A stretch of DNA of 64,000 nt from Candidatus Poribacteria bacterium (GTDB lineage Bacteria; Poribacteria; WGA-4E; WGA-3G): NCBI GenBank assembly GCA_965197475.1, contig CBDANF010000002.1:1344001-1408000 (forward strand), read 5' to 3'. The notes beneath the pieces were generated by a model. The model did not search any database and was not told the DNA's origin. It was given only the letters and a program-made list of their open reading frames with translations. A program made the position numbers and the translations under genes. This document shows, piece by piece, positions 1 to 64,000 of this stretch; position 1 is the stretch's first letter; each line of letters starts with the position of its first letter.

Positions 1-90
1 CTCGAATTCCGATCTTTTCGGGATGCGGATGTTATTTTTCCGCGTAACGTTTGTACCATTATCGAAAGTGCTGAAAAACATCAACAGGAA

Positions 91-1194
91 TTGTTCAGTA
101 TATCTTCCTTGACAGATGCGATTCTTGACCGCAGTGAGACTGAAGAAATCGCCATTCAGGACGCACAAGGACGACCAATTCACGGTATGAACCTCGTCCA
201 TGGCTACGTCACCAACGTCAATGAAGAACGGATTGACCTGAAAACCGTTGATTCGAGTTATAGCCGACGTTGGGAGGTCGAAAGCGCGTATACGCATTTT
301 GATAATACTTTACGCCACCGAGTTCCTATTCATCGGAGGATGATACCATTTTTCGCGAACCGTCTTGTTACACAAAACGCACTTGTTGAACAGATAAGAG
401 AGAACCCACTCCAGCAAGAAGCACTATCCCAGTTAGCATATCCTAATTCTGTGAAAAGACGGTTGCGAATTCCATTGCTGAAGAAATTGCCTTCAAATGT
501 TGATATCCCTCTGCCTCTCAAGGTGATGGCACTCACGGGCAACAATACTGATGAAGAATTCCCGATCCTTGAACGTTTTGAATACGTTCATGAACACCAC
601 ATGCTTTATGAATCTGTCAACAACTTACGAAATGACCGACTCGCCAAAATGGACATATTATGGATAGGAAACGGCGAAATTTACAAGGCAGGCTACCGCC
701 TTAATATTGACACTGAACACCGTATCAAAAATTTCGTCAGTCAAGGGGGCGTTGTCATCGTTTCGGGGCAGGATGTGAAGGCAAACTACAGACAGAGACG
801 AGGCGCAGGATGGATTCCCGAACCGCTGACAGGTGTAGAATATGATGAAACGGATGAACTCTTACCAACTGGTCAAGGAAGAAGGAGTCGCGTCTTTCAT
901 ACCCCCAATGTGCTTAACACCACACCAGACACTAAAGAGATTCCCTTAGTTCAACTTGACGATATGTGGGTAGATCCGCTCGGTAAATGGAATTCACTTG
1001 CGAAATCTACCGCGCAAGATGCCTCAGCCTTGCTCACACTTCCGTTTCAGCAAGGGTTATATATTGTCACAAGTTTGAAGAATGAAACACAGAGAGACGT
1101 GGAAATAAACAATAAATTGATGGAGAATTTGCTACACTTTTCTGTTAAGTGGCTGGACAACCAGAAATGGAAGCAACGTATTTGGGGTCAATAA
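91..1194 (+). CDS. Hypothetical protein, probably the 3' part of a gene starting before the window; C-terminal region resembles a class I glutamine-amidotransferase-like fold
   Basis: 367-aa ORF with TTG start; the same frame is open back to position 1. The segment 'IKNFVSQGGVVIVSGQ' is typical of GATase1-like folds (recognition, not a search). Confidence 0.55.
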   Translation: MFSISSLTDAILDRSETEEIAIQDAQGRPIHGMNLVHGYVTNVNEERIDLKTVDSSYSRRWEVESAYTHFDNTLRHRVPIHRRMIPFFANRLVTQNALVEQIRENPLQQEALSQLAYPNSVKRRLRIPLLKKLPSNVDIPLPLKVMALTGNNTDEEFPILERFEYVHEHHMLYESVNNLRNDRLAKMDILWIGNGEIYKAGYRLNIDTEHRIKNFVSQGGVVIVSGQDVKANYRQRRGAGWIPEPLTGVEYDETDELLPTGQGRRSRVFHTPNVLNTTPDTKEIPLVQLDDMWVDPLGKWNSLAKSTAQDASALLTLPFQQGLYIVTSLKNETQRDVEINNKLMENLLHFSVKWLDNQKWKQRIWGQ

Positions 1195-1239
1195 ATTTCA
1201 ATATGGTAGTTTTGCATTAGAATTTTTTATAGTGAAATG

Positions 1240-1290
1240 CGAGAGACGTTATTAGGTTCGCGAACCTATCTAACCGGATAACGTCTCTCG
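1240..1290. terminator. Stem-loop between convergent genes (probable bidirectional terminator or REP-like element)
   Basis: Inverted repeat cgagagacgttat...ataacgtctctcg between the stop codons at 1194 and 1302. Confidence 0.55.
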
Positions 1291-1301
1291 TATTTTAATT
1301 T

Positions 1302-4300
1302 TTATTCTTTTTCCTTTTTATTACCTGCTTTTACCTGAGAGTTCTGTTTATCTGCTGTTTCTGAAGGTTTTTGCTTATCTGATGGTTTTACAGCGGTTGG
1401 CCCATTCCCGTTTTCCGCCGCCTTTACTGCTTTTCTAAGATCTTCTAAGGCTTTCGCAAGTACTTCAAAACGTTCTGCAAGAGTAGGTTCTTTTTCTCCG
1501 TTTGTTGTTTCATCGGTGTTCAATGTATCAGTTTTCTGTCCGACATCAACTGCTTTTATTACTGCCTCAGAAAATATAGGATCTGAAGCGAGAGTGTCGT
1601 TCGCTACAACTACAACCTGTTTAAACGTCGGACGTTTTATTTCCATATCTTCTTCTTTTTCTCCCTTTTTGCCTGTATCTGGCTTTTGATAGATTGCTTC
1701 AACGTGAAAAATACCGTCTTCAAGGGGAATTGAGTGCAAACTTGAACGCATAATAACATTCCCTGTTGACAATTCGAGGAACTTATTGGATAGTCCACCT
1801 GTAATTAGAGCTTCTACGTGCTTAGGACCTTTGACTTCGGGGGTATTGTTAAGCGTATAGACAATCCGTTCACCGTAATGAAGTGGATCACACCGTGCGA
1901 CTAACCATGCCTTCATATCAAATTCCTTTATCGGAGGAGTAAATGGAATCATGTTGACAAATTCCATGTGTGTTTCGCCAGGCAATCTGATCATAGCATA
2001 ATACGGCATCATCTCCTGATCATCCTTCCATACTATGCGTCCCTCCTCTCTCTTTCCGTCACCATATACCTCTTTAGGAATTTTCAGCTGCTTGCTTTTT
2101 CCGTCAAAAGTTTTGGCCTTCTCAACGTGATAGTCCTTATACATCTTAGCTTGAATGCGCGTTAGATAGTCTGGAAATCGGAGATGTGCGCGTAACCCTG
2201 GAGGCATTTCGTCAAACCCTTTAAATAGGTTCGGAAAGGCTTTTTGGTACGCATCCATAATTGCTTCATTGGCTTTAACGGCATAAAAATTTACCTCACC
2301 TGAATAAGCGTTAACGGCTGCTATACCGGAATTTCGAATGTAATTGAATTTCTCAAATTGGCGTTCGGCATCCTGGAAGTTATCTGGCACCTGGGCTGTG
2401 TCATCTTCATAGAATTGTGCATTCGGGTACCACTTACTCGTGATATAGAAGTCTACTATCCACCAGAGTTGTCCATTGTCAATAACAATATAAGGATCTG
2501 GATCGTAATCAAGGAACGGTGCAATATGCGAAAGTCGGTCAGATACAACCTTTTGCCCACGCCGTGTTCCAATCTTTCGCCAGAACATGATGCGACTATC
2601 CGGTAATAGAACAGCATTTTTATTATAGAGAATCTGCAAATCGAGAAATCGAATTGAAAAACAGAGGCGTCTGAACCATCCACTTAACTGAACGCCACCT
2701 ATTCCTTGATAATGATATCCTTCGTTTTCGTCTATTTCAGTTGTAGTTTGTGTTTCTTCCTCAGTTTGTGTTTCTTCCTCAGTTTGTGTTTCTTCCTCAG
2801 TTTGTGTTTCTTCCTCAGGGATTACCTCTGAAACTTCGGATTCAAAGTCATACTCACTTACTGTTGTGTTAACGAAGACATAGTCGTTCGTCATCTCACC
2901 ATAGTAAATCCTTGGGTGTGTCACCTCTAATTCTGGATAAGTAAAACTTGTCTCATTTTTTAATTTTTGGGGGTTCAACTTAACTTCTGTCCAGAATACC
3001 GGTGACTCCTTCTCATCAACAGCATTGACTGGGACAACATACACGCCATACCCATGCGTATAGACAAGTTTCCTTCTTCGCCAATTTCCAGTAATTCCCA
3101 AAACATCAGGATCTGGTTCAATTTCTCGTGCTGCAATTAGTACTTGTCTGTACTGTTCAGTAGATTCGGATTTTTCATTATCATCTTCTCCAGAAGTATC
3201 GGAGGCACTACTGACATAATACCGATCAATATCGGTATACGGATAAAAATTATGGTGCTTCACAAGATGTTCTGCCCGAAGGACATCATAAAGCACACGT
3301 CGATCCCAAAGCTGAACATTTTCCAGTACCTCTCTATTTTCCTTTTTATTCACTAACTCCAAAGTTGCAGGACCTGCGGTGTAGTTTTTTTTCTTAATAG
3401 AGTCTAAATCAAAAGCGGTTCGCGTGGATTTAATGTGCTTCTCTAAGTAAATACCTTCTACTTCAAGTACATCAGATTGGACATTCACAAAGTGTGATAC
3501 ACGCGGGTAAACGTGTAAAAGTGAAACATAACTTATGCACCATACTGCTATTGCGGCATACCATAGGATTCGTTTTCGCCAGAACACGTTAACTATAATT
3601 ACTATACCAATTGCCAAAAGGATTCCATAATAGAATAGTGTTGAACCTGCTAATTGGACATCTAAATAGAACATTCCACTCAATTTATTAAGGGTAGGGG
3701 TGGCAGATTTCGTGTATACCTTACCCCATAAATTCACATTACCTCGCCATATCTCCACTGCCAACAATACAAGCCACAAAACTGAACCGTGGAATACAAT
3801 ATTTCTTTTCACATAACCCTTAGAACGCGCATCACGACGATAGTAGAAATTATAAAGTAAACCCACAACTCCACAAGTTGATAATAGCAATATTTGTACC
3901 CAGAGACTAACCGCTTTATGCATAGGGAAGGAAAAAAGAAAAAAATTTAGATCTTTCCCAAACAGAATAGGTTCTACAATGTCAGTAGGACGTTCCAAAT
4001 AACGAAAAAAGGTATCCTGTAGAGGCATCATTGGAATAGCAAGAAGAATAGCAAGAACCACTGTGCCGCAAAAGAAAGCGCGATGAAACGAGACAGTACG
4101 CTCATGCGTCCATCGAGCAAATTCTCGCGGTTCCGGGCAAAGTCGATTAGCAATTACAGCATTGACATTCATGAATGCTAATGCGACGAAGAAAAATCCT
4201 GCAAAGATACCCCATCGCATCTTCCGAATTTTCCAAAAGACATCAGCATAATTTACGCTTGCAAACCATAGGTGTTCCGTAAAGAGATAGGCAAACGGAA

Positions 4301-4475
4301 ACATGCTGCTCAGCAGTGCGACACCGCCTATCCCCCAAAGCAGATATGCCTGGATTTTCAACGTAAGTTTCCTATACCAAATACCTTTCCGATATCGGAA
4401 GATACCCCATACCAGCGTGATCGTGATGATAAAAACATTGAAAAGTAACCATGCAATGGCCAGATCTGGTGTCAT
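1302..4475 (-). CDS. UPF0182 family integral membrane protein
   Basis: 1057 aa; many N-terminal TM segments; UPF0182 motifs 'NVQLWD', 'LVYTHGYG', 'PRIYYGE', 'IAPFLDYDPDPY', 'NYIRNS', 'PPGLRAHLRFP'. Confidence 0.9.
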   Translation of the reverse strand: MTPDLAIAWLLFNVFIITITLVWGIFRYRKGIWYRKLTLKIQAYLLWGIGGVALLSSMFPFAYLFTEHLWFASVNYADVFWKIRKMRWGIFAGFFFVALAFMNVNAVIANRLCPEPREFARWTHERTVSFHRAFFCGTVVLAILLAIPMMPLQDTFFRYLERPTDIVEPILFGKDLNFFLFSFPMHKAVSLWVQILLLSTCGVVGLLYNFYYRRDARSKGYVKRNIVFHGSVLWLVLLAVEIWRGNVNLWGKVYTKSATPTLNKLSGMFYLDVQLAGSTLFYYGILLAIGIVIIVNVFWRKRILWYAAIAVWCISYVSLLHVYPRVSHFVNVQSDVLEVEGIYLEKHIKSTRTAFDLDSIKKKNYTAGPATLELVNKKENREVLENVQLWDRRVLYDVLRAEHLVKHHNFYPYTDIDRYYVSSASDTSGEDDNEKSESTEQYRQVLIAAREIEPDPDVLGITGNWRRRKLVYTHGYGVYVVPVNAVDEKESPVFWTEVKLNPQKLKNETSFTYPELEVTHPRIYYGEMTNDYVFVNTTVSEYDFESEVSEVIPEEETQTEEETQTEEETQTEEETQTTTEIDENEGYHYQGIGGVQLSGWFRRLCFSIRFLDLQILYNKNAVLLPDSRIMFWRKIGTRRGQKVVSDRLSHIAPFLDYDPDPYIVIDNGQLWWIVDFYITSKWYPNAQFYEDDTAQVPDNFQDAERQFEKFNYIRNSGIAAVNAYSGEVNFYAVKANEAIMDAYQKAFPNLFKGFDEMPPGLRAHLRFPDYLTRIQAKMYKDYHVEKAKTFDGKSKQLKIPKEVYGDGKREEGRIVWKDDQEMMPYYAMIRLPGETHMEFVNMIPFTPPIKEFDMKAWLVARCDPLHYGERIVYTLNNTPEVKGPKHVEALITGGLSNKFLELSTGNVIMRSSLHSIPLEDGIFHVEAIYQKPDTGKKGEKEEDMEIKRPTFKQVVVVANDTLASDPIFSEAVIKAVDVGQKTDTLNTDETTNGEKEPTLAERFEVLAKALEDLRKAVKAAENGNGPTAVKPSDKQKPSETADKQNSQVKAGNKKEKE
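2745..2816. repeat. Perfect 18-bp tandem repeat x4 encoding (EEETQT)4 inside the UPF0182 gene
   Basis: agtttgtgtttcttcctc repeated four times. Confidence 0.95.
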
Positions 4476-4808
4476 AAGAAATACCTCATTTAGTTTCGGT
4501 AGGGGAGTAGTCTAAAGCAGCTAAGCAAATGGTAACCTCTGATTTTATGCCGTAGACCGCTTGTACACATCGCAGTGCTGGGCAATGTTTTTATATAGAA
4601 TACCATCATTTTTATGCCGATGTCAAGGCAATCACAAAAGTTGTTATTGCGAACATTAATCTCTGAATACATGTTTTCAGGCATAGCAGTAAATCCTTCT
4701 GAAAATTAAGTTTCTCATTTTTTAAATTTTTGCTATAATGAGGAAAGTTGCAAGATGGACTTGCAAGTTACGACTCATACTCACCCATAATAAGCAAGGA
4801 GGCTTGTT

Positions 4809-5267
4809 ATGTTCGGAAGGAAAAAAAGAATGACAGGAATGATTCCGACAATTAGTTCTGGGGTCGCAGGTCCCCTCGGCGTGTTACATCTCCCTCGATT
4901 TTGGTCTAAAGTATTGATGGATGCCAAGGGTGTCCTTCACGAAGACTACCCCGCATGCGGAATGGGGTATGATCAGATGGTGTTAGACGCACTTGGACTT
5001 GATAAGGACGCAACGCTAGCATATATCAGTGACAACTCACCTACCTACCCGCAATTTGAAGCATGGGTTTTAGAGCAGAGCGGTGGTAGTCTTGATACTG
5101 ATGCAGTCGCTAAGTTGAATGCTGATATTGAAGGTTATCATCATGATGACGATACCCGCACAAGCATTCTTGGCGCGAGCGGAATCGAAGACGACGGCAC
5201 TATTTTAGATGCTGTCAACCTCAACAACCTTGATGACTGGTATGAACTTCACGCCAGTTTAGGTTAG
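4809..5267 (+). CDS. DUF5069-like small protein
   Basis: 152 aa; 'GVLHLPRFWSK...YPACGMGYDQMVLDALG' resembles DUF5069; AGGAGG RBS before ATG 4809; upstream TGCTATAAT -10. Confidence 0.65.
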   Translation: MFGRKKRMTGMIPTISSGVAGPLGVLHLPRFWSKVLMDAKGVLHEDYPACGMGYDQMVLDALGLDKDATLAYISDNSPTYPQFEAWVLEQSGGSLDTDAVAKLNADIEGYHHDDDTRTSILGASGIEDDGTILDAVNLNNLDDWYELHASLG

Positions 5268-5273
5268 ACGTTT

Positions 5274-5321
5274 AGGCATCTCCATGTAGGGCGTGATGAA
5301 CACGTCCACATTGAGATGCCT
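5274..5321. terminator. Stem-loop between convergent genes
   Basis: aggcatctc...gagatgcct inverted repeat followed by a T-rich tract. Confidence 0.55.
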
Positions 5322-5336
5322 ATTTTGTCTTAATGG

Positions 5337-6395
5337 TTACTTGTCCGCTTCCGTCGTTAATTCGATTGCGCTACCCGTTTCAGAGGATTTGAGACCCGCA
5401 AGCAGGATTTCAGTTACATGCCGTGCCGTGTAGACATTTGAGAGCGGCGGTTGTGTTCCCGCTCGAATATGTTCGGCGAAATGGGCGTGCATACCGCTCG
5501 GTGCAACATCGCTGCAGTCAATCGCTTTGGTATCAACGGGAGCATGTTCGCGGGTATAAGAGGTAGGTGTCCATTGCGTAAGCGCAGCACCATCTCTACC
5601 GGGCATGGTGAACTTGCCAGCAGTGCCGTGGACACTTGATTCGCCCGTTCGCGCAGGATCACACCAACTTGTTTCAGCGGTGACAATGCCTCCCGATTGC
5701 ATCTCAAGCACGAGCGTTGCAACGTCTTCTAACTCTGTCGGTTTGTCAAAAGTAGAGACGAAGCCTGTTACGCGTTTAAAGGTTCCGAGCATCGCGACAA
5801 GTCCGGAAACTGCATAAACTCCCATATCAAAAAGCGCACCAACGCTCGCTTGTTTAGCGTCAAAAAACCATAAATCGTCTCCAGATTCGCCGAAAATATC
5901 GCGGATTTCAGCATAGTAAATCTCGGGACCGCCATGGCTACTACGCATTCTCGCACCTGACACACGTCCAATCGCATTTTCAGCAATGAGTTGGCGAACT
6001 TTATAGATACCCGCACTGAAATGTGGAAGACACATCACTGTTTTGGCACTCGCTTCAGCAGCATTGACAAATTGATTAGCTTCATCCATATCACCGCAGA
6101 GCGGTTTTTGCATCAACACATGCTTCCCTGCTTCCAATGCTTTAACGCCCCAAGGCACATGCAAGGGATGCGGGGTGCCAATAACGATAGCGTCAAGTGT
6201 GTCGTCTGCTATAATCGCATCGTAATCCTGGGTCCAGCGCGGAATATCGAATTCTTGACACTGATGTTTAAGACGGTGTTCACGTCTGCCCCCAATCACA
6301 ACGACTTCAAAATCGTCTCCTCTTGTCAAATCAGGTAGATGCATTCGGCAGACGATACCACCAGCACCAATAACGCCGAGTTTTAGTTTATCCAT
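5337..6395 (-). CDS. Gfo/Idh/MocA family oxidoreductase
   Basis: GVIGAGGI Rossmann motif, 'GKHVLMQKP', 'GALFDMGVY'. Confidence 0.9.
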   Translation of the reverse strand: MDKLKLGVIGAGGIVCRMHLPDLTRGDDFEVVVIGGRREHRLKHQCQEFDIPRWTQDYDAIIADDTLDAIVIGTPHPLHVPWGVKALEAGKHVLMQKPLCGDMDEANQFVNAAEASAKTVMCLPHFSAGIYKVRQLIAENAIGRVSGARMRSSHGGPEIYYAEIRDIFGESGDDLWFFDAKQASVGALFDMGVYAVSGLVAMLGTFKRVTGFVSTFDKPTELEDVATLVLEMQSGGIVTAETSWCDPARTGESSVHGTAGKFTMPGRDGAALTQWTPTSYTREHAPVDTKAIDCSDVAPSGMHAHFAEHIRAGTQPPLSNVYTARHVTEILLAGLKSSETGSAIELTTEADK

Positions 6396-6435
6396 GATTC
6401 TAAATAATTCCTTATAATGAAAATAATCCCTTAAA

Positions 6436-6945
6436 ATGAAACAGTTACGAAATACAGCACTTAAACACTTTTTACAACAGTCTGGTTCTCCATCGATTGA
6501 TCTCGTTTTTGTTCTTCAAGACGTTGAAGATCCGGTTAACGTCGGGGCAACCTTCAGGATTGCCGATGCGTGCGGCGTTCGCGAGATTGTATTAGCTGGT
6601 ATTAGCGCGCATCCACCGAACCCGATGATCGCAGGTATCGGGCGCGGCACACATCGCCGAGTTCCATGGCACACAACAAAATATGCTGCTGATGCCATTA
6701 AAAAATATAAAGAAGATGGTTATCTCGCGTGTGCCTTAGAGGTAGCATCGGATGCTGTGCCTTATCATACAGTTGAATATCCTGAAAAAGTATGCTTGAT
6801 TGTCGGAAACGAGTATCGCGGCATTTCCCGACGAACTTTTGATGTCTGCGATACGGCAATCTATCTTCCAATGTACGGTAAAGTTGGTTCTTTGAATGTC
6901 CACGTCGCACTCGCTGTTGCTACATACCATATTTTACATAAATGA
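6436..6945 (+). CDS. TrmH/SpoU family RNA methyltransferase
   Basis: SPOUT motifs 'DPVNVGATFR', 'LIVGNEYRG', 'YLPMYGKVGSLNV'. Confidence 0.9.
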   Translation: MKQLRNTALKHFLQQSGSPSIDLVFVLQDVEDPVNVGATFRIADACGVREIVLAGISAHPPNPMIAGIGRGTHRRVPWHTTKYAADAIKKYKEDGYLACALEVASDAVPYHTVEYPEKVCLIVGNEYRGISRRTFDVCDTAIYLPMYGKVGSLNVHVALAVATYHILHK

Positions 6946-7126
6946 GAACATACGCAGTATCTATTTTATGTCAAGTGTTATTGCGTAAGTCCCAGGGACA
7001 TTCAATTCTCCAGTAGTTGCAACCTTCTGATCAAGGTCACTCCTCTGTCCGAGCAACCTCCCGGTCGCGACTAGACGGCTAAAACGCACAAAAAACCGAA
7101 AACTGAATGGCTCTGCGTAAGCCCTG
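6946..7126. repeat. Composite of degenerate MITE/IS ends
   Basis: tgcgtaagtccc and tgcgtaagccctg match the terminus of the 123-bp MITE (13766, 22375); ccgaaaactgaatggctctg matches the ISAs1 remnant end near 63855-63874. Confidence 0.5.
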
Positions 7127-7171
7127 ATTATAAAAAACAGCATAGATGTTTTTACTTTACTGCTTCAGAAT

Positions 7172-7450
7172 CTATTTTAAAGGATTTGGTACATCCAAAG
7201 GACTCCAAATGCCTTTTTCTTCTTCTATTTTCTGCATCAGATCTCTATATGCTGTGATCGCTTCATTCTCCTCCGAATATCTTGCTATGTTTACTCTTCT
7301 AATCTTGTCATTCTGTATTGGAACTAATGCAATGAGTGAAAAATAATCACTGTCAGTCGCAACAAGTATTTGCAAACACATATCAATATTAATTGCAGAG
7401 ACAACTGCATTATATTTTGTATCTTCTAAATCTGTTATAAACATTCTCAA
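7172..7450 (-). CDS. Small hypothetical protein (AT-rich)
   Basis: 92-aa ORF with an AGGAG RBS upstream of a TTG start. Confidence 0.5.
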   Translation of the reverse strand: MRMFITDLEDTKYNAVVSAINIDMCLQILVATDSDYFSLIALVPIQNDKIRRVNIARYSEENEAITAYRDLMQKIEEEKGIWSPLDVPNPLK

Positions 7451-7666
7451 TTATCTCCTAAAATAGCCCAGATTCCAATCCTCATGCGGATGATTGACTT
7501 ATATCCTCGTATTCTGTGGTTGCAAGGCACAATGTCGTGCTAACTCAATATGATTATGTTGTAATTTATGTTAAAAGTCAATAAAAATCGGTAATTACGG
7601 TAAGTAGGAGCGATCGCCAAATCGCGATACATTGTCTGAACAAGGATTCACAGTAAGACGTGTTGT

Positions 7667-10171
7667 TTACTCTTTCGGATTAAAGAGTTCTGGATCAATT
7701 TCAGCGTTGATGATAACGTTGCTGAAATGTGATTCATGGTGTGAGTTATCCTTTGTAATCGACTGATACGGAAGCATGATACCGTCCACATCCTTGTATT
7801 GCCCAAAGATTTTCAATACGTTCATTTGTTCCCCTTCAATCTCAAGCTGCACAAGATAGTGTGTTTTGTCGCTAATAAAGATTTTGAGTGATGCCCCGGA
7901 AGGTTGCTTAACACGCAGCACCGATGCGGTTCCATCTTTCACATTCTCTGTTCCCACATATTGCACAGGAACCTTGTTTTGCGCCAGCGTTTTCAGCAGC
8001 CATATCGGTTCACGGAACGCCATATCTTTATCGCCCTTAATTTGCGCTTTCTCTTGTTCAGCGGGCATTCGTTGAAATGTATCGCCGACCCCTATGTATA
8101 TCGCTTCACCGTCAGATAAAATGGTGTACTGTTCATTCTTGGTTGTATAGAAATCGGATCGATACTTATCAGGGTATAGGTATGCTTTCCCGCCGCCATA
8201 CATTTGCAGAGAACCATCTGGACGCCCTTGAAAGAGCTGATAATCCCGCACCATGTTTTTCACAGCGATTAGTTTTTCACGCCCGCCGTGTGCTGCAACT
8301 GCCTTTGAGACAATATCTTCGGCTTTTGGGTCTGTGTTTTCCGCATCAGTATTTTCCGCAGGGTTCTCAAACCTCACATCGGAAGATAGCAACATCTTTG
8401 TGGAAGACTTCGGACTAAAGAGTTCGGGGTCAATTTCAGCGTTGAGGGTGACTTCGGTAAAAAATATTTCATTCTGCCACTTGTGCTTTTCGATCCAATG
8501 ATGCACAAATTGAATGCCGTCTACATCCTTATACTGCTCTAAAGATATAACTGTGTTTTCGGGTCCGTCTGCAACCTCAACCTCAAACTGCAACTGCACA
8601 ACATAGTTTGTTTTTTGACTGATAAAGATTTTGATCGGTTTCCCTGAAGGTTGCTTAACACGCAGCACCGAAGCAGGCGCACCTTTGACATTCTTTGTTC
8701 CCAAATATTGCACAGGTATCTCGTTTTGAGCGAGGGTAGGCAACAGCCACATCGGTTGACGGAACAACACATCTTTATGGATCTCAATTTGAGATTTAGC
8801 TTCCGCAGGGGACATCTGTTCAAATTTTTCGCCTTTTGACGTATATATTGAGGTGCCATCAAATAAAAAGGTGGATGCCTCTTCTGCATTGTCAGTGTAG
8901 GCTTCGATGCGTAATTTATCACGATAAAAGACACTTTTGCCGCGCTTACCTTCTTCAATAGAACTATCCGAACGGCGTCTAAATACACGATAATTCATCA
9001 CAATGTTTTTCACTACTTGTAGTTTTTCAAGTCCGCCGTGTGCTGCAACCGCCGCCGCGATAATCTCTTTTGTTCTCGGATCAGCGTATGTTGCGAGATT
9101 TTCCGTGACCAGTTCATCTACTGCTTTTTCAAGGGCGGCCCCGGTGAGATGTGTCTTTCGGATAACGCCTTCACTATCAATCAGAAAGACAGCGGGAAGC
9201 GCGCGCACCTGATACATATCAACAAGTTTTGCTACACTGACTTGAGTATGAATCCGTGTGGTTTCCTCATTGTCTGCAGCATCTAAAACAGAGGGGTTCA
9301 ACGGGTCTACGTTGATATTGATAATCTGAAACCGTTGGTCTTTGTATTTTTCATGAACCTGTTTCAGAATTGGCGTGTCCGATGCGCCAAAATAAAGCAA
9401 CACCACCTGTCCCCAGCATAGATGCAAGGCGTGCCATTTACTTGTCATATCCTCCAACCAAAAATTGGGTGCCTGTTGACCTATCCATGCGTTGTGAACT
9501 TTGGGGATTTCACCTGTTCGTAAAACGCTACCAAGTTCAAGCATCCGCCGCGCAATCCGTGCCTGCAACCCGCCTGCAAACTTCGGATGCGTTATCAGTT
9601 TTCTATAGACCGCATCTGCTTTATCGTGCTGGTTGTGTTTGTCATGTGCCAACCCTAATTCCAGCAAACCCCGTTCAAGCGGGCTCCACCTTAACTTGTC
9701 CCACATTCTATCAGGATAATGCGTCACAACGATACGATCTGGCGTGGAATCCTTTATCAGTTTTTCAAGGACAGTGATTCCTGTTTCAATACGTCCTAAT
9801 TGCACCGACGCTCTGCCAAGATAGTAGTAGACTGCATCTATCTGTTCAGATGATGGATACGTATTGATAAAGTCGTTTGACATCGTAACCAACGTCTCTA
9901 ATAGTTCAGGATCGGTTGGGTCGGTGAGGTGCTTCATAAATGCGTGTATCGCTGTAATCGAAAGCGCGTTATATGCTTTATCCGTGGCACGTTCATCAAG
10001 GTTCCTTGGATTCACCTCGACATTTGCATCTAACTGCTGCGCATTGGTCGTGTTGACACTAAAGACAACTATCATCAGTAGTGTCAGAACACTGCTCAGC
10101 CATATACCCAATCTTATTTGTTTTCGGAAAAACATCGTGACACCTCCGTAAGTGCACATTTTAGTCATCAA
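7667..10171 (-). CDS. Secreted multidomain protein: TPR + TlpA/redoxin-like domain lacking CxxC + two tandem LolA-like (lipoprotein-sorting-type) domains
   Basis: Signal-peptide-like N-terminus (real start probably a few codons in); TPR-like helices; 'APNF...YQVRALPAVFLIDSEGVIR'; two repeats of 'AVAAHGG.EKL..VKN...YKDVDGI...NAEIDPELF'. Confidence 0.75.
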   Translation of the reverse strand: MMTKMCTYGGVTMFFRKQIRLGIWLSSVLTLLMIVVFSVNTTNAQQLDANVEVNPRNLDERATDKAYNALSITAIHAFMKHLTDPTDPELLETLVTMSNDFINTYPSSEQIDAVYYYLGRASVQLGRIETGITVLEKLIKDSTPDRIVVTHYPDRMWDKLRWSPLERGLLELGLAHDKHNQHDKADAVYRKLITHPKFAGGLQARIARRMLELGSVLRTGEIPKVHNAWIGQQAPNFWLEDMTSKWHALHLCWGQVVLLYFGASDTPILKQVHEKYKDQRFQIININVDPLNPSVLDAADNEETTRIHTQVSVAKLVDMYQVRALPAVFLIDSEGVIRKTHLTGAALEKAVDELVTENLATYADPRTKEIIAAAVAAHGGLEKLQVVKNIVMNYRVFRRRSDSSIEEGKRGKSVFYRDKLRIEAYTDNAEEASTFLFDGTSIYTSKGEKFEQMSPAEAKSQIEIHKDVLFRQPMWLLPTLAQNEIPVQYLGTKNVKGAPASVLRVKQPSGKPIKIFISQKTNYVVQLQFEVEVADGPENTVISLEQYKDVDGIQFVHHWIEKHKWQNEIFFTEVTLNAEIDPELFSPKSSTKMLLSSDVRFENPAENTDAENTDPKAEDIVSKAVAAHGGREKLIAVKNMVRDYQLFQGRPDGSLQMYGGGKAYLYPDKYRSDFYTTKNEQYTILSDGEAIYIGVGDTFQRMPAEQEKAQIKGDKDMAFREPIWLLKTLAQNKVPVQYVGTENVKDGTASVLRVKQPSGASLKIFISDKTHYLVQLEIEGEQMNVLKIFGQYKDVDGIMLPYQSITKDNSHHESHFSNVIINAEIDPELFNPKE

Positions 10172-10820
10172 TCGGTGTTAAAATGACATTGCGGTAAGCA
10201 ACAGGACCGTGATCACCCTGCAACAATAAGGGACCCGTAGCCGCTTCATCTGCCAACATCGCCCCGCGCGTAACCCCTGCCACCTCAACGTTCTCGTGAA
10301 CTACCTGTCCATTCCACACGACTTTGACAAAGGTAGCATTGGCAGTTTTATTGTTGTTCGCATCAAACTGCGGTGCGCGGAAGGTAATATCATACGTTTG
10401 CCATTTACCCGGCGGTTTGCTTGCATTGACACGCGGCGGAACGCCGTCGACCGGTTTATTGTCAATCCAACGACAATAAACACCTCCGCATGTCCCATAG
10501 TGTAGTTCCGTTGCGCCCCAACTATCTAATATCTGAATCTCATACCTACCCATTACGTAAACACCCGAGTTTGAACCTTGCGGCACCATAAATTCGACGT
10601 GCAGTTCGCAATCACCATGTTCATATTCTGTATAGAGATCGGCTGTTCGTCCTGTGGGACCGTTGTAAAAAATGCCTTCCCCAGGAGTCGCTGCTAACAA
10701 CTTATTGTCGTCTGGATTGAGCGCGACATCACCAATAGCAGACCATGCATGTTCCGAGGCACCACCTCTGGCTAACCAACCTCCCATATTCTTACCATTA
10801 AATAGAGCAACTTGCGACAT
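10161..10820 (-). CDS. DUF1080 (3-keto-disaccharide hydrolase family) protein
   Basis: 'LFNGKNMGGW', 'NSGVYVMGRYEIQILDS', 'WQTYDITF', 'LQGDHGPVAYRN'. Confidence 0.9.
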   Translation of the reverse strand: MSQVALFNGKNMGGWLARGGASEHAWSAIGDVALNPDDNKLLAATPGEGIFYNGPTGRTADLYTEYEHGDCELHVEFMVPQGSNSGVYVMGRYEIQILDSWGATELHYGTCGGVYCRWIDNKPVDGVPPRVNASKPPGKWQTYDITFRAPQFDANNNKTANATFVKVVWNGQVVHENVEVAGVTRGAMLADEAATGPLLLQGDHGPVAYRNVILTPIDD

Positions 10821-10983
10821 AAGAATCCCTCCTACGTAAATATGTTATATACCAAAAACTTTTCATTGACAAAATTTGTAAAATGACATAATCTTATCAT
10901 GAATAAAATTATTATAGTAAAGTTTGTAATTATTGAGATACTGCCATAGCGTACTTACTTTCTACAAGGATAATCTAAAGTCT

Positions 10984-11919
10984 ATGAAACAAGCATTCTT
11001 ATTTCTATTTTTATCCCTACTGATGGGGACACTTGTTGTTTTCAAAATTGCGACAATCCAAGCAGATACGACAGATGCACAGAAAAACACCTCACAGGAT
11101 AAAAAAACACCTTTTACCGAAGGGTGCAATAAATGTCACGGAGACGAAAACGCCTTTAAAGAATGGACTCAAGCAGGGCATTCACACGCGCTTGTCAACC
11201 TCCTTGAAGGACCTTATGAGGTAAAAACGTCTTGTCTGAGTTGCCATTCCTCTGGGTATACCATGTTTGCCGAGCGAGGCATTCCAGGACACCCGTATAA
11301 CGAAAAGACAGCCGTGAATGCAGTTGCTTGCTCTTCTTGCCATTCCCACGCCAGCAAAGAAGAACATTTGTTGGTAATACCAGCAAAAAAATTATGTGTC
11401 ACCTGCCACAAAATGGACTGTGGGTGTGCTGGTGCTGGCATTGTCCACCAATCGCAAGCAGAGATGTTCTTAGGACGTGAAGGCGCAGGCGTTAAACGGA
11501 TGCCATCACCACACGTGCGTGCCATGAAAAAACGGTGTGTCCACTGCCACATGGCAAAAGATGATATGAAAACTGTAGCAAAGGACGATCAAAAAAAAGA
11601 CGACAAAGAAGCTGTGGCAAAACATGGCGGTCATACCTTTAAAGCAGACTTTTCGACTTGTAGCAACGCAGGATGTCATGATAGTGCTGACAACGATATG
11701 GCTGTGAAACTTCCAACATATCGCACTGAAATTGAGGCAAAAATGAAAACTGTCAAAACAATGCTGGACAATGCAGAAGACAAAACATCCCAAGCCTATA
11801 TTGACGCAAAGTTGAACTACGACATGGTTAAAGGTGACAGCGGTTATGGACTACACAATATTCCGTATGCCCGCGCGCTGTTAGACCATAACCTATCTCT
11901 AAAACCGGAGATAAAATAG
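10984..11919 (+). CDS. Exported multiheme cytochrome c (about 6 hemes)
   Basis: Signal/anchor sequence; CNKCH, CLSCH, CSSCH, CVTCH, CVHCH plus CSNAGCH (CX4CH); C-terminal 'GDSGYGLHNIPYA'. Start moved to ATG 10984. Confidence 0.85.
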   Translation: MKQAFLFLFLSLLMGTLVVFKIATIQADTTDAQKNTSQDKKTPFTEGCNKCHGDENAFKEWTQAGHSHALVNLLEGPYEVKTSCLSCHSSGYTMFAERGIPGHPYNEKTAVNAVACSSCHSHASKEEHLLVIPAKKLCVTCHKMDCGCAGAGIVHQSQAEMFLGREGAGVKRMPSPHVRAMKKRCVHCHMAKDDMKTVAKDDQKKDDKEAVAKHGGHTFKADFSTCSNAGCHDSADNDMAVKLPTYRTEIEAKMKTVKTMLDNAEDKTSQAYIDAKLNYDMVKGDSGYGLHNIPYARALLDHNLSLKPEIK

Positions 11920-11964
11920 CAGGCACATTCCGTCGTGCCGTAGCATTGCCACAAGGGTTGAACT

Positions 11965-12801
11965 TCAACCAGCACTATTCAGTGCCGATTTCAACGGGAC
12001 GTCCTTATCTTGCGGGATATAAAAACTCAGTGGATCGCTAACAACACCGATGAGTTGCTTCTGAATCGGATTACATTTGGCGACCAATTCATCCGGCATT
12101 TGTATATAATCCATCGGTTTGACCCAACGGTAGGCATATCCCATAAAAATAGTTTTGCGGGGGAAACCCGACCAATTATGTCCGATGCCATGATACGTCC
12201 GTTGTTCAAAGAGGAAAGCATCACCAGCATTGACGTTCATAGAAATCGCGCCGCGTGCCCAACCTGTTTCAGGATCACGGGCGGGCATGCCTGTTAATCG
12301 GTTGCTTCCTGGCACTAATACCGTCGCACCTGAAGCAGGATTAGACTGGTCGCTGATAGCATACGCTATTTTGAGTAGAATGCGCGGATGCGGTTCTTGC
12401 ATCTCCTTATATGACGTTCCACCATCACGGTGAAGCCCAATGTGGTTTTTTACATTGTCAGCCGGTTCCTCTTTCGAAGGCAAGACAATCAGATGTGACG
12501 TAATCATCTGGATGTTCCAATTCAATACCCCACAAGCGAGGGGAAATGTCTTATTCCAGTCAAGAAGTTGGAGAAATGCTTCATGATGCGTAATGCAATT
12601 GCGAAGATTCAACTTACCGCCTGCTTCCAAATTCCCTGCTGCCTCCTCTTTGGCATAAACTTCATCAACCGCAGCGTCAATTTCCGCCACAGCATCTGGG
12701 GATAGGGCGTTTTTAATTAAAAGATAACCATTGTTATCAACAAACTGTTTCTGCTCAGACGTAAGGACTACTGCTTCAGATAAATCGCTCATCGTTTCCA
12801 T
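11965..12801 (-). CDS. Phytanoyl-CoA dioxygenase (PhyH) family Fe(II)/2-oxoglutarate oxygenase
   Basis: 'NGYLLIKNAL', HxD ('LHRDG'), 'GATVLVPGS', distal His 'TYHG'. Confidence 0.88.
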   Translation of the reverse strand: METMSDLSEAVVLTSEQKQFVDNNGYLLIKNALSPDAVAEIDAAVDEVYAKEEAAGNLEAGGKLNLRNCITHHEAFLQLLDWNKTFPLACGVLNWNIQMITSHLIVLPSKEEPADNVKNHIGLHRDGGTSYKEMQEPHPRILLKIAYAISDQSNPASGATVLVPGSNRLTGMPARDPETGWARGAISMNVNAGDAFLFEQRTYHGIGHNWSGFPRKTIFMGYAYRWVKPMDYIQMPDELVAKCNPIQKQLIGVVSDPLSFYIPQDKDVPLKSALNSAG

Positions 12802-12877
12802 TTTTTCATCCTTTTTTAGACATGTCTAAATTCAATTTATGTAACTTCTATTTTGGACGCTAAAATGTCCTATAGTT

Positions 12878-13111
12878 TTACTAAAGTTTGGACATTTTCT
12901 GTCTGTTTCATGTTGTGTTCTCACGTATTTTCTATTTTTCTACGAGTTTTGTGCGGAGTTGTAACCCACAGAAAAACTATTATAGGTTCAGCAGAGGCAG
13001 CCCCAGCGGGGCGAAATGTTTATCAATAAATCTTATATTGATGCCTAAGGTGTTTCTATTGACCTTGACTATCACTCAAGAACTCTAAAAATTGTCCAAA
13101 GTATAGTAGTC
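12878..13111. mobile_element. Probable MITE/REP composite
   Basis: Imperfect inverted ends actaaagtttggacatttt / aaaattgtccaaagtatagt; internal gccccagcggggc palindrome like those at 37831-37990. Confidence 0.45.
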
Positions 13112-13209
13112 TTAAAGTATACAAGGATTTACAAAAAATCTCAAGAAAATTTTAGACAACACCAGCGTTCTGGAACTCAAGGCGACAACGCGTAAGGTCG
13201 GAATCAAAA

Positions 13210-15306
13210 TTGACACCTACAACCTCACATCAAGTTTTACGGCAATCAGCAGGAAGCGGTCAACAGACTCCACATCGTGAACTAACAACACATGAACAAC
13301 AACACTTCGGTGCTACATGGCGTGCTATCTTAATCGGCACCGCACTTACTATTCCCAACGTCTATTGGATTTTGGATTCCGCGGGACAAGGATATCCAAC
13401 CACAATTTCGCTCTATTTTAATGTCATTTTTTGTATCTTCGTCTTTACAGGTGCGAATTTGGCATTGAAACGGGTAGTGCCGCGAGTGGCATTCCAACAA
13501 GGCGAATTGTTGACGATCTATGTCATGCTTGCTATTGCCTCCTCCTTGGCAGGGCACGATGTTCTCCGCGTCTTAATTCCGATGATCCCCTACGCTTTCT
13601 GGTATGCCACCCCCGAAAACGATTGGGCGCATCTATTTCACCGATATATTCCTGACTGGATAGCAGTCAAAGATAGAACATTTTTAACGGAGTATTACCG
13701 AGGCGAAGCCAGCTTATATAGTTGGGAAGTCATTGAAGAATGGATCACGACCACCCTAACTTGGGCAGGACTTACGCAATGTGTTTAAAAGTCCCCTTGA
13801 TAAGGGGGATTTTGGGGGTTAAAAGCACCAAATTCTGCCTATTTAACCCCCCTAACCCCCCTTATCAAGGGGGAATGCGTAAGTCCTGCTTGGGGTGGTT
13901 TTTTGTGCGCGCTCGTGTTCGTAATGGTTTTTATCAATACCCTCGTCCGCAAGCAATGGACAGAACATGAAAAACTGAGTTACCCGATTATTCAGCTTCC
14001 GCTTGAATTGACAAACGTCGGTAAAACAAACCTGCTGACAAATAGGATAATGTGGCTCGGATTTGGGATTGCAGGTGCGATTGATATCCTCAACGGGTTG
14101 CACTATCTTTTTCCGACTGTTCCGAGTCTCGGCGGTCGCCTCTACGATTTACGCCCATTTTTTACACAGAAACCGTGGAGCGCAATTGGATGGACTCCTG
14201 TGGCTGTATTTCCGTTTGCAGTCGGAATGGCGTTCTTTATTCCGTTGGATCTGTCATTTTCTTGCTGGTTCTTTTATCTGTTTTGGAAGGTAGAACGGAT
14301 TTTCGGGGATGCTTTGGGAATCAGGGGTATGCCGAATTTTCCGTTTACCGATGAGCAATCTTTTGGCGCGTATATCGGCTTATTCGTGATTGCTATAATC
14401 GCAACGCGAAAACACCTCGCACAGGTGGCACGCAAAATCTTTAAGCAGCGGGAAGGAAACGATTCTGACGAACCGATGTCTTATCGTGGCATGATAATTT
14501 GCCTCATCGGTAGTCTGATGTTCATCGGTATCTTTTGCAATGCCGCCGGAATGTCAGTATGGGCAATTATAGTTTTCTTCGGAATTTATTACGCAATTTC
14601 CACCGCTGTAACCCGCATGCGTGCTGAACTCGGTTCACCGGTACACGATTTACATTTCATCGGACCGGATGAGATGATGCCTCGCATCTTTGGAACGCGC
14701 CTGATCGGCCCACGAAACTTAACGATGCTCGCCTACCTCTTCTCTTTCAATCGCGCCTATCGTGGGCATCCGATGCCGCATATCCTGGAAGGTTTTAAAC
14801 TTGCTGAACGCACCCGAATTTCTAATCGCAGACTCCTTATCGCAATGTGTATTGCAATTGTTATCGGAACATTCGCATCATTTTGGGCATTTTATCATAT
14901 CTCATACATTGAAGGCGCACGCGATTGGTTCGCGGGTAGACCGTTTAACCGACTTCAAGGTTGGCTCTCTTCACCCAAAGTGCCCGATATTCCTGCGATT
15001 ATCGCTATAGGTGTCGGATTTCTGATAACCGGTTTCTTGATGATTATGCGGATACGGTTGTTTTGGTGGCCTTTTCATCCGGCGGGTTTCGCTATTTCAA
15101 GCAGTTGGTCGATGAATGTGTTTTGGTTCTCTATTTTCGTCAGTTCTGTTATCAAGTGGATTATTCTGAAACAAGGCGGGATGAATCTGCACCGTAAACT
15201 TATTCCGTTTTTCCTCGGGTTGATTCTCGATGAGTTTATTGTTGGGGGTGTCTGGAGTCTTATCGGTATTATGCTGGATACACCAATGTATCGCTTCCTG
15301 TTTTAG
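13210..15306 (+). pseudogene. DUF6785/DUF6784-type (OPT-like) polytopic membrane protein interrupted by a 123-bp MITE
   Basis: ORFs 13210-13788 and 13903-15306 share a frame; removing the MITE plus one 6-bp duplication restores ...TTLTWGGFLCALVF...; motifs 'RKQWTEHEKLSYP', 'WWPFHPAGF'. Confidence 0.85.
13766..13888. mobile_element. 123-bp MITE, copy 1
   Basis: Perfect 13-bp TIRs caggacttacgca / tgcgtaagtcctg; 6-bp direct repeat cttggg on both sides; internal hairpins. Confidence 0.92.
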
Positions 15307-15353
15307 GAAGTGGTGGTATGTGGAATCACACGACTAATCAGATTTCATTCATC

Positions 15354-15382
15354 TTGACTGAACAACCTAAATATGCTATAAT
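15354..15382 (+). promoter_or_regulatory. Sigma70-type promoter
   Basis: TTGACT-N17-TATAAT with TG extended -10. Confidence 0.6.
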
Positions 15383-15425
15383 GATAATAGCAACTTATCA
15401 AATCAAAAGACTATTGGTTGAATAT

Positions 15426-16336
15426 TATAGTAAAACCTGTAATTACTTATACACTTTTATAATATCATCAATAGAGGTCTCAGCGTTGTATTGACGTATC
15501 CGCTTGATGTTAGCGAAATCTTTCTCAATCGGATTCAACTCCGGTGAATACGGCGGTAAAAACAACAAACTCGCACCGCATTCCCGGATCAATGCTTCTG
15601 TTTGTGAACCTTTGTGGAAAGAGGCATTATCCATAATCACAACGTGGCTGTCGTCAAGCAAAGGACATAACATCTCCGAAAGCCATGCGTTGAAGGCAAC
15701 CGCATCGCAACTACCTTCGAAAAGCACAGGCACTGTGAAACATCCATCAAGACGTGCCGCAATCAAGGTTGTGGTGGTATACCGATGACTTGGCACTTTA
15801 TCTTCAACACGGACACCTTTCGGGCATAAGCATACCGACGGAAATCGGTTTCGGTGAAACCACTTTCGTCAAGATAAACCGGTTTTTTGCCATGCTCGTG
15901 TGTCTCTTGTTGAAGTGCCGAGAGATACTCTTGGCGTTTTACCGGACACTGTTCTTTGTAGGTCGTGGTCTTTTTTTTCGCGTGATATTGAGTTTTGCCA
16001 AGGCATAAAAGATGCCGTTTGTTGAAACACCGAAGTGTTTGGCACGTTCGGCGAGTGTGCTATCGGGAAAATCGGCAACATGTTGTTGAAGCGCATCATA
16101 ATCAATGTGTCGGGGCCCTTTGGTATCCGGCTTCTCATAGGCAAAGGGGTTTTCTGCTTCTAACCAGTTATAGATCGTCCTTCTTGAGACACCGAAGGTG
16201 CGTTTAGCAGCGGTTTTACTCCCACCGTTATTGATGAAATCAAGGACGCTTTTGCGTCCATCTGTTGAATATGCCATAATCATAAACGCTAACATAAATC
16301 TCAGAAAATGTAAACTTATTTTTGGGATCTACTATA
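15426..16336 (-). mobile_element. IS630 family insertion sequence (element A)
   Basis: orfA 15939-16295 (HTH), A-run shift site near 15971-15978, orfB DDE motifs 'YLDESG', 'MDNASFH', 'LPPYSPELNPIE'; tatagta...tactata ends; extra 1-nt deletion near 15822. Confidence 0.88.
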
Positions 16337-16582
16337 ATTGCTGCCAATCTTAGAACCAATAGATTTGAAATAAAAACTGAAGAAAAAAACTATACTGGAG
16401 ATATCGCAGACGAAGTCTTTGAAACAGTGGATAACATAACACTAAATCTAAAATACGCTGCTGAGATTCAGGAAGTCACCGAACGAAGCGAAGCCACGGA
16501 TGAACTCACTAAACCGAAATACCTACTCCTAAGTCTTAAATTAGTTTCAAATGAACAAACTATACTTCGGCGACAACCTTGA
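16337..16582 (+). pseudogene. C-terminal fragment of an AT-rich hypothetical gene, cut by IS630
   Basis: Open frame without a proper start running from the IS end and overlapping the methyltransferase start. Confidence 0.4.
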
Positions 16583-18062
16583 AGTCATGCGAGAGATGGA
16601 CGACCAACGCGTCGACCTAATCTGCACCGACCCACCCTTCAACAGCGGACGTGACTATAACGCGTTCCTCACTGACTCGCTTGCACAATCCAAAGCGTTC
16701 ACGGATACATGGACATGGGACGACCCAGCAAAAGATTCCCGCGCCGACATTGAAAGACGCGCACGCACCAGCGACACTTACAAGGCACTTAATACCTGCC
16801 TGAAAGGGTATGACCTTGTGCTGCAAAATGCGGTGTCCGGGAACAAAGGGGCAATGCGTGCATACCTTGCGTTTATGGGGCCGCGGCTGGCGGAGATGCA
16901 CCGCATCCTCAAAGACACAGGGAGCATCTACCTACACTGCGACCCGACTGCAAGCCACTACCTCAAAGGTGTGATGGATGCTGTGTTTGAGGTAGAGAAT
17001 TATAGGAACGAGATTGCTTGGGGATATTCCAACAGTGGTCGTCCAAAGCGTTTCTTTGCTAAGAAACACGATACCATTTTACTTTATACGAAAACTGACA
17101 AGGCATTCTGGGGAAATTATAAAATGCCTATTAGTGAAGAATATTTGGCAAGTCATTATCGGCAGATAGATGATCAAGGGCGAAGATGTCGTATTCGTGT
17201 TGATGCAGGTAAAAAGAGATATTACTATCCAGAGGAAGGAATGACTCCTAATGATTGGTGGAAGGATATACCTTCTCTAAATTCTATGGCGAAAGAACGT
17301 CTCGGTTATCCAACTCAAAAACCACTTGCCCTCTATGAACGGATGATCCAAGCCTCCAGCAATGAAGGCGATCTCGTGATGGACCCGTTCGCGGGGTGCG
17401 GTACCACAATAGACGCAGCACACTCGCTCAATCGGTTCTGGATAGGGATTGACCTCACAATCCTGTCGCTTGACCCGATGCGGCGACGTCTCTATGACAG
17501 GCACGGATTGGAACCCTCAAAAAACTACGAAGTCCACGGTTACCCGACAAACATGCAGGAGGTGCACATGCTCGTCCGCGACGAAAGGAAATATCACGAC
17601 TTTTCTAACTGGGCGGTTACACGACTCGGTCTTCAGCCGACAAAATCGGTTGGCGATGGCGGTAAGGATGGCGAGGCAGAGGTCGGGCATATCACGTTGT
17701 GGGACCCTGAGGCGGGAGAGACGACTAACACGCGTATCCTTGCGGAGGTCAAAAGCGGTAAGCCGACAATCTCGCAAGTCCGTGCATTCTGTCGTGTTAT
17801 GGACAAACACGATGCGATCGGGGTATTTATCACGATTGAACCTGTGAGTGCGGGGATGCGTCAGGAGGCGGCGGATATGGGGACGTTTTCACATAACAAT
17901 GAGACGTTTCCGCGCTTGCAGTTCTGGCAGATAGATGATGCGTATTTTGCTAATCCGAGTTCCTTGCGGAGTCTTATTCGTTTGCCGCAACAGTGGCTTG
18001 AGCCGATGCGAAAGATGGAACGGCATTTTTCGGATACGCAGTTGCCGCTGCTGCGTTTGTAG
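16551..18062 (+). CDS. Beta-class N6A/N4C DNA methyltransferase fused to a C-terminal Mrr-like PD-(D/E)xK domain
   Basis: Catalytic 'DPPF' precedes SAM-binding 'DPFAGCGTT'; 'GYPTQKPLAL'; C-terminal 'GDGGKDG...AEVKSG'. Confidence 0.88.
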   Translation: MNKLYFGDNLEVMREMDDQRVDLICTDPPFNSGRDYNAFLTDSLAQSKAFTDTWTWDDPAKDSRADIERRARTSDTYKALNTCLKGYDLVLQNAVSGNKGAMRAYLAFMGPRLAEMHRILKDTGSIYLHCDPTASHYLKGVMDAVFEVENYRNEIAWGYSNSGRPKRFFAKKHDTILLYTKTDKAFWGNYKMPISEEYLASHYRQIDDQGRRCRIRVDAGKKRYYYPEEGMTPNDWWKDIPSLNSMAKERLGYPTQKPLALYERMIQASSNEGDLVMDPFAGCGTTIDAAHSLNRFWIGIDLTILSLDPMRRRLYDRHGLEPSKNYEVHGYPTNMQEVHMLVRDERKYHDFSNWAVTRLGLQPTKSVGDGGKDGEAEVGHITLWDPEAGETTNTRILAEVKSGKPTISQVRAFCRVMDKHDAIGVFITIEPVSAGMRQEAADMGTFSHNNETFPRLQFWQIDDAYFANPSSLRSLIRLPQQWLEPMRKMERHFSDTQLPLLRL

Positions 18063-18168
18063 GTTGGGTAGAGCTTGCGAAACCCAACATTGTTAGGAAC
18101 GACCTCCAATCAACGCCAAAAGCGCATTCGACGTTGATTTGGCCACTTTGCAAGCAGCCTCTAAGACA

Positions 18169-18663
18169 TCATTCTGATTCAAGGTGTTTCTTGACATTTT
18201 CCTTACCGAATGCCCACACTTCTTCTCCAAATTCCATCAGAGGCGAAGTAAAAAGCGAGTTGTTAATTTCGTCTTTGAAGAAATCGTTGGTATGTGGATT
18301 GAGGAAAGTAAGAAGCAGCGCGATTATAAGTGCACTTGTGGCAATGCCTATTCCTAATCCGAGCAAGCTATTCAACCACCCTAAAATGCCTTTCTCAAAG
18401 ATTTGATGGATCCGTTCAAAAATTGTGTCTGTTACGATAGATGTAATAATTATCAGTGCAATAATGCTGATCCATTTTGCAATTTCTTCATTTACAATAA
18501 TTTTTTGGATGGGAAAAGCGAGGTGCTGCCACAATTGACTTGCGACGATGAGTCCGGCGCCGAGGGCAAAAGCACCCCACACACTTCGAGTGAAACCGGC
18601 TTTGTAACAACTAAATCCGGCTATTCCAACGATGATGAGAATGACAATATCTAATTTCGTCAT
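18169..18663 (-). CDS. cvpA: CvpA (colicin V production) family membrane protein
   Basis: 'LDIVILII...KAGF', 'LGWLNSLLGLGIG', C-terminal 'S...P' pattern, four TM segments. Confidence 0.75.
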   Translation of the reverse strand: MTKLDIVILIIVGIAGFSCYKAGFTRSVWGAFALGAGLIVASQLWQHLAFPIQKIIVNEEIAKWISIIALIIITSIVTDTIFERIHQIFEKGILGWLNSLLGLGIGIATSALIIALLLTFLNPHTNDFFKDEINNSLFTSPLMEFGEEVWAFGKENVKKHLESE

Positions 18664-18781
18664 AGCAAGGGAGGTGCATTAAATAAGCACGCGATTTATA
18701 TTTTGCAGGTGTTTTGCAGGTTTGAAATAAAGGGCGTAGAAAGTTAAGAAACGAGATCCTTGGAGTATCTTTTGATCTGGG

Positions 18782-19789
18782 TTAATTTGGTATTACGCTC
18801 TTTTTATAAATTTGCTGCATCGCTGTTTCAATCGGGGTGCCGTTTCCTAAAAGACTAAGGAGTTGTCGGATAGAAAGGAATCCTCCTTCATCAATCAAGG
18901 CACTAACGATCGCTGCTGATTGAAGATATGCAATTTTTCGCTTTGAAGTTGGAAGTTCGGTGAAAGGTTGGTTGAGTTCCAACAACGTTGGCAAAGTTCC
19001 ATGTTTGTCTGCTTGTTGCAGGGCGAGTTTTTCGAAGGACAGCAACGGACGGGCAATCGTTTGCGCAAGTCCCTCGTTGAGCCAAATCGGACAATTCCCG
19101 TGTGTAAGGAGATCAACTAACAGATGTGTCCACTCATGCCGAATAAGGACATATAAAACACCCAGTTCCGGTTCTCCATCAGCACAATAGTTCAGTTGGA
19201 TATGTCCATCGTAGCACCCACTTGCCCATTTCGGTATGTGTGCTTGTGGTGGAGCATCGTGCGTATTTATGATTGAGATAGATATTTGGTGGGGTGGATA
19301 ACTGTCAAGTTGGGCACCAACTTCGTTGTGCGTTCTTTCAGTGAGTTGGCAGATATACCAAAGTGTTTTTGGAGCAACGGCAGGTTCAACGGTCAGTTTA
19401 AAAAACAGACGTTCAATTACATTCTGAGTGCGCGGCAAATTTTCTGATTGAAGTTTTAGCGTGAAGTCCGAGGGAGGCTCTTCCACTAAATTGCTCTCAT
19501 GAATTAGGGTTTGATAGCACTTTTTTTCTTCACTGATACGTGCTTTACGTCTGAGTACTGCAGGTGAATCGGGACATAATTGAAGCGCGATATCCAAGTA
19601 TATCAATGCCTGTTCCCATTTTCCGACCATTTCGTATGCCTTAGCAAGGTCAGCATAAATATGGTAACGACTCTGGTCGTATTTTAAACCCGCTAAGTAG
19701 TGCTGGATGGATTCAACGTAACGAGTTTGTTGAAAACAGACTGCCGCCTGCTGAAAATAGGGTAAAGCGAGCGAAGACGTATCGCGCAC
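18782..19789 (-). CDS. TPR + peptidase MA-like zinc metalloprotease
   Basis: N-terminal TPRs; 'HEWTH' and 'WLNEGLA' gluzincin motifs; 'AYLQS'. Confidence 0.85.
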   Translation of the reverse strand: MRDTSSLALPYFQQAAVCFQQTRYVESIQHYLAGLKYDQSRYHIYADLAKAYEMVGKWEQALIYLDIALQLCPDSPAVLRRKARISEEKKCYQTLIHESNLVEEPPSDFTLKLQSENLPRTQNVIERLFFKLTVEPAVAPKTLWYICQLTERTHNEVGAQLDSYPPHQISISIINTHDAPPQAHIPKWASGCYDGHIQLNYCADGEPELGVLYVLIRHEWTHLLVDLLTHGNCPIWLNEGLAQTIARPLLSFEKLALQQADKHGTLPTLLELNQPFTELPTSKRKIAYLQSAAIVSALIDEGGFLSIRQLLSLLGNGTPIETAMQQIYKKSVIPN

Positions 19790-19912
19790 GGGTTCTCATT
19801 TTCTCGGTTAGGTGAGAACAAAAGGGGAGTATGATAGATGCACGAGTCTCTACGTCTAAATAGCATGGACCCGTATTGCAAATTTGAAGTTGCTCCCCTG
19901 TTCCCCCGTAGT

Positions 19913-20554
19913 TTAAGAATTTTTAACGTCAATTATTTGGAAAGTGATATCCCCGCACTTAAACTCTGAACCTTCTTCAATCGGTGCAGAATCCTTTACG
20001 CGAATCCCTCCAACATACGTAGGTGTTGAACTTCCCAAGTCTGTGACAGAGACTTCATCATCTTGCATCTCAAAAGAGAGATTCAGATGTGCAAGGGTTC
20101 GGGTATCATTATTCTTTTCCGCTTCAGGATTTTGCCAGCGTTTCAATTCTTCACCAGTCGGAGGCTTTAGCGATCCTGGAAAAACATCAGTATCTACGTT
20201 CCCCATTGCCTGCGGGCTGTAGGCTGCCTGAGGGTTAAGCGTAGCCATCACATCTTGTGCAGCCTCACTTGCTTCATCTCTGACAGTTTTCATCAGTTTT
20301 TCTCTTACGCGTTCCTTCGACCCTGGACGCGGCATAACGCTTTCTGTTTCCTGAAAACGATAATGTGCGAAATCAACCAGTTCTTTTAACTTGTGAAAGT
20401 GGGTTGATTCTTGAATGTTTTTAAGAAGGCATCTTTGTTTACGGCTGAGTTTTTCATTTTTCAACCAACACGTATAAGCTTCTAAAACCTCTGCTTCTTT
20501 GATATCGGTATCATTATACCGAGCGGACTTCGGAGTCTTTCTCAAAAAACTCAT
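19913..20554 (-). CDS. Putative anti-sigma-like protein with a C-terminal degenerate FHA domain
   Basis: Directly downstream of an ECF sigma gene; C-terminus 'VSVTDLGSSTPTYVGG...IEEGSEFKCG' is FHA-like; no TM segment. Confidence 0.6.
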   Translation of the reverse strand: MSFLRKTPKSARYNDTDIKEAEVLEAYTCWLKNEKLSRKQRCLLKNIQESTHFHKLKELVDFAHYRFQETESVMPRPGSKERVREKLMKTVRDEASEAAQDVMATLNPQAAYSPQAMGNVDTDVFPGSLKPPTGEELKRWQNPEAEKNNDTRTLAHLNLSFEMQDDEVSVTDLGSSTPTYVGGIRVKDSAPIEEGSEFKCGDITFQIIDVKNS

Positions 20555-20591
20555 TAGTTAATCCTCCATGTTTACAAATCAATTAAATCCG

Positions 20592-21215
20592 TTATTGTAT
20601 CCATTGAATACCTTTGTTAACCAGAATTTGCCGCAATTCTTGCGTACATCGGAATATCCAGATTTTGACTGTTCCATCTTTCCGGTTAAGAATACGGGAA
20701 ATTTCTGCAACACTACATCCTTCTAAATGTCTTAGGATCCAGGCGATACGGTGATTCGGTTTAGTGACCTGCTCAAGAGCCGTTTCTAAAATTTCTTGTG
20801 CCTCTTGGGCTATTATGTGTTTGTCAGGTCCCGGTCGTCCATCTTCGTATTCATTCAGAGGGAGGTCATCTTGCTCTTCAAGTGTGAGGAGCGATTCACG
20901 GATCCGATCTCTCCTGCGTATCGCATCAATAATTGTATTGCGAGCTACTATATTTAACCATGCTTGGAAACTACCTTTTTCAGGGTCCCATTTATCTTTG
21001 TCAAGTTTTTGCCAGACTTTAGTAAAAACATCCAGACTAACCTCTTCAGTATCTTGATGGTCTCCGAGCATTCGATAAGCCTTACTATAGACCCAATTAT
21101 AGTGCTTCTCAAATAGCTGGCTAAACGCAGCTTCATCGCCTTGTTTAGCTTGGGTAGCTAGATAGGTATCTTCAGTAGCCGATAGGTCATTTTTCGCTTG
21201 GCGCGCCATAGGCAA
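20592..21215 (-). CDS. ECF RNA polymerase sigma factor
   Basis: 'GDEAAFSQLF', 'SFQAWLNIVARN', region 4 'EGCSVAEISRIL...GTVK'; GGAGG RBS. Confidence 0.92.
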   Translation of the reverse strand: MPMARQAKNDLSATEDTYLATQAKQGDEAAFSQLFEKHYNWVYSKAYRMLGDHQDTEEVSLDVFTKVWQKLDKDKWDPEKGSFQAWLNIVARNTIIDAIRRRDRIRESLLTLEEQDDLPLNEYEDGRPGPDKHIIAQEAQEILETALEQVTKPNHRIAWILRHLEGCSVAEISRILNRKDGTVKIWIFRCTQELRQILVNKGIQWIQ

Positions 21216-21426
21216 AACCTCCTTTGTCCTCTTTTAGCCAAAGGATTTATGAAACCAGTTTCGCTATAATAACGAAACTATCCCGTATTACGTTTCAGAT
21301 AATTCTGAAATCTTCCTATAGGAAAAGTAAATTAGCACATTAGAGGATATCAATGCAAAATGATGTAATATTTTTAAAGTATATCATACAACGAAAATTA
21401 CATCAATAATGTTTACCGGATTTTGT

Positions 21427-21455
21427 TTGACACATATAGGCTGAATAGGTAAAAT
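21427..21455 (+). promoter_or_regulatory. Sigma70-type promoter
   Basis: TTGACA-N17-TAAAAT upstream of the gene at 21591. Confidence 0.6.
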
Positions 21456-21484
21456 GTGATCGATTGTTGTGGTAAATTTTTGTA

Positions 21485-21577
21485 TAATACCAAATTAACT
21501 TGATCTTACTCGGTAGGCGCGCTTGTAAGCGTGCCTAATACCCAGAAAAATAAGATAAATCCGGTTAATTTGATATA
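21485..21577. mobile_element. About 93-bp TA-flanked MITE (other copies at 35231-35325 and, inverted, 63330-63423)
   Basis: Ends taccaaattaac / gttaatttg(a/g)ta; internal gtaggcgcgc...gcgtgccta hairpin; three similar copies in the window. Confidence 0.8.
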
Positions 21578-21590
21578 AGGAGTAAATCAG

Positions 21591-22358
21591 ATGATTAGAC
21601 CAGGAACTTTATCTACCATCTTGTGCGTTATCCTCATCTTTTCAGCGAGAGGAGATTTTCTTCCAGAGGAAAACATTGACGCGTTTGGACTAAAATATGG
21701 AGAATCAATTGCAGGCATACCACCGAGTAAACCCAAAATTGATGGTAAACTTGACGATTGGCGGTACGCTGTCTGGGTCGCCTTCGACTCAGAAAAGGAA
21801 CTATATCGTGGTAAAGGAGCATGGCAAGGGAAAGATGACCTTACGATGACATGGTCAACGATGTATGATGCAAAGAATTTTTATTTTGCAGCAGCAGTAC
21901 GCGATGATGCCTTTACTCCAGCGGCGAATCCTGCTGATGCGTGGAAAGGCGATACGATTTTCTTGTATATTGATTGGGAAAAAGTGGGAGCCGGATCGCC
22001 TTCAGGTAAGCCCAACTTTGCACTTATCAATAATAAAACCCATATTATTGACTACAGTGCTGAGAAAAATGAAGATCTACCTAACTCCGATATTGCTATT
22101 GTTCCAACACCTGAATTGGGAAAGGGCGGCATGATTTACGAAGTCGCCATGCCGTTTGAGTGGCTCACAAAAATGAAAATAGAGCGAGGAGCCGTAGTCG
22201 GGTTTACGCCCGGATATGAGGAAGGTACTGACGATCTTGAAAAGAAAGGAGGCATGGTGTTCATGTGTTGGGACGGAACGTTTGAGGGTCCGCTTGATGT
22301 CAATTCAACGAGCAAGTTAGCAATCACATGGGGACAATTGAAAAGATTTGTGCAATAA
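21591..22358 (+). CDS. Secreted CBM9/DOMON-like sugar-binding domain protein with C-terminal KLAITWGQLK motif
   Basis: Signal peptide; 'IDGKLDDW', 'YDAKNFYFAAAVRDD', 'YEVAMPF'; terminal 'VNSTSKLAITWGQLK'. Confidence 0.78.
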   Translation: MIRPGTLSTILCVILIFSARGDFLPEENIDAFGLKYGESIAGIPPSKPKIDGKLDDWRYAVWVAFDSEKELYRGKGAWQGKDDLTMTWSTMYDAKNFYFAAAVRDDAFTPAANPADAWKGDTIFLYIDWEKVGAGSPSGKPNFALINNKTHIIDYSAEKNEDLPNSDIAIVPTPELGKGGMIYEVAMPFEWLTKMKIERGAVVGFTPGYEEGTDDLEKKGGMVFMCWDGTFEGPLDVNSTSKLAITWGQLKRFVQ

Positions 22359-22374
22359 AACAATGTATTCTTTT

Positions 22375-22497
22375 CAGGACTTACGCAATGTGTTTAAAAG
22401 TCCCACTGATAAGGGGGATTTAGGGGGTTAAAAGCACCAAATTCTGCCTATTTAACCCCCCTAACCTCCCTTATCAAGGGGGAATGCGTCCGTCCTG
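22375..22497. mobile_element. 123-bp MITE, copy 2
   Basis: Near-identical to 13766-13888; 5-bp direct repeat ctttt; right TIR has two mismatches. Confidence 0.9.
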
Positions 22498-22677
22498 CTT
22501 TTAACCATCCACGTAGATTTCGCAATGCATAAACAGGAATTCGGACACACCATCACTGTAAAAAATTCGTTTGACATTTTTTATAAATTAGTAGTAAACT
22601 ATTTATGTGGTAGGTACCCTCAGTGGATTCTTGTAAACAGTATTTGGCACACTCTGTATGTTGCTACCTTTTACATA

Positions 22678-23574
22678 ATGTCTGAAAAAACGCGGAAGCA
22701 AGAAGAACTTTTTATACAACTGCTTGAAAAAGCCGATAGTTTGTTAACCCGGTTGCAAATGCCTGTGGTTCAACCACCAAGTAAGGTGCTTGACGATTAC
22801 ATAGCCTTTCGGTGGCGACAACAAAATGGAACCGGACAGATTGTGCCAGTTAAACATCCACATCTTGTTGATACTACAGATTTAATTGGAATAGACGTAC
22901 AGTGTGAAGTGTTGGATAGAAACACTCGGCAGTTTTTGCGTAGCGCGCCAGCAAACCACGCGCTTTTGTGGGGAGACCGTGGAACCGGAAAATCTTCTCT
23001 GGTTAAAGCGATGTTGAAAAGGTATGCTGACGATGGTCTTCGGTTAATCGGTATCGGTAAAGAGGGACTTGTCCATTTACAAGAGATTGCGGAATTGTTG
23101 TGGGAACGCCCCGAACGTTATCTTCTTTTTTGTGATGACCTCGCTTTTAGCGAAAACGAACCTGAATATCGTGAATTGAAGGCAGTGCTGGAAGGTGGGA
23201 TTTCCGAATGCCCAGACAATATTCTTATCTACGCAACCTCTAATCGTCGGCACCTGATGCCTCGACAGGTAGGTGAGAACCGTTACCCACAGAACGAAGA
23301 AGATGAACTCTGTCCACGTGAGGCAACAGAAGAAAAAGTATCACTAAGCGACCGTTTTGGGTTACGACTCGCTTTCTACCGTATTTCACAGAACACCTAT
23401 TTGGAAATCGTTTCCCATTACGCTCAAAAATTGGGACTTACTATACCGGCCGAGGAATTACATCGTGCAGCGTTGGAGTGGGAAGCATCATCCAGCGGAC
23501 GTTCCGGCCGAGTTGCCTATCAGTTCATCATACACCTTGCCGGACAATTAGCACTGACTGATACAACATTGTAG
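22678..23574 (+). CDS. DUF815 family AAA+ ATPase
   Basis: 'PANHALLWGDRGTGKSSLVKA', 'LFCDDLAF', 'YATSNRRHLMP', 'EEKVSLSDRFGL', 'RSGRVA'. Start moved to ATG 22678. Confidence 0.9.
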   Translation: MSEKTRKQEELFIQLLEKADSLLTRLQMPVVQPPSKVLDDYIAFRWRQQNGTGQIVPVKHPHLVDTTDLIGIDVQCEVLDRNTRQFLRSAPANHALLWGDRGTGKSSLVKAMLKRYADDGLRLIGIGKEGLVHLQEIAELLWERPERYLLFCDDLAFSENEPEYRELKAVLEGGISECPDNILIYATSNRRHLMPRQVGENRYPQNEEDELCPREATEEKVSLSDRFGLRLAFYRISQNTYLEIVSHYAQKLGLTIPAEELHRAALEWEASSSGRSGRVAYQFIIHLAGQLALTDTTL

Positions 23575-23624
23575 AATCCTCACACGCAGGTTCACTATAT
23601 TCTATAAAACAGGAACGTAAGTTC

Positions 23625-24401
23625 ATGGGCGACCTACAGACACAGCAATACCTCTTCGACGTGCAAGGCTACTTAGTCATTGAAGAAGTCTTGGATTCTG
23701 AAGAGGTCGCTGAACTCAATCAACGAATTGACGAGCAAGAACTCCCTACACCGGGAAAGGTTCAAAGATTCGGGAGTGCACCGGACGGTGCTGGCTTTTT
23801 ACAGTGGGGAAAATTGTTTTGTAATTTATTGGATCATCCGAAGATAATGGAGGTTCTTCGCTTCCGATTAGGCGACTGTTTTCGCCTTGACCGAATTTAC
23901 GGCATGTATATGCATGAGGGGATGCCGAGGGGCGGGCTCCATGCTGACTACGGTGCCTCATCACCGACCTCAAAAGCAAAGCATGGAGAATATTACGCAT
24001 TTCGAGATAACGAAATCCCTAACGGATTTGTTGTGGTAACATGGAATTTGGCAGATACCGGTCCAGAACTTGGCGGTTTTTGCTGTATTCCCGGTAGCCA
24101 TAAGAGCAATTATAAACTACCACATGAGATAGCCTCCGCACCTGAAAATGCACCTTGTGTTACTATTCCAAACGCACCTGCAGGCTCAGCGATTCTCTTT
24201 TCCGAAGCACTAACACACGGCACCGCTGCCTGGAACGGAAAACATGAACGGAGGTCGCTTTTGTATAAATATTGTGTGTCACACATGGCGTGGACATCTC
24301 GACGTGTAGCACAACCGGAGGATATAGAATTAACAGAACGTCAAAAGATTCTCTTCCGTGAACCTGCAGATCCGTATCGGCATTTTCCATCGTTGTTTTG
24401 A
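23625..24401 (+). CDS. Phytanoyl-CoA dioxygenase family protein
   Basis: 'FDVQGYLVIE', 'LHAD', 'GGFCCIPGSHK', 'EALTHGT'. Confidence 0.88.
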   Translation: MGDLQTQQYLFDVQGYLVIEEVLDSEEVAELNQRIDEQELPTPGKVQRFGSAPDGAGFLQWGKLFCNLLDHPKIMEVLRFRLGDCFRLDRIYGMYMHEGMPRGGLHADYGASSPTSKAKHGEYYAFRDNEIPNGFVVVTWNLADTGPELGGFCCIPGSHKSNYKLPHEIASAPENAPCVTIPNAPAGSAILFSEALTHGTAAWNGKHERRSLLYKYCVSHMAWTSRRVAQPEDIELTERQKILFREPADPYRHFPSLF

Positions 24402-24549
24402 AGTTGAGACTTGAGCAAGCAACGGTTTTATCAATCTAACATCTGTGTTTATCGTGAATATGAAAATAATATTAAAATTACACCTACGGTGAAATCAAAT
24501 TTTGATTTATCCATTACCGTAGACATAAAAAATGAAAATGAAGGTTTTT

Positions 24550-25187
24550 ATGAACAAGCGAATCATGGTCTGTGTAACACTTATACTGTTGTTAGGCAGC
24601 ATAATTCTGATACAAACAACAAATGCTGTCCCTAAAAAGGGAACTTTGCGCGTTAGTGGCGATAACACTTGGGTCGCTTACGTAAACGGAGAAAAGGTAG
24701 CAGAAGGCGGTGACTGGACTCAACCCACTGCCAGCGAGTTCACACTGGACGATGGCTTTGCGGTCATAGCGGTCTATGTACATGATGCGGAAGCAGGAGC
24801 CGCGGGCAAAGGTGGATTTCTCGCCGATATCATCCTTGACGATAAGCCAAACTACATCGGGACAGGCGAAGATGGCTGGCGATGTGATTCTGGCATCCTT
24901 CTTGCTGATCGGAAAGATGGTTGGGAAAAAGTTAATTTTGACGATAGCGATTGGGAAACAGAACTCCAGATTTATGAAAAATTCGGGGATCCGGTAGCTA
25001 TTTGGAATGATGGTGTCAATGCGATGAAAGCGATTCTCAAAGATCCTGATTGTACAGCAAATTGGGTTTGGTGCGGTCCATACGATGTAGAAGATGATAT
25101 CTACTTCCGTTATACTATCGGTCAACTCCCGTTGAACCTAACGGAAAAATCACAACTACGTGGGGTGCTTTAAAGGCTGCACGGTAA
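24550..25187 (+). CDS. Secreted beta-sandwich (lectin-like) protein; C-terminal motif displaced by a 1-nt frameshift
   Basis: Signal peptide; 'SGDN..VAYVNG', 'FDDSDW'; the alternative frame after about 25123 reads VEPNGKITTTWGALKAAR* (stop 25185-25187). Confidence 0.7.
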
Positions 25188-25193
25188 AATTAT

Positions 25194-25230
25194 GTATTTA
25201 GGGAACGGTTTTGTGCCGTTCCCTAAATAC
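25194..25230. terminator. Perfect hairpin between convergent genes
   Basis: gtatttagggaacgg-loop-ccgttccctaaatac (15-bp stem). Confidence 0.7.
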
Positions 25231-25261
25231 AATACTTCAACAACGCCTGTTTTCCCATCTG

Positions 25262-26548
25262 TTATTGTGATTGAATAGCTTGTGCAATCGCTCGGAAAAC
25301 AGTATCAATATCGGATTCTTCAACACATGAATACGCCACTCGCAATTCCGTATCGCTAAGCGCGATTGTGCCAATGCCGTGTTCATTGAGAAGCATTTGA
25401 CGAACTGTCTCTGCATTTCCCGATTTAAGAGAGAGGCATGTGAAATAACCCGCATGGCTTGGGTAAACTTCCCAAAGATTCGCATATCGCGTATCAGTGG
25501 TAACCTGTTTTACCTTCAATGCTCGTGCCTTAAGTATTTCGTAGTTGTGTTGTTTTTGCTCAGCATAATTCGGTGCCTTCATCGTTTCAAGAATAAGCGT
25601 TTGGGAAATCTGTGCGGCACCAGAGGTGTTAGCGCGAATTAGTCCGCTCAACTTACCCTCAATATCCCGCATCACATTTTCTGGAAGTCCGAAAGTTAGA
25701 AACCCTACACGCAACCCCCACGCATATTCCTCTTTGGTTGCGCCGTCAATCTTTACGGGTATGACGTTTGGGTGGCATCCGACTAACATACCGAAAAAGG
25801 ATTCTTGCATTACTTCTGCATCATACCAAAAACCTGCGTAGGCATCGTCAACCAGGACAAGAACGCGGCATCCAGTGTCAGCACATTTCACAATTGCGTC
25901 CATAGTATGTTGTGCTTCAGCACAAGTAATAGCGTATCCGGTCGGATTATGTGGAAAATTCAGGAGAATCAACAACTTATCGGGAGTCGTCTCAGAGAGT
26001 GTCTCGCTAAATCCGCTGATGTTAAAACGCTTATCAGTGTTGAAGAACGGGTAGGTTTGGATAGTCGCACCCGCTTTAGTCTGAAAGATGAGTCGATAAT
26101 TTCCCCAAATTTTGTCTGGGAGAATGAGCGTATCACCTGTATTGACAAACAGATCTGCCAGAAGACTAAAACCGTGGGTCATGCCACTTGTCACAATCGA
26201 CAGACTAAACGTTGCATCCGAAAGTAATGGATTTTCTGCCCGGAGATGCGCTTGCCACATTTGCCGCAATTCTGGATTACCGAGTATCGGTGGGTAACTG
26301 TAAATACTTTCTGGTGAAAGTTCAGGGACCAATTGGTGTGAAACGTCTAAGTGCATTATATGGCTATCTTCCAAAGCAACTGCGCGTGTCGCATTAAAAC
26401 GATTCGCTTTTACATTTGCTTCTGCGCTTTGGCTTAAGATACCTTTTGGCAGGTAGATACGTTTTCCTAAATCGGAGAGTAACGCGTAAACCGTTGGTGA
26501 GGCATTGCGAATTTTTTCATTCAATTCAATTGCTAAAGGCAGGATCAT
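25262..26548 (-). CDS. PLP-dependent aminotransferase class I/II
   Basis: 'NFPHNPTGY', 'VDDAY', PLP lysine 'DGATKE', 'WGLRVGF'. Confidence 0.9.
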   Translation of the reverse strand: MILPLAIELNEKIRNASPTVYALLSDLGKRIYLPKGILSQSAEANVKANRFNATRAVALEDSHIMHLDVSHQLVPELSPESIYSYPPILGNPELRQMWQAHLRAENPLLSDATFSLSIVTSGMTHGFSLLADLFVNTGDTLILPDKIWGNYRLIFQTKAGATIQTYPFFNTDKRFNISGFSETLSETTPDKLLILLNFPHNPTGYAITCAEAQHTMDAIVKCADTGCRVLVLVDDAYAGFWYDAEVMQESFFGMLVGCHPNVIPVKIDGATKEEYAWGLRVGFLTFGLPENVMRDIEGKLSGLIRANTSGAAQISQTLILETMKAPNYAEQKQHNYEILKARALKVKQVTTDTRYANLWEVYPSHAGYFTCLSLKSGNAETVRQMLLNEHGIGTIALSDTELRVAYSCVEESDIDTVFRAIAQAIQSQ

Positions 26549-26696
26549 TTAGTTTTCGACTTTTCTTGGGAAATTTATCACAAGTGTTAATATTTTACGA
26601 TATACAGATGTAGCATGATTTTTCACGCTACATCTGCTATACTTCACCTTAAAAAACAAACTCTTTTGAGGTGAAACAAGACACTTCTCTTGCCAC

Positions 26697-27196
26697 TTGA
26701 TTAATATGTTAGCAGAAGTGCCAGATCCATGCAATAAAAAAGGTAAACGACATTCGTTGAAGTCAATCCTTGCGCTTGTCGTCATCGGTTTGATGTGCGG
26801 TCATAAAGGTTGGACTTCCATCGCAACTTGGGCGCGCTCTCAACCTACACTCGCAAAGATATGTGCACGGGTGAGGAAACACACAAGGTTCAATATGGTA
26901 GGACAAGTCTTGATCCGACAGAAACATCCGCTGAACGCTTACTCACTGGATGGCGCGGACATTGGGCAATAGAGAACAAATCGCACTGGGTGCGCGATGT
27001 TGTGTTTGGAGAAGATACCTCTCCTGTCCGATGTGGTGCCATTCCACAGGTGATGGCAGCATTGTGAAGGACAGCAATATCGGTATTGCAGTTCGCAAGA
27101 TATACTGCTATCTCTGAGACAATCCGATATTTCACTTCAAGACCTAAACTTTCAGTTAAACTCATAAACTGAATATTCTTAAACTAAATAGCCCTG
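26697..27196 (+). pseudogene. ISAs1 family transposase remnant (internally deleted)
   Basis: N-terminal 'VPDP...GKRHSL' joined to C-terminal 'RGHWAIENKSHWVRDVVFGED'; internal stop; ends tagccctg. Confidence 0.85.
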
Positions 27197-27260
27197 ACAC
27201 CTTTTCCCGCAAAAAATGTAAAGATGTGATAAAATAGGTATAAAGTGAGGATATAGCACA

Positions 27261-28055
27261 ATGAAAAACCGCATTCTGATTGGCTGCCTATTGTTCTTAT
27301 CTGTACTCAGTGTAGTCTTTCAATATCACTTCCGTGTTGAAGCAGATTCACGGGCAGAGCAGGACGCGACTGATACCCCTTTTTCACATGACCTATTTAA
27401 TCAAGTATTGCAAGAATACGTTGATAAGGGAAAAGTTGATTACGCCAAACTGAAAGCAAACCCTAAAAAATTTGAAACGTATTTGAATCTCTTAGCGGTT
27501 GCAAAACCAGCGGAAATGTCTTACAACGCGCAATTGGTTTTTTGGATTAATACATACAATGCCCTTGTCATTAAAGGCGTTATTGACCACTATCCTACAA
27601 AGAGTGTGCGAAAAGTAAAAGCGTTCGGAGGTTTTTTTTCTCGACTCAAGTTTCAGATAGCAGGGGAAACATATTCCCTTAATCAAATTGAACACGACAT
27701 AATCCGTACAGAATTTGTTGATCCACGTGTCCATTTTGCGCTCGTGTGCGCGTCAATAGGTTGCCCACCTTTGGAAAACAATGTTTATTTGCCTGAAACA
27801 ATTGAGGAACAATTAGACGCTGTCACTCTCAAATTTGTTACTAATCCAGAGAAGGTCCGGTTAGACCGACCAAAACGCCGAGTCTATCTCTCAAAAATCT
27901 TCAAATGGTATAAGAAAGATTTTACGGAAGGCTACGATGGGGTATCAGATTTTCTCGCAGATTACTTGCCATCAGAAGACGCAGACTTTGTGTTAGCGAA
28001 AGATGTTAAGTTTCACTATTTAGACTACGATTGGACACTGAACGATAAAAAATGA
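27261..28055 (+). CDS. DUF547 domain protein (exported)
   Basis: 'FWINTYNA', 'SLNQIEH', 'DPRVHFALVCASIGCPPL', 'LSKIFKWY..DF', 'YDWTLN'. Confidence 0.9.
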   Translation: MKNRILIGCLLFLSVLSVVFQYHFRVEADSRAEQDATDTPFSHDLFNQVLQEYVDKGKVDYAKLKANPKKFETYLNLLAVAKPAEMSYNAQLVFWINTYNALVIKGVIDHYPTKSVRKVKAFGGFFSRLKFQIAGETYSLNQIEHDIIRTEFVDPRVHFALVCASIGCPPLENNVYLPETIEEQLDAVTLKFVTNPEKVRLDRPKRRVYLSKIFKWYKKDFTEGYDGVSDFLADYLPSEDADFVLAKDVKFHYLDYDWTLNDKK

Positions 28056-28100
28056 AAAGGGGAAATGTTGGCTCTTTTCGGGAGCCGATGTTGAAATAAT

Positions 28101-29135
28101 ATGATAAATACCGCTGTTATTGGTTACGGATATGCTGGTCGTGCGTTTCACTCCTATCTTGTTGGTTTAGCAGATGGATTAAATTTATATGCGATTGCAA
28201 CTCGGAACAATGAACGCCGCGAAGCCGCACGTGAAGCATACCCGAACGCACAGATATATCAAACAATAGATGAAGTCGTTGCTGACGATAACGTTGACCT
28301 CGTTGTCTTGGCAACACCGCACGATACGCATGCTGAACTTGCTATCAAAGCGATGGATGCTGGGAAACACCTTGTTACAGATAAAATCATGGCGATGAAC
28401 ACCGCTGAGGCAGATGCGATGATTGCTGCGAGCGAACGCAATAATGTCATGCTCAGCGTTTTTCATAACCGACGATGGGATTGGGATTATCTTACCGTCA
28501 AAAAGGTCATCGCCGATGGTCTTCTTGGAACACCTTACCTTTTTCAAGTGGCAATTATGCGCTACGGTGCACCAGGGGGTTGGCGCGGCGTTAAAAGCCA
28601 AAGTGGCGGTATTCTTTACGATTGGCCCGCACACTTCGTTGATCAGGCACTGCAATTCGGAGCAGCACCCGTTGAATCTGTCTATTGTGATATTCACTAC
28701 AACACAAAATGGGACATTGATATTGGCAACTATGCTAACCTCATTATTAAGTTTCAAAACGATGTGCGGTATCAAATTGAGATTAGCAATCTTTCAAAAG
28801 CCGAGAAACCGCGTTGGTATGTTGTGGGTGACGAAGGCGGATTAATCAAATACGGCTTGGATCCGCAGGAAGGACCGATGCGTGAAGGAAACATTGATGC
28901 GGCTGAACAAGACCCCGCTAACTATGCTAAAGTCTGGACTGAAGCTGGTGGTGAAAAACGCGAACTTGTTGTTGAGAGTGTGCGCGGCACTTGGAAGTCT
29001 TACTACCAGAATATTGCGGATGTCCTGAATAAAGGCGCGGAATTGGTTGTCAAACCTGAGGAAATGCGTAAAGTCATGCAGGTGTATGATGCTGCGATGC
29101 AATCTGCAGAAACAGGCGATACCGTCCGACTGTAA
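28101..29135 (+). CDS. Gfo/Idh/MocA oxidoreductase (YdgJ/IolW-like)
   Basis: 'IGYGYAGRAFH', 'VFHNRRWDWDYLT', 'KYGLDPQE'. Confidence 0.9.
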   Translation: MINTAVIGYGYAGRAFHSYLVGLADGLNLYAIATRNNERREAAREAYPNAQIYQTIDEVVADDNVDLVVLATPHDTHAELAIKAMDAGKHLVTDKIMAMNTAEADAMIAASERNNVMLSVFHNRRWDWDYLTVKKVIADGLLGTPYLFQVAIMRYGAPGGWRGVKSQSGGILYDWPAHFVDQALQFGAAPVESVYCDIHYNTKWDIDIGNYANLIIKFQNDVRYQIEISNLSKAEKPRWYVVGDEGGLIKYGLDPQEGPMREGNIDAAEQDPANYAKVWTEAGGEKRELVVESVRGTWKSYYQNIADVLNKGAELVVKPEEMRKVMQVYDAAMQSAETGDTVRL

Positions 29136-29154
29136 CCAATTCTTTAGGTGCACT

Positions 29155-29460
29155 ATGAAATCCACGTTTTTGCATCATTTTGTCCATATTATCGTTTTTA
29201 CGCTATGTCTACCGAGCATTTATGCCCAAGATTCTATGCGATGGCACTTACCTGAAGATGCGAAAGCCGGCTTGACAAAGTTAATATCAACGAAGTAGTC
29301 TTTCGCCAGACAGAAATATACTCGCTGTGACTACAGATATCGGTATTTGGATTTATGATGCACATACACATCAAGAACTCGCGTTGTTAGGTACACATAC
29401 GAAGAATTCGTAGCATTGACTTTAGTTCTGACGGACAAACCCTTGTCTATCAGTGATGCA
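29155..29460 (+). pseudogene. Remnant of a secreted WD40-repeat protein
   Basis: Signal peptide plus 'WHLPEDAKA', then frameshifted pieces 'SPDRNILAVTTDIGIWIYDA' and 'FSSDGQTL'. Confidence 0.65.
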
Positions 29461-29558
29461 GCTGACAATATAATGTTTCAATGGTAGCATATTGTTCACT
29501 GAGAAATAATTCTATTGACATTAACGTACGCCTCAGTCAAAACATGAAAGGAAAAATT

Positions 29559-30338
29559 ATGGAAACCAGAGTGCCAATTGGTTTAGAGTTATATTCTGTC
29601 CGAAATGAGTTAGCAGCGGATGTTCGCGGCACAATAAAAGCAGTCGCAGAAATGGGATACGAAGGTGTGGAATTCGCAGGTCCTCCGCAACACTCCGCGG
29701 AGGAGTTGAAAGGTTACCTTAACGAATTTGGCTTGGTTTGTTGTGGATGGCATACGCCGTTCAACCTGGTTCAAGAGGACACCCTTGCTGATACGATTGA
29801 ATTCAACAAAGTCCTTGAAAATCGTTATGTTATCATTCCGGGTATTCCTGGGGAACTGCGTCAATCTCGGGCAGATTGGTTGAAATTGGCGGATTTTTTC
29901 AATGACCTCGCCGACAAACTTGCACCACACGGCATGGTGACCGGCTATCATAACCACCACGTCGAATTTTCACCACTTGATGGCGAAATTCAGTGGGATA
30001 CTTTCTTCGGAAATACAAACAAGGGCGTTGTGATGCAACTAGATATGGGGAACGCTCTTAATGGCGGTGCTGATCTCGTTGAAATTTTAGAGAAATATCC
30101 TGGTCGGTCAGGAACAGTGCATCTCAAGCCTTATACCCTATTAGATGACGCGGCGGATGGACACGCTGGCTTCCGTCCTATTATCGGCGAAGATAGCGTG
30201 CCGTGGAACGAGATTTTCCGAGTCTGCGAGACAAGCGGAGGCACGAAATGGTATATCGTTGAATACGAAAGCGATGCCTTCCCGCCGCTTGAAGCAGTGG
30301 AACGCTGTCTGAAAGCATTAAAAGGAATGGGCAAGTAA
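29559..30338 (+). CDS. Sugar phosphate isomerase/epimerase (AP endonuclease 2 / IolE-like TIM barrel)
   Basis: 'LYSVR', 'GYEGVEFAG', 'GYHNHHVEF', 'QLDMG', 'HLK', 'IVEYE'. Start moved to ATG 29559. Confidence 0.88.
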   Translation: METRVPIGLELYSVRNELAADVRGTIKAVAEMGYEGVEFAGPPQHSAEELKGYLNEFGLVCCGWHTPFNLVQEDTLADTIEFNKVLENRYVIIPGIPGELRQSRADWLKLADFFNDLADKLAPHGMVTGYHNHHVEFSPLDGEIQWDTFFGNTNKGVVMQLDMGNALNGGADLVEILEKYPGRSGTVHLKPYTLLDDAADGHAGFRPIIGEDSVPWNEIFRVCETSGGTKWYIVEYESDAFPPLEAVERCLKALKGMGK

Positions 30339-30356
30339 TTTTTTCACCAAAAACTT

Positions 30357-30392
30357 AGCTTGCAAGCAAACTTTTTTGGATGCTTGCAAGCT
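30357..30392. terminator. Hairpin between convergent genes
   Basis: agcttgcaagca...tgcttgcaagct. Confidence 0.55.
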
Positions 30393-30422
30393 TCACTTTG
30401 ATAAGTCTTTATCTTATCTGAA

Positions 30423-31481
30423 CTAATGCAAATCTACCAGTTGCGGCATCACTTCATTCTTGAGAAGTTCCATTGAATGCCTCCACTGCTCCTTAGGTTC
30501 CCATTCGTGCCCCATCGCAAGCAAAACACCGAACCCTCCGACATCTTCATAGAGTTGACGCAAGCGATTTGCAACGCGGTCAGGACTACCCACAATCCAC
30601 AGTGTATCCAATAAGTACTCCAGACATGTTTCTACGTCGGGAATGTCCGGGTTCATCTTGAATTTCTCCCATCCGAAGAGCCTAAACCAATAATCCCTAA
30701 AATCGCGTCCGAGCGTTCCTTCAATTGCTTCTTTTCGTGCTTGTTCATCGGTATCGGCAACGTAAACTTCGCGGGCAATACGCCAAGTAGAACGTGACAG
30801 CGAGAGACCTGTCTTTGCCGCACCCTCTTCAACAGCATCCCAATGCGTCTTAATTACATGGACAGGTGCAAGATTGATGCTCATCGGAATCCAACCGCGC
30901 TCACCAGCAAGAATAAGTGTATCGGATTTCATTGACGACCCTGCCAACGCAATCGGGGGGTGCGGTTTCTGATACGGTTTCATGTGAATACTCACAATGT
31001 CCGGATTGCCGCCGGGGATTTTAAATTCCCAAAAATCGCTTTTATAATGACCGGGTTCTGGGTCTTCCCAAATCTTGAGGACAGCATCAATTCCTTCGCG
31101 GGTTGCCCTCCGCCTGTCTCCACCTGCCATGAACATCTCAGCATCGCTCGGTGTGGAACTTGAGCCGACACCCCAATGAAAACGTCCGTGTGCAAGATGG
31201 TCTAACTGCGCGATGCGATGCGCGACAACAGCAGGATTGTGTATCGGCATACACGTTATTCCAGTCCCAAAGATAATATTCTCCGTCATCGCGACCGCTT
31301 TGGCTATAAAGAGGTCAGGAGCGGGGATATTTTCCCATGTAAACGTAAAATGTTCGCCGATATAAGCTTCTTTGTAACCTAACTTGTCTAACGTCACCAC
31401 CTGTTCAAGATCATCGTCTAACGTTTTTGTCGTGTCACTCCCGGGTGGATGCAAAGGCATTGTGAAAAAACCGAGTTCCAT
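30423..31481 (-). CDS. LLM class flavin-dependent oxidoreductase (luciferase-like monooxygenase)
   Basis: 'GYKEAYIGEHF', 'HNPAVVAHRIAQLDHL', 'PYQKPHPPI', 'GGFGVLL'. Confidence 0.9.
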   Translation of the reverse strand: MELGFFTMPLHPPGSDTTKTLDDDLEQVVTLDKLGYKEAYIGEHFTFTWENIPAPDLFIAKAVAMTENIIFGTGITCMPIHNPAVVAHRIAQLDHLAHGRFHWGVGSSSTPSDAEMFMAGGDRRRATREGIDAVLKIWEDPEPGHYKSDFWEFKIPGGNPDIVSIHMKPYQKPHPPIALAGSSMKSDTLILAGERGWIPMSINLAPVHVIKTHWDAVEEGAAKTGLSLSRSTWRIAREVYVADTDEQARKEAIEGTLGRDFRDYWFRLFGWEKFKMNPDIPDVETCLEYLLDTLWIVGSPDRVANRLRQLYEDVGGFGVLLAMGHEWEPKEQWRHSMELLKNEVMPQLVDLH

Positions 31482-31620
31482 AGAAAACTCCTTTTTGTAT
31501 ATAAACGAATGGAGTAGGAATAAGATTCTTGTCTATGACTCCTTATGTTATGGACTGTGTTTGTCAACACGCTATGTGTTGTCTATTGAAGACAATTCAA
31601 GGATATGTATTAATAATTTG

Positions 31621-32567
31621 GAGAGTATTGGTTAAATAATGATATTCATGTTTTCTATTCCGTCGAGTTTTAAAATGTCAAACACGTTGCCATTGACACG
31701 AAATCGTGCGAACAAAGCAATCGTCAAATCCACCATTTCTATGCTTTTGGAAACAATAATGGACTTGCGCTTGAAGCGTCCGAACCAGTGGCGCATCCGA
31801 CCATTGTTGCGTTCAATGCGATGCGTCTCCGCTTTATCCTGAACATGTTTTACGGCAGGTAGGACCGACTCATAGACCTGCCATTTGTCTGTGTAATATA
31901 TCTTAGCATTGAGGGTTGAGAGCCTTGCCGTGAGTTTTTCAAGGGTTTGTTTATCACGCCCACCACATTCCCAGTCAATGAGGTATCCTGTGTTTCTGTC
32001 AAGTGCCTTCCATATCCAGAGTTTGTTTTTCTTGTTCCCAATATAGTGCCACATCTCATCAAGTTCCAAGCAGACGGTGGTGCCGGGTGTGAGTGTTTGT
32101 TTCGGTGCCTGTTTTTTAGCAAAGGTGCGTATCCATTGAAGCACAGTTGTTACGTGGCATCCGACAAGTTTTGAGATAGCATTCATTGAGATGCCGTGGC
32201 AATATAAGAGAACGGCGAGAGTTTTCTGTGCTTGTGGTTTCCCCCGGGGTGTTGTGCGCGTCCATTGATAACCGCAGTTTTTGCATTTATAGCGTTGTTT
32301 AGTTTTGACGAACCCGTTTTTGACGAAGTGAGTGTGTTGACATCTTGGGCAATTCTTCATGGTGTCCTCTATAGAGCAGCGAGTTTGTTTTCAATAAGGA
32401 TATAGGTTTTAGATACATCTGTCAATCAAAATCAGTTTATTAGTTTGATTTTGATTGACAATTTTTGTCATAAGTGTTATCATTAACTCTACTCTAATTG
32501 AAATGTGATGCAGAGTGGTTCAGAGGGTACCCACTAATTACCGCATCATTATTTAACCAATACCCTC
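31621..32567 (-). mobile_element. IS1 family element with single-ORF transposase (31632-32360)
   Basis: Zn ribbon CPRC/CKNC, 'ELDEMW', 'YTDKW', 'IERNNGRMRH'; 23-bp TIRs (gagagtattggttaaataatgat / atcattatttaaccaataccctc, one mismatch); 8-bp target duplication ataatttg. Confidence 0.93.
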
Positions 32568-32688
32568 ATAATTTGACAAGATTGGGGGAATCTGTTATTG
32601 TTTTCACAAGTCTCAAAATTCTATCAAGACTTTACCATTAATCAAAATATTTTTCAATCGTTTTACGTAGAAAGGAAAATTGCACGTA

Positions 32689-33846
32689 ATGAAAACTATT
32701 GTCTCAACTTCAGTTGTACTATTAGCAATTCTCAGTGTTTCTCTATTAGGATGCGAACGAACTGATACCACTTCCCAGATGGGGGCAACATTAAAAATTG
32801 GTGTGATTCAACCGGAGTATAGTTACACCACATTTAGTCAAGGTGCGGAAACTGCTCGGGTCCAAATCAATGAAAATGGAGGGATACTCGGCATGCAGGT
32901 AAAATTTATCAGTCGTAATAACCAGCTTGTAGCGGATGAACCTCCAACATCGGCAGCAAGCATCGGTGCAGCAAAAGAACTAATTGAGATGGAGAACGTG
33001 TTTGCCCTACTCGGTCCCGTTCGCTCTACCATGGCTATTGAGGTCGGTCCAATTGCGCAGCAAGCACAACGACTCATGCTTCCCGGTTCCAGTGGCTCAA
33101 ATGTACCAGAGGTCGGAGATTATATCTTCCTCATCACAATCCCAAACCCATTTCAAGGGAAAGTGATGGCAAGTTTCGCTATGAATCCGGACGAACTTGG
33201 TGCCAAAACTGCAGCAACAATTTATGAGAAAGGCGACAGTTATTCTATCGATCTCGTCCAAGCATTTGAAGCAGCTTTTGAGGAAATCGTTCACAGGGGT
33301 CACTATGCTGCAGGTGATATTACCTTCACCGAACTGCTTACAGAAATACAGAACACAAAGCCAGACGTCATTTTTTGCCCCGGTCATCAACCAGAAGTAC
33401 CACTTTTGATAAATAAAACACGACAACTCGGCATCAAAACGACTTTCCTCGGAGGTAGCGCGTGGGATGATAGAGAACGATTCCTTGGCGTCTTAGGTGA
33501 TAGCACTATGTTAGATGGCAGTTATTATCCGACTAATTTCTCTGTAGCCACACAAGACGCATCTGTTCAGGAATTTGTGAACGGATACATGGCGTTGTAC
33601 GATAGCCCACCTGACGGCGTTGCAGCGTCTGGCTATGACGCGATGCGACTCTTAGCACACGCAATAGAGAAAGCAGGTTCACTTGATGACCCAATGGCAG
33701 TTCGCGATGCTTTTGCGGGAGTCAAAGATTACAAAGGTGCGACAACCATATCACATTACGACGTAAACCGGCACCCCGTCAAAAGCCTCGCAATTCAGAC
33801 AATCCGAAACGGGCAGGTTGAACACTACAAAGTTGTAGAACCATAA
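32689..33846 (+). CDS. ABC-type branched-chain amino acid substrate-binding lipoprotein (LivJ-like), no cognate permease nearby
   Basis: Lipobox 'LLGC'; 'INENGGILG', 'GYDAMRLL'. Confidence 0.85.
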   Translation: MKTIVSTSVVLLAILSVSLLGCERTDTTSQMGATLKIGVIQPEYSYTTFSQGAETARVQINENGGILGMQVKFISRNNQLVADEPPTSAASIGAAKELIEMENVFALLGPVRSTMAIEVGPIAQQAQRLMLPGSSGSNVPEVGDYIFLITIPNPFQGKVMASFAMNPDELGAKTAATIYEKGDSYSIDLVQAFEAAFEEIVHRGHYAAGDITFTELLTEIQNTKPDVIFCPGHQPEVPLLINKTRQLGIKTTFLGGSAWDDRERFLGVLGDSTMLDGSYYPTNFSVATQDASVQEFVNGYMALYDSPPDGVAASGYDAMRLLAHAIEKAGSLDDPMAVRDAFAGVKDYKGATTISHYDVNRHPVKSLAIQTIRNGQVEHYKVVEP

Positions 33847-33972
33847 TGTGATGTCTTTCTACCTGTCAGACATAATTTCAGTAGATTGAAAATTTAATTA
33901 CGTTTGACAAAAACATGTCCTTCTGATAATCTAATAGCAAATTGATAAATTCCTAACTTAGGAGAAATTTCT

Positions 33973-35010
33973 ATGTATAAAAGTGCGATGTTAGGGTGCG
34001 GTGGACGCGCCCGAGGGCATGCAAGTGCCTATCGCTTCGTTAAAGGTGGTAAACTCGCAGCAGTCTGTGATATGAACGAAGAACGTCTCAACGATTTCGG
34101 CGATCAATTTGATATATCTTTACGTTACACAGATTTAGATAAGATGCTTGAGAAAGAGAAACCGGATCTCCTTCACATTGTGACTGCTCCAGTACTACGC
34201 GGATCCAATGAGCGAATTCGGTATTCGTTGATGAAGCAGGCATCTGATCACGGTGTACCAGCGGCAATTGTAGAAAAACCGATTGCTGTTGAGAGTGAGG
34301 ACTGGAAGCAAATCGCGGGGTTGGCAGAAGAGACGAAAACAAAGTTTATTGTCAACACACAACTTAACTTCCATCCGAAAAACCTTGAACTAAAGCGAGA
34401 TGTGGCGGAAGGTAAAATTGGCGAGATAAAGTTTATTGATGCAAGTGCCCGAAGCACCCCTGTTGATCAAGCACCGCATGTGCTGCAGTTGGTATCGTCC
34501 TACATTGACAACTCCCGACCTGTGCGCGTTTTAGGTCAAATTTCCGGCAAAAAAAAGTTAGATTCAGCGCAACCTTCTCCGATGCATGCTGCTGGTCATG
34601 TTATGTATGAAAATGGTTTACACGTTTCTATTGCATTTGGGACCGGTGTTGGTACGATGGCATCCGATAACCAAGGTGTTCATTGCCATAAACGCGTTTT
34701 TGTCGTTGGAACGGAAGGGTTTGTACATTGGCGATTCAGCAGTTGGGAACGCGCGACACGAAAGGGTGGCTACGAAAGCGGTCCCCTGAACTATGGCGAA
34801 CAGGATATCCAGGCACAAGGAAATCTCACTGAAGCAGCCTTTGATTGGCTTGATGATGAGAGCAAAGAACATCCAACGCATCTCAAGCAATCCCTTGCTG
34901 AGTTCAACCTGCTTCTCGGAACGTACTACAGCGGTATAACTAACCAGATAATTGATCTTCCGTTTGATCCACCAGACGGTTTAATGGATTCTCTCAGGGA
35001 GAAGTTGTAG
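33973..35010 (+). CDS. Gfo/Idh/MocA oxidoreductase, paralogue 1
   Basis: 'LGCGGRA', 'VEKPIA'; GGAG RBS; TTGACA at 33904. Confidence 0.88.
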   Translation: MYKSAMLGCGGRARGHASAYRFVKGGKLAAVCDMNEERLNDFGDQFDISLRYTDLDKMLEKEKPDLLHIVTAPVLRGSNERIRYSLMKQASDHGVPAAIVEKPIAVESEDWKQIAGLAEETKTKFIVNTQLNFHPKNLELKRDVAEGKIGEIKFIDASARSTPVDQAPHVLQLVSSYIDNSRPVRVLGQISGKKKLDSAQPSPMHAAGHVMYENGLHVSIAFGTGVGTMASDNQGVHCHKRVFVVGTEGFVHWRFSSWERATRKGGYESGPLNYGEQDIQAQGNLTEAAFDWLDDESKEHPTHLKQSLAEFNLLLGTYYSGITNQIIDLPFDPPDGLMDSLREKL

Positions 35011-35082
35011 AATAACTTCTGAATTTTCCAATAGGTAGGATTAGTGGTAGCAGCGAATTTGTTCGTTACTACCGCTAATTGT

Positions 35083-35212
35083 TATACCATTTCTGAATGA
35101 TAGCATCTCATTAACAAAAAACTCGTTTGTCCTCGCGCAATTCATTGCGCCTCGGACATTCAAAATGTCGGACATCTCCGTAATGGTATTTTATTTTTCA
35201 GAATTGGTATTA
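35083..35212. mobile_element. MITE with IS630-B-like ends
   Basis: tataccatttctgaa ... ttcagaattggtat. Confidence 0.6.
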
Positions 35213-35230
35213 TATTTCGTGGACGGACAC

Positions 35231-35325
35231 TAATACCAAATTAACTTGATTCCACTCGGTAGGTGCGGTTTCCGAACCGCACCTCATACCAAGAAAAATG
35301 AGATAAATCCCGTTAATTTGATATA
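35231..35325. mobile_element. About 93-bp MITE (family of 21485-21577)
   Basis: Shared ends and internal sequence with 21485-21577. Confidence 0.8.
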
Positions 35326-36469
35326 ATACCATTTCTAATTGATTATATAGCATTAGCGATTTGTATAAAATATTCGAAACCTGTGATTTTCGCGATCATC
35401 AATGTTGAATAAATGTTCAGTATCTCCGTCACTTTTGTCTGCATGTCTTCAATGGTTTGGTATACTTGGCAAAACAACTTTGCTTTGATGTCTTGCCAAA
35501 GTCTTTCAATCGGGTTCAACTCCGGACTATAAGGAGGTAGAAACAGCAAAACAACATTGTCTGGTATTTCCAACTTTTTTGCCTGATGAAAACGACCATT
35601 ATCAAGCACTATCAGATTCAGACTATCAGAAAATGTGGCAGAAAACTGATCTATAAAGATTTGAAAACAATCTGCGTTCAGATACGGGAACTCAAGAAAA
35701 AATCGTTCACCTGTCAGTGGTTCAACCGCACCATAAAGATATATTGAGTAAAACTATAATCTATTTCCGCTACAGGTTTGATGCCTGGTAAGGTGATACG
35801 CCTATTAGCAACAGGCAAAAGACCATATCTCGTTTCATCTTCACTGAAAAGACGAATGCTTTGGTAATCCGATCGTTTCTTGTCAATCGCATCGGCAACT
35901 TCTTGTTGGAAGTTGGATATAAACGCTTTACTCTCTTCCGCGTTTTTTTTATATGGCTTGGACGCGGCACTTTGAGTTTTGCTTTCCATTTGTTATGAAC
36001 AAGCGCATAAACTGCCTTATATTTCATGGTGACACCAAAGGTATCGGCAATATACTGCTGGATCTCTCCATAACTGATGAAACCATGGGGTTTCTGCAAC
36101 TCAGAACGTAGAATGTCGCGCTGTTCTTCAGTAAGAGCTGGGACAGCCCCTGGAGGATACCGACGCTCTAAGAGTTTTTCAAGACCACCTGTTTCGTATG
36201 ACGACAACCAGTTTCCAATCGTCGTGCGATGCACACCTAACAAATCGGCAACTTGCTTACGATTTTTTGCTTGACCACTTTGTAAATGATACAACATGAA
36301 GAGCCTTTGCTTTTGATAGCTTTGGGCAGAGCACTTCATAAGGGATTTGATTTCTTCAACACTCTCGGTAATTTTGGGAACTTTTTTATTCATTGCTTCC
36401 TCACTTTATTTCAAAAGGTTGCAATAGAATATATACGCTTTATGTTATATTGTCAATTAGATATGGTAT
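35326..36469 (-). mobile_element. IS630 family insertion sequence (element B)
   Basis: orfA 35770-36393 (HTH, 'LKVPRP'), A8 shift site 35943-35950, 'EDETRYG', 'LDNGRFH', 'LPPYSPELNPIERLW'; TIRs ataccatttctaattga / tcaattagatatggtat; extra frameshift near 35748. Confidence 0.9.
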
Positions 36470-36510
36470 AAGGTGTGCCACGATTCGAAATCATTTAAGG
36501 AGATATTTCC

Positions 36511-37548
36511 ATGTATAAAAGTGCGTTTTTAGGTTGTGGCGGTCGTGCCCGTGCGCATGCAAGTGCATACCGCTTTGTTAAGGGTGGCAAAATTGGAGCA
36601 ATCTGTGATATGAACGAAGAACTCCTCAATAAATTCGGTGATGACTTTGATGTATCTTCTCGCTACACCGATTTAGATGAGATGCTTGAAAAAGAGAAAC
36701 CCGATCTTCTCCACATTGTCACAGCACCAGTTTTACGAGGTACTAATCAACGTATCCGATATCCGTTAATGAAGCAAGCATCAGACCACGGTGTGCCAGC
36801 AGCAATTGTTGAGAAACCGATTGCCGTTGAAAGTGAGGACTGGAAACAGATTGCTGGGTTGGCAGAAGAGACGAAAACCAAGTTTGTTATCAACACGCAG
36901 CTCAACTTTCACCCGCAAAACCTTGAACTGAAGCGAGATGTAGCAGAAGGCAGAATCGGTGAGATCAAGTTTATTGATGCAAGTGCCCGCAGCACACCGG
37001 TTGACCAAGGCCCGCACGTCCTTCAGTTAGTATCATCCTACATTGACAACTCACGTCCCGTGCGAGTATTAGGACAAATCTCTGGAGGCGCGCATTTAAA
37101 TTCAGCGCAGCCATCACCACAATACGCTGCAGCGCGAGTTCAGTACGAGAACGGACTTCATGTTTCTGTTGCGTTCGGAACAGCCATCGCGCCCTCTGCA
37201 TCTGATGATCAAACGGTTTACTTCCACAAACGCGTTTTTGTTATTGGCACAGATGGATTTGTACATTGGCGATTTAGTAGTTGGGAACGCTCAACCCGAG
37301 AGGGTGGTTATGAAGGAGGACCGCTCAACTACGGGCAGCAAGACGTTGTCGCACAAGGCAATCTTACCGAAGCTGTTTTTAATTGGCTTGATGATGAAAA
37401 CAAAGTGCATCCAACACATCTTAAGCAATCCCTTGCAGAGTTCAACCTGCTTTTAGGTATCTACTATAGCGGCATTACAAACGAGGTAATTGAACTACCG
37501 TTTGATCCTCCAGATGGACTAATGGATTTACTCAGAGAACGGTTGTAG
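36511..37548 (+). CDS. Gfo/Idh/MocA oxidoreductase, paralogue 2
   Basis: Same length (345 aa) and collinear with 33973-35010. Confidence 0.88.
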   Translation: MYKSAFLGCGGRARAHASAYRFVKGGKIGAICDMNEELLNKFGDDFDVSSRYTDLDEMLEKEKPDLLHIVTAPVLRGTNQRIRYPLMKQASDHGVPAAIVEKPIAVESEDWKQIAGLAEETKTKFVINTQLNFHPQNLELKRDVAEGRIGEIKFIDASARSTPVDQGPHVLQLVSSYIDNSRPVRVLGQISGGAHLNSAQPSPQYAAARVQYENGLHVSVAFGTAIAPSASDDQTVYFHKRVFVIGTDGFVHWRFSSWERSTREGGYEGGPLNYGQQDVVAQGNLTEAVFNWLDDENKVHPTHLKQSLAEFNLLLGIYYSGITNEVIELPFDPPDGLMDLLRERL

Positions 37549-37559
37549 AATTCGTATGT

Positions 37560-38110
37560 CCGTAGTTTACTAAATTTAATCTAACGTGAGTTTGACTAAA
37601 GTAGGTTGGGTAGAACGGAAACCACAATAAAATCAGATGTTAAAGAGAGGCTCAAGACTCATTTGAGATTGAAATTTCCGAAAATGAGTGAAACCCAACA
37701 CTTATTACTTCCAAGACGGTTGATGTGTTGGGTTTCGCTGCGCTCTACCCATAACTGTCAACTTAAGAAAATTTCTATATTTTTCGAACACTGCTCAACA
37801 CCTACTATGATTGAGACTATCCCATATTCAGTCCCGTAGGGACGATATGTTTATAGAAAAAATGTTACCACCCCCTCTTGAGTTCCGTAGGAACGACATA
37901 TCCTGATTGGTAAACTGAGGCTACAACATACCGCCCCTACGGGGCTCAAGGGATGAGTTACCTCATATCTATAAACATACCGCCCCTACCAAATCAACGC
38001 CAAATGCGCGCATGGCATTTGGCGGGGCTGAAGACGACATTTCATTATCACAAAAATCCACGGTTCAGATGACAAAAACTTTACACACCCAGGTAAATTT
38101 AGATTAAGAA
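37560..38110. repeat. Cluster of REP/MITE-like palindromic repeats
   Basis: gtaggttgggtag...gaaacccaac units (also near 18059, 40488, 63460, 63670); gtcccgtagggac, gttccgtaggaac and gcccctacggggc palindromes; aatcaacgccaaa unit (also 18108, 40591). Confidence 0.7.
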
Positions 38111-38352
38111 CTTCAGGTAAAATGTGGTTAATACAGTTATTAATTGCAAGTAGTTTTAGTCTTTTCAAAACATATAAGCTGCCATCGCTCTCCTACCGTT
38201 TGTGGTAAATTGTTCCTTTTTTCTTCAAAAATAAGAATTATTTTCTGAAAATCGAAAACATAATATACACGTTACATCTCCGAAAATCTTGACAGAAATA
38301 TGACATCATGATATACTTAAATAACAGATGAATTATTGGGTAAGGAGATGAG

Positions 38353-38913
38353 ATGTCGCAAAAAAATAGTATCCTGCTAACGCTAAGCCAAATCGCTATC
38401 GGTGCGGTGATAACAGTTGCTGGCAGTATGGTATATCTACTAATTTTTAATAAATTTATTTGGCAGGTGCTTATCAATGACCGAATAACGCACGGATTTT
38501 GGGTAGGACTTTTATTGTTAATATCAATAGGATGTGCTTACGGTGTGATGGTGGTAGGTGTGACCGAAGGAATTCGATTTGTTGGACGGAATTTCGGAAT
38601 TAATGTTCCCTTTAAACCGGTCTGCTCAGGAGCTTTTTTGGGTGCACCTGCAATCGTTGGGCTGCTTGCGCTGCAAAATGTTCCTCTTCCATGGGATTCA
38701 TGGGAAATCTTTGGAACGCAAAACATAGTTCTCAACTTAATTATTCCAGTGTTTCAAACCGTTGCAGCCCTTTTGTCGTTACCCGTTCGAGCTTGGGTAA
38801 CGCTCGGATTTCCAGTCTTAACTTTATATGTTATCGCGATACCAATTGGTGCAATTTTAGGGTGCCGGCTATCAAGCATAGATGATGCAGAAGTCAACGT
38901 ACAAGAAACCTAA
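38353..38913 (+). CDS. Hypothetical integral membrane protein
   Basis: 186 aa, about 4 TM segments, AAGGAG RBS. Confidence 0.7.
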   Translation: MSQKNSILLTLSQIAIGAVITVAGSMVYLLIFNKFIWQVLINDRITHGFWVGLLLLISIGCAYGVMVVGVTEGIRFVGRNFGINVPFKPVCSGAFLGAPAIVGLLALQNVPLPWDSWEIFGTQNIVLNLIIPVFQTVAALLSLPVRAWVTLGFPVLTLYVIAIPIGAILGCRLSSIDDAEVNVQET

Positions 38914-39039
38914 TTCATGATAGGTGTCCGTTTCCGATGGTTTCCAATTTTTAGTTGCCACGAAGGTTGCGCCTCTAAGTGAGGTATAGCACCATGAATT
39001 GCGCGGAATCGTTCGCGTGCCCGAGGTATCATTCAACTA

Positions 39040-40446
39040 ATGCAGTATGATAAGCCCAAGGATGAATGCGGAGTATTCGGTGTTTTTGGACACCCAAAAG
39101 CGGTAGAATTAACTTATTTAGGGTTACGCGCGCTTCAACATCGTGGACAGGAGAGTAGTGGGATTGTCGCATCAGATGGCGAGAAATTTTCGAAGCACCA
39201 TGGGATGGGACTTGTTGATTCTGTATTTAATTCTGATATTTTAGCGAAACTCTCAGGTCATATTGCTATTGGGCATAACCGCTATTCAACAGCAGGTGAA
39301 AGCACACTTGAAAATGCTCAACCTTTGGTCCGTAATTATAAACAGGGGCCTCTTGCGCTTGGCCACAATGGCAACTTGGTCAATGCGCCACACATCCGAA
39401 ATCATCTTGAAAATATCGGTTCAATTTTTAGCACAAGTTTGGATACTGAAGTTGTCTTCCACCTGATATCACATTCGCGTCAAGACAGTTTGGAAGATAG
39501 GATATTCGATGCGTTTCGGGCAGTTGAAGGTGCGTATTCATTCGTTGTTATGGACACAACAACGCTGATGGGCGCGCGGGACCCGTATGGGTTTCGACCG
39601 TTGTGGATTGGCAAACTGGGAGAGGCTTATATATTAGCTTCTGAGACTTGTGCCCTTGACGTTATTGAAGCAGAGCCGATACGAGAGGTTGAACCTGGTG
39701 AATTGGTCACGATGCGTTCAAAGCATCTCGGTCTGGAATCTTTCCGTTTTTCCCCGCAGCAACCTACATTATCCCAGTGTATTTTTGAATATATCTATCT
39801 TGCGCGTCGAGATGGCATGATGTTTGGTCAGGGTGTGGACAGCACGCGTCGTGAGTTCGGTAGGCAGCTTGCACGTGAACACCCTGTCAAAGCGGATGTC
39901 GTAATTCCTGTTCCGGATTCAGCAACAATTGCAGCCCTCGGCTATGCAGAGGAATCTGAGATTCCTTTTGATCTGGGATTGTCAAGAAATACCTTCGTTG
40001 GCCGCTCATTTATGAATCCTACCCAAGATATTCGGGAACTTATGGTGAAGGTGAAGTTGAATCCGGTTCGCGAAGTTCTTAAAGGAAAACGGGTTGTAAT
40101 GGTAGATGATTCAATCATGCGCGGAACAAATAGTCGGAAACTCGTCAAAATTGTACGGCAGGGCGGAGCAACGGCGGTGCATGTCCGTATTGCGTCACCA
40201 CCCAACAAATATCCATGTTTCTACGGTGTTGATACACCTACGCGAGCAGAACTGATAGCGAGTAAATATTCCATTGAGGATATCCGCAAATATATCCGAG
40301 CTGATAGTTTAGGATATGTCAGTATTGAGGGGATGCTAAAGGCAGTGAAGACACCAACAAATTTTTGCACTTCATGTTTTGATGGAAATTATCCTATTAC
40401 CTTGAATGAAAGTATACCGCGCCAATTACCATTAATATTAGATTAG
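39040..40446 (+). CDS. purF: Amidophosphoribosyltransferase
   Basis: Propeptide then 'CGVFG'; 'LQHRGQES', 'GHNRYST', PRPP-site 'VDDSIMRG', Fe-S cysteines 'CTSCFDG'. Confidence 0.97.
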   Translation: MQYDKPKDECGVFGVFGHPKAVELTYLGLRALQHRGQESSGIVASDGEKFSKHHGMGLVDSVFNSDILAKLSGHIAIGHNRYSTAGESTLENAQPLVRNYKQGPLALGHNGNLVNAPHIRNHLENIGSIFSTSLDTEVVFHLISHSRQDSLEDRIFDAFRAVEGAYSFVVMDTTTLMGARDPYGFRPLWIGKLGEAYILASETCALDVIEAEPIREVEPGELVTMRSKHLGLESFRFSPQQPTLSQCIFEYIYLARRDGMMFGQGVDSTRREFGRQLAREHPVKADVVIPVPDSATIAALGYAEESEIPFDLGLSRNTFVGRSFMNPTQDIRELMVKVKLNPVREVLKGKRVVMVDDSIMRGTNSRKLVKIVRQGGATAVHVRIASPPNKYPCFYGVDTPTRAELIASKYSIEDIRKYIRADSLGYVSIEGMLKAVKTPTNFCTSCFDGNYPITLNESIPRQLPLILD

Positions 40447-40750
40447 TTTTTTCAAAGAGGTTTGGAAGTTGTAATCACGAAATAGTGTGTAGATTGGGTT
40501 GAACGAATGTGAAACCCAATACCGCAACCGTTGTGAAAGTAATCACATGTTGTGTTTTGCAAGTTTAAGCCAATCTACTGGAATTTTGTGAATCAACACC
40601 AAATGCGTGTATGGCGCGCGTCGGATCGCGACCAGGAGGTCGCTCCTACACAGAGCAATTCGGGCTTACAAGACTTCCTATAGGAAGTCTTAAGTAAAAA
40701 TCCAATAACATAGGAATCCTAACCGTTCCTAATGTGAATAAGGAAAAGTT

Positions 40751-41155
40751 ATGATATTTCTGCCACCAAAACAAAACAATAAAAAGAATTCTTTGAGAAA
40801 AACGCTGCATCGCCGCCACAATTCAATAGGACCAAGAAGCAGAATGGATGGAATAATGAAGAACCCTCTCGGAACATCGCAAGGTGTGTCGACGTTGAAG
40901 ATCGTCTTAATGTATTCTGTTCTCGGTATAATTTTGAATTGGGTGCTGCCCATCGCAATTCAGAAGGTGAACCCTGAAATGTTGAAAGAAGATGCGCAAT
41001 ACTATGGAACGCTTTATGCTATAGTTGCAACCTTTTTCTTTTTGGTGGTCAGTCTTTTGAAAGAAATAATCATGCGTCATAGATCGCAGTCGGATCATTT
41101 AGAGACACAAGGTACAAATACGCACCTATTTGGTACAAAAAATTCAAAAAAATAA
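40751..41155 (+). CDS. Small two-TM membrane protein (start uncertain)
   Basis: Two hydrophobic segments; lies directly before purM. Confidence 0.5.
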   Translation: MIFLPPKQNNKKNSLRKTLHRRHNSIGPRSRMDGIMKNPLGTSQGVSTLKIVLMYSVLGIILNWVLPIAIQKVNPEMLKEDAQYYGTLYAIVATFFFLVVSLLKEIIMRHRSQSDHLETQGTNTHLFGTKNSKK

Positions 41156-41165
41156 GGAAATGTGG

Positions 41166-42212
41166 ATGGCAGATAAAATACCTTTGACCTATGCCGATGC
41201 TGGTGTTTCATTTGAATCGGAATCTAAAGCAATGCAGCGGATAAAAGACATCGTGAAAACGACCTATCGGACTGAAGTCCTGAGCGATGTCGGAAGTTTC
41301 GGTGGATTGTTCGCTCTGGGTGCGTATAAGCAACCTATTCTTGTTTCAAGTACGGATAGTGTCGGCACAAAGTTGAAAGTTGCCTTTAAAGCAGACAAAC
41401 ATGATACCGTAGGCTTTGATATTGTAGCACATTGCGGCAATGATATTGTTGTGCAGGGAGCTGAGCCGCTTTTCTTTTTGGACTATATCGGCATCGGAAA
41501 ATTGGAACCGTTGGTTTTTGAACAGATTATTATAGGACTTACCTCGGGGTGCCGGGAGATTGGTTGCGCTTTAATCGGCGGAGAGACAGCGGAACTCCCC
41601 GGTTTCTATGCTCCTGGCGAATACGATTTGGTTGGCACAATCGTGGGCGTAGTCGAAAAAGAGGCACTGATCACAGGCGTGCACATTGCGCCTGGCGATA
41701 AGTTAATCGGTTTAGGGTCAACGGGGTTACATACAAACGGATATTCGCTTGCACGCCGCATTTTATTTGACCGTTGTAACTACAACGTAGATACTTATCT
41801 TCCCGAACTTTCATCAACAGTCGGTGAAGAATTGCTCAAAACACACAAGAGTTATGTCAAATCTATCCTGCAACTCCGCGAGGTGTGTGAAGTTAAAGGC
41901 ATTGCACACATAACAGGCGGAGGATTGCCCGGAAACGTCAAGCGAATTCTACCTGAAGGGTGCCGCGCAAGAATTCAGAAACAAAGTTGGGATGTTCCTC
42001 CCATTTTCACGATACTCCAACGGGAAGGCAATGTTGAGGAAGCAGAAATGTATCGGGTTTTCAATATGGGTATCGGAATTGTCTTGGTTCTCGCGCCCGG
42101 TTCCGTGGCAAGTGCATTAGAATTTCTGAGTACATCAGCGGAAACGGCATTCCAAATTGGAGATATCGTTTCAGGTGACAAAGGAGTTGCGTTGTGTCCG
42201 AATCCTTCTTAA
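41166..42212 (+). CDS. purM: Phosphoribosylformylglycinamidine cyclo-ligase (AIR synthetase)
   Basis: 'TYADAGV', 'DSVGTKL', 'GAEPLFFLDY', 'GGETAELPG', 'AHITGGG', 'FNMGIG'. Confidence 0.97.
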   Translation: MADKIPLTYADAGVSFESESKAMQRIKDIVKTTYRTEVLSDVGSFGGLFALGAYKQPILVSSTDSVGTKLKVAFKADKHDTVGFDIVAHCGNDIVVQGAEPLFFLDYIGIGKLEPLVFEQIIIGLTSGCREIGCALIGGETAELPGFYAPGEYDLVGTIVGVVEKEALITGVHIAPGDKLIGLGSTGLHTNGYSLARRILFDRCNYNVDTYLPELSSTVGEELLKTHKSYVKSILQLREVCEVKGIAHITGGGLPGNVKRILPEGCRARIQKQSWDVPPIFTILQREGNVEEAEMYRVFNMGIGIVLVLAPGSVASALEFLSTSAETAFQIGDIVSGDKGVALCPNPS

Positions 42213-42994
42213 ATGAAGCCTCGCTTCAAGAATTGACAGACCTACTTGAGAAAACGCCGTTGCCGGTGATTATGAGAGCGTTTGAACAAGTAGACGTTGC
42301 GGATATCGCGGTTTTCTTATTATTACTGGATGTTGCTGCCAAAACAATCTCTGAGGAATCTGATGAGATACGTAGGACACTCGCTCGCGCAGCGGATAGT
42401 AAATCTAAAGAACAGACAGAAGGGACGTTAACCGGTCATGCACAACAAATTTTTGCGCAATTTCCAATTGAGAGACAGATCCGAATAGCCGAGCAGATCG
42501 CGGCAACAGAGATAGTTGAGACACAACAAGCAGAACAGGTATGGGAGGAACTTATCGGTAAAATGAAAGGAGTGCTCCAAAGCACGCTCTTTTTTGGCAA
42601 CGGTGCGAAAAATCTCGCGAAATTCATGGGACAGGTTGATATTGAACAACAGAATCAACTCATGGAAGTGTTGCAAAAAAGTCAACCTGAATTGGCAAAC
42701 ACAGTTGCTGACTGCTTGTTTACTTTTGAAGACCTGCTTGAAGTGCCAGATGAGACAATTATGACACTCTTGCAGGTTTTAGAGACAAACACTTTAGCAC
42801 TTGCACTGCATGCAGCCCCTGCAGCAATACAAGATAGATTCTTTGAAAATATGTCAGCAACACAAGCGGAAAATGTTGAAGCAGAAAGCGAGCAGCTCAC
42901 ATTTGAGCAGAAACAGTTAAGCGAGACTGCTCGGCAATCTGTAGTGGGTATGGTTCGCAATTTCGCTGCTAAAGGATTGCTGAAAATTCGCTAA
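42194..42994 (+). CDS. FliG C-terminal-domain-like protein (orphan)
   Basis: 'PELANTVADCLFTFEDL', 'LALAL', 'FFENMS' match FliG-C; no other flagellar genes in the window. Confidence 0.7.
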   Translation: MSESFLNEASLQELTDLLEKTPLPVIMRAFEQVDVADIAVFLLLLDVAAKTISEESDEIRRTLARAADSKSKEQTEGTLTGHAQQIFAQFPIERQIRIAEQIAATEIVETQQAEQVWEELIGKMKGVLQSTLFFGNGAKNLAKFMGQVDIEQQNQLMEVLQKSQPELANTVADCLFTFEDLLEVPDETIMTLLQVLETNTLALALHAAPAAIQDRFFENMSATQAENVEAESEQLTFEQKQLSETARQSVVGMVRNFAAKGLLKIR

Positions 42995-43035
42995 ATACCG
43001 GAAATTTTCTACTCTAAAGAAACAGCATCTATAAA

Positions 43036-43986
43036 TTATTTATCCTCTAACTTGAATTCAAAAGGAATTTGGATAGTGGATTCAATTGTTTTACCTTTTT
43101 TCTTTGCCGGTATAAACCTAAACTTCTTTAATGCATCAATTGCCGCTTTTTCAAAACCGAATCCAAGGTTTGTTACAGCAACTATATTTTTGGGAATACC
43201 ATCTGTTCCAACGGTTGCTTTCAGAATTACTTTCCCTTCTTTCTGTGCCCGTTTAGCATTTTTGGGATAGGTAGGTTTAATCTGGATTCTAATTTTCGGA
43301 TGTGACGACCCTTCTTCTTCGAAATCAATGTCAGGATCTATTATAGTGGGTTCAGGACTTGGGGTAGAGACATCAGGAAGATCCAACGGGGTCTTTTCCT
43401 GGGCAGGTCTATCAATGGTAGGTTTTTCTGAGGGACGTTCAGGTTGAATTGGTCCTTTCATACCGCGAACAATTTCAGTAATTTTCGGGCCTTCCTTCAG
43501 ACTAGGTGCTTCTGGGGTAAAATTTGTATCAGGTCCTGATGGAAGCGTGAAATCGCCTGTTGGTCGTAGGATATTCGTATTATTCACTGGCGTACTCTGA
43601 ATTGGAGCCTCAATTATTTGCTCCTTAGCCTTAAATGTTTCCCGAGGTCTGACTACATCAACTCGTTTTCTTGGAGGCATCTCTTGAGGCACTAATGCGA
43701 CTTCAAGTTCTTCGGTTCCCGATGCAATCTGATCCTTTATAAAAAAGAAACCGAAGAGAAGTGCAATAGCTACATGTAATCCTACAGAAAACGTTAAAGC
43801 AAAAGAATTGCGTCCTCCGGTTTTCTGTACGGTCATGGGGGAAGGTTTATTCTCTTGTGCGGCAGCAATTCCGCCTTTCTGACTTTCTTCAATGCTGACT
43901 TTCTTTAACTTAGCATTGATTTTCGGTTTTTTCCGATCAGCCCTACGTTTATGCAAATGGGATAAAATGTCGGAACTTCTACTCAT
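43036..43986 (-). CDS. tonB: TonB family energy transducer
   Basis: TM with 'SVGLH', Pro-rich linker, TonB-C 'PTYPKNAKRAQKEGKV...FEKAAIDALKKFRFIPA'. Confidence 0.85.
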   Translation of the reverse strand: MSRSSDILSHLHKRRADRKKPKINAKLKKVSIEESQKGGIAAAQENKPSPMTVQKTGGRNSFALTFSVGLHVAIALLFGFFFIKDQIASGTEELEVALVPQEMPPRKRVDVVRPRETFKAKEQIIEAPIQSTPVNNTNILRPTGDFTLPSGPDTNFTPEAPSLKEGPKITEIVRGMKGPIQPERPSEKPTIDRPAQEKTPLDLPDVSTPSPEPTIIDPDIDFEEEGSSHPKIRIQIKPTYPKNAKRAQKEGKVILKATVGTDGIPKNIVAVTNLGFGFEKAAIDALKKFRFIPAKKKGKTIESTIQIPFEFKLEDK

Positions 43987-44259
43987 CTCTTTTCTCCTAA
44001 ATATTATCTCGTGATGTCGATAGCGCGCTTACAACACACTTACCGGAGTTTATGAGATAGTTCGTGAATCAATCGTTTCGTAAATTAAGGGTTATGCCAC
44101 AACGTTAATTTACACATCAACGGTATTTTTGATATCAGTACCAACTTTCCATTAAAAACTAACTTAGTATAAATTATAGCATATTTAAACATATATGTCA
44201 ACTTTTTTAATTTAAATTGTATTTTAAGGAATTTCTTACGTTTCGGCATCGATATTCAG

Positions 44260-46491
44260 TTAAGGATTCCACCAAAACGTCATTTTTGCGACTACTGTGG
44301 AATTCCGCAGTACTGCCTTTGTTGTTTTGTCTGTGTCGTAGGTTTGATTGAAAACAAAATAGAAATCACTTCCTGGACGATAGATGTAGTTAATTAGAAA
44401 ATTGGTAGATACAAGGTTAGTCTCTGTATTCCATTGCGCATAGAATTTGGCAAACAGGGTCGTTGAAAACGAATAGTTGAACCTGCCGGAGAAAAGGTTC
44501 GCATCAAAATCACCAACAAGTAAGGTGACATGATTAAATTGATAGTCTGCGTGTAAGCTGATTCGTCCATTCGGTTTTAGCGTTCCATCAACATAATATT
44601 TGCGAATTTGACCGTTATAAAAATCCCCAAACTCAAAACCTGCTGTAGTACTAATAACACGGCTATCGCTCGTTGAAAACCTCCCGCCTAATATCCCGAA
44701 TTGGTAGCTACCAATTGGGATAACCACATCCTCCCGAATTTCAAAAACTTCGTCAAGTCTTTCAAAAGCACGTCTGGCAAAAAACATTACGTAGTCACCT
44801 GTTGCAAATGATGTCCAGTGAGTGTAGGAAAAATTCCAGCGTTCCAGTTCATTTTCTTGATTGAGAATGTAGTTTACTTCGGGACCCGACCAAAGTTCGC
44901 GAATTCCGTATTTTTGTGGTCTCGGTGCCCAACGAAAATGGGCTCGCGCATGACGGACCCCGGTCTGTCGGACAAATCCGATCGCTGGGTCAAAATCTTC
45001 GTCAATATCGGTGAAAGATCCGCCGAATCGAAAGATGTCATTCCGCCATTTTGAACCGAAGTACCAAGCGTTATTTTTCCCTGACATATTGGGAGTAAAA
45101 GTTCGCGCCCACATGCCGCGAACATCAAACCTATCATTTGGACGGAATTCAAAATCAACCCCGCCTGCGCGGTTGTAGTTGCCAATTTCGTCTTTATTGA
45201 CAGCAATTATGCCGAAACGAGATCCCGCAGCAGCATCCTTGGTAATTCGGATTACAGAGTAGTTTGTACGTGGAATGTCAATTGGATCATCTTCATCTGT
45301 TTCACCATGAAATTCATCTGTGAGAACATTAAGAACCCCAATTCCATAGGAACCGATCTTGCCGCTGGCTTTCCCACCAAAGATTATAGGAATAGCGTTT
45401 CCCTCAGCCAATCCGATACGTCGACTGTAGAAAAGTAACATCGGCGGGGGTCTCCGAAAACTTTGCCTTGGTACCCCGAAATCGAAAAGTCCTGCTCCTT
45501 CCAAAAAGAAGGGACGTTTTTCTGGGAAAAAGAGGTTAAATCGGGTGAGGTTAACCTGTTCCTGATCTGCCTCAACCTGTGCAAAGTCTGTGTTATAGGT
45601 GATGTCGGCAATTAGGTTAGATGTGATACCGTATTTTGCGTCAAAGCCGAGCTTGAATTGGCGGGTAGTCTCTCTTGTAGCATCCTCATCGTTCTCTTGA
45701 GTAATGCCGGGTAGAAGGTAAGGAAGAAATTCTATATTTCGGTAAGGGGAAATACCTTCTAAACCGACAAGAGTACCGAGGTTTGTCGTGCGATATTTTG
45801 CCAATCCACCGTAAGAAGCTGGCACGGGTGCCCATAACGCTTCTTCCTGATACCGTTTATGTTGATGTCCAACGTTAATTCCCCATATAATCTCGTCGCT
45901 TTTTTTAAAACGGAGTTGGCTAAAGGGAATGCTGAGTTCCGTTGTCCAGGAGGTCACGTTAATTTTCGATTTACATGCCACCACGGCATCCCAGTCGTCG
46001 TTCCGCGTATCTCCGTTATTCGTTATGGCTCTATCCTGTATTGCGCCTAAGGCGTTTGCGCGAAAGAAGAACCCACTCCGTTTATCGTTGTATGTATCCA
46101 ATAGGATGAAAACGTTGTCGTTTTCGTGTATGTCGCGTGCATCTCTACGCATTTCATTAGCGGCAAGTTTTGATATTTCTGAGTCGAAACAGATAAAACC
46201 GAAATAGATATTCTTATCATCATAGAGGATACGCACTTCCATTGGTTCAGAACTGATTTCACTCTCATGCGGCTCAATTTGGATAAACCTATCCATTACC
46301 TCTGCTTTCTGCCAATCCGCTTCGGTTAGATCTCCATCAATCTCAATACTCTTGTAGGTGCGGTATGCTTTAATCTGTTTGGTTGGCGATTCCGTACTAA
46401 CCTTGGAAGCAGCAACGAACAAAAGAATAAAAACAAATAAAGAAATTCTGATTTTTGGGAACTGTGTAATAGAAAATAGATACGGGTCCAA
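44260..46491 (-). CDS. CBM9-like + DUF5916 outer-membrane protein
   Basis: 'IDGDLTEADW', 'IPFSQLRF', 'DFAQVEAD', 'LFFPEKRPFFLEG', 'FYSRRIG'. Confidence 0.88.
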   Translation of the reverse strand: MDPYLFSITQFPKIRISLFVFILLFVAASKVSTESPTKQIKAYRTYKSIEIDGDLTEADWQKAEVMDRFIQIEPHESEISSEPMEVRILYDDKNIYFGFICFDSEISKLAANEMRRDARDIHENDNVFILLDTYNDKRSGFFFRANALGAIQDRAITNNGDTRNDDWDAVVACKSKINVTSWTTELSIPFSQLRFKKSDEIIWGINVGHQHKRYQEEALWAPVPASYGGLAKYRTTNLGTLVGLEGISPYRNIEFLPYLLPGITQENDEDATRETTRQFKLGFDAKYGITSNLIADITYNTDFAQVEADQEQVNLTRFNLFFPEKRPFFLEGAGLFDFGVPRQSFRRPPPMLLFYSRRIGLAEGNAIPIIFGGKASGKIGSYGIGVLNVLTDEFHGETDEDDPIDIPRTNYSVIRITKDAAAGSRFGIIAVNKDEIGNYNRAGGVDFEFRPNDRFDVRGMWARTFTPNMSGKNNAWYFGSKWRNDIFRFGGSFTDIDEDFDPAIGFVRQTGVRHARAHFRWAPRPQKYGIRELWSGPEVNYILNQENELERWNFSYTHWTSFATGDYVMFFARRAFERLDEVFEIREDVVIPIGSYQFGILGGRFSTSDSRVISTTAGFEFGDFYNGQIRKYYVDGTLKPNGRISLHADYQFNHVTLLVGDFDANLFSGRFNYSFSTTLFAKFYAQWNTETNLVSTNFLINYIYRPGSDFYFVFNQTYDTDKTTKAVLRNSTVVAKMTFWWNP

Positions 46492-46531
46492 AAGCGTTGC
46501 TTCCTTGCGTAGAAGAAATCCGAATTAGTAT

Positions 46532-46689
46532 TATAGTAGATTTTAGAATTACTTGGACATTGTTATCGGTCCAGTTGGGAAACAGTTCCTACCGCATATT
46601 TTGTAGCACAAACTTTTAGTTTGTGTCGTCCTTGCGCAAACTGAAAGTGGACGCTACAGCAGTGTCCAGATAATTACAGATTTTACTAT
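46532..46689. mobile_element. MITE with ends matching IS630 element A
   Basis: tatagtagattttagaattacttggaca ... tgtccagataattacagattttactata; compare the IS end tatagtaaaacctgtaattac at 15426. Confidence 0.75.
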
Positions 46690-46740
46690 AAGACGCAAAA
46701 GGAGGCAAATTGGGTTATACAAATCTCAACGGACTGAGAA

Positions 46741-48843
46741 TCAAAATTCCAATGTAAGCGCAAAGAAGGGGACTATCGGCAGCTGGGCAGTCGGCACCTC
46801 TTTTGTAAAATGCTCACCATAGCGAACTTGGAGGATATTTCTGCGGTTATAGGCGTTCCAAAGTTCAAAAGTAAATCCACCCTTCGCTTTGTGCAAGCGA
46901 ATGAAGTACCAGTGAAAATTTTCCAGACGAATGAAGGACCAGTGAAAACGCAAATCCAAGCGATGATATGGCACTGCGCGTTTTTGGACACCCCAAATAG
47001 GTAGCCATGTTTGTTTTTTGGTATAAGGATTGGTATAAGGTTCTCTGTCTACTAACGTGGTATACAGAACGCCACTCTTATATTGCCAATTCGCTCCGAA
47101 TTCCCACGATTCAAAAGTGTAGTTAAGATTAATTGCTAAAACGTGAGGCGTGCTAAACATATAATCTCTTTCTTTTTCTTTAAGAGAATCTTGGCGTTTG
47201 GAAATGGTATAGGAATACGCGAGCCAACCCCGAAACGCTTCTCCAATTTCGTGTTCCAGTGAAACTTCAACACCTTTCACCGATCCAATTCTTTGATTTT
47301 GGTAGCGTTTTTCTGATCGGTTAAAGGTAATCATATCAGTTAGGTTTTTGTAATAGCCAGCGACTTCAATTTTTGTTTCTGAGGTTAACCTTTTTTCCAA
47401 TGCCACTACGTAGTGCCTTGCCAAGCTCGTGGCGATCTCAGGATTTTCGTTTCCAAGCACGACTTGGAAGAGTCGTGGATTTTGGACATAATTTCCATAC
47501 ATAAAGCGCATATCTATCGGTAGAAGAGAAAACCCTACAGTGTTCGTCTGCTCGGGCCCCAATGTTAATCCGAGTAGTCCACGTGGTTGCAGCGAAAACG
47601 AGTCAATCAGATTAAAATAATTTGCTCGTATTCCTATGGTGGTATAAAGGGAAGCATAGTGGGATGAAACCAGGTCCTGTGTTGCTTGAAAGTACCCTTC
47701 AAGTCGATGCTGGATTTTAGATGTGACGGTATGGACCTTTTCTCCATCTGCCCTTAACCTGAAGTCATAGTCCCAATCGCCTTCTTCAAGTGGTCGGGAC
47801 CCGATGCTTGTAAGGCTTGAAGGCAGGATCGAAAGATCAAAACCTGCTTCTAACAACGTCTTCGGAAATTTAACCCAGTACTGAAGATCGCCACGGAGTG
47901 AATGGACACTATCCGCGTTTCCATAGAAGTATCCGTCACCATATTTTAGTGCCCTCCGAGAAAATGACCGTGTCAATGATACAACAGACTTAAACGTTTC
48001 TTCTTTTTCAGAATAGAAATGGATGCCTTGTGAATCGAAAGGGTTATCTGACTTCAACGGACCGAGTAGGTCACCGTCAGAGACTTCATCACGACCAAGA
48101 CGAAATTCTGCTGAATCACCTGCTGCAATGGCATTCACGACCACCCTGTGGTTCTTAGTTAATTGGTAAACAACCTTTCCCTGATAACTCCAGAAACTCG
48201 GCACTTGTGTCACCAAATCATTCTCAACTTTCAACAAACGCGGCAATAATTCAAAAAGTGGCCCCAAAAAACTACGTCGACCAAAAACGTACCAATATCC
48301 ACGGGTTCCTATGTTTCCTTCAAGAAAGGCTTGAGAATACACCGGATTGAGGTTGAGTTTTCCACCTAAACGGGTATCGGTGATACTGCGGGAGTAAATG
48401 TCAATTACTGCCTGAGAATCGGAACCAAATTCTGCTCCATACCCACCAGGATACACCTCAATATTTTGGATTACCTCTGCGTTGACCGTAGAGACGATCC
48501 CGTAGAGATGATATGGATACCCTAAAGGTAATCGATCAAAATAGTAGAGGTTATCTTCAGGTCCGCCACCACGCACAGAAAGGATTCCGACAAAATCACT
48601 CAGAACACCGACGCTGGGAAGTTGGTTTAAAACTCGTAATGGATCTCCGCCGCTACCTACGGCACTCGTAATTAAGGGTCCTTTGAAAGTGTGTCGTGGT
48701 TTCTTTTCTATCCGTTCTGTTTTGACCTCTACTGGCGGTAAGGTGATAACATCATCCAACGCTTCGTCATTTACAGGATCATCGTTCTGCCCTAAAGCCG
48801 AAAATGGCAATAGAAGGATTAAAAGGATCAATATCTGTTTCAA
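46741..48843 (-). CDS. TonB-dependent receptor 3 (no N-terminal extension)
   Basis: Plug 'VRGGGPEDNLYYFD', 'GGYGAEFG', C-terminal Phe. Confidence 0.88.
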   Translation of the reverse strand: MKQILILLILLLPFSALGQNDDPVNDEALDDVITLPPVEVKTERIEKKPRHTFKGPLITSAVGSGGDPLRVLNQLPSVGVLSDFVGILSVRGGGPEDNLYYFDRLPLGYPYHLYGIVSTVNAEVIQNIEVYPGGYGAEFGSDSQAVIDIYSRSITDTRLGGKLNLNPVYSQAFLEGNIGTRGYWYVFGRRSFLGPLFELLPRLLKVENDLVTQVPSFWSYQGKVVYQLTKNHRVVVNAIAAGDSAEFRLGRDEVSDGDLLGPLKSDNPFDSQGIHFYSEKEETFKSVVSLTRSFSRRALKYGDGYFYGNADSVHSLRGDLQYWVKFPKTLLEAGFDLSILPSSLTSIGSRPLEEGDWDYDFRLRADGEKVHTVTSKIQHRLEGYFQATQDLVSSHYASLYTTIGIRANYFNLIDSFSLQPRGLLGLTLGPEQTNTVGFSLLPIDMRFMYGNYVQNPRLFQVVLGNENPEIATSLARHYVVALEKRLTSETKIEVAGYYKNLTDMITFNRSEKRYQNQRIGSVKGVEVSLEHEIGEAFRGWLAYSYTISKRQDSLKEKERDYMFSTPHVLAINLNYTFESWEFGANWQYKSGVLYTTLVDREPYTNPYTKKQTWLPIWGVQKRAVPYHRLDLRFHWSFIRLENFHWYFIRLHKAKGGFTFELWNAYNRRNILQVRYGEHFTKEVPTAQLPIVPFFALTLEF

Positions 48844-48867
48844 GGTTCAGTTCCCAAGTATAACCAT

Positions 48868-51096
48868 TTAGAATGCCGCCGTAATGCCTAAGTATGGGAG
48901 AATAGGCAACTGATAAATCGGGTTTTTATCTTTGTAGTCCTCTTCATATTGATAATCAAGAAGGTTTTTACGATTATAGGCGTTAAGTAGTTCTAAAAAA
49001 ATTCCTAACTCCCAACTATTAAAACGGAAGATTTTGCTCACGCGTAGGTCCAACCTGTGGTAGGGTGGTAATCTTTCTGAGTTTGTTTCACCATAAATAG
49101 GGAGATAGATAAATTTTCCGTTCCTGGGATCGGGTATGAGTGTAGAATCCACAACAGGTGTATATGGATTACCAGTTCGGTACTGCCATTTTGCACCGAA
49201 CTCCCAAGTAGGTGTAAGATTATAACTTGCAGCGAACGTAGCGACATGTGTTTGATCAAACGAATAGTAACGATATGGTTCGCCCGAACGGTCACGCCGT
49301 TTAGAAAGCGCATAAGCATAGGAAATCCATCCGAAAAACTTATCTCCACTTCTGTGCCGTAGAAAAATCTCAGTACCTTGTGCATAACCAACACCTTGAT
49401 TTAGAAAGATGGATCCTTTGTCAGATGTCACCAAATTTGCGAGGTCTTTGTAATAGGCTGCGATTTTGATTTCCGTATCTTGTGAAAGTTGACGTTTGAG
49501 TTCCACAATGTAATGGCTCGCTTGACTGGACTTTAACTCTGGATTACCAACAGTGTTTGAGAGTTGTGCAGGAATAGGAGTCTGGTTGTAGATTCCGTAA
49601 GCAAATTGGATCTCAGATCTGTTGGGAAGTTCCACACGGATGCTGCCTCTCGGTTGAATAGAGAGCTCATCAATTCGGTTAAAATAATCCAACCGCACTC
49701 CAAACACAACCGACACAAATGGTAATAGATTATATCTGTCTTGCAAGTAACTTTCAAGACGTTGCCCGCGCACAGATTCATCTATTTTGATCTTCTCTTC
49801 AAACCGGATGTCGTATTCTACCTCAGCTTCGTCTGGTATACGAGTGAATATACCGCTCACCTCTCCCGGTTCAGCACCGAGGATGAGTCCGGATTCCAAC
49901 CGATGTTTTTCGTTTAACTCATAAGTGAGGTCTTCACGGAGGGTGTAGGTTGGTGCATCAATATTAAGAGAGAGTAAGGGTCCGAAATTGACATCAAATA
50001 GAAAATCAGAGCGGGTAAGTGATAAAAAAGAGATGAGTCGTTCTGTGAGGGAGGAACGTAAATGAATCCCACCCCCTTGAAAACCACTTTCAAAACTCGT
50101 ATTTCCTCTAAAATCTTCGTCAACGTTTGCCCCGTCTAATGTTACAGCAAACTTGTCACCTGAAGCGAACAGATTAAAAAATAGTTGGTGTTTTTCGCTA
50201 AGGTCGTAGCCAGCTTTCAGTTGATAATCCCAGAAACGAGGAAAGGCAGTGATTGATCCTGTTGCAAACGAAAGGGAACCGATAAATAGGTCAATGTAAC
50301 TTCTGCGTCCTGCTGCATACCAATATCCTTTTTCGCCGATTTTCCCTTGGAGAAATCCTTCAGAGTAAAGTAGGTTGAGATTGAATTTTCCACGTAGATT
50401 TTTTGGACTGCTGTTTTGCGAATAGATGTCAATCACGGCTTGAGAATCCACACCATATTCAGCACCATAACCGCCTGCGTATACATCAATCCGGTCTATG
50501 ATTTCAGAACTGAGAGACGAAACGAGTCCACCAAAATGGTAGGGATAACCGACAGGCACACGGTCAAAGTAGTAGAGATTATCTTCATCGGAACCGCCAC
50601 GGATATAGAGGGCACCGCTAAAATCGTTCGCGACCCCGATGCCAGGGATTGCTGGCAGCGCACGCAGTGCATCACCCGCTGTGCCGGGAATACGTGCAAT
50701 TTCTTTGGATTGAATGCTCTTTTTAATAACAGTTTTTGGACTACGTTTTGCTTTTACCTCTACCGCTTCAAGTTCATAATCAGCTGTACTAACGAAAATT
50801 TTAGGTGTAAGTGTTTTGCCAGCTTCAATGGTAACAGTGGTTTTTTCTGCCGATTCGGAATTTGGAACAGATATAGATAAGGTATAGCTGCCCTCTGGGA
50901 TTTCGTTGAAAACAAACTGTCCAATTTCGTCTGTTTTTTGGTGTTTGTCAAGTTCAATTATGTGAACCTCAGCACCAGCTAACGGTTTGTCCGTGTCTGT
51001 GCTATAAACAGTGCCTTGAATTGTCCCTGTTTGGGCAAAAGCGGCTGTTGGAATTATTAAAATCATTAGTAGGTAAAAAAAGTTCTTCATGTTCAT
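48868..51096 (-). CDS. TonB-dependent receptor 2 with N-terminal carboxypeptidase-regulatory-like domain
   Basis: 'QTGTIQGTV', plug 'IRGGSDEDNLYYFD', 'LPPYHRLDLR', C-terminal Phe. Confidence 0.9.
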   Translation of the reverse strand: MNMKNFFYLLMILIIPTAAFAQTGTIQGTVYSTDTDKPLAGAEVHIIELDKHQKTDEIGQFVFNEIPEGSYTLSISVPNSESAEKTTVTIEAGKTLTPKIFVSTADYELEAVEVKAKRSPKTVIKKSIQSKEIARIPGTAGDALRALPAIPGIGVANDFSGALYIRGGSDEDNLYYFDRVPVGYPYHFGGLVSSLSSEIIDRIDVYAGGYGAEYGVDSQAVIDIYSQNSSPKNLRGKFNLNLLYSEGFLQGKIGEKGYWYAAGRRSYIDLFIGSLSFATGSITAFPRFWDYQLKAGYDLSEKHQLFFNLFASGDKFAVTLDGANVDEDFRGNTSFESGFQGGGIHLRSSLTERLISFLSLTRSDFLFDVNFGPLLSLNIDAPTYTLREDLTYELNEKHRLESGLILGAEPGEVSGIFTRIPDEAEVEYDIRFEEKIKIDESVRGQRLESYLQDRYNLLPFVSVVFGVRLDYFNRIDELSIQPRGSIRVELPNRSEIQFAYGIYNQTPIPAQLSNTVGNPELKSSQASHYIVELKRQLSQDTEIKIAAYYKDLANLVTSDKGSIFLNQGVGYAQGTEIFLRHRSGDKFFGWISYAYALSKRRDRSGEPYRYYSFDQTHVATFAASYNLTPTWEFGAKWQYRTGNPYTPVVDSTLIPDPRNGKFIYLPIYGETNSERLPPYHRLDLRVSKIFRFNSWELGIFLELLNAYNRKNLLDYQYEEDYKDKNPIYQLPILPYLGITAAF

Positions 51097-51206
51097 GATC
51101 TGTGACTCTTGCTCCTATGCAAATGTGTTGAAATTTGTGTCCGTTGACACGTTAAATTATACAATTCTGTTGCCAGAATTGCAAATTGATCTATAATAGG
51201 GCAAAA

Positions 51207-53699
51207 TCAAAATTCAAGTGTTAGTCCAACATAGATAATACGCGGGAGTTGTGATATTTCGTCAGATTCCCATTCTTCAATTTCAATCTCTTCACCTTGA
51301 ATCTCAATCGTCGCTTCTCTAAAGATAAATTTTATCGTATTCTTGCGGTTGTAGAGATTCAGAATATCAAGGAATCCACCTATCTTCATGCCTCTAACGT
51401 TCCATTTATGACTGATTCTGAAATCTAACTTATGGTACGGTGTCAACTCGGCACGTAATTCCTCGTCAACACTTGCCAATAGCGGATTCAGTCCGCGGGT
51501 AACCGGATCTTGAATCAGGACGAGAGAACTAATCGGGACTTCAGAGGTGCCATTTAAATACTGCCATTTCACGCCTATCTCGAAATTTGACGTGAAGTTA
51601 TAGTTTGCGACAATACTTACGATATATGTGTTATCAAAGAGATAAGGTTGATAAGTAACATCAGGATTTTCTCGCCGCTCAGCGTGGGTGTATGCATAAG
51701 ATACCCATCCGAAGAATTTATCAGTGACCCGGTGACGTAAGAACGCCTCAACACCACCAACGTAAGCAGCACCTTGATTGAGATAGTTTGATACACCATC
51801 TTCTGTTGCTAATCTCCCTCCCGCAGAAGAAGCAGACTCCGGCTCGGATGTCGTTGAAACCTTATCTTTCGTTACTAATTTCTGCTCGTCCTTATAATAG
51901 GTAGCAAACTTGAATTCCGTTTGAGAGGTAAGATCATGTTCGATCTCCATGATATAGTGGCGTGCAAGACTGGATTTCAAATCTGGATTTCCGTTTTCTG
52001 ATAGCAGTTGATACGGTTTCGGACTCTGTTCATAGTTTCCGTATGCAAACCGAATATTGAAATCACTTGGAAGTTTGAAATTTACACTTCCTCTCGGTTG
52101 CACAGAAAGCTGTTCCGTCAAATCAAGGTAATCTAATCGTGTGCCAAGTGCAATCGAAACGGAAGGCAATGGGTCATACCGTGCTTGTAGATAGCCTTCG
52201 GAACGATAAAAATCGTGTCCAAATTCATAGTGTCTCTTTTCCAATTCTGTAACTTCGTAACGTGCTGGTCGACTCGTTCTGATTTCTCTCACACTATTGC
52301 CTTCAACAAAACGTGCCTCAATTTCAATACCTTCCCCGATGGGTTCATATTCGTAAGCTTGTAAGTCTTCAAAACTATTGGCTGGACTGAACGACAGAAG
52401 GAGACCCGATTCAAACTGCAGAGTGGGGTTTAATCTGTAGGATACATCTTCGCGGAGTGTCCAGACTGGCACTTTGACTTTAACGTCATAGTTATTGGTA
52501 AGTATCTCTTCGGCTACTAATTTACCGTCCTCCAGTTTAAATTCACCGTCTTCAAGCACATAGGCCACTACAAAAGGGTCTTCAAATTTTATATTGAGGA
52601 AATTGAAGGTGCGGGTAAATGAAAAATGGGATGTTAAATTTTCGGTAAAGTTTGAATGGAGATGGATGCCTTGTCCGGTAAAACCGTTTTTGAAATAGAA
52701 AGTACCTCTTTCAAGATGGGCATCTATAGAATCTTCTATTTCTTCCTCTCTAAAATGGAAATGGTCTGTTGCGGCAAAAGCGTTGAGTGTAAGATGATGG
52801 TTAGCTGTTAGTGGATAAGCAAATTTGAACTGATAATCTGAAAAATATGGGAATTGTTGCTCTGAACCTGTCTGTGCTTCAACAATCGGTCCTACAATGA
52901 AATCGAAGTAACTCCGACGTCCGGAAGCAGAGATATATCCTTTTTCCCCTATCCATCCTTCAAGCAATCCTCCAGAATAGAGTATATTTAGGTTGAACTT
53001 TCCATCCAACCTGTTTTCAATACTATCACGTGCATGGATGTCAAGCACCGCTTGCGAATCTAACCCAAATTGCGCTCCGTATCCACCTGCATAGATGTCA
53101 ATTTTCTCAATAGTTTCTGAGCTGATGGTTGACAGTAAACCACCCCAGTGAAAAGGGTATCCGAGTTGAGTTCTGTCAAGATAGTAGAGATTAGATCCAG
53201 GATCACTACCCCGAATATAGAGAACACCAAAGTAATCGTTTGGAATACCGATACTTGGAAGCGTGGTCAATCCTTTGAGTGCATCATTCATCACCCCAGG
53301 GATGCGGAGAAGTTCGCTGCCACGAATGTCTTTACGACTCACTGTTGGCGGAATGCGTTTCCCTTCAACGACGACTGTTTCTAACTCAAATACTTCACCG
53401 AGGGACATTTTCGCTTGTGTGGTATGTCCTGCGGTCACTTCAACAGTCGTTTTTGTTGGTGTAGTGAAGGAGGGATGTGTGATTGTGAGGGTGTATGTGC
53501 CGGGCGCAAGACCTGTGAACCAGACTTTACCGTCCGCATCACTTTTTTGACGTTCGTCTGTTTCAAGGATATGAACTTCTGCACCTACTAACGGTTCGTC
53601 TGTATCTCTGCTATAAACTGTGCCTTCAATTGTGCCTGTTTGAGAAAAGGCAGCTGAGGGGATTAGTAAAACCATTAGCAGGCAGATAAAACTTCTCAT
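51207..53699 (-). CDS. TonB-dependent receptor 1 with N-terminal carboxypeptidase-regulatory-like domain
   Basis: 'QTGTIEGTV', 'IRGSDPGSNLYYLD', 'PYHKLDFR', C-terminal 'LTLEF'. Confidence 0.9.
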   Translation of the reverse strand: MRSFICLLMVLLIPSAAFSQTGTIEGTVYSRDTDEPLVGAEVHILETDERQKSDADGKVWFTGLAPGTYTLTITHPSFTTPTKTTVEVTAGHTTQAKMSLGEVFELETVVVEGKRIPPTVSRKDIRGSELLRIPGVMNDALKGLTTLPSIGIPNDYFGVLYIRGSDPGSNLYYLDRTQLGYPFHWGGLLSTISSETIEKIDIYAGGYGAQFGLDSQAVLDIHARDSIENRLDGKFNLNILYSGGLLEGWIGEKGYISASGRRSYFDFIVGPIVEAQTGSEQQFPYFSDYQFKFAYPLTANHHLTLNAFAATDHFHFREEEIEDSIDAHLERGTFYFKNGFTGQGIHLHSNFTENLTSHFSFTRTFNFLNIKFEDPFVVAYVLEDGEFKLEDGKLVAEEILTNNYDVKVKVPVWTLREDVSYRLNPTLQFESGLLLSFSPANSFEDLQAYEYEPIGEGIEIEARFVEGNSVREIRTSRPARYEVTELEKRHYEFGHDFYRSEGYLQARYDPLPSVSIALGTRLDYLDLTEQLSVQPRGSVNFKLPSDFNIRFAYGNYEQSPKPYQLLSENGNPDLKSSLARHYIMEIEHDLTSQTEFKFATYYKDEQKLVTKDKVSTTSEPESASSAGGRLATEDGVSNYLNQGAAYVGGVEAFLRHRVTDKFFGWVSYAYTHAERRENPDVTYQPYLFDNTYIVSIVANYNFTSNFEIGVKWQYLNGTSEVPISSLVLIQDPVTRGLNPLLASVDEELRAELTPYHKLDFRISHKWNVRGMKIGGFLDILNLYNRKNTIKFIFREATIEIQGEEIEIEEWESDEISQLPRIIYVGLTLEF

Positions 53700-53730
53700 G
53701 ATCGGGACTCCTATGCAAATGTGTCGGTAT

Positions 53731-53853
53731 TATGGTAGATTTTGGAATTACTTGGACACTCTGCAACAGTGAGGTTAGGAAACCTCCAAATCAAAGGTAT
53801 GAATGCCATTTAGGCATTCACCGCCTACCGGGAGACGAAAGTGTCTATATATT
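53731..53853. mobile_element. Truncated MITE of the IS630-A-derived family
   Basis: Left end tatggtagattttggaattacttggaca as at 46532; right end cut by the IS1595 TIR. Confidence 0.65.
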
Positions 53854-54076
53854 TTTACGCAATGAGTAGTTTTGGACTTGAGAAAAATTTTAAAAAATCG
53901 CTATAAAGCCTTGTGTCCACTGGGTTTATATGGTATAATATAGATAAGAAAATAGGGGGTTGGTAGCCCCCTAAATGAACACAAAAAGCGAGTTGCTTTT
54001 TGACGGTTCTAATCTTATCTGGTATTATATCAGAAATCCGTCAGAAAAAGCAACTCCTATTTCAAGGAGTTATCTG

Positions 54077-54958
54077 ATGGATTTGTTGAAGGTGATGGAG
54101 CGTTTTCCCGATCAAGAGAGTTGTATTTCGCATTTAGAGAAGATTCGGTGGCGAGGTAAACCTGTGTGTCCGCATTGTGAAAGCGATCATATAGGAGAAC
54201 GGACAGAAACAGAAATCGGTCGTATCGGTCGTTGGAACTGCCACGAGTGCCAAGTGAGTTTCAAGGTGACGTGCAGGTCGGTGTTTCACGGGACAAAGAT
54301 AGCGTTACAGAAGTGGTTTTTGGCTATTTCGTTGATAACGAATGCGAAGAAAAGTTTGTCAAGTCATCAACTTGCGCGCGATTTAGACTTGAATCAAAAG
54401 ACAGCATGGTATATCATGACTCGTATCCGTGCTGAAATGGCAAAGAAAGGTAACGTGCTACTACAAGGCATCATAGAGGCAGATGAAACTTACATCGGGG
54501 GTAAACCTCGTAAGCCTAATAAGAAGGAAGACCACGTGCCTGCCAAGCGTGGACGTGGAACAGAGAAAGACGCTATTATCGGGGCAGTACAGCGGGGCGG
54601 GAAAGTTGTAGCACAACTCGCTAAAGATTTGACAGGACGGACTATTTTAGACTTTATCCGAAGAGTCGTCAAAGTTGAGGATTCGGAGTTGATGACCGAT
54701 GAGTATAAGGCGTATCTCGCTATCGGCAAGGAGATGAAACACCATATCATAGATCATCAAACGCAATTTGTTGAGGGTGATGTCCACACAAACACAATTG
54801 AGGGGTTTTGGAGTCTACTCAAACGAGCTTGGTATGGAAGTCATCACCACTACTGGACTGAATATACGCCCCTGTATGTAGCAGAGGCGTGCTATAAATA
54901 CAACTATAGGAGCATTGACAGTATCTTTGATAAGTTTGTTAATGAAAGTATGCGGTGA
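54077..54958 (+). CDS. IS1595 family transposase
   Basis: Zn ribbon CPHC...CHEC; 'EADETYIGG', 'MTDEY', 'HTNTIEGFWSLLKR'; AAGGAG RBS before ATG 54077. Confidence 0.93.
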   Translation: MDLLKVMERFPDQESCISHLEKIRWRGKPVCPHCESDHIGERTETEIGRIGRWNCHECQVSFKVTCRSVFHGTKIALQKWFLAISLITNAKKSLSSHQLARDLDLNQKTAWYIMTRIRAEMAKKGNVLLQGIIEADETYIGGKPRKPNKKEDHVPAKRGRGTEKDAIIGAVQRGGKVVAQLAKDLTGRTILDFIRRVVKVEDSELMTDEYKAYLAIGKEMKHHIIDHQTQFVEGDVHTNTIEGFWSLLKRAWYGSHHHYWTEYTPLYVAEACYKYNYRSIDSIFDKFVNESMR

Positions 54959-54967
54959 TGGACACAA

Positions 54968-55240
54968 CTAAAGGTATGCCTTATCAATCTTGTTCTTTTT
55001 GTCATCAGGATTTGAGGGAAAATGCTGTGGAAGTTCAAAAGTTGGCTTTCCATCTTTCAGAGCATCGATCATGTCAAGAGCAAATTCCAACCTCTCATTG
55101 TCCGTGTCAAAAGGTTTCTGAATCACTACGCGAAAATTTGTATCAAGTTTTACAAGGGCGAGTTCTACAAAACTCTCTGTATGTAAGGCTAAAAGTGAAA
55201 AATCAACAGGATCGGAAGGCGGCTTGAATATTACCCACAT
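54968..55240 (-). CDS. Hypothetical passenger protein (90 aa)
   Basis: AAAGGAG RBS; inside the IS1595 TIRs. Confidence 0.6.
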   Translation of the reverse strand: MWVIFKPPSDPVDFSLLALHTESFVELALVKLDTNFRVVIQKPFDTDNERLEFALDMIDALKDGKPTFELPQHFPSNPDDKKNKIDKAYL

Positions 55241-55296
55241 GGGTTTAGTCTCCTTTGGGGTTAGAGGGGACAGAGTCCCCTCGTTGGTTGGAATTG

Positions 55297-55686
55297 CTAA
55301 TACCCGTATGGAGAATCAGCAGCTGAAATTAAAATTATCCAAAGTCCCACCATAGTGCCAGTTCCAATAACACATCCTATTGTAGCATGTGTTATTTGGT
55401 CGTTTTTCACAAGTTTTTGATAAATGCTTGTGTAATAAGCAACATATTCTGGTGATTTTCCAAGCAATTTTTCTGGTAGTACCGTTGGTGTGACAACATA
55501 CGCAATTAACATACCGGTAACACCAAGTAGACAACCAACAGTTCCCCATATTTGAGTGTTTGCAAGTGTTGCATCACGTCGTGCATCAAATATTGCTTGC
55601 GCAGCATCACTTGTTTGTTGTGCAAGTGTGAGATATGGCGTAGTGAATAACATCACAACCATTATAAACGACAAAGTTTTCATCAA
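55297..55686 (-). CDS. Hypothetical exported/membrane passenger protein (129 aa)
   Basis: Signal peptide, two Gly/Cys-containing hydrophobic helices, AAAGGA RBS. Confidence 0.7.
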   Translation of the reverse strand: MMKTLSFIMVVMLFTTPYLTLAQQTSDAAQAIFDARRDATLANTQIWGTVGCLLGVTGMLIAYVVTPTVLPEKLLGKSPEYVAYYTSIYQKLVKNDQITHATIGCVIGTGTMVGLWIILISAADSPYGY

Positions 55687-55753
55687 TGTTCCTTTTGTGA
55701 GGTAAAATGTGTATGTAGGGGATCAAAAGACCCCCTACATGTTTGCAAGCGGA

Positions 55754-55885
55754 TTATTTACACCGCTTGTGAGGTTTGACAGTTTCTTTCACCGTTGTGG
55801 CGGGACGGCGTTTGTCCGTGCCTTTGGGAAGGAACCGTCCATCTTTGGCATCGCGTACACGCGTGCCAGTGGCTTTTTTAGCCAT
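55754..55885 (-). CDS. 43-aa basic small protein (RDAKDGRF...RRPATTVKET)
   Basis: GAGGT RBS before ATG 55885; very K/R-rich. Confidence 0.65.
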   Translation of the reverse strand: MAKKATGTRVRDAKDGRFLPKGTDKRRPATTVKETVKPHKRCK

Positions 55886-56077
55886 AGTATACCTCACTTT
55901 GCTTGAGATAAATTGGTGCATAGCGTATTTCCAGTGCGTTATGCACTGTTCAAGCATATAAAATTGATACGTTAAACGGGTATCGTTCGTAGGTTCGTTT
56001 ACACCTTTCTATGGGTGAGGGCAGGACACAACACAAGGAGTGTTGCGATAGAAATCCTGCCCAACGAACTTGAGAAT

Positions 56078-56107
56078 AGTATAACATGGAAAGAATTTGA
56101 GTGTCAA
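56078..56107 (-). promoter_or_regulatory. Inward-facing promoter for the IS1595 passenger genes
   Basis: Minus strand TTGACA-N18-TATACT with TG extension, just inside the right TIR. Confidence 0.55.
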
Positions 56108-56157
56108 GTGAAAAATTTGAGAAAAAATTTCAAGTCCAAAACTACTCATTGCGTAAA

Positions 56158-56326
56158 GTTATTACACAACAGACCTTTAGAACCTTTAGAACTTTATGAT
56201 CTGTCAAGCGATCCATTGGAAGCGACAGACACTGCACAGACAGATACTAATCTTTATAAAGAGATGGGACATTTGTTACAGGAGGAAACACAGAAAGCGG
56301 GCAGTATCCCCTGGCAAAAAAGCTAA
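56158..56326 (+). pseudogene. 3' remnant of a sulfatase-like gene truncated by IS1595
   Basis: 'LLHNRPLEPLELYDLSSDPLEATD' is the ELYDLxxDPxE C-terminal motif of sulfatases; the frame begins at the TIR. Confidence 0.7.
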
Positions 56327-56636
56327 CCATTTCTCACATTTACAATCTATTCCACAAATCGTAAACGCGATTTCAATACACCGCGTTTGTAGTCGCGCAA
56401 TTCACGCGCCTCCTTACATTTTCTTAGTGCTTCCACATAATAGAAGGAAATCAATAGCATATTTTACTATCTTCCTTGGTATAAAGTGTCTCAATAATTG
56501 GGGGTTGCTATAAATGCTACAGTAGCTGTTTACGTTTGCGTTGACATTCCACCTAATCCATTGTATAATCAGAAGATACTTTTGCTGAATAGTCCTGCCT
56601 CCTCTAAAAAACCTTTGCTGCAAGGAGGGTTTAATT

Positions 56637-57344
56637 TTGTCTAAACAAGTGAATGGAAATGATGGGACAAGACTAAAGATTGATACGGATCCACATTTGG
56701 AAGAGAACAGCAATACTGTTGAAATGCAGTCGGAAAGGGATATGGATGAAGCAACAAATCCGCCAATTTCACAGGATAATGCTGAATTACTCCAGTCGCT
56801 TTCGCTCACAGAAATAAATCAAACCTTGGCAGCATTGCAAGATCTGTTCGAAAAGCAAATTGCTCGGAACCAGAATCAGACCCAGATGTATGACAAATTA
56901 TATGCTGAAATGAAGGACTATAAAGAGAGTTTTTTACTTGAAGTGCTTCACAAACCGATTATCCACAATCTGATCCAACTTTACGATAGTTTTGTATCGC
57001 TTGAATCTCAACTTGATGACATTCTTATTGATAAAGAGGAGAATATTCTTTTGGATGAACTGTCACAATACCGGAAGAATTTGGAGAACTTCCGGTTTGA
57101 ACTGGAAGAGGTGCTATACCGCATGGACGTGACACCTTATAAGGACTCTCTGGACACGCTTGACCGACAGTTGCACAAAACGCGCAAGGTAATACCGTCT
57201 GATGATCCCAAACAGGATAAAAAAGTTGCGGAAGTTCACAAAATTGGGTTCTACTGGCGTGAAAAAGTGTTCCGACCAGAAGAGGTGACGATTTTCCGTT
57301 ATACACCCTCCATAGGTGAGAAAGGGGGTAAAACGGATGGGTAA
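56637..57344 (+). CDS. GrpE-like nucleotide exchange factor (specialised paralogue)
   Basis: Acidic N-terminus, coiled coil, C-terminal 'VAEVHKIGFYWREKVFRPEEV'; GGAGG RBS; overlaps the Hsp70 start. Confidence 0.85.
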   Translation: MSKQVNGNDGTRLKIDTDPHLEENSNTVEMQSERDMDEATNPPISQDNAELLQSLSLTEINQTLAALQDLFEKQIARNQNQTQMYDKLYAEMKDYKESFLLEVLHKPIIHNLIQLYDSFVSLESQLDDILIDKEENILLDELSQYRKNLENFRFELEEVLYRMDVTPYKDSLDTLDRQLHKTRKVIPSDDPKQDKKVAEVHKIGFYWREKVFRPEEVTIFRYTPSIGEKGGKTDG

Positions 57345-58931
57345 AGTTGTTGGAATCGATTTAGGAACTACATTTTCTGTGATTGCACACGTCAATGAAC
57401 ATGGGCAATCGGAGATTATCCCTAATTTAGAAAGTGATCTATTACCCCATCGGTGATTTTGTTTGAGGACAACCTCGTAACAGTCGGAAAAATCGCCAAA
57501 CAGAATGCCAGAGCGGTTCCTGAACAGATTGTAGAGTTTGTCAAACGTGAGATGGGTAAACCTAAAGCGGAATTCTTTCGAACATTTAATGCAAAGGACT
57601 ATTCCCCCGAAGAACTCTCCGCACTTATTCTCACAAAACTCAAGCAGGATGCTGAAGCATATCTGAATGAAGAAATTACGGATGCAGTTGTCACTGTTCC
57701 TGCCTATTTTCACGATGCTGAACGGGAGGCTACCCGCAACGCAGGAAAAATCGCTGGATTGAATGTTCTACAAGTTCTTAATGAACCTACTGCTGCTGCA
57801 CTTGCTTACGGCATGGATCAATTGGGCAGTAACCAAAATGTGTTTGTGTTCGACCTTGGTGGCGGGACATTTGACGTAACCATCATGAACGTTTCCGAAT
57901 CAGAAATTCAGATGCTTGCAACGAACGGTGATCACAGACTGGGAGGTAAGGATTGGGACGATAAAATTATCACGCACGTCGCTGAGATGTTTGAGATAGA
58001 ACATGGAGAAAATCCGTTGGAGGACCTTCACACCTATCAAGACATTCAACTGGATGCGATAGGCGCGAAAGAATCTTTGTCCTTGCGGCAGCGAGCATTA
58101 ATCGTTTGTGGATACAATGGCAAAACAACCCGTGTTGAATTGACACGCGAAAAATTCGAAGAACTTACTGCTGACTTGCTTGAAAGGTGTCGAACTTTGT
58201 GTGATGTTGTCCTTTCGGAAGCAGAAATGACTTGGACAGATATTGACAATATCCTATTGGTAGGCGGCTCAACTCGGATGCCTATGGTGCAGCAAATGAT
58301 TGCCGCAATCAGTGGGAAAGAAATCAATCCACATCAAGTTAATCCTGATGAAGTTGTCGCAATCGGTGCAGCAATTCAGGGAACACTCCGCCAGATATCC
58401 GAAGGAAGCACCGAAACCGTAGATATGCCTGACGCTGTCATTGAGCGATTCATTGGACCGGACGGTGCCCCAAAGGTGACAGTTACAGATGGTGCCACAC
58501 ATAATCTCGGACTTGTCGTCCTTAATTCCCAACGTGAATATATGATTCACGTCATGATTCCCAAAATGACTGCTGTTCCGTGCGAAATTGCGGATAAATT
58601 CTTGACGGTTGACCGCAATCAACCTTCAGTTTTAATTGAGGTAGTGCAGGGACTTGAACAGGACCAACTCAAGGATAAAATTGATCTATTTGAGGAATAT
58701 AAATTGGGTGAATGTACCCTTGAACTGCCCCCTGGGTTGCCGCAAGGATCTCCAATTGAGGTGAACTACAAATATAACTTGGACCAGAATCTTGAGGTGA
58801 CGGCAAAATCCCTCACGGATGATGGTCCTACAGCTGTTTATGATATCTATTCCATTATTGAAAGACCAACACTCAATGAAGAGGAAGTTGCGCAGGCACG
58901 AACAGATCTACAAGACCTTGTCGTTGAATAA
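57337..58931 (+). CDS. Hsp70/DnaK-family protein (non-housekeeping, lacks the helical lid); 1-nt frameshift near 57440
   Basis: ATG 57337 'MGKVVGIDLGTTFS', then after the shift 'ITPSV', 'TVPAYF', 'NEPTAAALAYG', 'FDLGGGTFD', 'LVGGSTRMP', 'NPDEVVAIGAA'. Confidence 0.92.
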
Positions 58932-59024
58932 ATAAGGTTTTGAAACGAAATTACCTTTTTGGGAACAGCATATTATTAGTACGCCTTCTGTCTTCCTCAA
59001 GTATGTGTCAAGGGAAATAAACGT

Positions 59025-60245
59025 ATGTCCAAGCGTGAGGAATTTATAACATTTCTCAATGAGCTCAAAATAGTTTCGCGTACTATTTCTGACGAACAGC
59101 GCAAAGGGCTTTTACAACGAGCAGTGCAGCATCATAACCTTTCTGTTGCGGAGGCAACTGAAATTCTGGGTACATCGGGATTAGTTGTTGGTGAAAACGT
59201 CAACTACTTTGAGATATTAAACCTCTCCATTGAAGACCTCCACAACTTAAATGAATCGGATATCAAGGCACGTGTTGAAACTTCACACAAAAAACTGTAT
59301 ACTGCTTCATTAATGGCGGGTGGTCGCCCCCGCTCCGATGGTAGAACAGAAGAACAGTGGCGGACGCTTTTGAATCAAGCGCGTGATGCGCTAAAAGAGC
59401 CACAAAACCGCCGCGCACACCTCGCTACCTTCCAGCATGGTGAAGATTTCATAGATGAGCCTCCAGTTCCTTTATATCTTGACAACATGGAACTTATCCC
59501 CGCAGGTGAATTTCAAATGGGAAGCAATGATGATGAGTCATTCAGTGATGAACATCCTATTCACACTGTTTTTCTTAACGCATTCTATATTGACAAATAT
59601 CCGGTGACGAATGCACAGTATAAGGCATTTGTAGATGCAAATCCGCAATGGAGCAAACCGCGTGGGTTCATAAAATTCATCCCTGCAAGATACCATGACG
59701 ACTATTACCTCCTCCACTGGAATAAGAACTACTACCCTGAGAGTAAAGCTGATCATCCGGTTGTTCACATTAGTTGGTATGCGGCGATGGCTTATGCAGA
59801 GTGGATAGGTAAGCGTTTACCGACAGAATCTGAGTGGGAGAAAGCAGCACGTGGTGGATTGGCAGGTCAAAAATATCCATGGGGAAATTTGATTGATACT
59901 GACATGGCAAACTTTGCCAAAAATGTTGGACAGACGACATCTATAGGGGAGTACCCCGCGAACGGATACGATTTATACGATATGGCGGGCAACGTGTGGG
60001 AGTGGTGCCTTGATAAATGGGATAATGGCTTTTACGAGTCTTCGCCAAGTACTAACCCGATCTCAGGTGACAGCGTAGATAGTATTATGGACAATTTTAC
60101 AAAATTTGAAACATCGCGTGTATTGCGTGGAGGCTCCTGGTACAATACTGCTGAAAACGTGCGAGTCACCAAACGTTCTGGGGCTCCGCCGGAGTACACG
60201 AATGCTAACATCGGTTTCCGATGTGTTCAATCTATTTCACCGTGA
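59025..60245 (+). CDS. Helical domain + J-like domain + FGE-sulfatase (SUMF1-like) domain protein, copy 1
   Basis: 'NYFEILNL...LLNQARDALKEPQNRR' J-like; FGE motifs 'IPAGEFQMGS', 'RLPTESEWEKAARGG', 'DMAGNVWEW', 'RVLRGGSW...GFRC'. Confidence 0.88.
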   Translation: MSKREEFITFLNELKIVSRTISDEQRKGLLQRAVQHHNLSVAEATEILGTSGLVVGENVNYFEILNLSIEDLHNLNESDIKARVETSHKKLYTASLMAGGRPRSDGRTEEQWRTLLNQARDALKEPQNRRAHLATFQHGEDFIDEPPVPLYLDNMELIPAGEFQMGSNDDESFSDEHPIHTVFLNAFYIDKYPVTNAQYKAFVDANPQWSKPRGFIKFIPARYHDDYYLLHWNKNYYPESKADHPVVHISWYAAMAYAEWIGKRLPTESEWEKAARGGLAGQKYPWGNLIDTDMANFAKNVGQTTSIGEYPANGYDLYDMAGNVWEWCLDKWDNGFYESSPSTNPISGDSVDSIMDNFTKFETSRVLRGGSWYNTAENVRVTKRSGAPPEYTNANIGFRCVQSISP

Positions 60246-60310
60246 TTTTTTGTTTCATTACACTTTTGGTCCGTGTGTGAACACACCAATTCTTAAAAAG
60301 AAGCAAATAG

Positions 60311-61610
60311 ATGTCTCAACGCGATGCGTATATAACCTTCATTAACGAGTTTAAAACGGTTTCACCGACGATCTCCGAAGAACAACGCAAAGGATTACTT
60401 CGTCGAGCAGTACAACAGCATGAGCTTTCTGTTGATGAAGCGTTTGAAATTCTGAATGCATCTGGATTGGTTATCGGTGAGCGGATAGATTATTTTGAGG
60501 TACTCGGTTTATCAATCTCAGATATTGAAACCCAAAGTGAATCGACTATTGTCAATAGCGTTGAGGTTGCACACAAAAAACTGTATACTGCTTCATTAAT
60601 GGCAGGTGGTCGCCCTCGCGCCGATGGTAGAACAGAGGAGCAATGGCGAATGCTTCTAAATCAAGCGCGTGAGACCTTGATTGATCCCCATAAAAGGCGC
60701 GAATACGTTGCTATGCTACAGCACGATGAGGCGGACTCGCTTTTAGAAGAGAAGCACCTCCTACCTTTGAACTATCTGATGTTGACAAAACAGACAGTCT
60801 GGAGTTAAGTCGTCAGATCGTTCCACCTGATGTGAATGTGCCGACTGACATGGTGTTCATCCCCGCAGGCGAGTTCCGAATGGGAAGCGATGACGCAGAA
60901 GCAAACGAAGACGAACATCCAATACACACTGTTTTTTTCAACGCGTTCCTTATGGATAAATACCCAGTGACCAATTCGGAATTTAAGGAATTTCTCAATG
61001 TTAACCCGCAGTGGCGGAAGCCAGAGTCATTCAAAGACTGTATTCCTATGGCTTATCACGATGGTGGCTACCTTAGTCACTGGGGCGACGAAACCTACCC
61101 GTACGGTAAAGGCGATCATCCGGTCACTCAGGTGAGTTGGTATGCAGCGATGGCTTACACACAATGGGTAGGTAAACGCCTGCCGACAGAGGCAGAGTGG
61201 GAAAAAGCTGCACGGGGAGGTTTCGTCGGGAAGAAGTATCCGTGGGGCGATTCTATGGATTCTAATACGCAAAGTAACACCTATAATTTAGACGATGCCA
61301 TCACGGTTGGCAGTTATTCTGCCAACAGATACGGTCTATATGACATGAGTGGCAACGTATGGGAGTGGTGCCTTGATGCGTATGATGCGGATTTCTATGT
61401 GAGTTCCCCACATAGAATCCATTTTCAGGTGTGAACAGCGTGGAGTGGGTCGTAGAACATTTCAGAAGTGTTAAGATTTCTCGCGTACTACGTGGAGGTC
61501 CTTGGGGCGTTGATTCTCAAGGTGCGCGGGTCTCTCACCGATTCAGAAGTAGTCCCACTGACACACTTCCTACTTTCGGATTTCGCTGTGCAATGGATAT
61601 TACATCATAA
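60311..61610 (+). CDS. Helical + J-like + FGE-sulfatase domain protein, copy 2 (frameshifts near 60750 and 61416)
   Basis: ORFs 60311-60808 and 60832-61434 plus a third-frame tail '...RVLRGGPW...FGFRCAMDITS*' reconstruct a paralogue of copy 1. Confidence 0.82.
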
Positions 61611-61670
61611 TGTATGTTTTTAACCTTTAACGCTGTTGTAAACCTGACTGACCATGTAAGGTAAACACAC

Positions 61671-63024
61671 ATGTCAAAACGTGATGAATTCATTGAGGTC
61701 ATAAACACCTTCAAAACTGTTTCTCTGAGTATTACAGATATACAACGGCGAGGGCTGCTGAAACAAGCGGTCCAGAATTACGCCCTTTCTGTTGAGGAAG
61801 CCTCAGAAATTCTGAAGTCTCTGGGGATGGTAGTCGGAGAAGAGGTAAACTATTTTGAAGTATTGGGTCTTTCAATAGAGAAGATTCAAGGGTTAGACGA
61901 ACAAACTATTGTGAACGTTGTTGAGGCATCTCACGATGAGTGTTATAGAACGTCATTGCGTGCGGGCGCGCATTCGTCCTGATGGTAAAACAGAAGAACA
62001 GTGGCGTAATATTCTGAACCAAGCACGTGATACCTTAATAGATGCCCAAAAGCGGCGAGAATACGTGGCGACATTCCTGCTACAAGCAGACGTATTAGCA
62101 GAAATATCTCTACCGCAAGATCGACCTCTTTCCGAAAATGAATTTCAGGACATAGAACCGATACCTTCAAATATCCCAGAACCAACGGTTCCAAATGCAG
62201 AAACGGATATAACTCCTGCAAGTGATCTTGAAACTGCCTCAAGTCCCGACATAACACGAGTGCCTCCTAATATTGATGCACCTACTGATATGGTGCTTAT
62301 TCCGGCAGGTGAGTTTCAGATGGGCAGCCAGGACGAAGATGCAAATGGCACCGAAAGGCGTGTGCATTCACTTTTCGTAGAAGCGTTTCTTATTGACAAA
62401 TATCCTGTTACCAATGCACAATATAAGATTTTTCTGGATGCGAATCCTCAGTGGCAGAAAAAGAGGATTGTTGAAATTTATCACGACGGGAACTACTTAA
62501 TAACTTGGAGTGGAAACAACTACCCTCGAGGTAAAGCAGACTATCCGGTAGTTGATGTGAGTTGGTATGCAGCAATGGCTTATACACAATGGTCTGGCAA
62601 GCGTTTGCCAACGGAAGCAGAATGGGAGAAAACCGCACGCGGTGGATTAGTTGGGAAAATATACCCATGGGGTGATGAAATTGATATGAGCATGGCGAAT
62701 TTTGGGATGCATGTCGGAAAAACAACACTTATTGGGAAGTATCCGCCTAACGACTACGGTGTATATGACATGGTGGGTAATGTGTGGGAATGGTGCCTTG
62801 ATGAATATGATCACAGCTCACAACGTCCAAACCCCGGTTTAATTGTTGACAGTATTAGTGAAATCACCAATAATTTTTTGAGTATTGAAACTTCTCGTGT
62901 AGTACGGGGCGGTTCTTGGGCAAGTAGCGAACGTGCCGCGCAAGTCGCTTACTGCGGGTGGGCTGCTCCAATTGTTACATACTACAGCTACGGGCTTCGA
63001 TGTGTAAAAGACACCACCTCTTAA
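61671..63024 (+). CDS. Helical + J-like + FGE-sulfatase domain protein, copy 3 (frameshift near 61970)
   Basis: ORFs 61671-61982 and 61918-63024 join at a GC dinucleotide run to give SLRAGARIRPDG; Pro/acidic linker; full FGE domain. Confidence 0.82.
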
Positions 63025-63329
63025 ATCACTTTCCTTTAGATATATTACATCTCCCATTGAACATATAAAGATTCTACGAAGTTAAGAGAATCTTCCCTTA
63101 TTTACTGTTTTGCCTCATCCTATGCTGCAATTCGGTTATTCAATACAAGTCTACCACTCCGTTTAGAATTCCACATCGGAAAGGAGTAAAAGATGCAACT
63201 TTTTCTGGTGACAAAAGGCATTGATGGAGATACTTTGAAGTCAGTTCTAAAATTCTTTGTAACTTTGCGCTAAATGGTTCACTCGGTAAGTATTTGAGTT
63301 ATATTTTCCATGCTGGTGCCATAAGCACC

Positions 63330-63728
63330 TAATACCAAATTAACGGGATTAGTCTTATTTTTCTGGGCAGACAGCGCGCTTACAAAGCGCGCCTACCGAA
63401 TGGGATCAAGTTAATTTGGTATAATACCATATCTAATTGACGATTTGTCATAATAACCTGTAGGTTGGATAGAGTTTACGAAACCCAACAACTGAATGGC
63501 AAATAGGGTTTCGCTCCGATCTACCCTTATGTGTCAATTTAAGGATTTTCCGAATATGAGAAATGCTCTTCAGTCCCGTAGGGACTAAATATAGGACAGT
63601 CTCAATCATCATGTCTATTGAGAAGTGTTCATAATAACACGGACATTTTCTAAAGTTGACACATAAGGGTTTCGCTTTGATCTACCCAACCTACGAACTA
63701 ATGCAATATAATCACTTAGAAATGGTAT
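63330..63728. mobile_element. Stacked MITEs: inverted 93-bp family copy (63330-63423) followed by an element with IS630-B-like ends (63424-63728)
   Basis: ataccatatctaattga...ttagaaatggtat ends; interior resembles the repeats at 37600-37845. Confidence 0.7.
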
Positions 63729-63734
63729 AATGTG

Positions 63735-63874
63735 TGCATTACGAAATGCGGTGATCAGTCTTTCGCGCACATCTGGATACACTGAAATAGCATATTCACT
63801 CCGATATTTTGCCGCACATCCAGAGCAAGCACTCAAACTCATCGGGAGAGATACCGAAAATTGAATGGCTCTGA
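63735..63874 (+). pseudogene. 3' end of an ISAs1 family transposase
   Basis: Reads ALRNAVISLSRTSGYTEIAYSLRYFAAHPEQALKLIG, parallel to the tail of the remnant at 27060-27170. Confidence 0.6.
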
Positions 63875-64000
63875 AGATATTAGGACAGAATCTAAGCAAA
63901 ATGCGTGGGTTTTCCATCAAGACTAGTGCTATTGCTTTCTTCCCAATATGTCTTTAAGCCTTCTTTGCCTTTCTTTGCTGCCCAAGTGTTTAACGCTTTT

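Follow-up and report, generated by a model that had tools for sequence, protein, structure and literature searches.

A second, self-contained Hsp70 chaperone set with a GrpE-like protein and putative J-like/FGE adaptors, decaying in a Candidatus Poribacteria genome

INTRODUCTION

HscC, with DjlB and DjlC, and HscA, with HscB, use only their own neighboring J-proteins and not DnaJ, as set out in the accessible part of a review (Mayer 2021, PMC8215388). A second theme, in which Hsp70, GrpE, and a DnaJ-FNIII protein are encoded beside GAP1-N2 GTPases, has been interpreted as part of biological conflict (Kaur et al. 2020, eLife, PMC7159879); in the accessible sections of that paper it is GTPase centered, belongs to Actinobacteria and Firmicutes, and fuses a true DnaJ domain to FNIII or TPR. 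The available parts of the literature on MoxR-vWA "ternary" systems and STAND-FGS sensors describe an NTP-driven chaperone with vWA and variable modules on a constant adaptor domain, and propose the FGS domain (PF03781) as an intracellular lectin-like sensor with caspases as common partners (Kaur et al. 2020/2021, PMC7159879, PMC8195603). A lidless DnaK-like domain, ∼50% identical to DnaK, has been found fused to EACC1-protease modules; the available portion of that preprint presents one fusion protein and reports neither GrpE nor J-like adaptors (bioRxiv 2025.11.14.688446, PMC12642450).

Here we describe a second, self-contained Hsp70 chaperone set in a sponge-associated Candidatus Poribacteria genome, at positions 56637 to 63024 of the window (the whole stretch of 64,000 nucleotides that was analyzed). 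Like the HscC and HscA sets in the accessible account, it has an additional Hsp70 paralogue whose C-terminal part is shortened or altered, and HscB is the best solved match of its J-like profile. According to the same part of the review (PMC8215388), HscA and HscC do not use GrpE, whereas a dedicated, coupled GrpE is present here in 42 of 42 loci; unlike the HscC and HscA partners, the J-like adaptors have neither HPD nor HPE, carry lectin-like domains, and stand in tandem arrays (up to seven per locus within the flank). With the GAP1-N2 theme, as far as its accessible description goes, the set shares a nonhousekeeping Hsp70 that comes with a GrpE of its own, together with a J-domain joined to a binding or repeat domain; in contrast, Pfam detected a GTPase domain in none of the five genes, the J-domain is without HPD, and the partner domain is FGE. 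A sister locus combines Hsp70-vWA with a caspase, recalling the MoxR-vWA and STAND-FGS systems, but the ATPase is an Hsp70 and neither MoxR nor STAND, the constant adaptor domain appears to be J-domain derived, and no diversity-generating retroelement (DGR) was found. That caspase-bearing locus also has a thematic likeness to the DnaK-EACC1 fusion, which in the available text joins a lidless DnaK-like unit to a protease-effector defense module.

The pairing of J and FGE is also seen in canonical DnaJ(HPD)-FGE-sulfatase fusions. One lies in this genome (L050, 3630-4679), and most of its first ∼75 database hits carry both PF00226 and PF03781, several being labeled Poribacteria. These fusions differ in keeping HPD and in having no N-terminal helical domain, and neither Hsp70 nor GrpE is encoded beside the one in this genome. 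Their annotation is generic. A literature search found no study of them and no description of the GrpE-Hsp70-J-like/FGE architecture; the conserved gene order seems to be undescribed.

RESULTS AND DISCUSSION

Layout of the locus and its flanks

A preliminary description of the locus had recognized five co-oriented genes, an 8-nt overlap between the first two, and three paralogues of one domain layout. All of this held: the genes occupy 56637-63024 on the plus strand, the Hsp70 ATG at 57337 lies ahead of the GrpE TAA at 57342-57344, and each paralogue comprises a helical domain of ∼56 aa, a J-like segment of ∼80 aa, a variable linker, and PF03781. The genes had, however, been taken as whole, and three of the five are broken by four overlooked frameshifts (paralogue 2 has two, Hsp70 and paralogue 3 one each). 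Of the five genes, the window thus has intact copies of just two, the GrpE-like gene and paralogue 1.

Mobile elements had been noted on both sides. Upstream on the plus strand is a copy of a multicopy IS1595-family element (approximately 53857-56156) with a transposase ORF (53975-54958; PF12762, E 1.1e-35, and PF12760) followed by small passenger ORFs; by blastn, many genomic copies with 99.6 to 100% identity span ∼53857 to 56156. Downstream is a MITE-like repeat of ∼95 to 100 bp (approximately 63329-63428, no strand assigned) with many copies in the genome: 63025-64000 gave 133 blastn hits in all, most of them at query positions 305-404 with 81 to 99% identity. Nearly identical IS copies abound in the genome, in keeping with gene decay that is still under way.

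GrpE-like protein and lidless Hsp70

The first gene (56637-57344, plus strand, intact) encodes a divergent GrpE-type nucleotide exchange factor of 235 aa, its TTG start being the choice of the ORF tool and the true start uncertain. It matched PF01025 (E 6.6e-11; 42.6 bits, with a cutoff of 25.8), scored far under the NCBIfam GrpE equivalog cutoff (18.3 versus 176), and is 46% identical to its counterpart in a second locus of the same genome. Run X1 carries an in-frame 6-nt insertion behind 56681 in this gene.

The Hsp70 gene is split over two frames on the plus strand. An N-terminal fragment of 39 aa with the first ATP-binding motif (57337-57456) matched PF00012 positions 1-30 (E 1.6e-4) and ends at a TGA. 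The main frame (57438-58931, 497 aa; PF00012, E 1.3e-109) has strong coverage of profile positions 32-376 of 599. Alignment with canonical DnaK assigned to it the remainder of the nucleotide-binding domain, an insertion, an altered linker, the beta-basket, and a short tail, the helical lid being absent. It fell below the NCBIfam DnaK and HscA equivalog cutoffs (HscA, 293 versus 708 bits) and shares 70% identity with the Hsp70 of the second locus. Of 42 Hsp70 sequences, at least 90% keep the ATPase motifs, have no lid, and carry Gln instead of Arg before the NEPT motif. This Gln occupies the position of the HPD-contacting Arg of DnaK, which the accessible part of the Mayer review identifies as R167, bonded by D35 of HPD (Mayer 2021, PMC8215388).

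The set had been proposed to be dedicated rather than housekeeping, and this is supported by separate canonical proteins encoded in the genome: DnaK (C3:2289447, 891 bits), GrpE (C3:2927870, E 2.5e-41), and, immediately after GrpE, DnaJ (C3:2928553). The same genome also has an intact, larger sister version with a caspase, Bflower, and an Hsp70-vWA fusion.

Related loci and distribution

Related loci were found with the GrpE-like query, and nearly all 42 are labeled Candidatus Poribacteria. The proposed linkage of the adaptors with grpE and hsp70 was upheld in them: a short, lidless Hsp70 directly follows the GrpE-like gene in all 42, and at least one J-like ORF is present in 41, the exception running off its contig. 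Altogether they contain 157 J-like ORFs, with up to seven per locus within the flank, and 128 of these have FGE. Two intact adaptors lie far from any Hsp70, and a canonical HPD J-FGE fusion without an adjacent Hsp70 also exists; linkage is thus not obligatory.

Of 176 genomes from the phylum, 60 had the J-like profile. It occurred in 33 of the 39 others that belong to the genus of the window, in 22 of 65 from a sister genus, and in none of 63 from nine other families. The distribution of the system is patchy and accessory. The J-like family is narrow: 1.84 billion proteins yielded 108 representatives at E≤0.001.

Adaptor paralogues

Adaptor 1 (59025-60245, plus strand, 406 aa, intact) consists of a helical domain (residues 1-56), the J-like segment (58-137), a linker, and an FGE-sulfatase domain (154-401; PF03781, E 2.2e-64). 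Adaptor 2 (60311-61610, plus strand; PF03781, E 5.4e-55) is divided by two frameshifts into pieces at 60311-60808, 60730-61434, and 61416-61610, and adaptor 3 (61671-63024, plus strand; PF03781, E 3.3e-60) is divided by one frameshift inside the J-like loop into pieces at 61671-61982 and 61915-63024.

The label of J-domain given earlier to the N-terminal segment stands for the modeled fold and is weak for the sequence. Pfam DnaJ matched only the last helix (E 0.058; 14 bits, with a cutoff of 27.8), and HPD is absent from the segment, which has a conserved PRxDG loop instead. The J-like profile aligned over its full length (positions 2-81) with HscB (4it5), weakly (E 0.015). The AF2 model of adaptor 1 residues 1-150 reached a pLDDT of 83, and its top Foldseek hits were all J-domains (probability, 1.00; E 0.057 and weaker; target-normalized TM≤0.73), none of them at E≤0.001. 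Conservation along the adaptor is highest in the loop and third helix of the J-like segment (entropy, 0.5 to 0.9). Because HPD is missing, classical ATPase stimulation is not to be assumed, and the J-derived module may only tether or may not act on Hsp70 at all.

When the L007 Hsp70 was modeled in complex with its adaptor module and ATP, the score was 0.59 (best of three controls, 0.02), which lies in a weak band and gives weak support. Of 80 solved complexes 58 reached the mark, as did 2 of 110 mismatched pairs; those that reached it with a score of 0.60 or less were only 7 of the 80 and both of the mismatches. Contact agreement between runs was at least 95% and partner pLDDT was at least 78; no interface was returned. 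Since a DnaK/J-domain complex has already been solved, similarity to it, and not binding, may explain why the mark was reached.

The catalytic Cys pair of FGE was found in none of 105 adaptor FGE domains, which are thus predicted to be noncatalytic. The adaptors had been called interchangeable. This holds insofar as the J-like module is fused to different domains (FGE in 20, ankyrin in 8, WD40 in 3, and PG-binding in 3 of 80 representatives scanned), but the adaptors fall into orthologous classes, each represented once per locus and at a fixed array position across genomes, and are not freely shuffled. The parallel drawn with DGR targets failed, as neither a reverse transcriptase nor a template repeat was found; fixed classes and no DGR are more in keeping with stable ligands than with an arms race. 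Related adaptors in the second locus type have several membrane-spanning segments, so the targets need not all be cytoplasmic, as had been supposed.

Proposed function and alternatives

We lean slightly toward reading the locus as a lineage-specific accessory Hsp70 machine of Candidatus Poribacteria, directed by adaptors and insulated from the housekeeping DnaK and DnaJ. It would comprise a dedicated GrpE-type exchange factor, translationally coupled to Hsp70; a DnaK paralogue with ATPase motifs and beta-basket retained and the helical lid lost; and tandem adaptors whose constant N-terminal module, a three-helix domain with a putative J-domain-derived domain, is joined to a variable binding domain, mostly a presumably noncatalytic FGE/C-type-lectin-like one. 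The J-derived module would dock on its own Hsp70 at the usual nucleotide-binding domain/linker site through an interface that would have changed on both sides, with the PRxDG loop replacing HPD and Gln replacing the Arg through which DnaK binds the HPD aspartate; this would insulate the set from DnaK and DnaJ. The FGE domain would hold a specific ligand or client, and ATP hydrolysis and GrpE-driven exchange would take the lidless basket through rounds of capture and release. In the larger sister version, the cycle may be coupled to the Hsp70-vWA fusion and the caspase-like protease, a pattern that would resemble chaperone-gated surveillance (conflict) systems. We infer a possible role in surveillance or defense; with PADLOC, neither the GrpE-like protein nor adaptor 1 had a hit, and that of Hsp70 was marginal (E 0.0019). 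Because Hsp70 is broken in this genome, the functioning of the set can only be predicted from it.

A sulfatase-handling chaperone set is an unlikely alternative, in which SUMF2/pFGE-like FGE domains would recognize unfolded sulfatase precursors and the J-like module would pass them to Hsp70, keeping them competent for maturation and export. The adaptor FGE domains are indeed closest to true formylglycine-generating enzymes and SUMF2 (1y4j, E 1.5e-34), this genome has 23 FGE-sulfatase matches, and several conserved adaptor classes would suit several client classes. Poribacteria are rich in sulfatases, and pFGE binds sulfatases yet has no catalytic cysteines. Against such a function stand the absence of the Cys pair from all 105 adaptors, the occurrence of the J-like module on ankyrin, WD40, PG-binding, and multipass membrane proteins, and the caspase and vWA domain of the sister locus, neither of the latter two observations having an obvious sulfatase link.

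It is more improbable still that the lidless paralogue helps the housekeeping DnaK, as an Hsp110-like exchange factor or cochaperone, and that its neighbors are incidental. The missing lid would agree with this, and truncated DnaK derivatives of complex bacteria have been proposed, by analogy with Hsp110, to act on DnaK (accessible part of a 2026 review, PMC13580251). However, a dedicated, translationally coupled GrpE accompanies the paralogue in 42 of 42 loci and dedicated J-like partners do so in 41, the paralogue retains ATPase motifs and basket, and its J-domain-meeting residue is changed together with the J motif.

Decay of the copy in the window

The Hsp70 gene is broken by a 1-nt deletion at 57439-57440 (plus strand), identified from read-derived contigs. 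In the run X1 contig (depth, 86.5) a G is inserted behind 57439, restoring the frame, which then continues into the DnaK-like Arg-x-Thr-Pro-Ser-Val stretch. Logan contigs of X2 and X3 equal the window across this shift without gaps, and contigs of all three runs are identical to it at the three shifts of paralogues 2 and 3; X1 is a different sample, and X2 and X3 may be the window's own assembly sample and hence not independent of it. The frameshifts are real and carried by reads, and the Hsp70 shift is polymorphic. Together with the frame-restoring G of X1, they indicate that the window copy of the operon is decaying; Hsp70 is intact in another sampled population. The shifts of paralogues 2 and 3 are common to all three covering runs and are therefore not very recent.

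That the shifts are tolerated or recoded and the locus fully functional as it stands is the least probable reading and scarcely credible: the sharing of the three paralogue shifts by X1, X2, and X3 would suit it, but in the 42 related loci the J-like ORFs are mostly uninterrupted frames with the whole module, 104 full-length adaptors were recovered, the Hsp70 shift is a plain 1-nt indel absent from X1, and near-identical IS copies throughout the genome suit ongoing decay. The intact adaptor 1 could at most partner the Hsp70 that the intact second locus encodes, with its 70% identity.

RESULTS

Gene order and flanks

Five co-oriented genes occupy positions 56637 to 63024 of the plus strand, as read both from the ORF listing and from stop codon to stop codon. 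The first, a GrpE-like gene (56637-57344, +, 235 aa), is intact and matches PF01025 with an E value of 6.6e-11. The ATG of the Hsp70 gene lies at 57337 and the GrpE-like stop codon at 57342-57344, giving the 8-nt overlap stated in the preliminary description. The Hsp70 gene is read as an N-terminal piece of 39 aa that ends at a TGA (57337-57456, +) and a remainder of 497 aa in a different frame (57438-58931, +). Three adaptor paralogues follow, each composed of an N-terminal helical domain of ~56 aa, a J-like segment of ~80 aa, a variable acidic/Pro-rich linker, and a PF03781 domain (E values of 2.2e-64, 5.4e-55, and 3.3e-60 for paralogues 1, 2, and 3, respectively). Paralogue 1 (59025-60245, +, 406 aa) is intact, paralogue 2 is split over three frames, and paralogue 3 and the Hsp70 gene are each split over two, leaving the GrpE-like gene and paralogue 1 as the only intact genes among the five. 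The operon first described is correct in its gene order and overlap, but the frameshifts in Hsp70 and in paralogues 2 and 3 had been overlooked.

Upstream of the GrpE-like start, across a gap of ~480 bp, lies an IS1595-family element (53857-56156; PF12762, E value of 1.1e-35) with many genomic copies of 99.6 to 100% identity. Downstream is a MITE-like repeat of ~95 to 100 bp (~63329-63428) with very many genomic copies, and a 976-nt query covering 63025-64000 gave 133 blastn matches in the genome; unrelated genes lie farther downstream. The mobile-element flanks claimed previously are borne out by these two multicopy sequences. The IS1595-family element carries extra small ORFs past the transposase, including one for a 129-aa membrane protein (55297-55686, minus strand). 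Also on the minus strand, 51207-53699 encodes an 830-aa outer-membrane receptor (CarboxypepD_reg, Plug, and a signal peptide) that is unrelated to the Hsp70 locus.

The genome (5.7 Mb, three contigs, 92.7% complete) contains a separate canonical set on contig C3: DnaK at C3:2289447 (891 bits), GrpE at C3:2927870 (E value of 2.5e-41), and DnaJ at C3:2928553, directly after the canonical GrpE. The GrpE-like protein of the locus scored 42.6 bits against the PF01025 cutoff of 25.8, aligning to profile positions 18 to 163 of 165, and its best score against the NCBIfam GrpE equivalogs was 18.3 bits versus 176. The earlier view that this is not the housekeeping operon is supported by these results.

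The lidless Hsp70 and the J-like segment

The Hsp70 gene encodes a member of the Hsp70 family (PF00012, E value of 1.3e-109) that differs from DnaK in several respects. Alignment with the genome's canonical DnaK and with solved DnaKs showed that the phosphate-binding and catalytic motifs of the ATPase domain and the beta-basket are retained. Scores against the DnaK equivalogs were 378.6 versus 648 bits and 367.6 versus 822 bits, and the HscA equivalog was not reached either (293.4 versus 708.55 bits). The protein is ~531 aa long, compared to 641 aa for canonical DnaK; a segment of ~19 residues in lobe I is missing, ~25 residues are inserted ahead of an altered interdomain linker, and the chain ends ~25 residues past the basket in a conserved short tail, without the helical lid. 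The tail reads Leu-x-x-Leu-x-Val/Ile-Glu right behind the basket in the window (58860-58928) and in all 42 relatives, and it is a candidate docking motif that could engage, for instance, the unassigned three-helix domain found in the adaptors. With the C-terminal half of the protein as the query, 218 proteins were found; among the 120 listed, most were 523 to 547 aa long, a few were shorter, and Poribacteria were the only organisms named.

The adaptors had been described as J-domain-like, a claim that holds for the fold and fails for the Pfam family and the HPD motif. PF00226 gave no match to paralogue 1 and a match of 14 bits versus 27.8 to paralogue 2, limited to the last helix. A profile built from five J-like sequences matched HscB (4it5), a J-type co-chaperone, along the full profile length with an E value of 0.015. 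Residues 1 to 150 of adaptor 1 were modeled with AlphaFold2 from 48 aligned modules (mean pLDDT of 83), and in the model a domain of three helices at the N terminus precedes helices at 61-64, 69-73, 77-98, 109-124, and 126-140. In a Foldseek search of the PDB, J-domains (Thermus DnaJ, DNAJB8, Tid1, CbpA, and Ydj1, among others) took almost every one of the 23 highest ranks listed, with probabilities of 0.75 to 1.00, ~77 to 107 aligned columns, and target-normalized TM scores of up to 0.73; the best of them had a probability of 1.00 over ~80 to 98 columns. The E values were weak, at 0.057 at best with none at or below 0.001. In the ESM Atlas, the same residues reached a best score of 0.82, short of the 0.9 at which a match counts as more than a lead, and 0.78 for a DnaJ cluster. 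On the basis of the predicted model, the J-like segment is counted as having the four-helix J fold.

The HPD motif between helices II and III was absent from all five profile sequences and from all 48 aligned sequences. Its place is occupied by a near-invariant Pro-Arg-x-Asp-Gly loop, followed by a conserved Trp-Arg and a Leu-Asn-Gln-Ala-Arg helix. Conservation across an alignment of 105 full adaptors peaks at this loop and helix, where the mean entropy is 0.5 to 0.9 bits compared to 2 to 3 bits in linkers and surface loops; judged by conservation, such a constant, selected surface would look like the expected docking site.

A corresponding change is found in the Hsp70. The residue before the Asn-Glu-Pro-Thr motif is Gln in at least 90% of the 42 lidless Hsp70s and Arg in the three DnaKs examined, and the Arg is kept in the Hsp70-vWA paralogue. 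This position equals residue 167 of E. coli DnaK by the 5nro_A offset (query 87 = chain 108), assuming a gap-free alignment in between. According to the Mayer 2021 review (PMC8215388), D35 of the HPD motif bonds to DnaK R167 and Q378, and H33 bonds to the linker backbone. The loss of HPD and the Arg-to-Gln change in the Hsp70 mean that both sides of the classical contact have changed together, and for this reason we infer that the J-like module and the lidless Hsp70 would form an insulated pair.

Linkage and distribution

One genome per species was scanned with both GrpE-like proteins, yielding 42 loci whose six-frame ORFs were searched with the window's proteins and the J-like HMM. Nearly all loci are labeled Candidatus Poribacteria, with one Latescibacteria and a few "uncultured bacterium" entries. 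In all 42, the gene directly after the GrpE-like one encodes a short Hsp70, mostly with an overlap between the two, and at least one J-like ORF lies downstream in 41, the exception being a locus that stops inside the Hsp70 at a contig end. Thus, the linkage of the adaptors to grpE and hsp70, for which a neighborhood check in related genomes had been proposed, is strict. The loci contain 157 J-like ORFs, 128 of them with FGE. Thirty-two loci are of the window's type, in which GrpE and Hsp70 are followed by one to seven helical-J-like-FGE genes within the flank; arrays often extend past the 10-kb limit. Ten loci are of another type, with an upstream Hsp70-vWA gene in six and caspase matches in four, and with adaptors of ~1030 to 1045 aa that contain, in this order, a J-like domain, an unassigned domain, several hydrophobic segments, and FGE. 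In four loci of this second type (L037, L040, L041, and L044), the place of the Hsp70-vWA gene just upstream of the GrpE-like gene is taken by a gene for a ~611- to 636-aa protein, which matches FGE in part and has a single hydrophobic segment at the N terminus.

The J-like profile (A1) matched 60 of the 176 genomes of the phylum at an E value of ≤1e-5, among them 33 of 39 other genomes of the window's genus and 22 of 65 of a sister genus; it matched none of 63 from nine other families. Up to 13 matches occur per genome, and the negative genomes of the window's genus include single-contig ones. Only 108 of 1.84 billion representative proteins matched the profile at an E value of ≤0.001. Eighty of these were passed to Pfam, very short fragments and giant repeat proteins being left out, and the partner domains were FGE-sulfatase (20), ankyrin (8), WD40 (3), and PG-binding (3); the 25 commonest families listed for this set did not include DnaJ. 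When residues 1 to 150 of adaptor 1 were used as the query of a word-based search, 227 of 534 candidates matched, and the 120 listed comprised 107 with PF03781, five with WD40-type propellers, three with PF08334, one with PF04290, and four without a family. This patchy and narrow distribution identifies an accessory, lineage-restricted system.

A sister locus and an adaptor pair without Hsp70 or GrpE

An intact, larger sister locus (L006) is present in the same genome at C2:898779-914409 (genes 779-16409 of G000:C2:898001-917000). Its genes encode, in order, a caspase and CARDB protein (968 aa), a Bflower protein, an Hsp70-vWA fusion (693 aa), a GrpE-like protein, a lidless Hsp70, three J-like-domain proteins, and a membrane-anchored FGE protein. 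Identities to the window's proteins are 46% for the GrpE-like protein, 70% for the lidless Hsp70, and 39% for the J-like domain. In the three J-like proteins, the J-like domain comes first and is fused to ankyrin repeats (two proteins) or to an unassigned domain with membrane segments. One of them has the helical domain (49% identical) behind the J-like domain, and this reversed order indicates that the two N-terminal domains of the adaptors are separate, mobile units.

Elsewhere in the genome, two intact helical-J-like-FGE genes lie without Hsp70 or GrpE nearby (5266-8041 of region L051, minus strand; C3:1371269-1374044). An IS1595-type transposase gene ~2 kb away hints that this pair was split from an array through IS-mediated rearrangement.

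FGE domains and adaptor classes

The closest solved chains to the FGE domains are true formylglycine-generating enzymes (FGEs; E value of 1e-38). In FGEs, the Cys pair after the Gly-Gly-Ser motif is catalytic. In alignments with 6s07, 2q17, and 6muj, a gap of 3 residues covers the position of the first catalytic Cys, a non-Cys residue stands at that of the second, and the Cys-pair pattern occurs in none of 105 adaptors; a catalytic FGE role for the adaptors was rejected on both grounds. From sequence, we take the FGE domains to be putative binding modules of the C-type-lectin-like fold. The genome as a whole has 23 FGE-sulfatase matches, yet no ORF with the catalytic Cys-pair pattern.

Diversification by a diversity-generating retroelement (DGR), suggested by the parallel drawn earlier with the DGR targets TvpA and LdtA, was rejected, as the genome (92.7% complete) has no PF00078 reverse transcriptase match and the 3' 200 nt of the paralogues have no second genomic copy save one 51-nt, 80% match; TvpA itself (2y3c) matched only distantly (E value of 1.7e-14).

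FGE domains were clustered after a cropping pattern that kept 90 of 109 sequences, with an arbitrary distance cut. Each locus contributes a single member to a large cluster, and the members share their place in the array; the largest cluster comprises 14 members from 14 loci, all first in the array. The cut left adaptors 1 and 2 on their own and joined adaptor 3 to five further sequences. One-per-locus clusters at fixed positions point to an old set of distinct specificities and not to a rapidly shuffling array. A crude hydropathy-window scan flagged membrane segments in five of 105 soluble-type adaptors and four to seven segments in four of the ~1030- to 1045-aa proteins from the second type of locus.

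A predicted Hsp70-adaptor complex

Modeling of the Hsp70 with an adaptor, which had been called for at the outset, was carried out as one prediction, which combined ATP with the Hsp70 of a related locus (L007) and the helical and J-like module of the second adaptor there; alignments were supplied for both proteins. The complex scored 0.59 and the best of three controls 0.02, a result classed as weak support. Of 80 solved complexes, 58 reached the mark, as did two of 110 mismatched pairs; only seven of the 80 solved complexes, but both passing mismatches, did so with scores of ≤0.60. Contact agreement between runs was at least 95% and the partner pLDDT at least 78, with no interface returned. 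Because a DnaK/J-domain complex has already been solved, the pass may show mere likeness.

Frameshifts and decay

Contigs of four public sequencing runs were compared with the locus. Runs X2 and X3 come from one sample and are possibly the source of the assembly, hence not independent of the window; run X1 comes from another sample of the same study. At the Hsp70 shift, the X2 and X3 contigs are identical to the window. The X1 contig (depth of ~86) has a G inserted behind 57439 that restores the frame, giving a DnaK-like Arg-x-Thr-Pro-Ser-Val stretch seen in all relatives. A further X1 insertion, of 6 nt and in frame, lies behind 56681, in the N-terminal region of the GrpE-like gene. At both shifts of paralogue 2 and at the one of paralogue 3, the X1, X2, and X3 contigs agree with the window without gaps. 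The frameshifts are therefore real, and sequencing error was rejected as their cause: each is carried by read-derived contigs of two or three runs, and X1 has an intact Hsp70 allele. The Hsp70 shift is polymorphic between populations, the other three being present in all three runs, and the intact Hsp70 in the X1 population shows that the inactivating deletion is strain specific. Adaptors split over two ORFs were also found in five related loci (L015, L030, L031, L035, and L048), so decay of array members recurs. No RNA run was listed among the public runs that contain the locus. The window's copy is a partly dead, decaying remnant in an IS-rich symbiont genome.

DISCUSSION

To our knowledge, specialized Hsp70/J-protein sets are few in bacteria. 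The window's set differs from the known ones in having its own exchange factor, a lidless Hsp70, an HPD-less J-derived domain, and receptor-like adaptor arrays. HscA/HscB and HscC/DjlB-DjlC do not use GrpE, as stated in PMC8215388; in contrast, a GrpE gene is coupled to the window's type of Hsp70 in 42 of 42 loci, and no HscC model was among its NCBIfam matches. The GAP1-N2 GTPase/Hsp70/GrpE/DnaJ-FNIII system, as presented by Kaur 2020, differs by its GTPase gene and by FNIII or TPR on the J protein; Pfam found no GTPase, FNIII, or TPR on any piece of the window's five genes, and the flanks are the IS element and unrelated genes. PADLOC-DB 2.0 yielded no useful assignment: the GrpE-like protein and adaptor 1 had no match, and the Hsp70 matched only PDC-M61B (E value of 0.0019). 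No description of a GrpE/lidless Hsp70/J-like-FGE array was found by full-text searches or in passages of PMC7159879, PMC8195603, PMC12642450, PMC11090510, PMC8215388, PMC10410713, and PMC13580251. The words "FGE," "sulfatase," and "formylglycine" do not occur in the main text of PMC10410713, a survey limited to J-domains with a complete HPD. We rate the locus as an apparently undescribed form of specialized Hsp70/J/NEF sets, of interest for both chaperone and bacterial-immunity research.

In the mechanism we propose, the adaptor module would dock on the Hsp70 of its set, the ligand would be picked by the C-terminal domain, whether FGE or another, and the GrpE-like protein would reset the Hsp70 cycle. 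The set may serve surveillance or conflict, as the MoxR-vWA ternary systems and FGS sensors described by Kaur et al. (PMC7159879 and PMC8195603) suggest by analogy and in view of the caspase and Hsp70-vWA genes of the sister locus. A tentative reading, possible rather than probable, is that of a surveillance system in which lectin-fold (FGS), ankyrin, and WD40 receptors, some of them membrane-spanning, act through an HPD-less J-derived docking domain on a private lidless Hsp70 and GrpE, with Hsp70-vWA and caspase in the full version; it would be an Hsp70-centered counterpart of MoxR-vWA, with Pro-Arg-x-Asp-Gly and Arg-to-Gln as a natural orthogonal pair. The main rival to surveillance is a possible, though less likely, role in sulfatase handling for the pFGE-like domains, which is weakened by the presence of the same J-like module in non-FGE fusions and by the caspase/vWA context of the sister locus.

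If the module docks and acts on the Hsp70, it would represent an insulated J/Hsp70 pair that arose in nature and would show how J-proteins set Hsp70 specificity, and two small proteins would suffice as a test system. Should the caspase/vWA version prove to be a conflict system, Hsp70 would have to be counted among the ATPases that gate bacterial immunity. For the window itself, the message is the more modest one of a decaying remnant.

The adaptor family plausibly derives from canonical HPD-containing J-FGE fusions. One such protein, a 349-aa fusion of a canonical HPD J-domain and FGE, is encoded in the same genome with no Hsp70 or GrpE adjacent (3630-4679 of region L050; G000:C3:1691630-1692679). 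Most of its first ~75 database matches carry PF00226 and PF03781, and several are labeled Poribacteria.
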